Shown here: in pieces, positions 1 through 41,862 of the stretch | How positions within the stretch are numbered: the stretch's first letter is position 1 | Layout: every line of letters begins with the position of its first letter | From: a virus | DNA: 41,862 nt | Virus record (IMG/VR): IMGVR_UViG_3300045988_174050 | Reading direction: 5' to 3' (one strand) | Notes under the pieces: generated by a model | The model's database searches: none | Told to the model about the DNA's origin: nothing | The model's input: only the letters and a program-made list of their open reading frames with translations | Program-made: the position numbers and the translations under genes

Positions 1-346
1 ATTTTTTTTTAATTTCATCCCGTGTGGCATTGCGAGACTCGCCGTATTCGGTCGTCAAATCGCGGATTCCAACCATGATTTCAGTCGCAACAGCCGCCGC
101 CTTTTTCATAATGATATCAACGTCATCATCGCTGATGCCGACAACGCCGTTGCGCAAAATCTCCCGGCGGATTTTAACCTCGCGGTCTTCATCTGTGGTG
201 GTTGCAGAATTCGCAATCGCGGCGATTTTGATCGCCGTTTCATCATCCAGCGCCTGAATCTCCAATTTCTGTTCATCTCCGAGGATTTCCACGGAAATCT
301 GTTTTTTCGGCAATTCGAGCGCCCGCAGCTTTTTCAGGTCGAGCAT
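1..346 (-). CDS. Tail assembly chaperone (lambda G/GT-type), 5' portion. The ORF starts at ATG 346 and runs off position 1, continuing at the window end because the genome is circular
   Basis: Minus-strand translation gives MLDLKKLRALELPKKQISVEILGDEQKLEIQALDDETAIKIAAIANSATTTDEDREVKIRREILRNGVVGISDDDVDIIMKKAAAVATEIMVGIRDLTTEYGESRNATRDEIKKK, preceded by an AAGGGA RBS. It lies between the putative tail tube gene and the tape measure gene. It ends in a run of 9-10 A (T on the plus strand at 2-10), as expected for a slippery site. The product is acidic and helical, like G-type chaperones. Confidence 0.55.
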   Translation of the reverse strand, partial: MLDLKKLRALELPKKQISVEILGDEQKLEIQALDDETAIKIAAIANSATTTDEDREVKIRREILRNGVVGISDDDVDIIMKKAAAVATEIMVGIRDLTTEYGESRNATRDEIKKK

Positions 347-377
347 TTTTTTGATGTCCCTTTTTTGTTGTTATTGG

Positions 378-800
378 TTACGCCGCCGGGGTTTTCGAAC
401 TCGTCCAGTCGATCTGAACCGTCATTGTCGCGATTTTTTTCCCATTTGCCGAAATTGTCGGACCAGTGGAAACGGTAACGACTGCGGTTCCGGTAAACCC
501 GGATTCACCCAGCGTAACGGTGCACGTTTTCCCGGCGGCGCGTGTTTCGTCGATCGTCTCGTACTGAGTGTCGATGTATTCAGCCGTTACGGTCATCGAC
601 TGATAGCCGCCGTCCTGCGTGAATGACGTGTAATCGCCGCCCTGAAACGATTGCACCTCAACAGACGGGCCGTTCATCGCCGGGGCAATCGGCACATCCT
701 CCGTGCAGTTCAATACGAATTCTGTCCCGCTCTCCGGCGTAATGCTGACTTTTTGAGTTCTCCCGTTTACCGGTGCTCCAGTGGTCGGAATGTCTGCCAT
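378..800 (-). CDS. Putative major tail (tube) protein, 140 aa
   Basis: It lies immediately upstream, in the transcript, of the G/GT chaperone and downstream of an HK97-gp10-like protein. It has an AAAAAACCTCCT RBS. The sequence is beta-rich and Thr/Gly-rich. The call rests on synteny only. Confidence 0.4.
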   Translation of the reverse strand: MADIPTTGAPVNGRTQKVSITPESGTEFVLNCTEDVPIAPAMNGPSVEVQSFQGGDYTSFTQDGGYQSMTVTAEYIDTQYETIDETRAAGKTCTVTLGESGFTGTAVVTVSTGPTISANGKKIATMTVQIDWTSSKTPAA

Positions 801-829
801 TTTAAAAAACCTCCTGTTATTTTGTTGCG

Positions 830-857
830 GTCTCTACAAAACGCGAATTTGTCAACC
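830..857 (-). promoter_or_regulatory. Late-operon motif copy #1 (GGTTGACA-N8-TTTTGTAGAGAC) upstream of the tail tube gene
   Basis: Minus strand: ggttgacaaattcgcgttttgtagagac. Confidence 0.4.
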
Positions 858-859
858 AG

Positions 860-1279
860 TTAATCTCCCCTGGATTTCAAATATCTGATAACCGCTTGTT
901 GCGCAATATCGGCAGAACGTTCCACAAAACGCGCCGGCGCCTGCCGCGATGTTCCATTATTCAGGTCAGGCACATACGGGACATTGTTCGTCAGGTACAG
1001 GGTATCGGAAACGGTGAAATTATCTTTTATTTCCTGCATTCGCTCGTTGATTTTTGGGGCGCTATATTTCCCCTCCGGCGGAGTAGAATTTGACGGGACG
1101 TTGATCGTCAGAAACCATCCCCAGCGGGCGCGGCCGGTATCAACCGGTGTTGAGATTGTCACCTGCCGGAGCGCCTCGACAATGCCGATTCTCATCGCGC
1201 GAGTAATTTTGTTTTCGTAATACTGTTTCATCCGCTCGACTTCCCGCATGCCCTTCATCAGGTCGAAAAACAACATCAT
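860..1279 (-). CDS. Tail completion / neck protein, HK97 gp10-like family
   Basis: 139 aa, containing ...TPVDTGRARWGWF.... The D-T-G-x-x-R-x-x-W motif is characteristic of HK97 gp10 / tail-component proteins. It sits between the neck proteins and the tail tube. Confidence 0.55.
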   Translation of the reverse strand: MMLFFDLMKGMREVERMKQYYENKITRAMRIGIVEALRQVTISTPVDTGRARWGWFLTINVPSNSTPPEGKYSAPKINERMQEIKDNFTVSDTLYLTNNVPYVPDLNNGTSRQAPARFVERSADIAQQAVIRYLKSRGD

Positions 1280-1741
1280 TCACCCCGCATATTTTGCCGA
1301 CGACGGGAACCGGATTTCGACGTAAATCAGAACTGGAAACCGGAACAGCTCGTCTTCCTGCGACGGGCTGCCATAGTTGTACCGTGCCACGGATGCAGAC
1401 ACACCGCCCGTCCACCCGTCGAGCGAAACATCAATTTTTCCCGGATTTTTGACACTGAACTCATCGATTAACCTAGCCGCAACGTCCGACGCGGTGGCCA
1501 TCGGGTTGATGAATGCCTTGTTGCGGACGAATATGTCATATTCGCAAAGAGCCGTAATCAGTTCCGAAGCCTGTGAATCTTCTTCCCGGCTGTATTCCAT
1601 CACCGTTTCACGGATGTACAGTTCCGCCTTGTCCGGCGCGTTATACCATTCGCGCTGGTATTGCTCTTGCGTGACGATTCCGGCAACCGTTACGATCCGG
1701 CGGCGCATTTCATATCGGAGTGATTCCAGAATATACATCAT
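1280..1741 (-). CDS. Head-tail joining (neck) protein, hypothetical
   Basis: 153-aa ORF, translationally coupled to its neighbours (adjacent stop and start codons) within the connector-to-tail block. No motif recognised. Confidence 0.4.
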   Translation of the reverse strand: MMYILESLRYEMRRRIVTVAGIVTQEQYQREWYNAPDKAELYIRETVMEYSREEDSQASELITALCEYDIFVRNKAFINPMATASDVAARLIDEFSVKNPGKIDVSLDGWTGGVSASVARYNYGSPSQEDELFRFPVLIYVEIRFPSSAKYAG

Positions 1742-1747
1742 TTCACC

Positions 1748-2215
1748 TCATTTCCGCAACGTTAATTCAAGTCGCGCCGGTTCATTGTCCAGCCACTTAT
1801 CCGCCTTGACTGCCGCAATTGTCCACGTGTCGCCGCCGACGGTCAATGTATCGTCTCCCACATCGATCCCCCAATGATTTGACGCGGTAAACGGTCGCAC
1901 CTCTTCCAGCGTCTTTGCCACACCGTTCAGTTTGATTTCAGGATCGCCCGGCTGGCTCTGCATCGCCGTTTTCAGGCGCAAAAACGCGAGCTGACAAATA
2001 AAGTCTCCGGAAAGGTAATTGAGGCCGTCAACCAGTCGGACGTTCACCGGCTGCGGCGCTTTTACGATCAAAGAGCGCTCGATCTCGATGATCCGTCCAG
2101 TTCCTCCGAAGAAGTCGTCGAGCGTGTCAATGCGGATTTTCAAAACCGCGTCGTTGCGGTTCAGATCATCAATCCCTATAATTTCCTGCTGTAGTTCCTG
2201 TTGCCAGTTCGCCAT
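1748..2215 (-). CDS. Head closure / head-tail adaptor protein, hypothetical. The start is chosen at MANWQQELQQ...
   Basis: The six-frame ORF extends to 2305, but the ATG at 2215-2213 has a strong AGGAG RBS (caggagaaaaatATG), whereas the 2305 start has none. Called by synteny within the neck module. Confidence 0.4.
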   Translation of the reverse strand: MANWQQELQQEIIGIDDLNRNDAVLKIRIDTLDDFFGGTGRIIEIERSLIVKAPQPVNVRLVDGLNYLSGDFICQLAFLRLKTAMQSQPGDPEIKLNGVAKTLEEVRPFTASNHWGIDVGDDTLTVGGDTWTIAAVKADKWLDNEPARLELTLRK

Positions 2216-2227
2216 ATTTTTCTCCTG

Positions 2228-2257
2228 AAAGCACGCGAAAGCACGCGAAAGCACGGA
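2228..2257. repeat. Three tandem copies of GAAAGCACGC (10 bp) in the 5' leader of the 1748-2215 gene
   Basis: gaaagcacgcgaaagcacgcgaaagcacgg is directly visible. It lies between late motif copy #2 and the RBS. Confidence 0.6.
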
Positions 2258-2262
2258 TTGCG

Positions 2263-2289
2263 CTTTCATTAAACGGGGAATTGTCAACC
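2263..2289 (-). promoter_or_regulatory. Late-operon motif copy #2 (GGTTGACA-N8-TTTAATGAAAGC)
   Basis: Minus strand: ggttgacaattccccgtttaatgaaagc. Confidence 0.35.
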
Positions 2290-2335
2290 TTTCCCGAGTT
2301 GACATCTTAGCATTTTGTAACGAAAGGGGTATATT

Positions 2336-2794
2336 ATGTCATGTGACGGAAATTGCGCGACGTGTCCGATTCAGTGCGGTGCGTCCACGTTGTCCAAGCT
2401 CGAAGCAAACAAAAAGGAGACCAGGGAAATGAGCGAAGGAGCAATCACCTGCAAGAGCGGAAATGAAGAAAAAATTGCGGTTCTTCTTGCTGAAAATGAG
2501 AACTTGAAAGAGCAGCTCAAAACGCACGGCGCTTCAACTCCGCTTTCAACCGGCCTGAAAACAACGACGTATGTTTCTCTTGTCATTGCGATTATTGCTC
2601 TTTGCGCGGCATTTTATGCTATGAGCAAGGCAGACCGATATGCTGAAATGATTGTTACCGCCAGCAAAAACGCTTCGGACGCTATTACGCTTTCAAAAGA
2701 TGCAAACATGAAAGCGCTTGAGGCAAAAGATCGCTCGGACAAAAACTTTTCTTATCTCCGCGATATGCGCCGAGATTTTAAGGGAAATTTGTGA
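2336..2794 (+). CDS. Plus-strand moron inside the head-tail module: a Cys-rich membrane-anchored protein (N-terminal CDGNCATCPIQC, central TM helix YVSLVIAIIALCAAFYAM)
   Basis: 152-aa ORF with RBS AAGGGG 7 nt before the ATG. It is the only plus-strand gene within the minus-strand structural block. It has a coiled-coil segment (LLAENENLKEQLK). Its stop codon is embedded in the GTGACGTCAC repeats. Confidence 0.45.
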   Translation: MSCDGNCATCPIQCGASTLSKLEANKKETREMSEGAITCKSGNEEKIAVLLAENENLKEQLKTHGASTPLSTGLKTTTYVSLVIAIIALCAAFYAMSKADRYAEMIVTASKNASDAITLSKDANMKALEAKDRSDKNFSYLRDMRRDFKGNL

Positions 2795-2826
2795 CGTCAC
2801 GTGACGTCACGTGATAGCACGTGACA
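2791..2826. repeat. Tandem palindromic GTGACGTCAC repeats (gtgacgtcac gtgacgtcac gtgatagcac gtgaca)
   Basis: Directly visible. The same GTGAC/GTCAC half-site family recurs at 10703-10778. Confidence 0.7.
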
Positions 2827-2940
2827 ATTTTTGTTTTTTTACTTGATTTTTTCCAAAATGACGCTATACTAATTACAGTCACACAATTGGATAGCGGTAA
2901 AATTGGCAAGAGATTGTTGATTTTGCCGCTCTCTTTTTTA

Positions 2941-3002
2941 CAAAAAAATCCGCCGCCAAGAGAACCATCGGGGGAAGGAACAAACCCAAAACTTGGCGGC
3001 GG
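2941..3002 (-). terminator. Candidate stem-loop terminator downstream of the connector gene
   Basis: A perfect 11-bp stem (ccgccgccaag ... cttggcggcgg) with a 31-nt loop. On the minus strand it is followed by ATTTTTTTG, and on the plus strand by AAAAAATTTT. The loop is unusually long. Confidence 0.35.
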
Positions 3003-3011
3003 AAAAAATTT

Positions 3012-3482
3012 TCACTTCGTAATTATGCCGATTTGCACGCTTCCCCCGCCCGTCGCTTCGCTGGAAACCTCGAATCCGGCGTTTTTCAGAATCCGCACGG
3101 TGAACGGGCAGAGAATGTCCGCGACGAACGAATGATCGAACACCGTTCCGTCGGTCGAGAGAATGCCCAGATTCAGTACCTTCAGCGTTTGCGTCGGGTC
3201 TTTCCCGAGATTGACCAGGTGTAACGCCTCCTCAAGGCAAGCCACCTCGAGGACGCTTTTCAACGTGTATTTTTCGACAATCTCCGGATCATCGATGTTT
3301 ACCGGATCTTCCGCGTCCTCCGGCGTGAATGAAGAGAAAATGCGGATAACGACGCTGGCAAGGTTCAAATACTGCGCCTTCGTTTCGTCATCGGCAAGCG
3401 CCGTCCAGCCGGAGGAATAGGCGCGCGCGCCAAAATATTCGTCGGCGCTCTCTACAGTTGCAAATGGTTCGGCGATGTTCAT
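3012..3482 (-). CDS. Head-tail connector protein (gp6-like / DNA-packaging family)
   Basis: 156 aa, acidic. It lies two genes downstream of the major capsid protein, which is the typical position for a gp6-like connector. The N-terminus (EPFATVESADEYFGARAYSSGW) resembles connector N-termini. Confidence 0.45.
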   Translation of the reverse strand: MNIAEPFATVESADEYFGARAYSSGWTALADDETKAQYLNLASVVIRIFSSFTPEDAEDPVNIDDPEIVEKYTLKSVLEVACLEEALHLVNLGKDPTQTLKVLNLGILSTDGTVFDHSFVADILCPFTVRILKNAGFEVSSEATGGGSVQIGIITK

Positions 3483-3484
3483 TT

Positions 3485-3862
3485 TTACGCCCTCTTGATC
3501 TTGCCGGCGGCAACAGCTGCATCATACGCCTTTTTCACGTCAGCCGCCGGGCTGGTCTGGTATCCGCGAATCCCCGCCGCGTTCAGTTCCTGAATCATTC
3601 GCTTGCGGGTCAGCGTGGTTTCCTCTTTCGCGAAATTGTCGCGGCGGATATCTTCAGGAGGCGCTGGATACGACCGGTCAACCGGAGCGGATTCCGGCGA
3701 TTTAACTGCTGGTTTTTCCGGAAGCGGCGTGCCGAGGATTTTTGCCCGGATCACGTCCGCCCCGAGAGAAGCCGGGAAGTCCATTTTTTGGTACTGCCCG
3801 CGATTGTTCATCACCAGCGCCGAAGTGGTAAGTCCGTCCGAAATCAGTTTCAGAATTTTCAT
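3485..3862 (-). CDS. Hypothetical head protein (Ala/Pro-rich; possibly a decoration or stabilisation protein)
   Basis: 125-aa ORF immediately downstream of the major capsid protein. No motif recognised. Confidence 0.35.
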   Translation of the reverse strand: MKILKLISDGLTTSALVMNNRGQYQKMDFPASLGADVIRAKILGTPLPEKPAVKSPESAPVDRSYPAPPEDIRRDNFAKEETTLTRKRMIQELNAAGIRGYQTSPAADVKKAYDAAVAAGKIKRA

Positions 3863-3927
3863 TGATCAACCTCAAAAATCGCCCCTTTGATGCTATCTCC
3901 GGGGCTATGGTGGAGGAGATGAGGGAA

Positions 3928-5139
3928 TTATTCGGTTACGGCCTTGGTAAACACCGGAGCTTCTTCCGAGCTGGTGATCTGCACCAACTTACCGCCGCGA
4001 AGTTTCGCAATTGCTTCCTCCGCGCCCATCAGGCCTTTGATCTGACAGGCGCGGAGCTTCGCGTTGTTGAACTCGAACGTCGTTTCCGCAATCAACGACC
4101 GCCGGATGCCGTCAAACCCGTTTTCGGTCGAGTCGCTGTCCGTCGGAGGTTGCATGTGACGAATTCGGATCATCTCGGGATCGATTACCCATGCCTGATC
4201 CGGGACGATGTTCATCAGCGGGTCAGCAACGATAGTCAGCAGAGAACCGTTCAGGGCGTTGACGACCTGCGCAACGTAGTTGCCGCGCACGCGATCCTCT
4301 CTGAGAATCTGTACCTGATCGCGAGACGTTGCACCAAACACACGTGCCTGAGCCGGGCAGGTCAAAACGGCCTTCCCCTCTCCACCGGCTCCGGCAATCT
4401 GTTGAATAGCATCATTGATAATGATGTCATCAAAAATGGAAGTCCCGCCGCCGTCCACAGACAGCGCTCCCTCTCCGGTCGCGAATTCGTACAGGCCTCC
4501 TGCCATGCCGAGGGCAGAGCCGGAACGTTCCTGCCGGTGTCCGAAAACGAGAACCCCGTTCATGTCGCGCACCATCTCTTCGAGCTTGAGCGAGACCTGA
4601 TGGTTGATCTGGTTGTCGAGGTTTCCGTAAACGGCGGTCTGAATTGCCGAACGGGACAGCGTGACATCCTTCCGAAAAATCTGCGTGTAATTGTACGCCA
4701 TAGAAGCTTGATGAATCGGGCCATCACCGGCGGAACTTCCCTCTTTTTCCGGGTCAGCAACGATCGTCCACGGAACGTTCGCCGGTGCATTGCTGGCATT
4801 GCGGCTTCCTCCGTTTGCGGCGACCAGAGAAACGGTCATGGTAGTGCCGCTGGCGCTGTCTACTTTGAACAGCTCAGGGCCTCCATGCGCCATGACCAGA
4901 GAACCGACTTTCACCATCGCAACTTCTTCAGCCGTAACGGTCAGAGAACCAGACGAATTTCCGGTCGGTTTGAACCGGCGCGGTCCGATGCTGTCCTCCA
5001 TCCATTCGACTTTCGTAGAGGTTGCGGCCTCTCCGGTTCCGATCATTCCGAGAAGCAGCGGCATTTCCTGACGAATGATTTCATAGGTCTCGAGAACCTG
5101 CCGCTTTTTGTTTGCCCAAGTGTAACTGTATCCAGCCAT
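3928..5139 (-). CDS. Major capsid protein
   Basis: 403 aa. It is preceded by a scaffold-like coiled-coil gene, is highly expressed-looking, Gly/Ala/Thr-rich and of typical size for a major capsid protein. The call rests on synteny and composition. Confidence 0.65.
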   Translation of the reverse strand: MAGYSYTWANKKRQVLETYEIIRQEMPLLLGMIGTGEAATSTKVEWMEDSIGPRRFKPTGNSSGSLTVTAEEVAMVKVGSLVMAHGGPELFKVDSASGTTMTVSLVAANGGSRNASNAPANVPWTIVADPEKEGSSAGDGPIHQASMAYNYTQIFRKDVTLSRSAIQTAVYGNLDNQINHQVSLKLEEMVRDMNGVLVFGHRQERSGSALGMAGGLYEFATGEGALSVDGGGTSIFDDIIINDAIQQIAGAGGEGKAVLTCPAQARVFGATSRDQVQILREDRVRGNYVAQVVNALNGSLLTIVADPLMNIVPDQAWVIDPEMIRIRHMQPPTDSDSTENGFDGIRRSLIAETTFEFNNAKLRACQIKGLMGAEEAIAKLRGGKLVQITSSEEAPVFTKAVTE

Positions 5140-5164
5140 TTAAATTTCTCCTGTGTTGTGTTTT

Positions 5165-5884
5165 TCAGTCAACTTCTTTTGCGTCTTGAAGCGATGCCGT
5201 CAAGCGGTCGCGGTAACTCCCTTCGCGCTGACCGCCCGTTACATTTTTCTGGTCAGTGTTCGGGTTGTTTACCCTGCCGCTGCCGAACTTCGACGGCGTG
5301 CTTTCTTTCAGGAGTTTCAGTTTGTCGGCCTTGGAGATAATGAAGTCGAGCGGCTTTTTGCCGTCGATATCTTCGAGCTCGGAAATTGCATTCAACTTGA
5401 AATAGCCTCGCGAATCCTTCGCCCATTCCCGCACAAGCTCCCGGTCGTACTTGTCATCGAGTTTGTCGATCATCTTTTCGACCGCATCCCACGTTTCGCG
5501 CTTTGCCTTTTCCGCTTTTTCGCGCTCGTAGTCGGCCTTCATCGGCTCGTAGGCATTTTTCAGATCTTCCAGCTGTTTCGCAAGCGTCAGGTACTCGGCG
5601 CTCTTGGTCGGGTCACTGCCCGCCGGATTGCCATTTGCCGCGCTCCTGAGCAATTCCGCCAGCTCTTCCGGAGATTTGCCAAGTTGCTTGAACGGTCGGA
5701 GCGCGTCTTCCGCCGCCTTGCGGTCGTTCGTCTCCTTGCGTTTCGCTTCCAGCACGTTCTCCACATCCTGCTCCGTTTTGATCCGCGTCTCGTCCAACGA
5801 GAACTTCCCTCCGTTTTCCGTTACAAACGGGCGGAGGACTTCCGGAACGGCCTCCAAATTTTCCGCGACAATCTCGACAGCCAT
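5165..5884 (-). CDS. Scaffolding protein
   Basis: 239 aa, highly charged (K/E/D-rich) and coiled-coil (EDLKNAYEPMKADYEREKAEKAKRETWDAVEKMIDKLDDKYDRE). It lies directly upstream of the major capsid protein. Confidence 0.55.
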   Translation of the reverse strand: MAVEIVAENLEAVPEVLRPFVTENGGKFSLDETRIKTEQDVENVLEAKRKETNDRKAAEDALRPFKQLGKSPEELAELLRSAANGNPAGSDPTKSAEYLTLAKQLEDLKNAYEPMKADYEREKAEKAKRETWDAVEKMIDKLDDKYDRELVREWAKDSRGYFKLNAISELEDIDGKKPLDFIISKADKLKLLKESTPSKFGSGRVNNPNTDQKNVTGGQREGSYRDRLTASLQDAKEVD

Positions 5885-5927
5885 CTGTCAACAACTCCCT
5901 TTTGTGCATCCGCTGACCATCAGCGTT

Positions 5928-5958
5928 GCGTGTTTCAACAAATGTTTGAATGTCAACC
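5928..5958 (-). promoter_or_regulatory. Late-operon motif copy #3 (GGTTGACA-N8-TTTGTTGAAAC) upstream of the scaffold gene
   Basis: Minus strand: ggttgacattcaaacatttgttgaaac. Confidence 0.4.
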
Positions 5959-7197
5959 TCAACTCGCGAAACTGGCTTGATCGAGCTTTTTCAGCTCTTC
6001 CACGGTCAGCCGTTTTTGCGGGTAAGGCGGGATAAATTTATCGAGTTTCAGGCCGCCCTTTTTCCAGAGTTTGTACCGCTCCGGCCCTAACCAGTCTTTG
6101 CGCTGCTGCTCGGTCATATGCTCATTAAAGTATTCGCGAAACGATACCGCACCGTCGCTTTGCTCGTAAGCCGGTTCTCCGGTTCGTTTTTCGTACTCGC
6201 GCATTGCCTGATAGTACAATTTTTTCTTCTGCTCTTCATCAAGCTCGGAAAACTTCTTGCCCTTGTTTTTCGCTTCGTATGAACGTTGCGCTTCCGACAT
6301 GAAGTCGGCTTTCGCCATCGGCCTTTGCTCATCAGCGAAGTCGGAAGCCGGAGTAACCGGAAGCAGCACGCAACGGCAATTCGGGTGCAGTGGTAGGGAC
6401 GGATGTTCCTCATCCAGTTTATACCGCTTGCGATCTAGAGAGCCGCAAACCGGGCATACCCTGCCATCTAGCGTCGAGAGAATTTCAACTCCGGTTATTA
6501 CATCGTCGTTCGCTTTGTAAAACTGCTCCTTTGCCCCGTTTGCTATTCCGTTGCAAACCGTCCTCGCCATGTTGACGGCCTCCCGGCGCGTGGTGTTGAA
6601 AATGCCGTCTTTGTATCCGTTTTCAGCAGTTCCGGTGATGTTGTCCGCAATCTGATCAATCGTCCATCCGGAAGAAAGCCCACGGCTTACAATTGACTCA
6701 ATTCTAGCCGCGTCATCATACGAGGTTTCCGAAAACCATTGCTGTAAAGTTTTGTCATAGCAAATATAGTTTTGAATGACGCGCGAAAGTGAGGTTCCCG
6801 AAGGCTCGTTCAGCTTCTTCTCCCCGGTCATCTCCTTTGTGACGCGTTTCCCCCATTCCACCTCGTTTTCAGCAAGCTTTTTTGACTCATTTTCAACGTT
6901 TTTTTGAGCATCCGAAAAAGCCTGCGCCCGGATTTTAACGAGCTTTTCGTTGATCTTTTTCAGCTGTTGCAGAGTCTTCTTTTGGTTCGGGACGAAATCG
7001 AAATTTTTCAACTCCTTTTGCAGTTTTTCAAGGAATTTTTTCTCCGTCGCGTCAAGCGCGTCGTTGATAATCTCGCCCCAGTTCGAGCCGATTACCTGCA
7101 GCCGGGCCTGATGATCCGCAATCTGCTTTGCAAGCTCGGCAATTTTTGATTTTTTAGCGGATTCCGTTTTCGTCGCGGTCGGCATTTGCGTTTTCAT
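5959..7197 (-). CDS. Head morphogenesis protein, Mu gpF / SPP1 gp7 family
   Basis: Contains ...TLDGRVCPVCGSLDRKRYKLDEEHPSLPLHPNCRCV..., the hallmark of Phage_Mu_F minor head proteins. It lies downstream of the portal. Confidence 0.8.
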   Translation of the reverse strand: MKTQMPTATKTESAKKSKIAELAKQIADHQARLQVIGSNWGEIINDALDATEKKFLEKLQKELKNFDFVPNQKKTLQQLKKINEKLVKIRAQAFSDAQKNVENESKKLAENEVEWGKRVTKEMTGEKKLNEPSGTSLSRVIQNYICYDKTLQQWFSETSYDDAARIESIVSRGLSSGWTIDQIADNITGTAENGYKDGIFNTTRREAVNMARTVCNGIANGAKEQFYKANDDVITGVEILSTLDGRVCPVCGSLDRKRYKLDEEHPSLPLHPNCRCVLLPVTPASDFADEQRPMAKADFMSEAQRSYEAKNKGKKFSELDEEQKKKLYYQAMREYEKRTGEPAYEQSDGAVSFREYFNEHMTEQQRKDWLGPERYKLWKKGGLKLDKFIPPYPQKRLTVEELKKLDQASFAS

Positions 7198-8698
7198 CCT
7201 CGTTCTGCTCGTTCACCGCTCCGGAAAGCCTCGCAAGGTCCATGTTAGCGAAGTTGTCGGTCTCTTCCGCCTCGCTCTCCGCGTCAAGCTCCGCCTCCAG
7301 CTCGATCCAGTCACGATGTTCAAGCCCGGCGTTCCGCTCGATCCACGAGCGCATTTCCTCGCGCGTCATCATGAGCGATTGCCGGTTCATCGCGAACTGA
7401 ACAATCTCTTGCGAACTGGCCTTCAGGTCTGCAAAGTCGTTTGACGGGGCGTAAATGATCTTTTCCGCAACTGCTTCCCGATCTTCTCCCGGATGCTCCC
7501 ACTGATACGCGAAGCGAAGAATATTCTGCAATCCGATCCCGATATTCTCGTTAATGATCCGAAGGGCGGCGGTTTGCGCATTGCGGACAATTTCCAGAGC
7601 AACGCCGGAAGCGTTTGCCGCGCCCTCGATCCCGGCAATCGAAACGCCCATTTTCTCAGCATCCACCTGCATGGTCTGGATGTTCTGCAACTGCGCATTC
7701 GCGCCGGCGCCGGAGAACTCAAGAAATTTCACATCGGCATCCGCCGGGATGTCCTGAAAAACGTCGCTCCCGAGCTTCGGGTCGTCGGCCCCCTTCGTCA
7801 TCCCCTTCCGGATCAGCGTCGGGTCGGAGGTCATGAAAAGCGTCTGCTGATACGGCGCGTCGGCATTGTAAAGGTGAATCGAGTGATTCACCAGATCGAT
7901 CATCGGCGGGCGCTGGTAATGCCCGAAACTACGGTCAGTCACGTTGAAGACGAAAAACGGAATCCGGCTCCCGATTACTCCGTAGGGTGCGGGATATTCG
8001 ACTTCCCCGGCGTTCGGGTTCAGGATGTCAAAGCCTTCCCAGTCCTCCGGCTTGATCCGCGCCTGATAGTATCTTCCCGCCTCATCCAGTCCGAGCACCA
8101 GCAACCAGCGGTCAAAGTCCCGCTTTTTCGTCCTGATGTCAAACACCACGTCCGAATCATCGAGCAGTACCCATGTCAGGTAACTTTCGCCGCGCTCCGT
8201 CTCCCAGTCGCAATCGAGAAACTTCTCCGGCGCAAAGTGATCGATGTAAAAGAGGTTTTGCCCTTGCGTCGTGTCCCCCACCTGCAAAAGAAGGTGGTAA
8301 CGCCCGAACTTGAGGATGTTTTCAATCACCCGGTTAGCCAGAGCGATAAGCCCGCCGTGATCACTGGTCGCCCAGTCCCGGAAAAACTCGAGGTCGTCGA
8401 GCTGCATTTCCGGCTCGCTGGAAGAGAGGATACCGCACATCTTGAGCAGCGTATCTTTGCAGTAGGAGGGGAATTTAGGGCGGTCTAAATAAGCTTTCCA
8501 CGCGGCAGGTTTCTTCTTACTCTCCGGGCGGTAAAGGTATTTGTCTCCGGCGGATCTGATTGCGTCCTCCCCGGCGAATGCGTCGCGGCATTTCTGCCAT
8601 TCGTCGCACTTGATACGGTATTCCGGCGGGCAGAAATTCTTGACGAAATCTTTCCAAGCCAGTTTTTTTGTGACGGCGGTAAAATCTGTTACCAACAT
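7154..8698 (-). CDS. Portal protein
   Basis: 514 aa, located between TerL and the Mu-F-like protein, with an acidic C-terminal tail. Its size and position are typical of a portal. Confidence 0.75.
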   Translation of the reverse strand: MLVTDFTAVTKKLAWKDFVKNFCPPEYRIKCDEWQKCRDAFAGEDAIRSAGDKYLYRPESKKKPAAWKAYLDRPKFPSYCKDTLLKMCGILSSSEPEMQLDDLEFFRDWATSDHGGLIALANRVIENILKFGRYHLLLQVGDTTQGQNLFYIDHFAPEKFLDCDWETERGESYLTWVLLDDSDVVFDIRTKKRDFDRWLLVLGLDEAGRYYQARIKPEDWEGFDILNPNAGEVEYPAPYGVIGSRIPFFVFNVTDRSFGHYQRPPMIDLVNHSIHLYNADAPYQQTLFMTSDPTLIRKGMTKGADDPKLGSDVFQDIPADADVKFLEFSGAGANAQLQNIQTMQVDAEKMGVSIAGIEGAANASGVALEIVRNAQTAALRIINENIGIGLQNILRFAYQWEHPGEDREAVAEKIIYAPSNDFADLKASSQEIVQFAMNRQSLMMTREEMRSWIERNAGLEHRDWIELEAELDAESEAEETDNFANMDLARLSGAVNEQNEDENANADRDENGIR

Positions 8699-8724
8699 CG
8701 CATTTACTCCATTTCGTGAAACGT

Positions 8725-8753
8725 GTTTTCACAAAATGCGGTAAATGTCAACC
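8725..8753 (-). promoter_or_regulatory. Late-operon motif copy #4 (GGTTGACA-N9-TTTTGTGAAAAC) between terL and the portal gene
   Basis: Minus strand: ggttgacatttaccgcattttgtgaaaac. Confidence 0.4.
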
Positions 8754-8756
8754 ATT

Positions 8757-10205
8757 TCAGTAGCCGAAAACCATGTTGCCGGATGTTACGCGCGGCTTCG
8801 GATAGAGTAGCTGGTAACCTGTCTGATCGAATGCGTGATCCTCGGAAGTCGTGTCAACGTCATCCGGCTTGCGCTCGTCGCGTTGCAAAACCGGAACCGT
8901 CCTGATCCACTGTCGGCAGTGATCGAAGATGAAAATCCCCGGCTTCCCGTCCCGTTCCAGAGAGCCGCGCAACATCTCGCGGAGCTTCTGAACAGCGGCG
9001 ATACGGCTGCCCGGAGCTTTTCGGCAGGGAGTCCAGATTATCCCGTAGTCGGCGAAATCATCGGCGATTGACTTGTTACGACCGTTCGCACTGTCGAAGA
9101 TTGCGCTGTCGGCGATGGACAAAACACCGGAAAGCCCGAGCTCTTTTTCAACCGCCAAGATTTTCTCGGCAGTTGCTTCGGTCGACTCCCGCAACCCCTC
9201 GTTCGGCTTGCCGCTCCACCCGTACAGCTCATGGATCAAAAACATGTCGCCAGGAATCGACGGTCTGCTTGATCCATCCGGCAGGATATAGTCTGAACCG
9301 TCCGATTCCGCCCACCAGCCGACCGAATACGGCTTTGAACTTCCCCAGTCGAACGATTTCGAAATGTACCACGTCTCCGGGATTTTGAATCGCGGCATGA
9401 CATGAATGTCTGCATCCCACAGGTCGTCAAATGCACCGCCGGCCGTGATATCCCACGATCCGTCCCGCATGGCTTTAACAAGCCAGTCCTGCCCAAGGCC
9501 TGAAAGCTGGCGCTCGTATTCGTTTTTGTCGATGGACGGGTTATCGTCCAGTTTCGCCGGGATATACTGGCGGAGCATTCCGCCCTCGTCGTCCGGAGTT
9601 TGCCAGATGGTTTCCGGCGGTTGAGGGGAAATGAACGTCGCTTTTACCCAGTTATGCCCAACACCGCCGGGGTTTGCGCCGCAAAGAATCTGCGGGAACT
9701 GATCGCAAACGCTGAATTGCTTGAATGCCGCCCAATTTCCCCGCAAATTCTTCGGGACGCGGCAACGTCCCCGCAAGTACCGATATTGCTTCTCCGTGAA
9801 GTGCGTCAATTCGTCGATCAGCAAAACCCCGATTTCCGCCCCCTGATACTTGACAACGTCCGCCTCGTATTGACAGTGGCAAAGGTTGATCGTTGATCCG
9901 GTTTTCATAAAAGTAATCTTCGGCGGCTGGCTGGTGATCTTCACATCTCCCGACTGGACCAGAGGCGCGAGAAGCGCAATGAATCCGTTCACACCCTCCA
10001 TGTGGTTTTTCCACAGGTCATCGTGAATCCGGCGGAACAGGTAAATGGAAAGCCGCTCGACGTTCAGCGCGAAGAAAATGGCCTTGATCCGCATGAGGTG
10101 ACTTTTCCCGCCACCCGCCGCGCCGCCGTACAGAATCTCCGTCGCGTTGCTGGTGAACGCGGCCATCTGGCGCGGGTGAAGCGGGTCAAGCGCAATATCC
10201 GGCAT
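8757..10205 (-). CDS. terL: Terminase large subunit
   Basis: Walker A motif YGGAAGGGKSH and Walker B motif VLLIDELTHF, plus a C-terminal nuclease-like region. The start ATG overlaps the terS stop (TAATG at 10205). Confidence 0.85.
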   Translation of the reverse strand: MPDIALDPLHPRQMAAFTSNATEILYGGAAGGGKSHLMRIKAIFFALNVERLSIYLFRRIHDDLWKNHMEGVNGFIALLAPLVQSGDVKITSQPPKITFMKTGSTINLCHCQYEADVVKYQGAEIGVLLIDELTHFTEKQYRYLRGRCRVPKNLRGNWAAFKQFSVCDQFPQILCGANPGGVGHNWVKATFISPQPPETIWQTPDDEGGMLRQYIPAKLDDNPSIDKNEYERQLSGLGQDWLVKAMRDGSWDITAGGAFDDLWDADIHVMPRFKIPETWYISKSFDWGSSKPYSVGWWAESDGSDYILPDGSSRPSIPGDMFLIHELYGWSGKPNEGLRESTEATAEKILAVEKELGLSGVLSIADSAIFDSANGRNKSIADDFADYGIIWTPCRKAPGSRIAAVQKLREMLRGSLERDGKPGIFIFDHCRQWIRTVPVLQRDERKPDDVDTTSEDHAFDQTGYQLLYPKPRVTSGNMVFGY

Positions 10206-10669
10206 TACTGCTGATCCTCCGGGCGCTTCTCTCGGAACGTGAAGCCGGGAAGAGTAACAGAACCAGAGTGTTCGAGTTCCATTTTTTCGCTGTATTTTTT
10301 CGGGACCATTTTTGCCAGAATCCATTTCCTGGCGTCGATTTTCAGCTTCGCCCGGTCAATAGCGTCCCGGTTCAAAACTATACCTCCGTCATCGCCATTG
10401 ACGTAATCACCAGAAGAATCGTCGGCGATTTCAAGTATTTCGTCGAAGATTCGGTCGGCCCTGATTTCACGCGCGCGCTCGTATTTGTCGGAGAATTCTT
10501 TATCTTTCGACAGCCATTCAAAAATTGTGTCCCTGCAAGGCATTTTGTCGTCTCTGCAAATATTGAGCAGGCTTTCACCGTTAGAAATTCGGTTGATTAC
10601 CTCTTTCTTTATCGTCTCTTTTGATAGCGGACGCCCTTTTGATCTTCGCGCTGATTTGTAATTAGCCAT
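10205..10669 (-). CDS. terS: Terminase small subunit
   Basis: Contains ...LLNICRDDKMPCRDTIFEWLSKDKEFSDKYERAREIRADRIFDEILEIAD..., typical of small terminases (an HTH plus an oligomerisation helix). It lies directly upstream of terL, with a 4-nt overlap. The start is chosen at MANYKSARR; the alternative start is at 10729. Confidence 0.6.
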   Translation of the reverse strand: MANYKSARRSKGRPLSKETIKKEVINRISNGESLLNICRDDKMPCRDTIFEWLSKDKEFSDKYERAREIRADRIFDEILEIADDSSGDYVNGDDGGIVLNRDAIDRAKLKIDARKWILAKMVPKKYSEKMELEHSGSVTLPGFTFREKRPEDQQ

Positions 10670-10702
10670 TGTACACCGTCCCTGCCTATATATGGCTGAT
10701 TT

Positions 10703-10778
10703 CGTCACAACCGGCATCGTGATTGTCACGTGACGTTCCCGTGACCGTCACACCCGGCTCTGTGACCGAGCTGTGACA
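10703..10778. repeat. Cluster of at least seven GTGAC/GTCAC half-sites, including the palindrome GTCACGTGAC, immediately upstream of terS
   Basis: The sequence ttcgtcacaaccggcatcgtgattgtcacgtgacgttcccgtgaccgtcacacccggctctgtgaccgagctgtgacaaa is directly visible. Confidence 0.7.
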
Positions 10779-10782
10779 AAAT

Positions 10783-11496
10783 TCAGTTATTTTCGCTGTT
10801 TTTTCCTGTTTTTTCATCGCTGAAAATTCCTTCTCCCTCATCACTCCCCCTGTAGTCCCCCTCTCTCCTCCCCGGCAGAAAAAAATCACGATTTTTTTGA
10901 ACCGGCTTTTTCCTTGCCCGGTTTTTCGCTAGTTTTCGCCTCAAATTTTGCCCGATATCATGAACTGTGCTTTTCGGAATTCCCAGCTGAATCGCCGCGC
11001 TCCGTTCAGTACATCCGTCAACAAATATCTTTTTGTAAACCTCGAACTCTTTCCCGGTCAATCCCAGCAGCTTTTCCCGCTTCGCAACCGGGGTTTTCAT
11101 GCCGAGCTCTCGCGTCATCATATTGACAATTCCTTGCCGAAGCTGTTTGCTGACCGCCTGTCTTGAGATTCCGCGCTCTCTGGAAATGTCGGCTTGGTTT
11201 TGCCCAAGGTAAATTTTGCGAATGAGAGCATCAAACAAGGCACGGTGCTCGATGTAGAGAAACGCGACCTGATTCAGAACGCGCATCACTTCCGAGTTGT
11301 TTTCGTCGATTTCAATGCATGATTGAGATTCAACGTTGTCATTGTACCGTATTGAGAAACGCCGTCCACCGGCCTCTTCCTGCTTCTCGCGTATCACATC
11401 CATTCCGCAATCGTGAAGCTCGCAAGGCTCTGAACAGTTACCGCAATCCGTTCCGTAGCAATTCGCAATGTCTCGCTCTTTTTCTTCGTTCTCCAC
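10783..11496 (-). CDS. Sigma-70 region-4-like late transcriptional regulator. It has a Cys-rich N-terminus and two HTH segments, and sits in the ArpU/RinA-like position upstream of terS
   Basis: GTG start with RBS AAGGGGGG. N-terminus CYGTDCGNCSEPCELHDCG. HTH 1 is ADISRERGISRQAVSKQLRQG; HTH 2 is TERSAAIQLGIPKSTVHDIGQNLRRKL. It lies immediately upstream of the terminase genes. Confidence 0.55.
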   Translation of the reverse strand: MENEEKERDIANCYGTDCGNCSEPCELHDCGMDVIREKQEEAGGRRFSIRYNDNVESQSCIEIDENNSEVMRVLNQVAFLYIEHRALFDALIRKIYLGQNQADISRERGISRQAVSKQLRQGIVNMMTRELGMKTPVAKREKLLGLTGKEFEVYKKIFVDGCTERSAAIQLGIPKSTVHDIGQNLRRKLAKNRARKKPVQKNRDFFLPGRREGDYRGSDEGEGIFSDEKTGKNSENN

Positions 11497-11571
11497 TCCG
11501 CGCCCCCCTTGAAAATTGCTTTCATGGTATTATGTTATCTGCGGAGCTTGATACCCTTTCTTCTCCATTTG

Positions 11572-11606
11572 CCCCGGAAGTTTGCCGACTCCGGGGTTGT
11601 TTTTTG
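11572..11606 (+). terminator. Plus-strand intrinsic terminator candidate
   Basis: ccccgg...ccgggg stem followed by TTGTTTTTTG. It is preceded by TTGAAA-16-TATGTT (11509-11536). No plus-strand ORF is involved. Confidence 0.35.
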
Positions 11607-11724
11607 TCATAAAGTTGCGGCGGTGGCGTCGATTACCGGAGCCGCCGCTCTCCGTATTGTTTTGAGGCCGTATTTTCCGCCCGGCCTCCCGGATCGACGC
11701 CGCGCCGGTCCACGTGGCGGGAAT

Positions 11725-12096
11725 TCATTCCAAATTTATCCCCTTCACCTCGAACCATCGTTTCAGCGCGTTAGTTGTCAGACTTTGCTTTCCGTTTGTT
11801 ATTCTGGCAATTGTCATCTTGTCCCAAGTTTCGATTTTCCCAATCTCTTCCAAAATCTCCTCAAGCGTTGGCGCGGGATAAATCTCCTGACCGTATTTTC
11901 TGCGTATGGCGATTTTACGCGGGTGGTTATGATCTAGCTGCCACTCCTTTTTATGGATTTGCTCACAGCCGGAAGTACGGCATAGAAACTCGACAACATC
12001 ATCATATACCCACACCAGCGCGGAATCCTCGAACTCCCCCGCCGGAATGCGTTTGCACAGCTCAAGTGGCGGGACAAGGTTTTCAAGGTTGCTCAT
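11725..12096 (-). CDS. Hypothetical protein with a weak HNH-like segment (CRTSGC ... DHNHP)
   Basis: 123-aa ORF. Its position near the terminase is where phage HNH endonucleases often sit, but the motif is incomplete. Confidence 0.35.
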   Translation of the reverse strand: MSNLENLVPPLELCKRIPAGEFEDSALVWVYDDVVEFLCRTSGCEQIHKKEWQLDHNHPRKIAIRRKYGQEIYPAPTLEEILEEIGKIETWDKMTIARITNGKQSLTTNALKRWFEVKGINLE

Positions 12097-12305
12097 TTCT
12101 TAATCCTTTCAGGTAAATAACAGCGAGAGTGATTACAGATTAATGAAAAATTATCGACGTTTTCCGCCTCATATCTCCATTCCTGCTTTTTTGTTGACCA
12201 GAATTTCCATACAATCACCTCGTCGTTTTTTAACACTATGTGGCATTTGATACCATGAACATCATAGAAAACTCCCTGCGTAAGGATTGCATCAAGCATG
12301 TTCAT
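12093..12305 (-). CDS. Hypothetical small protein, 70 aa
   Basis: ORF in the AT-rich island, with a 4-nt overlap with the downstream gene. Confidence 0.3.
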   Translation of the reverse strand: MNMLDAILTQGVFYDVHGIKCHIVLKNDEVIVWKFWSTKKQEWRYEAENVDNFSLICNHSRCYLPERIKK

Positions 12306-12321
12306 TTCTTAACCTCAATTT

Positions 12322-12932
12322 TTACCAGTAGCAAACTATAGTTTCTCCGTCTACAAATTTGTCAATAATATTTTCTTTGAAGTGCTGCTTTGCGTTTTTT
12401 CCATAATATGCATCATCTTCATCTGAAAAATATTTTTCCCAGTCATCCAGCAGGGTTTTCCTGTCAATTACAACTGTGTTATTATCCCATTTCCCATCGT
12501 CGTAGAATCGTTTGTTTGCCCCTTTACGCTGGCATCCAACTTCTTTACCGACAAAAAATCCTTTCTCCATTACAATTTTAGTTGGATACACCTCCTCTTC
12601 AAATACTATGGTGTTTTCCTCAATTGTTTTAAGATCAGATTCCATGTCGAAATTTTTAGGGAGGAACTCGAAACGGTCATACCCGCAACCGACGCAACTG
12701 GCGATGCAATTATAATCATCTTCATTCAACCCTAATTTTTTAAACAACGGGTCGAAATCGATATATTCAACAGGTGCTTCTACTTCAAATTTGCTCCCAA
12801 TAATTGCCGGGCAGTTTTCTGTGGTATGAAATGAACACTCATTTTTAGATTCAAAGGCAGCCACCTTTTCAATCGTGTCGAGTTTATCCGTCGGAACAAC
12901 ACCTTTGAACACAATTACATCAAGTCCCATCA
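12322..12932 (-). CDS. Hypothetical protein, about 203 aa, AT-rich. The start is chosen at MGLDVIVFKG
   Basis: RBS AAGGAG. Its start overlaps the stop of an upstream small ORF (TGATG). GC content is markedly lower than the genome average. Confidence 0.45.
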
Positions 12933-13077
12933 CTCCATCTCCTTCCCATCGACCGCGCAATCATATGCGCAGAATTCGTCCAGACGGTTTCGCAGTAAAG
13001 CGATCAGATCAACGAGTTTGACGGGATCGTTTTCGTCGGGGACAGCAATTGTAATTTCAAATTTCTGAATTTTCATT
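12931..13077 (-). CDS. Small ORF (MKIQKFEITIAVPDENDPVKLVDLIALLRNRLDEFCAYDCAVDGKEME), translationally coupled to the downstream gene
   Basis: RBS GAGGTG, and TGATG coupling at 12931. Confidence 0.3.
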
Positions 13078-13088
13078 TTTCACCTCAA

Positions 13089-13226
13089 AACGTTACGGTT
13101 GCGGTGAGCGTAGCCGCCGCGATCCAGTAGATGAATCGTTTCCAGTCAGCGCCACAGAGATAAACGACCGCCGCGGCAACGTCAAGCGCCATCAGGGCGC
13201 AAGGGAATATGTATTTCGCGTTCACT
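13089..13226 (-). CDS. Small hydrophobic membrane peptide, about 46 aa, GTG start
   Basis: RBS AAGGAGG, 7 nt, then GTG. Sequence: (M)NAKYIFPCALMALDVAAAVVYLCGADWKRFIYWIAAATLTATVTF. Confidence 0.3.
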
Positions 13227-13278
13227 TCTCAACCTCCTTTCAACTGTTGCAAAAAATGCAACTGTTCATGACCATAAA

Positions 13279-13503
13279 TTATTCTTTCTCCCATCGTTTA
13301 AGCGCCTCTCCGATTTGGCAATCAAAACATTTCCCACGCCCATCGAATGTCACCTCGCTGCGAATACATCCCTCGCAGATGTCAGAGAGAAGCTTGCGTA
13401 GTTTTTTATTTTCCACCGCATAATGAACAATCTGTCTATTCTTCTCATCGAGAATTAAACCGATGATGTTTTCGTTCACTTTTCCACCTCCTTCCCGAGC
13501 CAT
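13279..13503 (-). CDS. Small zinc-ribbon protein (CEGC...CFDC)
   Basis: 74-aa ORF with two CxxC pairs. Confidence 0.4.
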   Translation of the reverse strand: MAREGGGKVNENIIGLILDEKNRQIVHYAVENKKLRKLLSDICEGCIRSEVTFDGRGKCFDCQIGEALKRWEKE

Positions 13504-13667
13504 TCCAGCGTCGCGGTTACCGCTTCATCCCGCGTCTTGAATGACTCTCGAATATCGTCTCCGGTAACTCCGAACCACACGTCTCCGTAGAACTCATCGT
13601 AATGAGAATAGACCAGTTGTTCCGCCAATATTTTCGGGTCACCAGTGATCTTCTCAAAGTTTGTCAT
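13476..13667 (-). CDS. Hypothetical small protein, 63 aa
   Basis: ORF that overlaps both neighbours by a few codons. Confidence 0.35.
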   Translation of the reverse strand: MTNFEKITGDPKILAEQLVYSHYDEFYGDVWFGVTGDDIRESFKTRDEAVTATLEWLGKEVEK

Positions 13668-13866
13668 TTTCCATTCTCCAATTTTCCACCCTCCAGTTGT
13701 TGCATTTTTTGCAACAGTTCAATTTTGTTCCGCACTGCTCATCGATCCACGCCGCGCACGTCTCGCAGACGTGAAACTCCTGCGGGTCGCCGCTGTCGTG
13801 CAGCGCGCCCTCGACCCTCTCGAGCTCCGATTCCGGGAACTCCCGATTGCAAAATTCACATTTCAT
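13654..13866 (-). CDS. Small zinc-ribbon protein (MKCEFCN...HVCETC...CCKKC)
   Basis: Start chosen at MKCEFCNREF, directly after the PAPS-reductase stop. The six-frame ORF extends further upstream, but that extension overlaps 13878-14690. Confidence 0.45.
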   Translation of the reverse strand: MKCEFCNREFPESELERVEGALHDSGDPQEFHVCETCAAWIDEQCGTKLNCCKKCNNWRVENWRMENDKL

Positions 13867-13877
13867 CGCGTAACCTC

Positions 13878-14690
13878 CTATTTCACTCGATCCCTGATTC
13901 TCTTTCCTGTCATGCTCATTGTGTAGCCTGACTCTGCTTCCAGCCGGTCGAGAGCCTCGAAAATATGCGGATTCTCCCTCATTTCGATTCTCAAATCGCT
14001 GTCCGAACTGAAAATACATCCAGCACATCCGAGCCGGTCACACCCCATGTCGTAGCAGACGTGCCGAGGCACACCGGTGTCACGCACCATCGCCCAGATG
14101 TCCGCCTCTTTGAATGCCAACATCGGACGCCAACCGAAAACGTGCCGATTACGGCTGTTTAAACGAGGCACTGAACAGAACTCCGTCAATTCGCTTCTCG
14201 CCGCCGACTCTTCCCAGCGCTCGCCAGTCACCTTCAACAGCCTCCCGGAAAATTTGTTAATGATTTTGTCCATCGGAGCAACTTTTTGTTCGGAAGTACA
14301 CCATCTGCATGTCGGTGACGGAAAAGCCACAGAGTCTTTTCTGGATGCTTTAATCCTTTCTGCTCGGAATCGTATTTTTTCGATCATCGGTCTGACCGGA
14401 TAGACGGTCACCAGTTCCACGCCAGCCGCCTTGCAAAGCGCCTGAACGTGTTCCGCTGCATTGTGCCACTCCATCCCCGTGTCAGCGTACATTGCAAGAA
14501 GTTTATCGCGCGGCACTCCCTGCCGGTCTGCCAGATCGCGCACCAGAAACAGCATCGCGTGACTGTCTTTTCCTCCGGAAACGGAGATAAAAATCTTGTC
14601 GAACTGCCGGAGGTCGAGAAGTCCATTGATGAATCGAAGCTGCTCCCGTTCCGCCGCGTCCGGCTCAAAGCCGGGCAGATAGATGTTCAT
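13878..14690 (-). CDS. PAPS-reductase / DndC-like PP-loop ATP pyrophosphatase family protein
   Basis: PP-loop motif FISVSGGKDSHAML near the N-terminus and a C-terminal Cys cluster (CYDMGCDRLGCAGC). The size and layout match phage PAPS-reductase-like proteins. Confidence 0.7.
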   Translation of the reverse strand: MNIYLPGFEPDAAEREQLRFINGLLDLRQFDKIFISVSGGKDSHAMLFLVRDLADRQGVPRDKLLAMYADTGMEWHNAAEHVQALCKAAGVELVTVYPVRPMIEKIRFRAERIKASRKDSVAFPSPTCRWCTSEQKVAPMDKIINKFSGRLLKVTGERWEESAARSELTEFCSVPRLNSRNRHVFGWRPMLAFKEADIWAMVRDTGVPRHVCYDMGCDRLGCAGCIFSSDSDLRIEMRENPHIFEALDRLEAESGYTMSMTGKRIRDRVK

Positions 14691-14992
14691 TCCTCCCCCT
14701 CAGCTTTTCGCAATATTTCATCTGCCTTGTCGAGTATTTTAGGAAGAAATTTTCTCCACTTCATAATAGCACATTGCCCCTGCACAGTACGAATCCATCG
14801 TATGAATTCGTACATCTCCGGCGCAGCGGCGATTAAAGCGGCGTTGGCTTTCCTGTTAGAATCGCACTCACCAAAAGATTCTACTATCATTTGTCCACGC
14901 GGTGTGCCAATGCCAAAATAGCGTTCTTCATTGATCCGGCTATCGAACCCCGCCACATTCCACGGCCCCCGCGTAAACTTTTCTTCACTCAT
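14687..14992 (-). CDS. Ead/Ea22-like protein (GPW and AAAPE motifs)
   Basis: MSEEKFTRGPWNV...ANAALIAAAPEMYEF. As I recall, the GPW and AAAPE motifs define the Ead/Ea22-like prophage family. RBS GGAGGTGG. Confidence 0.5.
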   Translation of the reverse strand: MSEEKFTRGPWNVAGFDSRINEERYFGIGTPRGQMIVESFGECDSNRKANAALIAAAPEMYEFIRWIRTVQGQCAIMKWRKFLPKILDKADEILRKAEGEE

Positions 14993-15293
14993 TTTCCACC
15001 TCCAGCGCCTTGCGTGCTTTGCTGATCCAGCGGCCCGCGTCGCCCGGCACGTTCCACGGGCCGCCCGGCTTTCCGTACATGGAAACCGCCTCTTCCAGTG
15101 CTTCCCGAAGAAGCTTGTTTTCGTCGACGCCTTTGAGCGCCTTGCGAACCATCCTTGCTGCCGTTTCGGCCTCGTCCCTTGAGAGGTAATAGTTGCCGGC
15201 CTCTTTGTAAACAGAATCAACAAGAGCTCCCTTGATGGCGCTAAATACATTCCCCAAATCGTCAATGTAAAAAAAACGTTCCTCCATCCTCAC
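14985..15293 (-). CDS. Hypothetical protein with a C-terminal GPWNV motif, a partial paralogue of the downstream Ead/Ea22-like gene
   Basis: 102-aa ORF ending ...GKPGGPWNVPGDAGRW.... It overlaps the next gene by 8 nt. Confidence 0.45.
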   Translation of the reverse strand: MRMEERFFYIDDLGNVFSAIKGALVDSVYKEAGNYYLSRDEAETAARMVRKALKGVDENKLLREALEEAVSMYGKPGGPWNVPGDAGRWISKARKALEVENE

Positions 15294-15925
15294 TTCCTCA
15301 AACTCTCCCCTTTAACTGTTACAACGGCGAACATCTCGCGCATCCGGTCGAACACGCGAAATCCGTATCGCTCTCTGATCTGCTGATCTGTCAGGTTGCT
15401 GGTGACAACCGTGCGCACGTGGTCGCGGTGGAAACTCAAATCGTACCGTTTTTCCAGCAGCTCCGCAAGCGGGTTTGCGCGCTGGCCGTACTGCATGAAA
15501 TCCTCGTTTTCAGTGCCGAGATCATCGATCACCAGCGCTTTCCCACGTCCGAAGAAATCCGCCGCGCGGCAGTAGTCCTCCCATGCCTGATAATCAGGCT
15601 GTGCCCGGTAAAATCCCTCGACATCTCGAGCGGTTACGAATTTCCAGCCGAATTTAGCCGCCAAAAGCTCTAACCCGAACGTTTTCCCGATCCCGACGTC
15701 TCCCCGGAGGAACAGCCCCCGGTTGCCTCCGCCGTCCAGCACCGACGCGCCGAACCGGCAGAGCGTGTCGAACAATTTCCGGTTTAACGGCAGATATCCG
15801 CAACTCTCGAGAAACTCTCCGATCTCCCGGCAGGATTCCTCGCTGCATCGCGTTTCCTGTTCTGCCTGTCGCGAATGATTGCGCACAATCTCCGCAACAG
15901 CATCAGAAACATTCGTTAATGTCAT
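15290..15925 (-). CDS. DnaC/IstB-like helicase loader ATPase
   Basis: Walker A motif GDVGIGKTF and Walker B motif ALVIDDLG. The start at MTLTNV is preceded by the RBS GGAGGAGG. Confidence 0.75.
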   Translation of the reverse strand: MTLTNVSDAVAEIVRNHSRQAEQETRCSEESCREIGEFLESCGYLPLNRKLFDTLCRFGASVLDGGGNRGLFLRGDVGIGKTFGLELLAAKFGWKFVTARDVEGFYRAQPDYQAWEDYCRAADFFGRGKALVIDDLGTENEDFMQYGQRANPLAELLEKRYDLSFHRDHVRTVVTSNLTDQQIRERYGFRVFDRMREMFAVVTVKGESLRK

Positions 15926-16748
15926 CGTCTCTATCCTCCTCCGTGAACACCGGCGGGGTTGCCCGGTCAGGTCTACGCGGCCTTGTTGTCTGATCGTTCT
16001 GATCCCACATCTCCGGCGATTCATTGTACCTCCCGGCTTCAAACCAGCTTTTGCAGTTCGCAATAAATTTGCGTTTCTGCGGCGGCCATTTTGACACTGA
16101 TTCAGCGTATTTCCGCACGGAATCGCGGATCAGTTCGAGCGCTGAATCAACCGAACCGCCCGGCTTGTCCGCTTCTCGCTGGACAGCGTCAACAATCGCC
16201 CGGCAATCATCCTGAATGTTGCCGACGCGGGGAAATGTTGACCGGATTTGTTCAGACTCCTGCCACACGTCTTCACGCGCGCGCGCGGTTTCTCTCTCTC
16301 TTTCTTCTTCTACTTCTACTTCTTCTTCTAGCCGCATTCTGCCGCATTCTGCCGCATTCTGCGGCAGATTGCAGCAATCCGCCGCACTTTGCTGCATTTT
16401 GCTGCAACTTGCCGACAAATTACCGTTTTCATCAGGGAACTTCGCCTTTTTTGTTCTCAGTCGTTGACCAAATTTCCTGATCTCAATGAAGGGCTTGCCG
16501 CTCACCTTATCGGTGTAGACACGGAGCAAACCGGCTGTCTCGCACTCGGCGATCCAACGGGAAATGTCGGCGTCTCGCAAGCCGTCCTTGAGGGGAAATA
16601 ACAAGGACCGCAACAATTTAGGGTTTCCGTGATAACGTCCGAAATCATCGGCTTTCATGATTAGGCGAACGAACAGGCACTCGGCAGACCAGCTCAACTG
16701 GTCAACCGCCTCTGAATCCGTCCAATCTCGCAACAAACGTTCAGGCAT
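15903..16748 (-). CDS. Replication initiation / replisome organiser protein, with an origin embedded in the gene
   Basis: 281-aa ORF directly upstream of the DnaC-like loader. It contains internal iterons and an acidic linker (EEEVEVEEERERE). Confidence 0.55.
   Translation of the reverse strand: MPERLLRDWTDSEAVDQLSWSAECLFVRLIMKADDFGRYHGNPKLLRSLLFPLKDGLRDADISRWIAECETAGLLRVYTDKVSGKPFIEIRKFGQRLRTKKAKFPDENGNLSASCSKMQQSAADCCNLPQNAAECGRMRLEEEVEVEEERERETARAREDVWQESEQIRSTFPRVGNIQDDCRAIVDAVQREADKPGGSVDSALELIRDSVRKYAESVSKWPPQKRKFIANCKSWFEAGRYNESPEMWDQNDQTTRPRRPDRATPPVFTEEDRDDDINECF
16293..16410. repeat. Iteron array (candidate ori): gccgcattct x3, then degenerate copies gcggcagatt, gcagcaatcc, gccgcacttt, gctgcatttt and gctgcaactt, preceded by a polypyrimidine tract
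   Basis: Directly visible 10-bp periodic repeats inside the replication gene. Confidence 0.65.
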
Positions 16749-16750
16749 GA

Positions 16751-17123
16751 TTACGCCTCTACATAACAGGCCATTTGCGCGGCTTCTTCGATCGATTCTG
16801 GCGCGCTTGTGGCAATTCCGGCTTCACGCGCAAAACTTCTGTAGTGCTTGATCTCTTTTTGCAATTCCTCCTTGCATCTTCTGTACAGATATTTCCGAAA
16901 CTCATCGTCCGCGACGATCTTATCCGGAATCCCGCGAACCGAGAAAACCTTGTCCCCTGATTTGTAGTACACTTCTTTTACTTCGTAGTGTGCTACAGGG
17001 CGAGAATTCAGGAAACCGACACAAACCGCCTTTACCACGCACGATGAATCTTCCTTGATGTGTTCCGCCGTAGCAAGCACATGATTGTAAAGCTCGTTTG
17101 TCATCCGAATTTTCAAAACCATT
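16751..17123 (-). CDS. Hypothetical protein (start at MVLKIRM)
   Basis: GGAGG RBS. About 124 aa. Confidence 0.4.
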
Positions 17124-17186
17124 TCAACCTCCAAAAGCCGCCGTTTTTGCGGAGAACGGCGAAACTCCACCCTGTGGAGGGGAGGG

Positions 17187-18179
17187 TTAAATCAACGTAT
17201 CAGACGAAACCGCCCATCCCGAAGCGGCATTCACCAGATCCGGCATCCGATTCGTCACGCTTTCAAGCGTTTTTGACGGGTAGTGATCGATGTCGTCGAT
17301 CGAAATCGCCGTCGGGATCAGGTTTTTCGCCTTGAGATATTTTTCAACGTCTGAAACCGAAATCGGAGCGCCGGCGCGGTCGATCTCCGCTTGAATTTTA
17401 GCGGAAAGTTTTTCCGTTTTTTCCTCCACAACTTCCACCGCATCCACAACCGGTTCTTTCTCTTTCATGAGCTTGCTTTTCAGCTTCCCGGTCGCGGTCG
17501 TTTCCTTTTTCGGCTTCACCTCTTCCGGAGTGACGTTCACCGGCTCTTCCTGTTCAAGCTCGTCGACCGAGTAAACGCCGAGGATCGCGCCCGGCTTGTA
17601 AAGGCGCGCCCAGCGTTTGACCGCGAGATAGGCAAGCTGCTGTTTCGGATCGCTTGCCCAGAGCGTAGAGTTTCTGACGGTCGCCTGACACAGCAGAAGG
17701 GAAAGCTCGCGCGGCTCCGTTTCTCCCTTAAGCGTCGCGGAAACCGTAACGCCGCATCCGGTTTCATCTTCCGGCTTCCATCCGGGCGTCTGATAACGCG
17801 TTCCGTTCTTCCCCTCGCACCATTTGAACTTGCCGACGACGTTTTCCCACGGCCCGAACCAGTCGTAACGGAATGCTCCTTTAATGTGATTTGCGACAAC
17901 TGCGTTTACAAGCTGGGCTTCATAGCCAAGCGTTCCATTGACAAGATGTGTTTTCTGAGCAACTGCAAACGGCTCCAACCCCCACAGCATCGCTTGCATG
18001 ACAATCGCAAAGCAATCGCCCTTGTTTCCGGCAAGGTGACGCGGGATAGTGCAATTCCCCGAAGCCATCCTATCGGCATATTGGTCAATTGCCGCGAACC
18101 GTTCAGGGACAAAAACCATGTCGTTCAGCTGCACATCGGCAACAGCGTTTGTTTCCTGTTTCACAATCGAATTTTCCAT
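17187..18179 (-). CDS. recT: RecT-family single-strand annealing protein
   Basis: Contains ...CTIPRHLAGNKGDCFAIVMQAMLWGLEPFAVAQKTHLVNGTLGYEAQL..., which is RecT-like. It is paired with the YqaJ exonuclease. The start is MENSIVK, with RBS GGAGGG. Confidence 0.7.
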   Translation of the reverse strand: MENSIVKQETNAVADVQLNDMVFVPERFAAIDQYADRMASGNCTIPRHLAGNKGDCFAIVMQAMLWGLEPFAVAQKTHLVNGTLGYEAQLVNAVVANHIKGAFRYDWFGPWENVVGKFKWCEGKNGTRYQTPGWKPEDETGCGVTVSATLKGETEPRELSLLLCQATVRNSTLWASDPKQQLAYLAVKRWARLYKPGAILGVYSVDELEQEEPVNVTPEEVKPKKETTATGKLKSKLMKEKEPVVDAVEVVEEKTEKLSAKIQAEIDRAGAPISVSDVEKYLKAKNLIPTAISIDDIDHYPSKTLESVTNRMPDLVNAASGWAVSSDTLI

Positions 18180-18199
18180 TTTAATACCCTCCACTTTTG

Positions 18200-19135
18200 T
18201 TACTTCACCAGAAACGGGCGAGCGCCCGGCTTCACGTCAATTCTTGTGTGCTTCGCGATGATCTCCGCCGGAACTCCGGCTTCTTCCACGATCGCTTCCC
18301 AGTCGATCACCGTTTTTTGCGAATCCTTGTTTTGCTTCCACGTCGCAAGTTTCACTCCTTCACGGGAAAAAAGCGTCTCGTTTTCTCCGATGAAAATTTT
18401 GACTTGCGCGGAAAGTTCGGCTTCGAGAGTTTCGGCCTCTTTTTTCGCGGCTTTCAGCTCTTTAATTTTTTGAACCAGAGTTTCGATCTCCGGCGTTGCG
18501 GTGATCGTTGATCCGGCAACCCAGTTGAAAGCATTTGAAAGATCGTCCGAAGCGGTCAACGGAGGCGGGACGTCCTTTACAACGTAGTTGTTCCAAAACT
18601 CAACGCAACGCTCGGCGCAATACTCTGCAAGCTCAACGTCATACGGGATTTCATAGTCCCGGTACTCGTTCCCTCCGATCAGCACCGCGAGATATCCCTC
18701 ATGCCAGCCGGTAACGTGCATGTAGTGCTGAACTTGCGTCAAATAATATTCCGGCACTTCGTCGCTTGCGGAATCTCCCCAGAGATGCCGGGTGAACTTG
18801 TCAGCCGTTTTGCACTCGAGAACTCCGCCGCCGACGATGTAACGGTCGATGTTTGCGACAAGCTCCGGGTGATCCGTTGAGCGGATCATCTGATTGCGCT
18901 TCTGCACCTTGACGCCGTGCCGGGCGGCAAACTCATCCGCAACGACCTGTTCAAGCACGTTGCCGAAGTGCAAAATCTCGCTGTTTTTGTCAGACTTCTT
19001 GCGCCCGGTCTTTTCCTCCCAGACCTGATACGGCGTCCTCCATTTTGAAAGCCCGAGAATCGCCGCAACGTCAGAGCCGCCGATCCCTGTCATTCGATCC
19101 TGCAAAAACTCATCTCTGGTACGAATCATCGTCAT
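18200..19135 (-). CDS. YqaJ-like viral recombinase exonuclease (lambda Exo family, PD-(D/E)XK)
   Basis: N-terminus ...RMTGIGGSDVAAILGLSKWRTPYQVWEEKTG..., the hallmark of the YqaJ domain. Confidence 0.85.
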   Translation of the reverse strand: MTMIRTRDEFLQDRMTGIGGSDVAAILGLSKWRTPYQVWEEKTGRKKSDKNSEILHFGNVLEQVVADEFAARHGVKVQKRNQMIRSTDHPELVANIDRYIVGGGVLECKTADKFTRHLWGDSASDEVPEYYLTQVQHYMHVTGWHEGYLAVLIGGNEYRDYEIPYDVELAEYCAERCVEFWNNYVVKDVPPPLTASDDLSNAFNWVAGSTITATPEIETLVQKIKELKAAKKEAETLEAELSAQVKIFIGENETLFSREGVKLATWKQNKDSQKTVIDWEAIVEEAGVPAEIIAKHTRIDVKPGARPFLVK

Positions 19136-19258
19136 CCTCCATCACATCAAAATCTTCGTAATCTCCCTCTTCCTGCTCTTCCAGTTCGCTTTCATCTCTG
19201 ATATCGTAGTCAGGAGGAGCTAAAAAAACATGGTCATAAAACCATCCTTGATCTCGCA

Positions 19259-19410
19259 TCAAATGATCCATACTGCCACCCCGGTTGCAACTCCAGCCAA
19301 AAATATTACAGCAGAAAAAATGATAGAGTGTTCAATTTGCTCAAATTTACGCATTTTTTCGTTCTGGAGATCGATGTATCGTTCAGAACCCATTAAATTG
19401 TGATTACGCA
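19259..19410 (-). CDS. Small membrane peptide, about 50 aa
   Basis: MRNHNLMGSERYIDLQNEKMRKFEQIEHSIIFSAVIFLAGVATGVAVWII, with one predicted TM helix. Confidence 0.25.
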
Positions 19411-19625
19411 TTGATCACCCTCCATGCGTTTACGTATTCCCAAAAACCGAGTTCGTATTCAGGCCATTTGTCCTCGAAATTGTCCCTGAAAATCGAAAAG
19501 TCCACGGTTTTCCATTTTTTGATGTGTTCCTCGCCGTAAGCGACCTCCCGCTTAGCAAGTTCTCGCCCCTGTTCTCTCGGAGTTTTTTCCGTTGAAATAA
19601 TTGCAAAAGCGCGTTCTCGTGTCAT
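19404..19625 (-). CDS. Hypothetical small protein (start at MTRERAF)
   Basis: RBS GGGAGG. Confidence 0.35.
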   Translation of the reverse strand: MTRERAFAIISTEKTPREQGRELAKREVAYGEEHIKKWKTVDFSIFRDNFEDKWPEYELGFWEYVNAWRVINA

Positions 19626-19644
19626 AGATATGCGCCTCCCTGGA

Positions 19645-19854
19645 TTACGCTTCGAGCGTCGCTGCAAGCTCGCGCAAGGCGGCTTTCATCGACTCGCATT
19701 CCGCGAGACGGTAATTCTGATGCTGTTTCTTCCCGGCGCGGGCGATACTCTCCGCGTCGCGGATGATCTGCCGCAAACGCGCGGCGATACTCGTTGAGGT
19801 GGGGTAGACCGGGTGCGCTTCGAAGCACCGGCCCTGATACTGGACGTAAGTCAT
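19645..19854 (-). CDS. Hypothetical small protein, 69 aa
   Basis: RBS AAGGAGG. Confidence 0.4.
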   Translation of the reverse strand: MTYVQYQGRCFEAHPVYPTSTSIAARLRQIIRDAESIARAGKKQHQNYRLAECESMKAALRELAATLEA

Positions 19855-20284
19855 TTTCTGCCTCCTTTTGCTGAGGTCTTTCAGTTACCTTTCCCGCGCT
19901 TTCCAAGGCACGAAAAAGGGGCGACCGGGTTGGAAACGTGGCAAAAGACACGCCCTGATTACTCAGGCCCAATCGCCCCAAAAGGCAATTTGCAATGTTT
20001 TTTTCAGAGGAATCGCAACCAGTGACGGCGGCGGCCTCCGCTTTTGCGCGGGTTTCCAAGCCCGTTACGCATAATATACCGCAAGCGGGCGGAAAATTCA
20101 ACGCCGAAACCGAAAAATTTTCAGTTTTTTTGACCATTTTTTGTGTTCCTCTTGAACTCAAACACTGCCGAATTGCTTCCGACAACCACCCCGATCCCGA
20201 CACCCGCCGCAAACGCGGAGACCGCAATCACCGCAATCATTTCCCCGCCTCCAAAACAAAAAAGAGAGCTGACGATCTGTTCCA

Positions 20285-21202
20285 TTACTCACCTTTCAGC
20301 GCCTTTTTGACACGTTCGAGTGCGGCTTCGGCTTCATCACGGGTGCGGAAGAAGTTGCCGAGTTCCCGTCTTACCTCATCCATGTAATCGTTGTCATAGT
20401 CATATTCATTGATACAACCCGCCGAATCAATACATAAATATTTGTCGCCATTCTGCGGCCACGGCTTTTCATATCCCCTGCCGTTGGTCTCGTTGTATTC
20501 GTTGACAGCTTCCATTATTTCGATGAATTTTACGTAATCACATTTATATTCTTCGCAATCGGGGGTAATATAATCAAATAGCAGTTCAGTAGAAATAACG
20601 CCAGATTTTGCGTAACATGATGAAGCCAACAGAATTTCAACTCCATTTTTTGCCTTAAAGTTTGATCCATCTTTGCAAAAATCAAAATACCTGTGACTCC
20701 ATTCCGCAACGCGAAAAATAACCTGTCCACGTTCATGTTTCACTACTGCAAGCTCTAAATGCCTATTCATGCGAACTTTTTCCAAATCAAGTTTTGAATA
20801 GTCGATCATCTCTTCTCCCGTCTCTTTCTTCTCTTCGACCGGATACCAGTGAAATTCTTCTTTTGTTGCTTCTCCGAACGCTTCCTCGTCAATCTCAGAA
20901 CAAGCCATATACCCATACCGGTAGCAACCACATCCCCGGTTTTCTAGCTTTTTCAGCTCATAAAGAACGCCATCAGACGCTCGAAACAGCATACCATCTT
21001 CCTGCTCTGTTACACGGATAAAATGAGCGTTCTTTTTGTCTGATCGTTCTTTCTCGTGGCATATTAACGTCTCACACAGCTGATTGACTGCCTCGCAATT
21101 AAGACAATACACGCCTTCGCCCGGGTCAGTCCGCACGCATTGAAACGTCTCACCGTTGCGCCTGAAAATCTCACCGACCCTGTATTCTTTTTTACTGCTC
21201 AT
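20285..21202 (-). CDS. Hypothetical protein, about 305 aa, with a Cys-rich N-domain and a C-terminal ...RTRDEAEAALERVKKALKG motif
   Basis: Start at MSSKKEYR with RBS GGAGGTGG. The C-terminal motif resembles SRDEAETAARMVRKALKG in the 14985-15293 protein. Confidence 0.45.
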   Translation of the reverse strand: MSSKKEYRVGEIFRRNGETFQCVRTDPGEGVYCLNCEAVNQLCETLICHEKERSDKKNAHFIRVTEQEDGMLFRASDGVLYELKKLENRGCGCYRYGYMACSEIDEEAFGEATKEEFHWYPVEEKKETGEEMIDYSKLDLEKVRMNRHLELAVVKHERGQVIFRVAEWSHRYFDFCKDGSNFKAKNGVEILLASSCYAKSGVISTELLFDYITPDCEEYKCDYVKFIEIMEAVNEYNETNGRGYEKPWPQNGDKYLCIDSAGCINEYDYDNDYMDEVRRELGNFFRTRDEAEAALERVKKALKGE

Positions 21203-21250
21203 TTCCCCACCTCCAACCACTCCGGCGGCTCTCCGTCAACAAATTCAAGC

Positions 21251-21730
21251 TTAGCCATTTTGCGCCTCGATTTTTCCGCATTCATCCACCCGATGAAACT
21301 GGTTTGCCAAATTTACGACCTCCGGAATTTCAAACAGTTTTTTAACCTCCGGATCATCCACCGACTGACCAGCACGCAACGTGTGGTAAAGGAGCTGACA
21401 GAAAATGCACTTGTCAATTTTCACATCCAGCGACCCGCACCAGAGCGGCCAGCAAGAAAAATCAATATTTGCCCCACAAAGGTTTGATTTTCGCAAATCA
21501 GCACCAAACAAATCAGCACATTTCAAGTTTACATTTCGCAAATCAGCACCAAACAAATCAGCATAAAATAAATTTACCTTTGACAAATCATCCGATTTGA
21601 GGTCTTTTGCACACAGACTAATTAATCGAAGGTCAACGCCATTTTCAGCAGCTTTCCTTAATGCATCTCCAGTTGTATCAGCGTCGATCACAATAGGAGT
21701 TTTACCATCTCTAAATCTGATTTCAACCAT
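21251..21730 (-). CDS. Pentapeptide-repeat protein
   Basis: Tandem A(D/N)L(F/R)xA(D/N)L repeats (ADLFGADLRNVNLKCADLFGADLRKSNLCGANID). The DNA also shows 27-bp direct repeats at 21493-21564. Confidence 0.65.
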   Translation of the reverse strand: MVEIRFRDGKTPIVIDADTTGDALRKAAENGVDLRLISLCAKDLKSDDLSKVNLFYADLFGADLRNVNLKCADLFGADLRKSNLCGANIDFSCWPLWCGSLDVKIDKCIFCQLLYHTLRAGQSVDDPEVKKLFEIPEVVNLANQFHRVDECGKIEAQNG

Positions 21731-21751
21731 TTTCCCCTCCGCCTTGTTCTG

Positions 21752-22375
21752 TTACGCGTTATTCTCGATCCTCAGCTCGTGGATAATCTCCCGGAGCGGG
21801 AGAATCAGCTGAATGAACCGGGCGGATTGCGGAGCATGTTCCCGCTTCGAGCTCCGGCAATACGTCGGGATCACGATGTCTTTCGGAAGCCCGGTCGTTT
21901 CGCTGATTGCGCCATAATCAAGACCGCTTGCCAGAGCGATCCTCTGAAGATTGCGCCGGTATTCGTCGCGCTCCGACTCCGCCTTTATCCGGCGCTCCAT
22001 CTCCGTGCAGAGCGTTGCCATCAATACTTCAGGAGTCGGAAGCTCGGCAACGGTTGATTCTTTGATCGTCCGTTCCATTGCGTTGAATGCTTCGATGTAG
22101 GAAACTTTGAACTGCATCGCCCTCGCACCGGTGAATCCCATGGCGAGAAGCATGAAACCGTCGCGGGTGACAAAGTACATCGGGCGCGGCTTCCCTTGAG
22201 CGTCGGTGTATTCCGCCGGCTCAAAATTTAGCCCGCTAAATTCTTCCGGGCACTCCAATTCCCGGATTGCCTTCAGAACGTTTTTGTGCGGTTTCCCGAA
22301 CACCTCTGCGATTTTCAGACTGGTGGTGACGGCTTTCCCATCCTTGAGTTCGACAGCGTTTACAAGTTCGTTCAT
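21752..22375 (-). CDS. Rha-family phage regulatory protein
   Basis: N-terminus ...LKIAEVFGKPHKNVLKAIREL... matches the Phage_pRha domain. Confidence 0.75.
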   Translation of the reverse strand: MNELVNAVELKDGKAVTTSLKIAEVFGKPHKNVLKAIRELECPEEFSGLNFEPAEYTDAQGKPRPMYFVTRDGFMLLAMGFTGARAMQFKVSYIEAFNAMERTIKESTVAELPTPEVLMATLCTEMERRIKAESERDEYRRNLQRIALASGLDYGAISETTGLPKDIVIPTYCRSSKREHAPQSARFIQLILPLREIIHELRIENNA

Positions 22376-22383
22376 GTGATCAC

Positions 22384-22560
22384 CTATTGAGCTATCGTTT
22401 TTCTATCGCTTTTTGTAGCTACATCGAAAATTTTTTTACCGTACTCAGTGACCGCATCATCGATTACCTGAGCCATTTTGTCGTTTGTAATCCGAGCAAT
22501 TACCCTCACCTTCTCGCGAGTTTTGCTCATGACGGCAATATTAATGTAGTTGTTCGGCAT
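22384..22560 (-). CDS. Small ribbon-helix-helix-like DNA-binding protein, a Cro-analogue by position
   Basis: MPNNYINIAVMSKTREKVRVIARITNDKMAQVIDDAVTEYGKK, a beta-alpha-alpha pattern. It is the first gene of the leftward operon, divergent from the repressor. RBS AAGGGG. Confidence 0.4.
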   Translation of the reverse strand: MPNNYINIAVMSKTREKVRVIARITNDKMAQVIDDAVTEYGKKIFDVATKSDRKTIAQ

Positions 22561-22599
22561 ATAAACCCCTTTCTGTTCTTTTATCAATATACTATCGTG

Positions 22600-22655
22600 T
22601 TTTGTAGATTTCAAATAGAGCTATCAAAAAAGTTTGAAAATTATTTGAAAGGCGA
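22600..22655. promoter_or_regulatory. Divergent early-promoter/operator region with inverted half-sites ATTTCAAATA ... TATTTGAAA
   Basis: gatttcaaatagagctatcaaaaaagtttgaaaattatttgaaagg, lying between the Cro-like gene and the cI-like gene. Confidence 0.35.
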
Positions 22656-22682
22656 TACTTTAATAGAGATGGAGGTGGAAGC

Positions 22683-23060
22683 ATGAGAAAACAACTGCAA
22701 AAAGAGTTTGTAGAGGCTCTGCGAATAGCTGTTGACGAATGCGGCAGCCAGTCGGAGTTATCGCGGCGTTCCGGCGTCGGGCAGGCGACAATAAATTCCA
22801 TTTTGAATGACAAAAATAAGCGCGAGGTATTGGACTCAATCATGGAAAAGCTTTATCCGTTTGTCAAAGATCATCTTGCGGAAAGCGTCAGAATCAACAT
22901 TTATGGAGGCACCGCCGCCGGGATCGTTCACGGCAACATGACCACTATTTCCAACCAAACGGAATCCGGCATCCCGGCAGACGTGTTTACGCTGATTATG
23001 AACAGCAACATGACTGCGACAGAAAAGGGCGAGTGTATCCGGGCGATCCTCAAAAAATGA
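22683..23060 (+). CDS. CI-like repressor (XRE-family HTH)
   Basis: HTH ...SQSELSRRSGVGQATINSILN... with RBS GGAGGTGG. It is divergent from the early operon. Confidence 0.65.
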   Translation: MRKQLQKEFVEALRIAVDECGSQSELSRRSGVGQATINSILNDKNKREVLDSIMEKLYPFVKDHLAESVRINIYGGTAAGIVHGNMTTISNQTESGIPADVFTLIMNSNMTATEKGECIRAILKK

Positions 23061-23455
23061 ACGATCAAAACCGCGACAATCTGAAAGTTTCCAACTCCGG
23101 AACATCGTTCGGCGTTACGAACGGCGATGTAACGAACGACAACCGGACAATGAACGGAAACAACATCGTTTCCGGAAATCAGGTGAACAACGCTCTCCCG
23201 GAGCGCTGGACGGTCGCGGTCATTTGCGTGACTGCAATAATTGCACTGTTGATTCTGCTGTGCGCGTTTGCGTTCTGGTGCGGCTCGTGCCGGGCAGAAA
23301 CAGCGCCGGTGACGGTAACAAATGAGATTCAGATAGGTCCGCGCGGCGGGGTTTATTACGTTGACGAAACGGGGAAACGGCATTATGTTGATCGTGAGCG
23401 TGGAATGGAGATTTATCGCGAACAACAACAATCACAGGAGGAAGAAAACGAATGA
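23057..23455 (+). CDS. Membrane protein (one TM helix, WTVAVICVTAIIALLILLCAFAFWCGSC) in the lysogeny module
   Basis: ATGA overlap with the cI stop. It has an Asn-rich N-terminus. Confidence 0.45.
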   Translation: MNDQNRDNLKVSNSGTSFGVTNGDVTNDNRTMNGNNIVSGNQVNNALPERWTVAVICVTAIIALLILLCAFAFWCGSCRAETAPVTVTNEIQIGPRGGVYYVDETGKRHYVDRERGMEIYREQQQSQEEENE

Positions 23456-23922
23456 AAGCCGCTTTGGTCGCCGTTTTTGCCTTTTTTATGCATATTTTCG
23501 TTTTAACTGCTGCGGAAACTGTGGTTGTCACATCGGTTCATGACGGGGATTCATTCAGGACAGGAGAACAATCGTTCAGGCTGTGGGGGATCGACGCTCC
23601 GGAGCTTGATCAGCGGTGGGGGACTGCGGCGCGGGAGGCGCTTCGGGAGCTGTTGACCGGACCGGACGCGGTAATGATTGAGCGGCACGGGACATCGTGG
23701 AAACGGATCGTCGTGCGGGTGGAATCATGCGGCAGGGACGTTTCGCTTGAACTGCTGAAAATGGGGCTTGCATGGTATCTGCCGGAGTTTGCGCCGAGGC
23801 GCAATGACTATCGGGAAGCGGAACAGGAAGCGCGGGAAGCACGGCGCGGGCTGTGGTCGGACGAAAACCCGGTCAGTCCGGCGGAGTGGAGAAAAACGGG
23901 AAATAACGTTATTTCCCGATAA
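23452..23922 (+). CDS. Secreted staphylococcal-nuclease-like (SNase / thermonuclease) protein
   Basis: Signal peptide MKAALVAVFAFFMHIFVLTAA. The motifs ...VHDGDSF...RLWGIDAPE... are the SNase hallmark. Confidence 0.8.
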   Translation: MKAALVAVFAFFMHIFVLTAAETVVVTSVHDGDSFRTGEQSFRLWGIDAPELDQRWGTAAREALRELLTGPDAVMIERHGTSWKRIVVRVESCGRDVSLELLKMGLAWYLPEFAPRRNDYREAEQEAREARRGLWSDENPVSPAEWRKTGNNVISR

Positions 23923-24000
23923 CGGGAAAAAACGATAATTCCCAATAGCGGGAAATTATGTAACAGTTTAATGTGTTACGTAACAAATCAATGTGTTACA
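23896..24000. promoter_or_regulatory. Repeat-rich region upstream of int: the perfect 22-bp palindrome cgggaaataacgttatttcccg, ACGGGAAA x3 at 26-bp spacing, and AATGTGTTAC x2
   Basis: Directly visible. It overlaps the 3' end of the nuclease gene and the int promoter region. Confidence 0.35.
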
Positions 24001-24005
24001 TTAAA

Positions 24006-25076
24006 ATGGCATTGAGGAAGATTCGCAAAACTTTTTACGTATATTTTCGCGATCTGGACGGAAGGCTGAAAACGCGGTCACTCAAAACGACCGATCCGGC
24101 GCTGGCGCGGTCGTTGCATGATGACTACATGACGCAACTCCAAGCGAAAAAGGCGCGGGCCATCCTGATCCGTGACTTCCCGGAGCTTGCGCCACCGCCA
24201 GAGCCGCCAAAGCCAGCGACAGGAGTTCACCAGCGCGGCGGAATCCGGATTGCTGACATGTGGGATTGCGCAATAAAAAAACGACCGTTGAGCAAACGAC
24301 ACAAGGAGAACTGGCAAAAACTGGTGGACGGAATCGGCGTAAAATTCGCGGATCAGGTAACGCCATCGCTGGCGCTAAAATTTCTTGAGGATCGTTACGG
24401 CAAGGGGAACGGGAAAACGTACAACAACATGAAATCTTCTTTCAACACCGTATTTCGATGCTGTTTAGTCGAGGCTAATTTAACCGCTTCTCCGTTTGCT
24501 TCGATCATTAACAAGCGAGTAACAGAGGTTGCACACCACCGTAACTTGACGCTGGAAGAATTTGCGCTGGTCATGAAAAATCTTCCTCTCCCCCTCAAAA
24601 TTCTAGCGATGCTCTCCCGCTGGACAACTCAACGGCTGGAAACCTGCGCGCGTATGACGCCGGAGATGTTCGATTTTGAAAGAAAAGTTTTCATCATTGA
24701 TCCCGGAAAAACTCGCCGGTTCAAAAAATGGGTTTGCTGCCCAATCATGCCGGAACTTGAGGAGTTTATAAAGCCAATTTTATCACGATGCAAGCCGGGG
24801 AAACCGATTGTCCAAAATTTTTGCGATTGGAACAATCATTATTTTTCGTACATGTTTAACAAAATCTTGAGAGAATGCGGTATAGAGAACAACAAATCAG
24901 GAACGGCAACTTTTCACTCGATCCGAGGGACGGCAATCACATGGTTTAAGGAACACGGGATAAAAGGCGAGGAATTGCGCTCCATTACCGGGCATGCGTC
25001 GGCAGATGTTGAAGATATTTACGCGCGTGACATTGCTACGATCAGCCGCATTGCGCGCGAGTTCGATCGTATGTAA
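24006..25076 (+). CDS. int: Tyrosine integrase
   Basis: C-terminal catalytic region ...HSIRGTAITW...ITGHASADVEDIYARD... with R, H-x-x-R and Y residues. It is adjacent to attP. Confidence 0.85.
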   Translation: MALRKIRKTFYVYFRDLDGRLKTRSLKTTDPALARSLHDDYMTQLQAKKARAILIRDFPELAPPPEPPKPATGVHQRGGIRIADMWDCAIKKRPLSKRHKENWQKLVDGIGVKFADQVTPSLALKFLEDRYGKGNGKTYNNMKSSFNTVFRCCLVEANLTASPFASIINKRVTEVAHHRNLTLEEFALVMKNLPLPLKILAMLSRWTTQRLETCARMTPEMFDFERKVFIIDPGKTRRFKKWVCCPIMPELEEFIKPILSRCKPGKPIVQNFCDWNNHYFSYMFNKILRECGIENNKSGTATFHSIRGTAITWFKEHGIKGEELRSITGHASADVEDIYARDIATISRIAREFDRM

Positions 25077-25222
25077 TCCTGTATGTAATGCATCTTGTTT
25101 CTGCTTAAAATCGGAGGTTCGATTCCTCTCCCGGGTACCATTTTAAACAAAAATTCCCCTCAAAATGCAAATCTTGAGGGGATAATTTTTGGCTTTTCTG
25201 TATGTAATTTTGTATGTAATCA
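25069..25222. other. attP region: the core carries a tRNA 3'-end fragment (25112-25140), flanked by four arm-type repeats TGTATGTAAT (25069-25077, 25081-25089, 25198-25207, 25211-25220)
   Basis: ggaggttcgattcctctcccgggtacca reads as a T-stem, TTCGATT loop, T-stem, 7-nt acceptor strand, discriminator and CCA. It sits immediately 3' of int. Confidence 0.5.
25157..25190. terminator. Bidirectional intrinsic terminator (cccctcaa...ttgagggg followed by ATAATTTTT; the other strand also has a T-run)
   Basis: 8-bp stem, 9-nt loop and flanking T-runs on both strands, lying between int and the convergent 25300-25629 gene. Confidence 0.55.
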
Positions 25223-25299
25223 GCAAAACAAACTTCGCTCGAACTGATCCGGGTCAAGCTCGTATAGTATCGCTGAGAAAAACCAGAATTTTTCGATCA

Positions 25300-25629
25300 T
25301 CATTCCACCCCGTACTTTTTCGCGTAACCGTCAACAGCGTCCTGCCAGACGCGCATGTTCATCCCCTCCGGGAGGTGCCGCTTTACCGCACACATGACAA
25401 TTTTCAGTTCCGCAAACTCGTGCATAATGCCTTCCACGTCTCCCCGGCTCAGACAGTCGAGCAGCTCGCCGATTTCGTGCAAAGCATGCATTTCCAGCGC
25501 CGGAATATCCATCGTTTCCGCCAGTTTTGCAACGACGTGTTCCATTCGCTTTTCGGTTTCGCTTTCCGCACCCTCCATGTACTCTGAAATCATTTCGCGG
25601 ACGGCCTTTTTCATTTCTTCGGTCATCAT
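25300..25629 (-). CDS. Hypothetical protein, possibly a MazG-like NTP pyrophosphohydrolase
   Basis: 109 aa. The acidic helical pattern ...HEIGELLDCLSRGDVEGIMHEFAELK... resembles the EExxE/D motifs of MazG-like proteins. The assignment is weak. Confidence 0.3.
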   Translation of the reverse strand: MMTEEMKKAVREMISEYMEGAESETEKRMEHVVAKLAETMDIPALEMHALHEIGELLDCLSRGDVEGIMHEFAELKIVMCAVKRHLPEGMNMRVWQDAVDGYAKKYGVE

Positions 25630-25653
25630 TTTTTTGTGTCTCCTGTTTTTATT

Positions 25654-25869
25654 TTACATGCCGAGCATTCGCATCAAATTACCGAACTGAGGCGCGTTTT
25701 TGATCTGCTGAAGCCGCTGCATCGTTTGCGGGTTCATCATCTTTTGCGCAAAATCGACCAGCTGCGTCGCTATTTTCTGGTCGTTGCGCGTGCCGTTCCG
25801 AGCGCCCTTCTCCAGCAGGATTTGGCAATTCCCGTTTTCCTCGCGCACAATAATCGTTGTCTGATTCAT
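25654..25869 (-). CDS. Hypothetical small protein, 71 aa
   Basis: ORF in the operon with its neighbours. Confidence 0.3.
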   Translation of the reverse strand: MNQTTIIVREENGNCQILLEKGARNGTRNDQKIATQLVDFAQKMMNPQTMQRLQQIKNAPQFGNLMRMLGM

Positions 25870-25872
25870 TTG

Positions 25873-26331
25873 TTACCTCCCGAAACTGGGTTGAATGATC
25901 GGCGGCATGATGGGCGCCGGCGTTGAAATAACCGGCGATGGAGTGTAGAACTGCGGCATCGGTTGCGGCTGATATTGCGGAACGTACTGAACAGGCTGTG
26001 GAGCAGGTTGCGGCGGCAACTGTTGCGTTTTTTGCAACAGTTCCTTGATCTCTTTCATGCCGTTTTCCAGAGCGGAAAAACGCTTTTCAAGTGCCGGATC
26101 GGACGTTTCCGGCGACTGATACTTTTTCGCGATTCCGTCAAGCTCTTCCTGCAGTGCCGCAAAGTGTCGCTTATATGCCTCAAGCTCCGCCGCCGTCCGC
26201 TCTGAACTTCCCGTCGGTGACGCCTCGTGCCGTTCAGCCGTTTCCACGTGTTCAGCGTTGCCGGATGCCGGAATATCCAGCGGAGAGACGGCCGCGCCGA
26301 CTTCTTCGAATTCCATTTTTTCAGTTGCCAT
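25873..26331 (-). CDS. Hypothetical protein with a Pro/Gln-rich C-terminus
   Basis: 152 aa, ending ...QQLPPQPAPQPVQYVPQYQPQPMPQFY.... RBS GGGAGA. Confidence 0.4.
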   Translation of the reverse strand: MATEKMEFEEVGAAVSPLDIPASGNAEHVETAERHEASPTGSSERTAAELEAYKRHFAALQEELDGIAKKYQSPETSDPALEKRFSALENGMKEIKELLQKTQQLPPQPAPQPVQYVPQYQPQPMPQFYTPSPVISTPAPIMPPIIQPSFGR

Positions 26332-26531
26332 TTTTCGGTTCTCCCGTGTTTGTAATACATTACGCTGAAAACATCCGTTTCGGTAAAAAATTTTAGTGAT
26401 GTTTTCAATAAAAACGGCAAATTTTACATTTCAGAAACGCCGGTTTCAATGGCATATTTCGCGCGTAACGGGGAGGCCATCGCGCGAGGCTGAACCACAA
26501 ATTTTCAACACAAAACAAACGAGGTGAAAAA

Positions 26532-27143
26532 ATGGCGGAAGCTGTGCCTGTGGTGGACGTTATGTCCGGTAACTCTAACTCGATGCTTGATGGACTGGCC
26601 CTCGCGAATGGCGGATGCGGATTCGGCGGCGGAAACGGCGCTCTCTGGATTCTGTTCCTGCTGGTCGCTCTGGGTGGCGGAAACTTCGGTGGCTGGGGTG
26701 GTCGCAATGCTCTTGGCGCTGATCTCGCGGCCACGACTGCCGAGGCGGTGGCGGAAAACAAGGCCGGTCTGAACTACATCGGGCAGGCGACTGCCGCGCA
26801 GGGTGTTAAGCTTGACAACATCATCGCCGGGCAGTACCAGAACACCATCAACCTGTCGAATGCGATTTGCCAGCTCGGCTATCAGGACGCGATGAACTTC
26901 GCAAGCGTTCAGCAGAACCTTGCCGCTTGTTGCTGCTCTGTCAAGCAGGAAATCGCACAGGCGAAGTACGACACCGCGCTTCAGTTCGCCGCGCTCACGA
27001 AGCAGATTGCCGACGAAGGTTGCGCTACCCGGTCGTTCATCGCCGCTCAGCACACCGCCGACGTTGAGCGGGAACTTCAGGACTACAAACTGAAGGTCGC
27101 TCTGGCTGAACAGGCGAACAGCTGCAACAACTGCTGCTGCTAA
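26532..27143 (+). CDS. Gly-rich membrane-associated protein with a C-terminal Cys cluster (..SCNNCCC)
   Basis: 203 aa. The N-terminal region is GGCGFGGGNGALWILFLLVALGGGNFGGWGG (a Gly-rich hydrophobic segment), followed by helical repeats and then AACCC...SCNNCCC. RBS GAGGTG. Confidence 0.5.
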   Translation: MAEAVPVVDVMSGNSNSMLDGLALANGGCGFGGGNGALWILFLLVALGGGNFGGWGGRNALGADLAATTAEAVAENKAGLNYIGQATAAQGVKLDNIIAGQYQNTINLSNAICQLGYQDAMNFASVQQNLAACCCSVKQEIAQAKYDTALQFAALTKQIADEGCATRSFIAAQHTADVERELQDYKLKVALAEQANSCNNCCC

Positions 27144-27160
27144 CCGCATGAGGTGAGACA

Positions 27161-27490
27161 ATGGCTTGCAACAACAATTGCGCGAAATACGTCAGCCGGA
27201 GCGGCGTGCCGTTCTACTCGGCTACGGTGAGTGAGAACACTACGACCGAAACCCTGCGTGTCTGCACCTCCGCGTGCAAATTGCGCTGTTTCGGGGTGTT
27301 CGGAATTTTCGTTCCGAGCCAGCCGACGACCACCACGCTGACGGTTGATCTGACCGACTGCAACGGCAACACCGCGCCTCTTTACCTCGCTTCTACCGGG
27401 GTTCAGGCGACGGCGGCGGCGCTGGTTGCGAATACGACGCACCTTGTCACGTTCGACAAGTTCTCGGGTCAGTATTTCCTGCAGGATTAG
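27161..27490 (+). CDS. Cys/Thr-rich small protein (N-terminus MACNNNC), co-transcribed with 26532-27143
   Basis: 109 aa, beta-rich and Thr-rich, followed by a strong terminator. Confidence 0.5.
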   Translation: MACNNNCAKYVSRSGVPFYSATVSENTTTETLRVCTSACKLRCFGVFGIFVPSQPTTTTLTVDLTDCNGNTAPLYLASTGVQATAAALVANTTHLVTFDKFSGQYFLQD

Positions 27491-27505
27491 CGCCTGAAAA
27501 CATCG

Positions 27506-27541
27506 ATCCCCCGTTCCGGAACTCCGGTCGGGGGATTTTTT
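27506..27541 (+). terminator. Intrinsic terminator (atcccccg...cgggggat followed by a T-run)
   Basis: Directly visible hairpin followed by TTTTTT. Confidence 0.6.
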
Positions 27542-27546
27542 ATAGC

Positions 27547-27777
27547 GTGGATAGCGTGCAAATGCGTAAAAATGCGTTTGAAACAAGCGACGTTATCGGA
27601 AACGTCATCGGCAACTGGTTATACGATCAGATTGTCCAGCAGGACAAAAAAGAGGCCGCCATCATTGAGCGGCTGGAGCGGATAGAATCGCTGTTGATTG
27701 ACCTGTCGGCTGGTCGTATTCAGCAATCGCGTGTTTCAGGAACTGCAAAAGCGAGCGGTCAGGGATCGGGCATTTGA
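27547..27777 (+). CDS. Doubtful small ORF, 76 aa
   Basis: It has no RBS and overlaps the convergent 27662-28102 gene by about 115 nt. Confidence 0.15.
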   Translation: MDSVQMRKNAFETSDVIGNVIGNWLYDQIVQQDKKEAAIIERLERIESLLIDLSAGRIQQSRVSGTAKASGQGSGI

Positions 27778-28102
27778 AACAGTCGCCGTGGCATAAAAAA
27801 TTCCGGCAAAGGTCATGCGCCCGGCAGTGCTGGCATTTCCCGGAAGTAAGGTCTTCCGGATGAAACTTTTCTCCGCACGTCCGGCATGAGCGCAATCCGC
27901 GCTCTTTCAATCGCTCTGCGCATTTCTGGCATTCACGATCAGACGCAAGGCGCAAGACGCGGCAACGCGCATAAAGCGCTCGGAAACGTCCGTTTCCCAG
28001 CTCCTCCCGGTCATCGGCGTATTTCAGCAGTCGCCGTGCGTGAACCTCCGAGCAGCCGAGAACGGCCGCCGCTTCATGCGTTGTCAGAAACTCGCTTTGC
28101 AT
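27662..28102 (-). CDS. HTH DNA-binding protein (MerR/excisionase-like N-terminus) with a C-terminal zinc-finger-like Cys cluster
   Basis: Start at MQSEFLTTHEAAAVLGCSEVHARRLL. C-terminal cluster CQKC...CRTC...CQHC...CHGDCFKC. Confidence 0.45.
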   Translation of the reverse strand: MQSEFLTTHEAAAVLGCSEVHARRLLKYADDREELGNGRFRALYARCRVLRLASDRECQKCAERLKERGLRSCRTCGEKFHPEDLTSGKCQHCRAHDLCRNFLCHGDCFKCPIPDRSLLQFLKHAIAEYDQPTGQSTAILSAPAAQ

Positions 28103-28458
28103 TGTCTCCCCTGTAATGAAGCACTGCACCGCCCGGCGTCAACACATAACGCTCGCCGTTTTCCATTTCAACGACGCTTCGAGCTGTTGCAACCGAAGTT
28201 GTTTCCGGTTCGAATTCGTGTTGATCCAGCCACGGGCAGGGATCGGTCATGTCAATCGTAGGAATAACGCGCTGCTTGTTTGCCAGATAGCGCATGAAAT
28301 GATTGCGGAGCATTTCGAGGGAGGGGCGAGAACCCAATTTTAGTTCGTCCCAATGCGACAAAACCGCGTGTCCGTTTTCGTCTGTTTCAAACGAAAAATC
28401 AACGCCCGGCCTCGCCGTTGGGATCGCCGCAATAACCATTTCTTCAAGTCGCGTCATG
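28074..28458 (-). CDS. Hypothetical protein
   Basis: ORF with start chosen at MTRLEEMV. It overlaps the next gene by about 28 nt. Confidence 0.3.
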
Positions 28459-28547
28459 TCGAAAACTCCTGTTCTACTGTAACATACTACGAAACACGGA
28501 GTTTGCAAACAAAAAAAGCGGATGTTTTCATCAAACACCCGCAAAAA

Positions 28548-28922
28548 TTATTTTGCTGCCTCCATTGCCGCCAGTATTCGTTGCAACTGAGTGAGTCTGT
28601 GAATTGGAATTTTTTGTCTCCCAATTCGATAACTGGCGATTGTTGACATAGAACAACCGAGCATGTCAGCTGTCAATTGATTATTCAGGTGGTATTTTTG
28701 CATTAGTCCACGAAACATTAATGTTCTGGCCTCAGGGGAGAGTGATTCATCGAGCGTTGGTTCTATTCGCGGATCCTCAACGCCAATTTTTCGCAACCAA
28801 TCGGCCATCCCTCCGGACAGTGGAGAATTGGGGGTTGAAACCATTGCGATCACCTGTTCGAGTCGGTAATGACAACTGTCCGCATTGTCCAGAATTTTTT
28901 GAATTTTCTCCTCAGTCGTCAT
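28548..28922 (-). CDS. XRE-family HTH transcriptional regulator
   Basis: C-terminal HTH ...LNNQLTADMLGCSMSTIASYRIGRQ.... Start chosen at MTTEEKIQ. Confidence 0.5.
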   Translation of the reverse strand: MTTEEKIQKILDNADSCHYRLEQVIAMVSTPNSPLSGGMADWLRKIGVEDPRIEPTLDESLSPEARTLMFRGLMQKYHLNNQLTADMLGCSMSTIASYRIGRQKIPIHRLTQLQRILAAMEAAK

Positions 28923-29227
28923 TTTTGTTTCTCCGCCAAACAAATTGAGACAAATTTCGCTCGTTCGAGTTCCGTGTTCAGGTCGTCGCCGAGCCATTTT
29001 CTATATTCAGATTCACTGATTTCTACCGGCGTTGCGTCAAATCCGGCATCACGCAACGCCGCCACTGTTGCCGAGATCAACTCGCAATGCTGTTCGAATG
29101 TTTGCGTTTCGAGGGGTCGAAAAAGGCGCAAACTCTCCTCGTCCGCGTATCGGGCAACCGGAATTTTGTCACCTGGTTTCGATTTTTCGCGAACGGTTTT
29201 CAGTGTCTCATCTATGATTTTTTTCAT
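28919..29227 (-). CDS. Hypothetical protein, 102 aa
   Basis: ORF in the operon. Confidence 0.4.
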   Translation of the reverse strand: MKKIIDETLKTVREKSKPGDKIPVARYADEESLRLFRPLETQTFEQHCELISATVAALRDAGFDATPVEISESEYRKWLGDDLNTELERAKFVSICLAEKQK

Positions 29228-29639
29228 TTTTCATCTCTCCTAAAATTTCCCGCGCCAGGCGGCGCACCACTCCCCGCTGATTCCCGTCGTATTTTTCGGA
29301 ATAATACCGCGCGTCTGTTATTGTTTCGATTTCGATTATCGCCTCATAATCGCTCAGTAAAAATTCGCGCGCCGCCTGTTCTGCGTTGAATTTTTCCGCG
29401 CTCTCCCAGTAATCAATGCCGCCGTTATCGTACACGTGCACACACGGATAGCCAATTTTTTTGATGTTTTCCCAGTAGCTCGCCGGGATCTCCTCATCAC
29501 ATCCGCCAAACGAATTTATAACGTCATCACGACTGTTAAATTTTTCGATCTCCAGGCCGTCATCAATAGCCGCATTCAGCATACTGTCAATTTCCCATCT
29601 CCGGGCCGGGAGGGTGTGGGGGATTGCGATGTAGTTCAT
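29208..29639 (-). CDS. Hypothetical protein, 143 aa
   Basis: ORF in the operon. Confidence 0.4.
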   Translation of the reverse strand: MNYIAIPHTLPARRWEIDSMLNAAIDDGLEIEKFNSRDDVINSFGGCDEEIPASYWENIKKIGYPCVHVYDNGGIDYWESAEKFNAEQAAREFLLSDYEAIIEIETITDARYYSEKYDGNQRGVVRRLAREILGEMKNEKNHR

Positions 29640-29658
29640 TTTTTGTCGCCTTTCAATA

Positions 29659-29883
29659 TTAGAAACTTTTCAGATATTCTTCGCAATCTTCGATCGAGAT
29701 TGCGTGAATTTTTCCGGTTTCGTCGTTGAGGTAATCGTCTTCGCTGATCGATTTGTCCTCAACAGCCTTCAACAGGTCGGCGGCGGTCATCTGATCCTCG
29801 TATCCGGCCGCGGCATATGTCAAAATTCCTTCAACTCCGGCAATTCCGGTTTTATACTCACGCGCGTAAACTGTGTTTTTCAT
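29659..29883 (-). CDS. Hypothetical small acidic protein, 74 aa
   Basis: First ORF of the operon. Confidence 0.4.
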   Translation of the reverse strand: MKNTVYAREYKTGIAGVEGILTYAAAGYEDQMTAADLLKAVEDKSISEDDYLNDETGKIHAISIEDCEEYLKSF

Positions 29884-29924
29884 TTTTCAAACCCTTCCTT
29901 GTTGTTGAGGATGTCTTCCTCTTT

Positions 29925-29966
29925 TGTTTACAATATTAATATACATGTTTTTTTGTATAAATCAAA
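29925..29966 (-). promoter_or_regulatory. Candidate sigma70-type promoter (TTGATT-16-TATATT on the minus strand) for the 29883-to-27662 operon
   Basis: AT-rich intergenic region. Read on the minus strand: ttgatttatacaaaaaaacatgtatatt. Confidence 0.3.
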
Positions 29967-30011
29967 CGTTTTTTACAATATTTTTTGTATTTTTTTTTAA
30001 AAAAACACAAA

Positions 30012-30045
30012 AAAATAGCCCGCCGGTTAAAGCGGGCAATATTCC
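30012..30045 (-). terminator. Intrinsic terminator for the lipoprotein gene cluster (gcccgc...gcgggc followed by a long T-run on the minus strand)
   Basis: Plus-strand sequence aaaaaaatagcccgccggttaaagcgggcaat. Confidence 0.6.
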
Positions 30046-30052
30046 TGGTTGT

Positions 30053-30484
30053 CTATTCTGCCGTTTCGGTCTTCTGCTCTGCTCGATATTTCCAGTAATA
30101 TTTGAGGCTCTCGACGTAGTTTTTAGCCATTTCCGGGTCAGATTCAGCCAGATCAACCAGATAGCCGGTTATCTGAGGGCCAACATCGCGGCGAATTCGT
30201 TTAACACCCCTGATCGTACCGGACGTTGAATCGACGCTCACACCATTGTCAGCATCGATCCACAAATCCCAGCTCGAATTTTCCCGGCTGATGTCTACAA
30301 CGTTCAGGCCGTCGGTGTAACTGACATTTGCCGTCGCGTTTTGCGGGTCAATGCCGAAATTCATCCGAGTTCCGACGGTGAATGCGCCGGTGTTATGGCT
30401 ACAGCCAGCAACCAGAAACAGCGCGGCAAACATCGCAACAAAAATGCCGGTGACTTTGAATTTCTCGCCGCACTTTTCACTCAT
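30053..30484 (-). CDS. Lipoprotein (signal peptide with lipobox LVAGC)
   Basis: MSEKCGEKFKVTGIFVAMFAALFLVAGCSHN.... Confidence 0.55.
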   Translation of the reverse strand: MSEKCGEKFKVTGIFVAMFAALFLVAGCSHNTGAFTVGTRMNFGIDPQNATANVSYTDGLNVVDISRENSSWDLWIDADNGVSVDSTSGTIRGVKRIRRDVGPQITGYLVDLAESDPEMAKNYVESLKYYWKYRAEQKTETAE

Positions 30485-30782
30485 TTTCCTTTTCCTCCTG
30501 TTCGAGCTCTCCCATCACCTCGCGGAGCTTCTCAAGGCCCAGCGGGATCGCCGCTTTGATTTTCTCCGCATTTGCCGCACCAAGTTTGCCATCGGCAACC
30601 AGCTGATCAATGTACTCGAGCGCCGCTTCCTGCCCCTGCGTCTCGACGTATTCGAGAATCGCCTGATGTGCGGCGTTGCGAAGTTCGATTGTCTGTTCCT
30701 CGCTCAAACATCCTGCCAGAGTAACCAGCAGTGCGATAGTGCAGAGTGCTACGATTTCAGTAAAAATTTTCGGTTTCATCAT
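30477..30782 (-). CDS. Lipoprotein (lipobox LAGC) with a helical mature domain
   Basis: MMKPKIFTEIVALCTIALLVTLAGCLSEE.... It overlaps the upstream TM-protein gene by 4 nt. Confidence 0.55.
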   Translation of the reverse strand: MMKPKIFTEIVALCTIALLVTLAGCLSEEQTIELRNAAHQAILEYVETQGQEAALEYIDQLVADGKLGAANAEKIKAAIPLGLEKLREVMGELEQEEKENE

Positions 30783-31096
30783 TGTTCAATCTCCCTATTT
30801 TTTGTGATTAACGGAGTGCCCGGATTTAGCCGATTATGGCATTCCTCGATTGCCGCCAGTTTCCACCCATGATTACGTACACGAACGTCGAGCCTCTCGT
30901 ACTGATCACGGACAAGATCGCTCAATTGATCGATTTTTTTCTCGTGTTCATCCATCCAGCGTGTGCAATCCTCTTTGATTACGAATCGTTTAACATCGGC
31001 ATGGAGGCCTTTTAATTCCATGACTATCCACCCGAGAAATGCCGAAATGATCCCTATTCCAACGCCAAAAACCGCGATTGCCCACTGTTCAGTCAT
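30779..31096 (-). CDS. Protein with an N-terminal TM helix and a coiled-coil domain (i-spanin-like or holin-like)
   Basis: WAIAVFGVGIGIISAFLGWIVM, followed by a charged helical region. Confidence 0.45.
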   Translation of the reverse strand: MTEQWAIAVFGVGIGIISAFLGWIVMELKGLHADVKRFVIKEDCTRWMDEHEKKIDQLSDLVRDQYERLDVRVRNHGWKLAAIEECHNRLNPGTPLITKNREIEQ

Positions 31097-31484
31097 GCGT
31101 ATTCTCCATATTTTTTCTATTGTTTCTCCATGCTATCCAGCCAAATAACCGTACTGCAACATACGCAATCAACGCTCGTGAAATCGGCAATCCATCCTCA
31201 ATCAGGATGCATAAAAACATCAAATCGGCCTCTGAGCGCGTCCATTCTGCTGGCTGAATGCGATAAATGTAATCATGCGCAACGCCAGATCGGATACTGC
31301 GAGGATCAACGCACGGAGAGACTAACGACCACGCGAATCGCGGTACGCTGACACCATCACACTCAAACCCGGATGGGACAACAAACGATTTACCGCGAAA
31401 CCTGATTTTTACAGGTTTCAGCAATCGAATGATGTTGCCGCGCTCATCCTCTCTGTGAATGTCAATATGCATTAAATCGCCCAC
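31089..31484 (-). CDS. DUF1353-like protein
   Basis: ...FVVPSGFECDGVSVP...AHDYIYR... matches the DUF1353 pattern (VPxGFxTDGxSxP ... HDxxY) as I remember it. Confidence 0.5.
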   Translation of the reverse strand: MGDLMHIDIHREDERGNIIRLLKPVKIRFRGKSFVVPSGFECDGVSVPRFAWSLVSPCVDPRSIRSGVAHDYIYRIQPAEWTRSEADLMFLCILIEDGLPISRALIAYVAVRLFGWIAWRNNRKNMENTHD

Positions 31485-32989
31485 AATTTTTCAAACGTGA
31501 ACATCGTATTGCCGTTCACGTATTTAACATGCATGATGTAATGCAAAACGTTTTCGGTGGTCGCGTCGCTTTCAGTGTGGAAAACATATGCCGATTCACC
31601 ACCAGATTTTTTTGCCGACAATGTGCATGACGTGGAAATTTTCAGCGCGATTTCCATTTCAGGATGTTCAATCGACAATTCAGGCAATGTAAACGTCAAA
31701 TTTCCGTCAGAAACATTTGTGGATGTAATTTCGCAAAACTGGCAGAATCCGTTTTCGGTCGATATCGCAACCTCTCCCGGAGTGGATACAGTCTGCTGAA
31801 CAAAATCGTTATCCAACAACCCGATTGATGTACGGAATTCGTCGAGCGCTGAAACAGCGTAGCCGCGCCCGGTCAGCGTGCCCGGCACATATTCAGGCGA
31901 AAACTCATCCGTGCTCATCGCGTAGTTTAAAACATCCAATGACGCGACATAGCATCCGCTGGTAGATTCATAGACGCTGCCCCCGCCGTATGATCCACCG
32001 ATGGCGAAAACCAGTTTTGTGATGTCATTCGCCATTGTCCCGGTTGCATTAACGGAGCCATCCAGCATGATAGTCAGCGCTCCGGATGCTCTGACCAGTC
32101 GAATATGATGCCATACGTTCGCTGTCCACTTCGTCACTGCGTCGCCCGGCGTTTTGTCTCCATCGGCATAGACGTACAAATTGTTATTATTGCTGATCAT
32201 CAATGCGAACGTACTGGACGATGTGGAATTCCCCTCCCGCGTTGAAAAAATCGTTTGCGTCCCGAGAGAATCGGTTTTCAACCATAAATTTATCGTAAAA
32301 TCTCCGGTTCCGAATGCAACAGGCAGCGTTCCGTACAGACACGACTGCCGTTCAAACCTCGCTGATTTACCGCCAGCACCATCCGGAGATTCTCCCGCCA
32401 GAGAAACTGTTCCTATTTTTGATACAGCGACGCTGTTTTCAGAGTGATCATTCAGGTCGTCAACAAACGGAAAACGCAAAACATACGTCTCATCGACTGT
32501 ATCGGTAGCACTGAATATAACCGGGCCACCGAGCAAATTTTCTGCCAGATTTTCCGGGTCAGGCAAAATCCTGTTTGTCGGAATTTCATCTCCAGACGAG
32601 ATCGGCGCCCCGTTGAACGTCAATGCGCCATCCGCCTCGGAAAATTTGTCCAGCGTCGTTTTGTTGCTATGCGTGTGTGAATTAGCCACCGCATTTTCAA
32701 CATCAGTTGAGCTGGCGGTTCCGATGGCGTTCGCCGTTTCCGCGCTGCCAGCGGTAGTCGCATGGGATGCTGTTTCCGCGCTGCCAGCTGTTTCCGCATA
32801 GTCCGCGCTATTAACTACCCCATCATCGTCCGTGTCATATACGGATTTTTTCATATCACCAGAACCACCAGCGGCAATCGGAGTCCATACGCTGCCATTC
32901 GTTGACCATTCCGCCACAGATGTTTCATCATTTATGCGAATCAACGCGAATGCTCCGTTTACCATCCCGCCAACAGTATGCATAGCCAT
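31472..32989 (-). CDS. Tail fiber protein with a LamG/ConA-like domain
   Basis: N-terminal fiber-repeat motifs (DTDDDGVVNSADYAETAGSAETAS; HTHSNKTTLDKFSEADGALTFNG). Central region ...GDFTINLWLKTDS...WHHIRLVRASGALTIMLDG... is LamG-like. Confidence 0.65.
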   Translation of the reverse strand: MAMHTVGGMVNGAFALIRINDETSVAEWSTNGSVWTPIAAGGSGDMKKSVYDTDDDGVVNSADYAETAGSAETASHATTAGSAETANAIGTASSTDVENAVANSHTHSNKTTLDKFSEADGALTFNGAPISSGDEIPTNRILPDPENLAENLLGGPVIFSATDTVDETYVLRFPFVDDLNDHSENSVAVSKIGTVSLAGESPDGAGGKSARFERQSCLYGTLPVAFGTGDFTINLWLKTDSLGTQTIFSTREGNSTSSSTFALMISNNNNLYVYADGDKTPGDAVTKWTANVWHHIRLVRASGALTIMLDGSVNATGTMANDITKLVFAIGGSYGGGSVYESTSGCYVASLDVLNYAMSTDEFSPEYVPGTLTGRGYAVSALDEFRTSIGLLDNDFVQQTVSTPGEVAISTENGFCQFCEITSTNVSDGNLTFTLPELSIEHPEMEIALKISTSCTLSAKKSGGESAYVFHTESDATTENVLHYIMHVKYVNGNTMFTFEKLWAI

Positions 32990-32992
32990 TTG

Positions 32993-33418
32993 TTATTCTC
33001 CCTCGTTAATAGTCGCCATTGCGTTTCGCACATCGTCGAGCGTCAGATTCACCAGCGATAACCATTCGGACACCCGCGCGTCCAGCAGATCGATCATCCC
33101 GCCCGGCGCCGCGTCGCTCGACAACAACGCCAGCCCCGCCAGCGCCGGTTTCAATGCGTCCTGATTCTGCAACACCGCAGCCACCCGTTCCGCCGGAATC
33201 AACGCATACAGCGCCATCACGAATGCCGAAATCGGCACCCATTCCTCCGTCGGCTCCGGTTCCGGCAATTCGATCACGGCCCCATTTACCACATCCAGAC
33301 GCGACAACGGCAAATCACCGGCGTAACCGATGTATCCGTTCGCCTCGAACCACGTGTCGCCCATCGCCGCGCCGTGGTATTCCTCCACTGCATCATTGAT
33401 TTTTCTAATCTGTCGCAT
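32993..33418 (-). CDS. Hypothetical tail protein, 141 aa
   Basis: ORF in the tail module. Confidence 0.4.
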   Translation of the reverse strand: MRQIRKINDAVEEYHGAAMGDTWFEANGYIGYAGDLPLSRLDVVNGAVIELPEPEPTEEWVPISAFVMALYALIPAERVAAVLQNQDALKPALAGLALLSSDAAPGGMIDLLDARVSEWLSLVNLTLDDVRNAMATINEGE

Positions 33419-33436
33419 ATTTTTCTCCTGAATTTT

Positions 33437-34366
33437 TCAGCTCAACGCCGCAATTTCCGCCGCCGTCAGCGCCCGGTCGAATCCGATCAGCGCCCGGATT
33501 TTCGTTCCGGCGGGAATCGTGAAAACCCCGCCCGGCAGCGCCGCTCCATCCAAAAGCCCGCCATCGTCGCCGAACACCAGAAACGTTTCCGGCGTACCGG
33601 TCAACTGCGTTGCAATCGTCGCCGCTTTCGACGTGTCCGCCGCCTCGAATACGCCGCGATCCGTCCGGATGTTGTCGAACGTCAGCAGCCCGACCCGTTC
33701 AGCCTCGGAAATCCCCGGCGTCGTGTCCGGATTGTCCGACGGCCACGGGTTCTGCGTTTCATAGAGTTCTGCGCGCGATGCCGACCACACCGTTTCGCCG
33801 GTGGTCAGATTCAACAATTTTGCGCTCCGCATATTCCCGTCAAAATTCGAAATCGGGTCGAAATCCGAATACCAGACGTCCGTTTGATCGACGGTGGTCG
33901 TGTTGGTTGTTCTGCCGTTTAAAATCAAACTCAGAACTCCGGAAACACGGCGGATCACCACGCTCACCCATTCGCCGATTGCGGAAAACTCAGCAAAATC
34001 AGACTGGAGCGCTCCAGCGTTTTTTTTAGTTCCGGTTTCAGGATTTTGCACCCGCCCTATCGTCAGATACATAAGGGAACCGGTAAACCCGACGTTTACG
34101 CTGCCCTGTGTGTCGCTGTGATAAAAAATGTAGTTTGGATTCTGCAACGCATTGAGTCTATAAATGACCTCGAATTCAAAATCATCGGAACCGATCACAT
34201 TTGAGGCGGCGGAAAATCCCGTCCACGTCCATGACACGTCGCCTGTTTTTTTGAAATTTCGCGGCGTATCCATCCGCAGCGGACTCAACCACATTCCGCC
34301 GTGGTCTGGAACCACCCCCAGAATGCAATCGCTCCGCCGCATCGAATCCAGAATTTTATCCCGCAT
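33437..34366 (-). CDS. Tail/baseplate protein with a jelly-roll (LamG-like) segment
   Basis: ...EWVSVVIRRVSGVLSLILNGR.... Confidence 0.45.
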   Translation of the reverse strand: MRDKILDSMRRSDCILGVVPDHGGMWLSPLRMDTPRNFKKTGDVSWTWTGFSAASNVIGSDDFEFEVIYRLNALQNPNYIFYHSDTQGSVNVGFTGSLMYLTIGRVQNPETGTKKNAGALQSDFAEFSAIGEWVSVVIRRVSGVLSLILNGRTTNTTTVDQTDVWYSDFDPISNFDGNMRSAKLLNLTTGETVWSASRAELYETQNPWPSDNPDTTPGISEAERVGLLTFDNIRTDRGVFEAADTSKAATIATQLTGTPETFLVFGDDGGLLDGAALPGGVFTIPAGTKIRALIGFDRALTAAEIAALS

Positions 34367-36074
34367 TGTACACCACCTCCAGCACCGTCACAATTGCCGT
34401 GATCGTCGAACCGTCCCGCAGCGTGTCGCGTTCGTCCGCCGTCTCTCGGCGCAACGAAAATGATCCATTCGCCCCGTCGGAACCGAGGTCGGCAAATGAA
34501 ATTTCGTTCCATTCCCCGGTCGGACACACCACCGCGTCACGTTCGACACCGCCCAGAATCGGCGTCAAAACGACGTTGCCGGAAAATCCCGCGTTCGCGC
34601 TCTCAATTCTGAATTTGATCGATTGCGCCTGCCAGATGTGGTCGGCCAGCGTCAGAACGGGCGTCGTTTCATCGAGATAAACGCACCGCCCCCAGGTGGA
34701 ATCGGCGACGGTGAACTCCATTACCGGGTTGCGGTCAATAATTGCGCCGTCCCGCCCTTTAATTCCACGCGGTTTCAATACCCATGATGCCACCGGCCAT
34801 CCTCCGGCGAATGTCAATTCATAACCTGAATCTGTCCACCGGCGGCGCAATCGTGAATCTGCCGAGATGTTATACCCGGAGGAATCAATCAAATCGAATT
34901 CGCATTGACCGGAAACCCCCAGATCATCCGATGTCATGACAACGGTTTCGCCGGTTTCTGCGGTTGTTTCAAACGGAATTTCCAGAACATCGGTAATAAT
35001 TGCCCCGTCCGCACCGTTCGCCCCGTCCTGACCTGCTGGCCCCTGCGGTCCGGTTTCGCCCTGTGGCCCCGGTTCTCCCTGCGGCCCGGTTTCGCCCTGT
35101 GGCCCCGGTTCGCCCTGTTCCCCCTGAACCAGTTTTTCAATTGTCCATTGCGCCGATTCAACCGGGTACCGATATCGTTTGTACCTGTCGCTGTCCGTCT
35201 GTTCCGAATGCCATTCTGTAGAACCGTTGACGCTGAATTCAACCTCTGGAGCAACCGAAATCATCGTTATAACGGTTGCTGCAATCTGGTTTTGCGTTGC
35301 GTCGGGGATTTCCCCCTCGACTCCGACGGTTCCGATCGTTTTTACAACACTGAACGTGTCACACAGAAACGCGGTGATAATCTCGTCGGTTGCGTTGTCC
35401 GTTGTTCGGTAAATCAACATCTCCAGACCGGCAACCGGCAAACTGCCGCTGCTGTCGTAATCCGTGTTCGCCCTGATCCTCATCGAGTCCATAACCAGAT
35501 CAAAAACGAATTCGCCTTTTGCTAAATTCGACTGTTCTAAATCCAGAAACGCCTCCGCGTATGGCGACTGGTCGCAATCGATCGTTGCGCCGGAATCATA
35601 CGTTTTGGAAACCTCCCCGGAAACGGTGAACGTCACGTCGGTTCCGGAAATACTGCGCTCAGAATAATACAGCGATTCATATTCTCCGGTTGAATCGAAC
35701 AGCCGGATTGTCCCCTGTTGCGGTATCGTAGAATACGACGCATTTCCAATGACGGCAGAAACGCTCGCCACCTCTCCAGCGCTAACGGTGCCGGAGAGTT
35801 CGCCCTTCAGTTTGTGAATGTAATCATTGTCAACGGTCAGTTTTGCGCCGATGCCGGAAATTTCCGCCCATGATGTGTCGCGCGTCCACGATGAAACGTC
35901 TACGCCCTGTTCACCTGCCATCGGCGTTTCAGTGCACGCAATGATTTTAATCGTTTCCCGGCTGCCAACCGCTCGTTGCGGGTTGTTCCGGCTGAATGGG
36001 TCGCCGTCCGCATCGTACCATTCCGATTTTGTAGTGTTCAAAAAAATTTCCAGCATGCTGTCCTCCGTTTTCAC
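34356..36074 (-). CDS. Tail protein with collagen-like G-X-Y repeats
   Basis: [40 protein letters not shown]. Confidence 0.6.
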
Positions 36075-36094
36075 AAAATATGGAGATTGTCAAC
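36066..36094 (-). promoter_or_regulatory. Late-operon motif copy #5 (GGTTGACA-N9-TTTTGTGAAAAC) upstream of the collagen-like tail gene
   Basis: Minus strand: ggttgacaatctccatattttgtgaaaac. Confidence 0.4.
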
Positions 36095-36098
36095 CCGT

Positions 36099-37121
36099 TC
36101 AGGTTAAAAACGTGTCCGGTTCGTCGGGTTTGATGTCGTAAAACCCATGCATGATAGCCGGTTCCGCTCCGACAGAATATTCCCTTTTAGCACTACCATA
36201 GCCGTCTTCCGGATATCCAAACAACCTAACTCGAGGTGGAACCCCGACGTTCGGTATCGGCTGAGTAGATGTATATTCTGGAGTTGGGTCATTGATTTCA
36301 ATCGATAGCATACGATAGAATTTATCAATTTCCGGCACGTTTGGAACTCCGGGATATAGGCCTCCGGTGTTTAAAACTAACTCGTCATCATAATCGGCAT
36401 TGCCATTCACAAAATGACCACCATATATGTGTAAAATGCCTTTTGATGTGGGGTTTATTTTTGTTATCACAACCCGTTCAGCCATCCGGCCATAGAATTC
36501 TCTGATTTTTCCAGAGGGGTTTCTATACAGAATTGCACCACTCGAACCGGCATAAGGGCCGGTATGTGGAATTTCAGAAAATTCAGTAGAATTCCAAAGC
36601 TCGAGCAGTTTGCTGTTCAATATATTTTCTGCCTCTTCCCTCGTAACCCCTGGGTCGATATCGGATGAATATGAAACCGCTTTCTCATATAACTCGACAA
36701 GGCCACCCGGGTATGCTGCTTTTATATAGCGCAATAGGCCTGATATTTTTTCCATATGTTCCAGATATCTGGCGTCAAATTTACCCAGAAAATATTTCAG
36801 TTTATCAAGATGGCCGCTTTCAAGCAGCATAGGCTCGTGCAAATATTCGCATATATCCTCATACGTCCAGTAAACGGGATAACCGTTGTTGTCGCTCAGC
36901 ATTGCGTGAATGTCCGGATACAGCGTGTGGTTTATAAATCTCTCTATAAATCTTTCTAAGTAAAAAAAGTAACCATCTCTATATGGCCTCGGATAAACAA
37001 ACGGATGCAGTCCCTCAAAATACCAGTCATCGACGCTCGTTTCTAATACCTTATATCCATGATATAGCCGTTCCTTCCAATTATTACCGTCACGAATTGA
37101 CATGAATTTAAAATTACTCAT
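36099..37121 (-). CDS. Hypothetical protein, 340 aa, lower GC, embedded in the tail module
   Basis: ORF containing a G-S-S-G-A segment (...GPYAGSSGAILY...). No confident family assignment. Confidence 0.45.
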   Translation of the reverse strand: MSNFKFMSIRDGNNWKERLYHGYKVLETSVDDWYFEGLHPFVYPRPYRDGYFFYLERFIERFINHTLYPDIHAMLSDNNGYPVYWTYEDICEYLHEPMLLESGHLDKLKYFLGKFDARYLEHMEKISGLLRYIKAAYPGGLVELYEKAVSYSSDIDPGVTREEAENILNSKLLELWNSTEFSEIPHTGPYAGSSGAILYRNPSGKIREFYGRMAERVVITKINPTSKGILHIYGGHFVNGNADYDDELVLNTGGLYPGVPNVPEIDKFYRMLSIEINDPTPEYTSTQPIPNVGVPPRVRLFGYPEDGYGSAKREYSVGAEPAIMHGFYDIKPDEPDTFLT

Positions 37122-37903
37122 AAATAATAATCATCCCGGAATTTTATCTGACCATCCCGCCATTGCTGGTGAACAATGCCATCAGATCGATACGCGATCA
37201 AATATCTCCCGTAATACTCAACGCCAGACGGCGGCATTTCTCGCAATTGGACGTAATATGTTTCGTTCTGATACCACCCGTACAGGTAAATCCTCCATTC
37301 TGGAGCTGAAACATTCACCGGTGCCACCTCAGACCCGATATCGGCTATCCCCCCGGTTATTCTGAATGTCGCATTCCCCGTTGGGACAACCGCGAAATCG
37401 CCGAGGTATTCGTTTCCCATCTCAACTGAACTTTTCGTATTAACCGATTGCGTGATGTTCTGCATTCCTCTCGGTATTGCCCCGATCAGCAGCAAATCTC
37501 CCAGCCCGTCATCCTCCAGCTCGATTACTGATGAAATAAATTCCGTAGGTTCGTCTGAATCAACATCGTTGAATCTCAGGTATAGGTATGAATCCTGGTT
37601 GCCGTTACCAGTAATGTTAATGGTTTCCGCCGGTATTGAAAATGTTTTGCCATACGCTGAAATTACCCCGGCGAAATGATTCTCATACGGATACGATGCC
37701 GCACCGTTTACGACTCGAATTTTTGCGCTGGTGACGTTTCCTGAATCATCTCGATCGCTCATGTCGATTATTTTAAAATAACCGGTATATTCATCTACAG
37801 CCGCCCCTCCATACGCCCCTTTGCGGTCGGTAAACGTGTTTCGCCCGCTCCGTCTGCGCGATTGCGTGACGGTAAAAATTTGTTTTGTTTCGTTATCAGC
37901 CAT
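37118..37903 (-). CDS. Tail protein, hypothetical
   Basis: 261-aa ORF between the distal tail protein and the AT-rich gene. Confidence 0.45.
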   Translation of the reverse strand: MADNETKQIFTVTQSRRRSGRNTFTDRKGAYGGAAVDEYTGYFKIIDMSDRDDSGNVTSAKIRVVNGAASYPYENHFAGVISAYGKTFSIPAETINITGNGNQDSYLYLRFNDVDSDEPTEFISSVIELEDDGLGDLLLIGAIPRGMQNITQSVNTKSSVEMGNEYLGDFAVVPTGNATFRITGGIADIGSEVAPVNVSAPEWRIYLYGWYQNETYYVQLREMPPSGVEYYGRYLIAYRSDGIVHQQWRDGQIKFRDDYYL

Positions 37904-37905
37904 GA

Positions 37906-38964
37906 TTACGCCCTGTCCCTCGGTAAATCGAACGAATTCCAGCTGGAAATTTTCGCGTCATAAATTTTAATCTGCAAATACGGATAATTTATCGGGTCGG
38001 CGAGAGCCTCCGTGTAGAGCGTTCCGTCAGATCGTAACGGCATCGGCTCGGTAATTTCCTCGTATGGCAACGAATCCCATCGCTGTTGGCGTTCTGACAT
38101 TGAAAACAAATTCGCATACGTATTTTTCGCCTTAATTACGTCATCAATACTGCCGAAAACTGGTCGAACTCGAAAATTAGTTGCATCGTCCGTGCTCGTC
38201 CACGGCGTATAGCTGTAAATGTTTTTCGGAATTTTTACGATGTTCCCGGTGTGATTGCGGAAATAGCACATTGTGCCGACGTTCAATAAATTTCTCGACC
38301 ATCCGTTTTTGTTTATCTGAATCGTCGTCGAAACATCCCAGTATTCGCGTTTTACCCGGTCGCCGGTCGATTCATATTCGATCATCGGAGTTGCCTCCTG
38401 CGGCAGCAGCAACCCGGTCAGCGGCTCTATTTTTATACCGGCGACGGTAACGTTGTTTTTGTTCACCAGCATTTCCGTTGCCCCGTTAAAATCTCTCCCG
38501 CCCTTGACGCAATATGTGAATTTGATTTCCCGGACGTATTTCGTTGTCTCGGCCACAATCTGGCATCCGGCGGTATTCAGGTTGCGAACCTCCCGCCCGT
38601 GCTCATCATATCCGGATGAAAACGCCTCCTGAATGTTCACGAAACTGGAGGTCACGTTCTGCGCCCCGAGATCCCACGGATCGCCCCTGAATTCGCGAAC
38701 CAGTTCCGCCCCGTTCGAATACGACAATGTAGCCGACACCTGAACCTTGCGATTCCTGTTCCCGATTTGATTGATGTTTATTGTATCGAGATAAAACGCC
38801 GTGTTTTCCGGATGCCTCCAGCCGCGTTGCGGCATTTTTGTGCTGGTTGCAATCTCCATCATGGAGTCACCCTCAATGATCATGGTTCTGGTCATTGTAG
38901 CGGCACCACCGGACGAAACATCCAGCTGCGAATCGTCCTGAGCGATAATGTTCACCATATTCAA
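37906..38964 (-). CDS. Distal tail protein (Dit-like by position)
   Basis: 352-aa ORF immediately downstream of the TMP, overlapping it by 4 nt. Confidence 0.45.
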   Translation of the reverse strand: MNMVNIIAQDDSQLDVSSGGAATMTRTMIIEGDSMMEIATSTKMPQRGWRHPENTAFYLDTININQIGNRNRKVQVSATLSYSNGAELVREFRGDPWDLGAQNVTSSFVNIQEAFSSGYDEHGREVRNLNTAGCQIVAETTKYVREIKFTYCVKGGRDFNGATEMLVNKNNVTVAGIKIEPLTGLLLPQEATPMIEYESTGDRVKREYWDVSTTIQINKNGWSRNLLNVGTMCYFRNHTGNIVKIPKNIYSYTPWTSTDDATNFRVRPVFGSIDDVIKAKNTYANLFSMSERQQRWDSLPYEEITEPMPLRSDGTLYTEALADPINYPYLQIKIYDAKISSWNSFDLPRDRA

Positions 38965-40811
38965 TTACCTCCATACGAAACCAGCGGATTTGTCCGAGTC
39001 GGCGAACTCATTTTGTCAATGCCGCGTCTGATTTTTTCCAGAACGTCCAGCTGCCGCTCCTGAATCCTGATTTCAGGCGATTGCGTGAATACACGAGACT
39101 GCAACCTCAGAGCCTCAACGCTGTTTGCCAGAATTTCCGTTTGCGAACGATCCCGGAACGATTTAATATCGTCCGCAATCGATTTCATTGACGCTACAAA
39201 CTGATCATCGCCCCCCTTATTACGAGCGGCCACATCATCTCCAGCGGTCAATCCCCTCCGCGAGTCAATTTCCCGTTGACGCCTCCCGTATGCGTCAATA
39301 ACGCCATCTATCCCCTCGGTGATAGAGGTAAATTCGCCCATCCTGATTCCGTTCTGTGCCAGATATCGCTCTGTATTTTTACCGGCCTCGCCAATTAATT
39401 TCTTGGCTGCACCGAGTCGTTTTTTCTGATATTCATAAAATGCATCGCCAACATCACTGGCGAATCGTTTTGTCCCAGCTCCAAATTCGAACCCCTCCCA
39501 TTGTTTCGCAATTTTTTGTTGCGTTTCATAGCTCGCCTGCAAATATGTGTCAAAAACGCCGCCGACCGCCTCTGAAAATGATTTTTCACCGGTTATCAAA
39601 TCCCAGAAATTTTCACCGAGAGACGCTGCTATCTTCCCGATGTTTTTGATGGACTCCCAAAACGCAACGCCAATGCTCTTCAGAGAGTTAATGACGATTT
39701 TCCACATGTCGCCAAAAATACCCTTCCAGTTACGGAGAAACGAGTCGAGCACCGTTGAGAAAAAATCAAACGTCCCTGTCACATCGACCATTATCAAATT
39801 CCACGTATTGCCCGCAATATTTTTAATATCCTCCCAAACCGCGCCAAAAAACCCCGGTGCGTCACTCCACGCCTGAACCAGCGATTCCCAGACGTATTTC
39901 CCCACGACGGCCACGTTTGAAAATGCGTTTTTCACCACCGTCCAAATCAATTCAAAACCACCCCTCATTATGTTGATGAACGATGCCACGTAATATGACC
40001 ATTCGGCCGAATTTTCTTTGATGTATCCAGTTATGCTTGCGAACGTATCTGCAAATTCGCCCTTGATGTTACCAACCTGAATAACGCTGTTGATAAAACC
40101 GCCGATCGTTGTTTTCAGTTCATCGATCCGGTTTGCCAGTTTACGCGACTGGTTGGCGATTGACTCTTGATTTCTCCAGTAATCACCCAATACATAACCT
40201 TTTTGATCAAACATCTGATACAACGCTGCAAACTGTCTAGCCTGTATATCATTTGATGCTTTTAATGTTGCCCCAAAACGTTCGATATATAAACCTGTAG
40301 ATTTCGCCTGTTTTTCTAATGCCTTAAATTCTTTGGTGTCAGTTTTTATAAAAACTCCAAGAGCTTTAGCAGCTTCAGGTTCACCGAGACTAGCTTTAAC
40401 TAGATTAAACGTAGCGCGTTCCGCACCTTCTGCATAGTTTGAAAATGATGTCAAATCAGAACCAAGCTTACTTACCCATCCTGAAATCATATTGACATAG
40501 TTCTGGTTAATGCCTGTACTACGCATCAAATCACCTGCTTGCGCCATCATCCTGCGTGCAGAAAGTTCAGACTGCCCGTATTTATCTATCAATTCTTGCA
40601 CGTGTTTATTTGCCTCGTTTTGAACACCTGCAAAGACTGTTTCAAATTTTTGTGTTTCTTCCTGAAGATCGGAAAATATTCTGATGCTTTCTGCCCCAAA
40701 CTCAATAGCCTTGCGCCCCAGCATACCGAGCGCGAAACCTAGTTTGTTGATAGAGTTAACCGCACCGGCGGTCTGACATGCGATAATAATCGACGCGGTA
40801 ACATCGTCCAT
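38961..40811 (-). CDS. Tape measure protein
   Basis: 616 aa, helical with W/F-rich repeats, lying between the G/GT chaperone and the distal tail protein. Confidence 0.6.
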   Translation of the reverse strand: MDDVTASIIIACQTAGAVNSINKLGFALGMLGRKAIEFGAESIRIFSDLQEETQKFETVFAGVQNEANKHVQELIDKYGQSELSARRMMAQAGDLMRSTGINQNYVNMISGWVSKLGSDLTSFSNYAEGAERATFNLVKASLGEPEAAKALGVFIKTDTKEFKALEKQAKSTGLYIERFGATLKASNDIQARQFAALYQMFDQKGYVLGDYWRNQESIANQSRKLANRIDELKTTIGGFINSVIQVGNIKGEFADTFASITGYIKENSAEWSYYVASFINIMRGGFELIWTVVKNAFSNVAVVGKYVWESLVQAWSDAPGFFGAVWEDIKNIAGNTWNLIMVDVTGTFDFFSTVLDSFLRNWKGIFGDMWKIVINSLKSIGVAFWESIKNIGKIAASLGENFWDLITGEKSFSEAVGGVFDTYLQASYETQQKIAKQWEGFEFGAGTKRFASDVGDAFYEYQKKRLGAAKKLIGEAGKNTERYLAQNGIRMGEFTSITEGIDGVIDAYGRRQREIDSRRGLTAGDDVAARNKGGDDQFVASMKSIADDIKSFRDRSQTEILANSVEALRLQSRVFTQSPEIRIQERQLDVLEKIRRGIDKMSSPTRTNPLVSYGGN

Positions 40812-40825
40812 AACAAAAACCTCCT

Positions 40826-40853
40826 GTTTTCATCAAAAACCGGAAATGTCAAC
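40826..40853 (-). promoter_or_regulatory. Late-operon motif copy #6 (GGTTGACA-N9-TTTGATGAAAAC) upstream of the TMP
   Basis: Minus strand: ggttgacatttccggtttttgatgaaaac. Confidence 0.4.
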
Positions 40854-40854
40854 C

Positions 40855-40883
40855 TTGAAGAAAAAGAAAATTTGATGTATATT
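40855..40883 (+). promoter_or_regulatory. Near-consensus sigma70 promoter TTGAAG-17-TATATT driving the moron gene
   Basis: ttgaagaaaaagaaaatttgatgtatatt, 30 nt upstream of ATG 40913. Confidence 0.45.
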
Positions 40884-40912
40884 ACAAGTACCTAACAAAG
40901 AAAGGGATAAAA

Positions 40913-41455
40913 ATGGCAAGATTAAAAAAATGCAAATCGTGCGGCAACATGATTGCAAAAGATGCAAAAATTTGCCCGCAATGTGGCGGAAGAGTTAAAA
41001 AATCTCACGGATGCCTGATGATCATTATTCTGATGATTGTTATTTTTGTAGCAGCAAAAATTTCATTACCCAATAGTGATGTTCCATCAACATCCAATAA
41101 CGATGCGCCCAAAACGGAAAATCCTAATTCTCCCGAAAATGCGGACGCTTTTCAGGTTGATTATTTCTCAAATGATGGAGCAATAATTTTTGCTCAAAAT
41201 TTCTTAGAGAAATATGGTGACAATATTAAATATACTACGGCTGCAAAAGTCGGGAAAATTATTACATCAAAGTCAGACAAAAGAACAGACCAAAAAACAG
41301 GAGATTTTTGGTCTGTCTATCAAGAATTTACAGAAAAAAATGCTTTCGGAGTTGATCTTAAGCATTCATACTCTGCTATCATTGAATTCAAATCAGGTGC
41401 GGGGTACAGAATGGTAATGCTGATGATTGATGATGTAGCTGTTTATCCGAAATAG
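40913..41455 (+). CDS. AT-rich moron: a membrane-anchored protein with an N-terminal zinc ribbon, a TM helix and an extracytoplasmic domain
   Basis: MARLKKCKSCGNMIAKDAKICPQCGG..., TM helix LMIIILMIVIFVAAKI. It has its own promoter and terminator, and much lower GC than its surroundings. Confidence 0.55.
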   Translation: MARLKKCKSCGNMIAKDAKICPQCGGRVKKSHGCLMIIILMIVIFVAAKISLPNSDVPSTSNNDAPKTENPNSPENADAFQVDYFSNDGAIIFAQNFLEKYGDNIKYTTAAKVGKIITSKSDKRTDQKTGDFWSVYQEFTEKNAFGVDLKHSYSAIIEFKSGAGYRMVMLMIDDVAVYPK

Positions 41456-41462
41456 CAAAACA

Positions 41463-41491
41463 AGCCCGGTATTACGCCGGGCTGTTTTTTT
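41463..41491 (+). terminator. Intrinsic terminator (agcccgg tattac gccgggct TGTTTTTTT)
   Basis: Directly visible. It overlaps the stop codon of the GT frame on the other strand. Confidence 0.55.
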
Positions 41492-41762
41492 GCCTCTCCT
41501 CCCACTTCCTGCCCATCTCAGCAACCCTTGACGGGAGAAAGTTCATGTCCTTGTCTCCGGTAAAACAACCGGAGAGTCTGGCGAGAAAAAAACGGATATC
41601 GAGCTGCAATTCAACCTCCAGTTGATGAATTTCAGCCCGATTCCGCTTCCAAATCTGGATGAAAATGTTATCAAATTCCGACAGCGGCAGAACCGGTGAT
41701 AAATCGCCGCATTCAGCGCAAACGGCAATCAGCTGTTCTCGGTTTCCGATGTTGCCGGATTC
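41472..41762 (-). CDS. Tail assembly chaperone, 3' portion. The 0-frame stops at 41729-41731, giving a G-like product of about 126 aa. The -1 frame continues to a stop at 41472-41474, giving a GT-like fusion of about 213 aa
   Basis: Continuing the ORF from position 1 across the junction: with 9 A the frame reads ...EIKKKSNPATSETENS* ; with 10 A (the equivalent of a -1 slip) it reads ...EIKKKIESGNIGNREQLIAVCAECGDLSPVLPLSEFDNIFIQIWKRNRAEIHQLEVELQLDIRFFLARLSGCFTGDKDMNFLPSRVAEMGRKWEERQKNSPA*. This is the classic G/GT arrangement upstream of the TMP. Confidence 0.5.
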   Translation of the reverse strand, partial: ESGNIGNREQLIAVCAECGDLSPVLPLSEFDNIFIQIWKRNRAEIHQLEVELQLDIRFFLARLSGCFTGDKDMNFLPSRVAEMGRKWEERQKNSPA

Positions 41763-41862
41763 GATTTTTTTTTAATTTCATCCCGTGTGGCATTGCGAGA
41801 CTCGCCGTATTCGGTCGTCAAATCGCGGATTCCAACCATGATTTCAGTCGCAACAGCCGCCG

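Follow-up and report, generated by a model that had tools for sequence, protein, structure and literature searches.

Several lytic phages direct late transcription from a repeated, phage-specific promoter consensus. For the late genes of T4 (TATAAATA, with gp55/gp33), SPO1 (gp33/34 promoters) and phiEco32 (gp36), the host RNA polymerase works together with phage-encoded specificity proteins on a sequence unlike the host consensus, which has a distinctive -10-type element and no host-type -35. The extended -10 or '-16 region' (TRTG) sigmaA promoters of Gram-positive bacteria combine TTGACA, a 16-17-nt spacer and a TG one base before the hexamer. Temperate siphoviruses of Gram-positive bacteria encode the Ltr regulators RinA, ArpU, LtrA/Sigma70_r4, LtrB and LtrC (Quiles-Puchalt et al. 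2013, PMC3753634). Activation of the morphogenesis and lysis genes depends on these proteins, and their described target is a repeat region in a single promoter, located upstream of terS; the LtrA family among them is defined by its similarity to Sigma70_r4 (PMC3753634). Repeated sites can also repress, as do the stoperators of Cluster A phages (L5 gp71, TipsytheTRex repressor), of which more than 20 lie across the genome, including operator copies at promoters; they are asymmetric, intergenic and oriented with transcription, and are bound by a repressor monomer with two DNA-binding domains (PMC9283540). The late promoters of SPP1 are themselves undefined (PMC6316719), and in general little is known of how temperate siphoviruses control their late genes beyond a handful of model hosts, and nothing in the case of uncultivated gut phages.

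Here, we analysed one such phage, represented by a stretch of 41,862 bp (the window). The window ends in a 99-bp terminal direct repeat and is thus a complete circular assembly of ~41.76 kb, with a GC content of 50%, and no tRNA gene was found in it. It is a siphovirus from human gut metagenomes, temperate as judged by its integrase, Rha, RecT/YqaJ and PAPS-reductase-like genes. Most genes lie on the minus strand, in the order dual-HTH sigma4-like gene, terS, TerL, portal, Mu-F/SPP1 gp7-like head morphogenesis gene, putative scaffold, major capsid protein, small head and neck genes, tail completion, putative tube, a chaperone-like ORF across the circular junction, tape measure protein (TMP), distal tail genes and a collagen-like fibre; the early region occupies 11.5-23 kb. 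The phage is without a close isolated relative: megablast of 12 kb against isolated phages gave no match, and the best tblastn hits of the portal among them were 9g-like coliphages at only 28-30% identity. Alignments of the portal and the dual-HTH protein to 185,579 species-representative genomes returned no true prophage, the three hits being short HTH-only matches. The ribosome-binding sites are strong (AGGAGG), which suggests that the host is Firmicutes-like. Relatives were collected by three routes, namely from the portal protein (L001), from the contigs of homologues of the dual-HTH and portal proteins (L002-L009) and from a metagenome scan (L045-L060); the contigs related to the window come from human gut metagenomes.

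The element of interest is bipartite. Its first box, GGTTGACA, occurs exactly six times in the genome, each time on the minus strand and between genes, where ~1.3 occurrences are expected by chance on both strands summed. A second box, resembling TTTTGTGAAAAC, comes 7-9 nt after each of them; it is exact in W4 and W5 and carries two mismatches in W6 and three in W1-W3 (Table 1). Scored jointly, the two boxes reach at least 17/20 at six sites, all of them intergenic, against 0.06 expected (50 Markov-1 shuffles, maximum 1). A seventh, weaker copy, W7 (AGTTGACA-N8-TTTTGTAACGAA), lies on the plus strand back to back with W2. All seven copies lie in intergenic DNA, which makes up only 8.4% of the genome in our gene map, and every one is co-oriented with its downstream gene. 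At W1, W3, W4 and W5, a co-directional gene ends 1-4 nt before the copy (W1 begins 3 nt past the stop of the tail-completion gene). W2 and W6 lie inside the divergent intergenic regions 2216-2335 and 40812-40912, and their upstream neighbours are an opposite-strand gene and the plus-strand ORF 40913-41455, respectively; the latter has a site of its own, TTGAAG-17-TATATT, back to back with W6. Terminator-like hairpins stand between the capsid unit and the W2 unit, and another upstream of W6. The two-box scan found no motif copy in the early and immunity region and none upstream of terS; sites scoring at least 15/20 in 11.5-34 kb were only weak matches within coding sequence.

An earlier note on this DNA, made from the letters alone, had described six minus-strand copies in intergenic gaps upstream of late genes. 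The six copies are real and intergenic, and the plus-strand copy had been missed. The spacer had been put at 8-9 nt, where we found 7-9 nt, and the distance to the ribosome-binding site at 10-50 nt, where we found 0-35 nt, with the Shine-Dalgarno sequence abutting the motif in W5 and W6. Its coordinates agree with ours for W1 and W4, are off by one base for W5 and W6, and differ by 1-4 bases at the downstream end for W2 and W3; the copies, called regularly spaced, are spaced irregularly. As for the downstream genes that it named, portal, TMP and collagen-like fibre were confirmed, while tail tube, head closure and scaffold are assigned from gene order, with no family hits.

Table 1. Motif copies (W1-W7) and neighbouring features of the window. 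Start sites were computed by numbering the first T of TTGACA as -35.
Feature	Coordinates	Strand	Sequence or assignment	Context	Exact GGTTGACA	Computed start
W1	830-857	minus	GGTTGACA-aattcgcg-TTTTGTAGAGAC	upstream of ORF 378-800 (putative tail tube)	850-857	~820
W2	2262-2289	minus	GGTTGACA-attccccg-TTTAATGAAAGC	upstream of ORF 1748-2215	2282-2289	~2252
W3	5932-5958	minus	GGTTGACA-ttcaaac-ATTTGTTGAAAC	upstream of putative scaffold and major capsid gene	5951-5958	~5921
W4	8725-8753	minus	GGTTGACA-tttaccgca-TTTTGTGAAAAC	between TerL and portal	8746-8753	~8716
W5	36067-36095	minus	GGTTGACA-atctccata-TTTTGTGAAAAC	upstream of collagen-like fibre gene	36088-36095	~36058
W6	40826-40854	minus	GGTTGACA-tttccggtt-TTTGATGAAAAC	upstream of tape measure gene	40847-40854	~40817
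W7	2297-2324	plus	AGTTGACA-tcttagca-TTTTGTAACGAA	upstream of Cys-rich ORF		~2334
Cys4 dual-HTH protein	10783-11496	minus	237 aa, GTG start at 11496	last gene before terS		
terS	immediately 3' of 10783-11496 gene	minus	PHROG 1482, E = 8e-43			
TerL	8757-10325	minus				
Portal	7154-8698	minus	PHROG 145, DUF4055			
Putative scaffold	5165-5884	minus	gene order			
Major capsid gene	3928-5139	minus	PHROG 1328			
Tail-completion gene	860-1279	minus	PHROG 169			
Putative tail tube ORF	378-800	minus	gene order			
Tape measure gene (TMP)	38961-40811	minus				
Collagen-like tail fibre gene	34356-36056	minus				
Cys-rich ORF	2336-2794	plus				
Integrase	23973-25076					
Two terminator-like hairpins	2806-2825 and 2893-2930 (17-bp stem)	plus		3' of ORF 2336-2794		
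Bidirectional terminator-like hairpin	41463-41483	both strands called		between tube/chaperone unit and ORF 40913-41455		

Is the motif a common feature of related phages? The relatives keep it at the same junctions, where GTTGACA, the T-tract and TGA are fixed amid a diverging spacer and diverging intergenic flanks. This holds over considerable distances, since the sigma4-like proteins of motif-bearing relatives are 45-67% identical to that of the window, their portals 31-97%, and their GC contents range from 38 to 58%. In L001 (contig IMGVR_UViG_3300029621_000043), whose neck and TMP genes are only 33-47% identical to those of the window, all seven window junctions bear the motif and an eighth copy precedes an extra gene. 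Taken junction by junction, W1 recurs in L001 at 18071, W2 in L001 at 16041 and in L004 at 20102, W5 in L027 at 2800 before a fibre homologue, and W6 in L001 at 19607; W7 has equivalents on the minus strand of L004 (20090) and L001 (4136), before a homologous ORF that is 84-86% identical. At W3, the alignment of the window with L001-L004 and L009 leaves GTTGACA, TTT and TGA invariant. The portal copy W4 is conserved in L001-L004, L045, L009, L048, L050, L005, L006 and L007. Within the lineage of L009, L048 and L050 (57-58% GC; portal ~32%, MCP 42% and dual-HTH protein 47-51% identical), it reads GGTTGACA-N8-TTTTGCGAAAAA and the scaffold junction reads GGTTGACA-N8-TTTTCTGAAAAC, and in the short contigs L005, L006 and L007 (portals 32-69% identical) the portal is preceded by GGTTGAC(A/T), then a T-tract, then (T/C)(G/A)A. 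Some of these copies follow genes of the opposite orientation: the portal of L005 stands between opposite-strand genes on both sides with the motif upstream, a second L005 copy comes after a block of four minus-strand genes, and the scaffold gene of L009, which bears the motif, follows a divergent gene. A pattern search of IMG/VR matched 35 stretches, and multi-copy carriers were confined to phages related to this one; each of the other 30-odd matches stands alone on an unrelated contig, in most cases an AT-rich one, a frequency close to that which we estimated for chance. The motif is thus clade-specific.

Together, window and relatives provided 29 non-redundant instances. TTGACA is exact in all seven window copies and in 27 of the 29 instances, the other two having TTGACT. 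A T-tract follows ~9 nt downstream of this extended -35 box, (G)GTTGACA, and a TGA is found 13-14 nt after TTGACA in five of the window's seven copies and in the majority of the 29 instances, which places its TG at the extended -10 position (-15/-14) for a 16-17-nt spacer. The hexamer position anchored on this TG reads AAAnnn, not TAnnnT: T is present at -12 in 0/29 and at -7 in 1/29 sites, A occupies -12, -11 and -10 in 25, 23 and 20 of the 29, and some hexamers are GGCGTG, GGCACA or ACCGAA. A sigma70-type consensus scan, with a consensus that may not be the host's, calls none of the copies. That the second box is not a -10 box, as the earlier note had it, is therefore upheld. Conventional sites exist in the intergenic DNA of the early region (TTGAAA-17-TAAAAT, ATGAAA-17-TACAAT, TTGATT-16-TATATT), and in L054-L060, which are distant relatives, GGTTGACA-N17-TAAAKT or GGTTGACA-N17-TAGATT, with a normal -10, comes after the gene that encodes the dual-HTH homologue, so that GGTTGACA looks like the host's ordinary strong -35. 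The late class is distinguished by having a perfect -35 and TG but no -10 box.

Other readings of this architecture did not fit. A MerR-type arrangement, with a 19-20-nt spacer and a -10 further down, finds no convincing TAnnnT at those spacings in W4 and W5, and none of the sigma54-like, Bacteroidetes-type (-33 TTTG / -7 TAnnTTTG), ECF, sporulation-sigma and TcdR-type consensuses matches the copies. A dimer operator in the second box (TTTT-N3-AAAA palindrome) describes many copies but fails in the TGAGGC and TGAACC variants. A phage RNA polymerase was discarded, as no ORF is large enough and no RNA polymerase family hit was obtained.

Based on these observations, we propose, with a probability of roughly 0.6, that all seven copies are late promoters specific to the phage and dependent on a factor that it encodes. 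Phage-specific late promoters or activator sites had already been suggested by the earlier note, and after the comparison with relatives this is the best-supported reading. It follows from the conservation at the same junctions, from the position of copies at the heads of units after opposite-strand genes, from their absence from the early and immunity region and from the lack of a shared RNA fold. A promoter is required at W2/W7 and at W6, whose divergent intergenic regions come after opposite-strand genes and hairpins resembling terminators. Moreover, promoters to which polymerase binds but which open only with the aid of a factor would be expected to look like this, with a perfect -35 and TG and no -10. 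From the sequence comparison we infer promoter activity, late timing and factor dependence, and likewise the identity of the factor. Host RNA polymerase would dock on the -35 and the TG and open the DNA inefficiently alone, and transcription would wait for the phage-made factor. The likeliest candidate is the sigma4-like protein with a Cys4 module and two HTH domains, whose gene lies just before terS; this protein may recognise the two-box site, or act in place of sigma region 4 or in support of it. Such factor-dependent opening would suit a temperate phage, the virion genes of which should be silent in the lysogen.

With such late promoters, the virion genes would fall into about seven transcription units. 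These would comprise the portal with the MuF-like gene; the scaffold with the major capsid gene; gene 1748-2215 through the tail-completion gene; the tube with the chaperone; the TMP with the distal tail genes; the fibre gene with whatever comes after it; and the opposite-strand Cys-rich ORF. At W1, W3, W4 and W5, where a co-directional gene ends directly before the copy, read-through alone could express the downstream genes.

It is mainly the geometry of the start sites that keeps our confidence in late promoters from being higher. With sigma70 geometry, W1-W4 would yield leaders of 18-40 nt that include the Shine-Dalgarno sequence, whereas in W5, W6 and W7, and in two copies of relatives, the start would fall 3' of the Shine-Dalgarno sequence and leave leaders of 1-6 nt, which counts against the late-promoter reading. 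Possibly, RNAs initiated at these promoters are translated leaderless and the Shine-Dalgarno sequence serves only read-through RNA. Alternatively, transcription might start just after the second box, which would fit a conserved hairpin in the scaffold leader that begins right there, and would correspond to no sigma70-family geometry. We speculate on an unlikely extension of this second option, in which the dual-HTH protein is a novel type of promoter-specificity factor, a 'sigma without region 2', whose two sigma4-type domains read GGTTGACA and TTTTnTGAAAA and enable host RNA polymerase to initiate without a -10 hexamer, perhaps just after the second box; so compact a start would explain both the Shine-Dalgarno positions and the 5' hairpins that start directly after the motif.

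Could the host do without a phage factor? The copies might be ordinary weak sigmaA promoters, in which a consensus -35 and the TG of an extended -10 offset a degenerate hexamer, and which boost or maintain transcription along the long late region. The spacing of TTGACA and TG is exactly that of sigmaA (16-17 nt to the hexamer), and the A at -11 is kept in most instances. In addition, the second box of the AT-rich L005, TGAATAAAAA, gives TTGACA-N18-TAAAAA, which is nearer a real -10, and the same GGTTGACA box heads normal -10 promoters in the distant relatives. However, the near absence of T at -7 and hexamers such as GGCGTG do not resemble sigmaA sites, selection keeps TGAAAA without a drift to TATAAT in relatives of widely differing GC content, and constitutive promoters before the virion genes of a temperate phage would lead to late expression in the lysogen. 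We therefore regard this explanation as unlikely.

An improbable alternative is that the element functions in the polycistronic late RNA, in a 5'-UTR or between cistrons: it might direct processing or antitermination, as the earlier note had considered, or be an operator or enhancer of translation. The motif always lies 0-35 nt upstream of the Shine-Dalgarno sequence, its direct contact with that sequence in W5 and W6 fits a transcribed element, and the conserved hairpin of the scaffold leader starts right after the second box. The portal copy W4 is part of a hairpin of -23.7 kcal/mol (z = -5.6), and in L009 a change from GTG to GCG in the second box is matched by a downstream change from CAC to CGC. 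Yet five of the six minus-strand copies fold no better than shuffled sequences (z-scores of 0.12, -0.51, -1.01, -5.61, 0.45 and -0.77 for the six, thus +0.45 to -1.0 for all but the portal copy) and share no common structure, nor is there a conserved stable hairpin at each site as in structured intercistronic RNA signals such as the T7 RNase III sites. The T4-N3-A4 inverted repeat is too weak for an RNA stem, and the match of the invariant part to a sigma70 -35 consensus with TG at the correct spacing would have to be a coincidence. RNA processing or antitermination as the general function is thus disfavoured; the portal-proximal copy may act at the RNA level as well.

Least probable are stoperator-like sites at which a phage repressor or roadblock protein stops polymerase from entering the virion genes in lysogeny: asymmetric, bipartite sites in short intergenic spaces oriented strictly with transcription are hallmarks of the L5 type, and the two-domain DNA binder encoded in the window recalls the L5-type repressor monomer with its two DNA-binding domains (PMC9283540), but the immunity and early regions and their surroundings, where operators would be expected, are free of copies, the sites of at least 15/20 outside the late junctions are all weak matches, seven sites confined to the virion module compare with more than 20 genome-wide in L5, and the copies after opposite-strand genes have no incoming transcription to stop.

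We return to the late promoters and to the protein that might serve them. The deposited version of the dual-HTH protein (DAM90920.1) is annotated 'MAG TPA: ECF sigma factor [Caudoviricetes sp.]' and has 206 aa; an N-terminal CYGx2Cx2Cx3C module is invariant in 31 homologues, which indicates that this annotation is truncated. A sigma region 4 HTH was found at residues 143-179 (PF08281, 29.6 bits against a cut-off of 25.7) and a second HTH, resembling Sigma70_r4 and KorA, at residues 98-124, both domains being of the sigma-region-4/LuxR type. No sigma region 2 domain was found in the protein. With two sigma4-type HTH domains and no region 2, it is not a sigma factor; the earlier note had named it, as a sigma-region-4-like protein, as the plausible cognate factor, and its position matches that of known late activators. 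The family is rare, with 136 clusters at E <=1e-3 among 1.84 billion representatives, and tblastn against 50,697 phage records gave no match at E <=1e-3. Most homologues have ~203 aa, and the pI is 8.1 (9.0 for the 203-aa core).

The gene is present in every relative whose contig covers the region, directly before terS in L001 and L003 and with one to three genes between in L002, L004 and L009. Between the dual-HTH gene and terS of the window lie GTCAC/GTGAC repeats (10722-10782). No other regulator and no sigma region 2-like protein was found among the ~60 ORFs scanned. Across L001-L004, the structural genes are 65-96% identical to those of the window and the dual-HTH protein only 45-67%. The recognition helix of HTH1 (SRQAVSK) is conserved across the family, while that of HTH2 varies. 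We speculate that HTH1 reads the invariant box and HTH2 something variable; a varying HTH2 helix opposite a constant motif, however, counts against the assignment. From its position and its co-occurrence with the motif within one lineage, it is plausible that this protein is the cognate factor, although the co-occurrence is inseparable from shared ancestry.

The locus thus offers a conserved and testable signature, a perfect -35 without a -10 in seven copies, together with a rare candidate regulator family. If the promoter reading is true, the transcription units of a whole gut-phage clade could be read from sequence alone, and the motif with its activator would form a compact phage-inducible promoter pair for a gut host. 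If a sigma4-only protein indeed helps to open promoters that lack a -10, this would be mechanistically new.

How does this arrangement compare with the known systems? To the late promoters of T4, SPO1 and phiEco32 it is similar in that a short conserved sequence is repeated before many late genes; it differs in its perfect host-type -35, its missing -10, its setting in a 42-kb temperate siphovirus and the lack of a sigma region 2-like protein among the ORFs scanned. With the TRTG sigmaA promoters it shares TTGACA, the spacer and the TG (often TGTG or TATG), whereas the hexamer AAAnnn leaves out the defining -10 element. Like stoperators, the sites are asymmetric, lie in short intergenic gaps and are oriented with transcription; unlike stoperators, they number seven, keep to the virion module, spare the immunity region and in several cases stand where transcription must start. 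The Ltr systems are close in layout, as the dual-HTH protein is a basic DNA-binding candidate whose gene closes the early cluster and directly precedes terS, and a repeat region (the GTCAC repeats) precedes terS here too. In contrast to them, the motif is absent upstream of terS and present in seven copies inside the virion module, and the candidate is larger (237 aa, most homologues ~203), has a pI of 8.1-9.0, a Cys4 module and two HTH domains, and gave no sequence match to characterised members in the tblastn search of 50,697 phage records. Phage-specific late promoters with a phage-encoded activator are therefore of a known kind; unusual are the perfect -35 and TG without a -10, the seven copies in the virion module of a temperate siphovirus in place of one promoter upstream of terS, and the rare Cys4 dual-HTH candidate regulator. 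If our reading is true, the Ltr-type scheme of one activator and one promoter upstream of terS would be widened to a multi-promoter layout.

The leader of the portal gene folds into a very stable hairpin, in which box 2 of the late motif (CAUUUUGUGAAA) is paired with UUUCACGAAAUG and which, in the predicted fold, partly occludes the Shine-Dalgarno sequence of the portal. Its inner stem was found again in relatives, and in the portal leader of the related contig L009 a GUG-to-GCG change is offset by a CAC-to-CGC change. Owing to this hairpin, the portal might be translated differently from read-through transcripts than from transcripts started at the promoter. The hairpin of the scaffold leader is likewise present in the scaffold leaders of L001-L004, its core (CGCTGAtggTCAGCG) being unchanged across five genomes, and it may act as a 5' mRNA stabiliser. 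The terminator-like hairpin behind the major capsid gene is kept in L003, L004 and L009; it may work as an attenuator, fixing how strongly the capsid gene is expressed relative to the genes downstream.

Non-coding elements, inserted ORFs and terminal repeats of the window
Feature	Position	Strand	Location and remarks
Portal-leader hairpin	8696-8756	minus	-23.7 kcal/mol, z = -5.6
GTCAC/GTGAC (GTCACGTGAC-type) palindromic repeat cluster	10722-10782		between dual-HTH gene and terS
GTCAC/GTGAC (GTCACGTGAC-type) palindromic repeat cluster	2790-2830		directly 3' of plus-strand ORF 2336-2794
Conserved hairpin CCCCGGagtcggcaaacttCCGGGG	11497-11620	minus	upstream of dual-HTH gene; equivalents in L002-L004
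Conserved hairpin GCAaCGCTGA-tgg-TCAGCGgaTGC	5890-5931	minus	leader of scaffold/major-capsid unit, directly after box 2
Tandem repeat cgtgctttcg x3	2227-2256	minus	leader of ORF 1748-2215, between motif copy W2 and SD
Terminator-like hairpin CCCCGGagatagcatcaaaGGGG, then T-run	3880-3912	minus	directly 3' of major capsid gene
Two opposite-strand ORFs	2336-2794 and 40913-41455	plus	inserted in virion module
Direct repeat, 99 bp	1-99 and 41764-41862		contig termini

Both ORFs on the opposite strand of the virion module start with Cys-rich motifs (MSCDGNCATC...). ORF 2336-2794, which is conserved in L001 and L004 (84-86% identical), is preceded by a late-motif copy of its own, while ORF 40913-41455, with a weak rubrerythrin-like match, carries a sigmaA-like TTGAAG-17-TATATT site in place of it. 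The terminal direct repeat shows that the contig was assembled as a circle. Its junction is spanned by a minus-strand, chaperone-like ORF, and the gene order tube, chaperone, TMP is therefore unbroken.

Upstream of the gene for the dual-HTH protein, the candidate late regulator, the conserved hairpin precedes two further elements, a conserved ...ATAtAgCA... and AATTTTCAAGGgGG, and this region may be a control region (terminator/antiterminator or promoter) timing the expression of the regulator. The protein itself bears a 34-residue C-terminal extension (…NRDFFLPGRREGDYRGSDEGEGIFSDEKTGKNSENN; region 10783-10900), which is missing in most homologues, whose last residues are …KKS, and which probably arose when a stop codon was lost or the reading frame shifted. 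Distant homologues (e.g. L056 9653-10306), 32-36% identical in the HTH region, are encoded by phages on 43-65-kb contigs (L054-L060) and show the same layout of a Cys-rich module and two HTH domains. Each of these genes is followed 3' by GGTTGACA-N17-TAAAKT, and here again a GGTTGACA-N13-TGTGGGCAAAAT site lies between TerL and portal.

With at most one mismatch, GTCACGTGAC has 4 matches in the window compared to 0.84 expected. The cluster next to terS has a counterpart upstream of terS that is kept in L003 and partly in L004. One possibility for this cluster is a pac/TerS recognition site; another is that it corresponds to the 'repeat region upstream of terS' at which the late transcriptional regulators (Ltr) of Gram-positive temperate siphoviruses are said to act.

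What the first reader, a model, noticed from the sequence alone, without database searches (positions are those of the whole stretch)
26532..27490. Plus-strand two-gene cassette encoding Gly-rich and Cys-cluster proteins of unknown type near attP
Gene 1 (203 aa) has a Gly-rich hydrophobic N-terminal segment (GGCGFGGGNGALWILFLLVALGGGNFGGWGG), which recalls Gly-rich membrane-active peptides and microcins. This is followed by helical repeats and then CCC and SCNNCCC at the C-terminus. Gene 2 (109 aa) starts MACNNNC and is Thr-rich and beta-rich. The two genes share one RBS-led transcript with a strong terminator. They sit between attP and the accessory operon, a typical location for lysogenic-conversion cargo. 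I cannot assign either protein to a known family. The mirrored Cys motifs (NCCC, then CNNNC) suggest a disulfide-linked or metal-linked pair. Possible roles include a toxin or bacteriocin-like factor, an envelope-modifying protein, or a novel virion or spore-surface component.
Basis: partly seen in the sequence, partly recalled or inferred. Interest (0 to 1): 0.7.

Follow-up and report, generated by a model that had tools for sequence, protein, structure and literature searches.

The report
Phage membrane stalk with swappable knob
The two genes are real and form the core pair of a widespread, uncharacterised accessory module in phages of gut Clostridia: a cysteine-rich membrane-anchored helical protein followed by a small cysteine-tipped "knob" protein shaped like the tip of a phage tail fibre, with the biological role still unknown.

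Summary
Both ORFs (26532-27143 and 27161-27490, + strand) are real genes: they have GAGGTG ribosome-binding sites, a strong terminator and dN/dS of 0.05-0.23.

Gene 1 is not an orphan. It belongs to phrog_16490 (function unknown), a family of at least 1,988 protein clusters. All hosts identified are Clostridia. The family shares a short acidic N-tail, a glycine-flanked hydrophobic helix, an all-helical domain with invariant C113 and CCC133-135, and a Cys-rich C-terminal tail.

Gene 2 gives a confident β-sandwich model. Its only structural neighbours are tail-fibre or receptor-binding-protein tip domains and small unnamed phage proteins.

Of 58 non-redundant loci, about 54 have a small Cys-bearing β protein directly after the gene 1 homolog. 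It is BclA-C-terminal-domain-like in 40, gene-2-like in 6 and of a third family in about 8. Gene 1 homologs without the Cys tail have no such partner. The pair usually sits inside a larger conserved module in the cargo zone near lysis genes and the integrase.

Best reading: a membrane-anchored stalk that docks an exchangeable knob through cysteines. The role is undetermined; exclusion or defence against other phages is my leading guess. A toxin or microcin role is not supported.

The parts
26532..27143 (+). Gene 1 (203 aa), family 'C' (phrog_16490). It has a short acidic N-tail, a Gly-flanked hydrophobic helix (aa 27-57, nt 26610-26702), an all-helical domain with invariant C113 and CCC133-135 (nt 26928-26936), and a Cys-rich tail SCNNCCC (nt 27123-27140).
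27161..27490 (+). Gene 2 (109 aa). A flexible N-terminal arm carries C3 and C7, followed by a compact beta sandwich with a fibre-tip 'knob'-like fold. C67 and G69 are invariant in its small family.
26521..26526 (+). Shine-Dalgarno GAGGTG of gene 1
   Evidence: sequence
27150..27155 (+). Shine-Dalgarno GAGGTG of gene 2
   Evidence: sequence
27506..27541 (+). Intrinsic terminator: a GC-rich hairpin followed by a T-run. Relatives keep a terminator at this position with a different stem sequence.
26366..26415 (.). Conserved operator-like pair TGAAAACAT ... ATGTT(TT/CC)CAATAAAAAC in the 200-nt divergent intergenic region between gene 1 and the minus-strand operon
27562..27777 (+). Small coiled-coil ORF after the terminator (71 aa here, 62 aa in L002-L004). 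It is conserved in close relatives. Whether it belongs to the module is unproven (hhalign P = 0.013 against the 'F' genes of other loci).
25873..26331 (-). wA: 152-aa coiled-coil protein with a P/Q-rich tail, divergent from gene 1. It is conserved together with the pair in L002-L004 and L010.
25654..25869 (-). wB: 71-aa protein conserved together with the pair. It has a weak profile link to the module's 'B' family (P = 4.6e-4).
25300..25629 (-). wE: 109-aa helical protein conserved together with the pair in relatives
27662..28129 (-). HTH plus Cys-rich zinc-ribbon-like protein (155 aa). Its homolog directly precedes gene 1 in L010, so it is a candidate regulator.

Best explanation
Gene 1 and gene 2 are the core pair of a mobile accessory (moron-type) module found in tailed phages and prophages of Clostridia.

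Gene 1 is a single-pass membrane protein. It has a short acidic N-tail, one Gly-zipper-flanked hydrophobic helix, and a helical 'stalk' of about 150 aa that ends in a Cys-rich tail. From the charge distribution, and because all partner proteins lack signal peptides, I infer that the stalk faces the cytoplasm (N-out, C-in).

Gene 2 is a free-standing beta-sandwich 'knob' of the kind found at the distal end of phage tail fibres. It carries a flexible Cys-bearing N-terminal arm.

I propose that the arm docks onto the Cys-rich tail or CCC region of gene 1. The link would be a bridging metal while in the reducing cytoplasm, or disulfides once exposed to oxidising conditions. The result is a membrane-anchored knob-on-stalk complex in which the knob is the exchangeable, ligand-recognising part.

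The cassette is transcribed independently of the flanking phage operons: it lies on the opposite strand and has its own terminator. The most likely role is an envelope-associated function in the lysogen or infected cell. My leading guess is superinfection exclusion or defence against other phages.

Shown: the genes are real, the family is large, the pair and module are syntenic, the knob class is swapped between phages, Cys enrichment is specific to the pair, gene 2 has a fibre-tip-like fold, and the canonical partner is homologous to the BclA C-terminal domain. Inferred: membrane insertion and topology, physical docking through Cys, oligomeric state, time of expression and biological role.
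For: Gene 1 family: phrog_16490 at E = 7.5e-12. The profile search finds at least 1,988 clusters of about 190-250 aa. C133-135 are invariant, and C113 and the flanking glycines are nearly invariant, in a 92-sequence alignment. Across the family there is one hydrophobic helix starting near residue 30, an acidic N-flank (3.6 D/E against 0.9 K/R) and a mean of 9 Cys. The AF2 model is low-confidence but all-helical.

Coupling: of 58 non-redundant loci with room downstream, 40 have a BclA_C-like protein, 6 a gene-2-type protein and about 8 a third Cys-tipped beta family directly after the gene 1 homolog. The BclA_C-like family matches BclA C-terminal-domain crystal structures at E = 4.4e-6 and Pfam BclA_C. 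Distant gene 2 relatives are each preceded by a protein with gene 1-like architecture. Cys enrichment is specific to the pair. The three loci examined from the lineage without tail Cys have no knob gene. In the window the cassette is inverted as a unit relative to L010, between the same flanking genes.

Cargo behaviour: neighbours are mostly endolysins, integrases or recombinases and host-border genes, and sometimes early genes. The cassette has its own terminator.
Against: No experiment or complex prediction shows that the two proteins bind. The gene 1 model is poor (pLDDT 47.5), so the stalk, coiled-coil and oligomer ideas are inferences. The hydrophobic core is short (about 11-13 residues between Gly-rich flanks), so true membrane spanning is unproven. 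The charge bias that sets the topology is weak on the K/R count. A knob fold usually works outside the cell, which fits poorly with a cytoplasm-facing complex. No PADLOC defence model matches any module protein, and nothing ties the module directly to exclusion. No consensus promoter was found for gene 1. Gene 2 is not detectably homologous to the BclA_C-like partners, so 'same slot, same role' rests on position. The host of this particular phage is unidentified.
Confidence: 0.45

Rival explanations
1. A structure that works outside the cell. The module would build a disulfide-cross-linked appendage or coat element that is assembled in the cytoplasm and exposed only after phage lysis or mother-cell lysis. 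It would sit on virions or on spores, in the manner of exosporium BclA and ENA fibres, where an anchor protein carries a BclA-type knob through Cys-bearing N-terminal connectors.
For: The canonical partner is a true BclA C-terminal-domain homolog. Gene 2 has a fibre-tip fold. No module protein other than gene 1 has a signal peptide (sequences), as is the case for ENA proteins, which assemble in the cytoplasm (PMC11362473). Gene 1 tails are Cys-, Tyr- and Gly-rich, and the A and wA proteins have Q/N/P-rich low-complexity regions. In L011 the module lies between head and tail genes. The predicted N-out, C-in topology would put the stalk in the mother-cell cytoplasm, where spore coats assemble (inference).
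Against: The module's position varies, including early replication regions and prophage ends, which is unusual for core virion parts. Two of the four named host MAGs (Gemmiger, Christensenella) belong to genera that are, to my knowledge, non-sporulating. Gene 2 hits neither DUF3992 nor DUF4183 nor any Ena or BclA structure. A membrane helix has no obvious place in a siphovirus virion. There is no collagen or other shaft.
Confidence: 0.2
2. A lysis-timing pair. Gene 1 would be a holin-like or lysis-regulator membrane protein with one transmembrane helix and a large soluble domain. Gene 2 would be its small binding partner. This would be analogous to T4 holin T and antiholin RI (that comparison is from my own knowledge).
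For: The architecture fits: one hydrophobic helix plus a domain of about 150 aa. Endolysin genes are the commonest neighbours, with Amidase_2 or Amidase_3 in 10 of the loci surveyed. Gene 1 homologs follow endolysin plus holin in L007 and follow a phage lysozyme in L081. No endolysin was recognised in the window.
Against: In the window the pair is on the opposite strand from the late and lysis-region genes, has its own terminator, and lies about 3 kb from the TM and lipoprotein genes at 30053-31484. Phages carrying the family also have separate recognisable holins. The module occurs in early regions in L001 and L005. Adjacency to lysis genes is also what the cargo hot spot between lysis genes and the attachment site would produce.
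Confidence: 0.1
3. A toxin, bacteriocin or microcin-like membrane-active factor with a partner.
For: The only support is the Gly-rich hydrophobic segment and the cargo-type location.
Against: There is no leader or cleavage motif and no immunity or export gene nearby. Gene 1 is a conserved 200-aa protein under strong purifying selection along its whole length. It is strictly syntenic with proteins that lack signal peptides. No toxin or defence profile matches.
Confidence: 0.03

Closest known systems
BclA C-terminal domain knobs and their anchors on Bacillus and Clostridium spores (exosporium nap; L-ENA with ExsL anchor and L-BclA tip)
   Same: In most phages the protein after the gene 1 homolog is a real BclA C-terminal-domain homolog. 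The logic of a small gene cluster encoding an anchor plus a knob that carries a Cys-bearing N-terminal connector, with no signal peptides, matches the ENA descriptions (PMC11362473, PMC12357932).
   Different: Gene 2 itself is not a BclA_C, DUF3992 or DUF4183 protein. There is no collagen stalk. The anchor is a membrane-helix protein unrelated to ExsL, ExsY or CotZ. The genes are phage-borne and occur in some hosts from genera not known to sporulate.
Distal knob domains of phage tail fibres and receptor-binding proteins (for example Pseudomonas phage Pa193 gp47, PDB 9b45)
   Different: Gene 2 is only 109 aa, has no shaft or virion-attachment domain, lies outside the tail module on the opposite strand, and has no sequence similarity to any annotated fibre.
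Prophage superinfection-exclusion membrane proteins (for example lactococcal Sie2009, HK97 gp15, T4 Imm; from my own knowledge)
   Same: Small bitopic membrane proteins encoded by independently transcribed cargo genes near the integrase or lysis region, or by early genes.
   Different: No sequence or profile relationship was found. Known examples are single proteins, without a Cys-coupled knob partner or a multi-gene module. No functional test exists here.
T4 holin T with antiholin RI (from my own knowledge)
   Same: A protein of about 200 aa with one transmembrane helix and a large soluble domain, paired with a partner of about 100 aa.
   Different: The window has no adjacency to lysis genes, there is no homology, and the predicted topology is the opposite (acidic N-tail out).

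Membership tests
phrog_16490 (PHROGs, function unknown) | Significant match to the family profile | tested here: met
   Gene 1 matches at E = 7.5e-12 over residues 25-174. The only tblastn hits in cultured phages are two Clostridium perfringens phages.
BclA_C (PF18573; TNF/C1q-like knob) | Sequence or profile match to the BclA C-terminal domain | tested here: not met
S/L-ENA endospore appendage subunits | DUF3992 jellyroll core domain | tested here: not met
S/L-ENA endospore appendage subunits | Cys-bearing N-terminal connector ahead of the beta domain | tested here: met
   Gene 2 has C3 and C7 in a disordered arm (residues 1-8, pLDDT about 53). The whole gene 2 family has an MxCxxC-type start.
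F-ENA endospore appendages | DUF4183 domain with an N-terminal hook | tested here: not met
   No Pfam hit for gene 2. The defining feature is taken from PMC12357932.
Phage tail fibre or receptor-binding protein | Distal knob fold | tested here: inconclusive
Phage tail fibre or receptor-binding protein | N-terminal shaft or virion-attachment region and a place in the tail gene module | tested here: not met
   The protein is 109 aa with no shaft. It lies on the opposite strand, outside the tail genes at 31472-40811.
Holins | Small membrane protein with a transmembrane helix, encoded next to the endolysin | tested here: inconclusive
   One hydrophobic helix is present. Endolysin adjacency holds in about 10 loci plus L007 and L081. 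It does not hold in the window, where no endolysin was recognised, and there is no holin Pfam hit.
Class II bacteriocins and Gly-rich microcins | Short precursor with a leader peptide, plus immunity and export genes | tested here: not met
   Gene 1 is a conserved 203-aa protein with no leader motif and no such neighbours.
Known anti-phage defence systems (PADLOC-DB 2.0) | Match to any defence-protein profile | tested here: not met
   There are no hits for gene 1, gene 2, wB, wE or four proteins of the canonical module. wA gives only coiled-coil noise.
YjcZ-type Gly-rich tiny membrane sporulation proteins (a resemblance from memory) | Match to the NCBIfam model | tested here: not met
   NCBIfam returns no family for gene 1 at E <= 1.
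Superinfection-exclusion proteins | Blocks infection by related phages when expressed | not testable with these tools
   This needs plating assays on lysogens with and without the cassette.

The most novel reading that the evidence does not exclude
The module is a previously unrecognised class of phage-encoded envelope device, widespread in gut Clostridia phages. A conserved Cys-rich membrane stalk presents interchangeable fibre-tip or BclA-type knobs, docked through cysteine or metal links. The device would act as a programmable recognition element, for example a new mode of superinfection exclusion or defence, or a phage-conferred cell-surface or spore-surface appendage.
Probability: 0.3. 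Interest if true: 0.75.

Novelty: new variant of a known kind. Interest (0 to 1): 0.55.

Why it matters
Most genes in gut-phage genomes have no known function. This analysis turns two "hypothetical" ORFs into a defined, testable unit. Gene 1's family has at least 1,988 clusters, an invariant CCC motif, a strictly syntenic partner and at least three interchangeable knob families.

If the stalk really docks swappable knobs, it would be a new way for temperate phages of Clostridia to alter or guard the envelope of their hosts. Those hosts include major human-gut and pathogen lineages. It would also show that BclA-type and tail-fibre-tip domains can be used as free-standing modules.

If the module turns out to be a routine structural accessory, the census still supplies an annotation handle for thousands of unnamed proteins.

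Tried and rejected

2. An invertible phase-variation switch. A perfect 10-nt inverted repeat brackets the cassette. Such a repeat is expected about once by chance in a region this size, and about 3% of the time at exactly these positions (my own estimate). The downstream arm is not conserved in L002-L004. The orientation difference from L010 is therefore an evolutionary rearrangement.

3. The window's wA, wE and small plus-strand ORF as divergent copies of the canonical A, E and F genes. Not supported: hhalign P = 0.023, 0.15 and 0.013. Only B against wB is suggestive, at P = 4.6e-4.

4. The 157-161 aa proteins that precede distant gene 2 relatives as true gene 1 homologs. The evidence is marginal: hhalign P = 1.2e-4 over 24 columns, plus a shared ENxAG(L/I)NYI motif. 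I treat them as matches in architecture only.

5. Structure of gene 1. AF2 with 92 sequences gave pLDDT 47.5, so no fold search was attempted.

6. Sequence searches of PDB with the gene 1, gene 2 and A-family profiles found nothing. A consensus of weak Pfam hits over 92 family members gave only noise.

7. A diderm host inferred from spanin-like genes. This is not decisive, because monoderm Firmicutes phages also encode lipoproteins. The portal protein's nearest cultured relatives are under 30% identical. The host remains unknown.

8. AFDB50 fold search: the library was unavailable.

9. Literature: no paper mentions these PHROGs or the C. perfringens phage HMD-PC1.

Full report
**1.

ORFs 26532-27143 (+, 203 aa) and 27161-27490 (+, 109 aa) exist with exactly the sequences quoted. 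Each ATG is preceded by GAGGTG. The genes are 17 nt apart. A GC-rich hairpin at 27506-27536 with a T-run follows gene 2. Relatives keep a terminator at the same place with a different stem sequence, which argues that it is functional.

Both ORFs are under strong purifying selection: dN/dS is 0.05-0.23 against three relatives. No consensus sigma-70 plus-strand promoter was found upstream of gene 1. The only good match in the 200-nt intergenic region (10 of 12) points toward the divergent minus-strand genes. That region holds a conserved operator-like pair, TGAAAACAT ... ATGTTyyCAATAAAAAC.

**2. Setting**

The window is a complete temperate siphovirus-type genome. It encodes the large terminase subunit, portal, head-morphogenesis protein, major head protein, tape measure, tail fibres, RecT, RecE, a replication initiator, Rha/Ant and an integrase. 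A tRNA 3' fragment just after the integrase is the likely attP core.

The cassette lies on the opposite strand to both flanks. It sits between the post-tail small genes and three minus-strand genes that precede the integrase region.

**3. Gene 1 is a member of a very large, unannotated family**

Gene 1 matches no Pfam, NCBIfam or PADLOC model. A consensus of weak Pfam hits over 92 family members gives only coiled-coil noise. It does match phrog_16490, a family of unknown function, at E = 7.5e-12.

A single-sequence search found 25 relatives. A profile search found at least 1,988 clusters at E <= 1e-3, all about 190-250 aa and none with a functional name.

In a 92-sequence alignment, C133-C134-C135 are invariant. 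C113, several glycines flanking the hydrophobic helix, K93, L115 and T137 are conserved in at least 90% of sequences.

Family-wide statistics are:
- one hydrophobic helix starting near residue 30, with 5-6 glycines on each side;
- an acidic N-flank (3.6 D/E against 0.9 K/R);
- a mean of 9 Cys per protein, with frequent Cys at positions equivalent to 171, 192, 198, 202 and 203.

AF2 gave a low-confidence but consistently all-helical model (pLDDT 47.5; helices 16-25, 37-47, 62-111, 134-162 and 167-195). I therefore ran no fold search on it. A sequence search of PDB found nothing.

Named hosts are all Clostridia. They are MAGs of Oscillospiraceae, Christensenella, Gemmiger and Lachnospiraceae and two Clostridium perfringens phages. 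The host of this particular phage is not identified.

**4. Gene 2 is a knob**

The gene 2 family is small: five close clusters and about a dozen small-protein representatives among 1.84 billion. Members share an MxCxxC-type N-terminus, invariant C67 and G69, and a conserved C-terminal TY.DKFS.KFF motif.

In BFVD the best matches are small uncharacterised gut-phage proteins (TM-score 0.65-0.69, E down to 4.5e-6). They are followed by the C-terminal domains of proteins annotated as receptor-binding protein, tail fibre, hyaluronidase tail fibre or collagen-repeat protein. No Ena, BclA, C1q or TNF structure appears. My remembered "Ena-like" lead is therefore rejected.

**5. The pair is the conserved core of a larger module**

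Look-ups of diverse family members and one metagenome scan gave 68 non-redundant loci.

Of the 58 loci with room downstream:
- 40 carry a protein of about 135 aa directly after the gene 1 homolog. It is BclA_C-like (Pfam hit in L011), and its profile matches the BclA crystal structures 3TWI, 2Z5W and 1WCK at E = 4.4e-6.
- 6 carry a gene-2-type protein.
- About 8 carry a third family of Cys-tipped beta proteins (starting MGCCCNKY, MCKCK, MSCQYC and similar). The two subgroups of this family are homologous to each other (hhalign probability 96%).
- Four have no clear partner.

Gene 2's family is not demonstrably related to either of the other two (P = 0.002-0.2). Distant gene 2 relatives (L018, L020) are each preceded by a 157-161 aa protein with the same architecture as gene 1: a Gly/Ala-rich hydrophobic helix, an ENRAG(I/L)NYI motif, a helical region and a Cys-rich tail. 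Sequence homology between these and gene 1 is only marginal.

Upstream of gene 1 homologs, a protein of 130-150 aa with a Q/N/Y-rich N-terminus and a coiled-coil end (A, phrog_21718, function unknown) and a protein of about 80 aa (B) are both present in 41 of 56 loci. A alone is present in 8 more. Helical E and small F genes often follow the partner.

The window lineage (L002-L004, L010) instead carries wA, wB and wE. Only wB shows a weak profile link to its canonical counterpart B.

**6. Evidence that the two proteins work together through cysteines**

Cys content is 4.4% in the gene 1 family, 4.9% in the gene 2 family and 2.6% in the BclA_C-like partners. It is 0-0.8% in A, B, E and F.

In all 55 partner-bearing loci the last 30 residues of the gene 1 homolog contain at least one Cys (mean 3.3). 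In 54 of the 55, the partner has a Cys within its first 45 residues.

The one lineage whose gene 1 homologs lack tail Cys (C-termini ending LKNA, some on very large contigs, one of which encodes a multisubunit RNA polymerase) has no knob gene in any of the three loci examined. This counts as a single lineage, not three independent cases.

The cassette behaves as a unit. L010 has the same flanking genes, an XkdW-like gene and an HTH/Cys-rich gene on one side and wA-wB-wE-integrase on the other, but gene 1 and gene 2 lie in the opposite orientation there.

Against L002, gene 2 is about four times more diverged than gene 1 (pN 0.167 against 0.044). Against L010 it is less diverged than gene 1 (pN 0.259 against 0.325). 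This suggests that gene 2 alleles are shuffled relative to gene 1.

**7. Where the module sits**

A batch Pfam scan of 123 flanking proteins found these as the commonest neighbours:
- endolysins (Amidase_2 in 6, Amidase_3 in 4);
- integrases and resolvases;
- host genes at prophage borders;
- less often early genes (ERF, Rha, Gp157, DnaB).

Individual loci show the same spread. The module lies in an early region in L001 and L005, between head and tail genes in L011, after a holin at a prophage end in L013, and after endolysin plus holin in L007. This is how mobile cargo (morons) behaves, not a fixed structural gene.

**8. Mechanism**

The best-supported picture is a membrane-anchored helical stalk (gene 1) that docks an exchangeable knob (gene 2, or a BclA_C-like or third-class protein in other phages) through the stalk's Cys-rich tail and the knob's Cys-bearing arm.

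The N-tail is acidic, an Arg follows the helix, and none of the partner proteins has a signal peptide. I therefore infer an N-out, C-in topology with assembly on the cytoplasmic face. There the cysteines would more likely bind a metal than form disulfides. Disulfides would form only after exposure to oxidising conditions.

Docking, topology, oligomeric state and role are all inferences. For the role I rank the options as follows:
- exclusion or defence at the envelope first, because of the cargo location, independent transcription, and presence in both early and prophage-end contexts;
- a released appendage on virions or spores second (BclA homology, fibre-tip fold, Cys/Tyr/Gly-rich tails, no signal peptides);
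- a lysis-timing pair third;
- a toxin or microcin role last.

**9. Comparison with known systems**

The nearest functional analogy is the anchor-plus-knob logic of Firmicutes spore appendages. There, a BclA-type knob carrying a Cys-rich N-terminal connector is attached to a Cys-bearing assembly (PMC11362473, PMC12357932). Membership fails on the defining domains: gene 2 has no DUF3992, DUF4183 or BclA_C domain.

Resemblance to tail-fibre tips is at fold level only. Nothing links the module to catalogued defence systems.

**10. Verdict**

The feature is real and conserved, and it is more interesting as a module than as a two-gene oddity. Its function is still unknown. I rate it a new variant of the anchor-plus-knob kind. 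I give a 0.3 probability that it is a new class of phage envelope device.

Noticed in passing
window 23452-23922 (+): A 156-aa protein with an N-terminal hydrophobic, signal-like segment and a staphylococcal-nuclease (thermonuclease) domain. It is encoded just upstream of the integrase on the same strand and is possibly an exported nuclease carried as cargo.
   Followed up: partly
window 30053-31484 (-): The region after the tail genes encodes a DUF1353 protein, a 105-aa protein with an N-terminal TM helix plus coiled coil, and two proteins with lipobox-like signals (LAGC, VAGC). No recognisable endolysin or holin domain was found anywhere in the window.
   Followed up: partly
window 2336-2794 (+): An opposite-strand 152-aa ORF inside the head-tail gene block. 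It has a Cys-rich N-terminus (MSCDGNCATCPIQCG), a coiled coil and a TM helix, so it is a second moron-like Cys-rich membrane protein in the same phage.
   Followed up: no
window 40913-41455 (+): An opposite-strand 180-aa protein with a zinc-ribbon-like N-terminus and a TM helix (phrog_14275, function unknown), next to the tape-measure gene.
   Followed up: no
window 25100-25135: A tRNA 3' fragment (GGAGGTTCGATTCCTCTCCCGGGTACCA) immediately after the integrase gene. It is the likely attP core and points to integration into a tRNA gene. ARAGORN finds no complete tRNA.
   Followed up: partly
window 26366-26415: Conserved operator-like pair TGAAAACAT / ATGTTTTCAATAAAAAC in the divergent intergenic region between gene 1 and the minus-strand wA-wB-wE genes. 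It is also present in L002-L004.
   Followed up: partly
window 13878-14690 (-): A PAPS-reductase-like gene (phrog_424) in the early region. This kind of gene is often described as an auxiliary or DNA-modification gene in phages.
   Followed up: no
window 27161-27490 compared with L002 10628-10954: Against L002, gene 2 is about four times more diverged than gene 1 (pN 0.167 against 0.044). Against L010 it is less diverged than gene 1. This suggests recombinational shuffling of knob alleles.
   Followed up: partly
protein P0167 (166 aa): This protein looks like a fusion of a gene-1-like N-terminus (Gly-rich hydrophobic helix, AGLNFI motif) with the C-terminal half of a gene-2-like protein. It is either a real fusion or a frameshift or assembly artefact joining the two adjacent genes.
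   Followed up: no
L081 4046-4537 (+): In one phage contig of the lineage without tail Cys, a ferritin-family gene follows the gene 1 homolog and a phage lysozyme lies upstream. The E proteins of the canonical module also carry ExxH motifs.
   Followed up: no
window 10783-11496 (-): A 237-aa protein with a weak match to RNA polymerase sigma-factor region 4 (phrog_1740), lying between the early genes and the terminase. It may be a phage-encoded late regulator.
   Followed up: no
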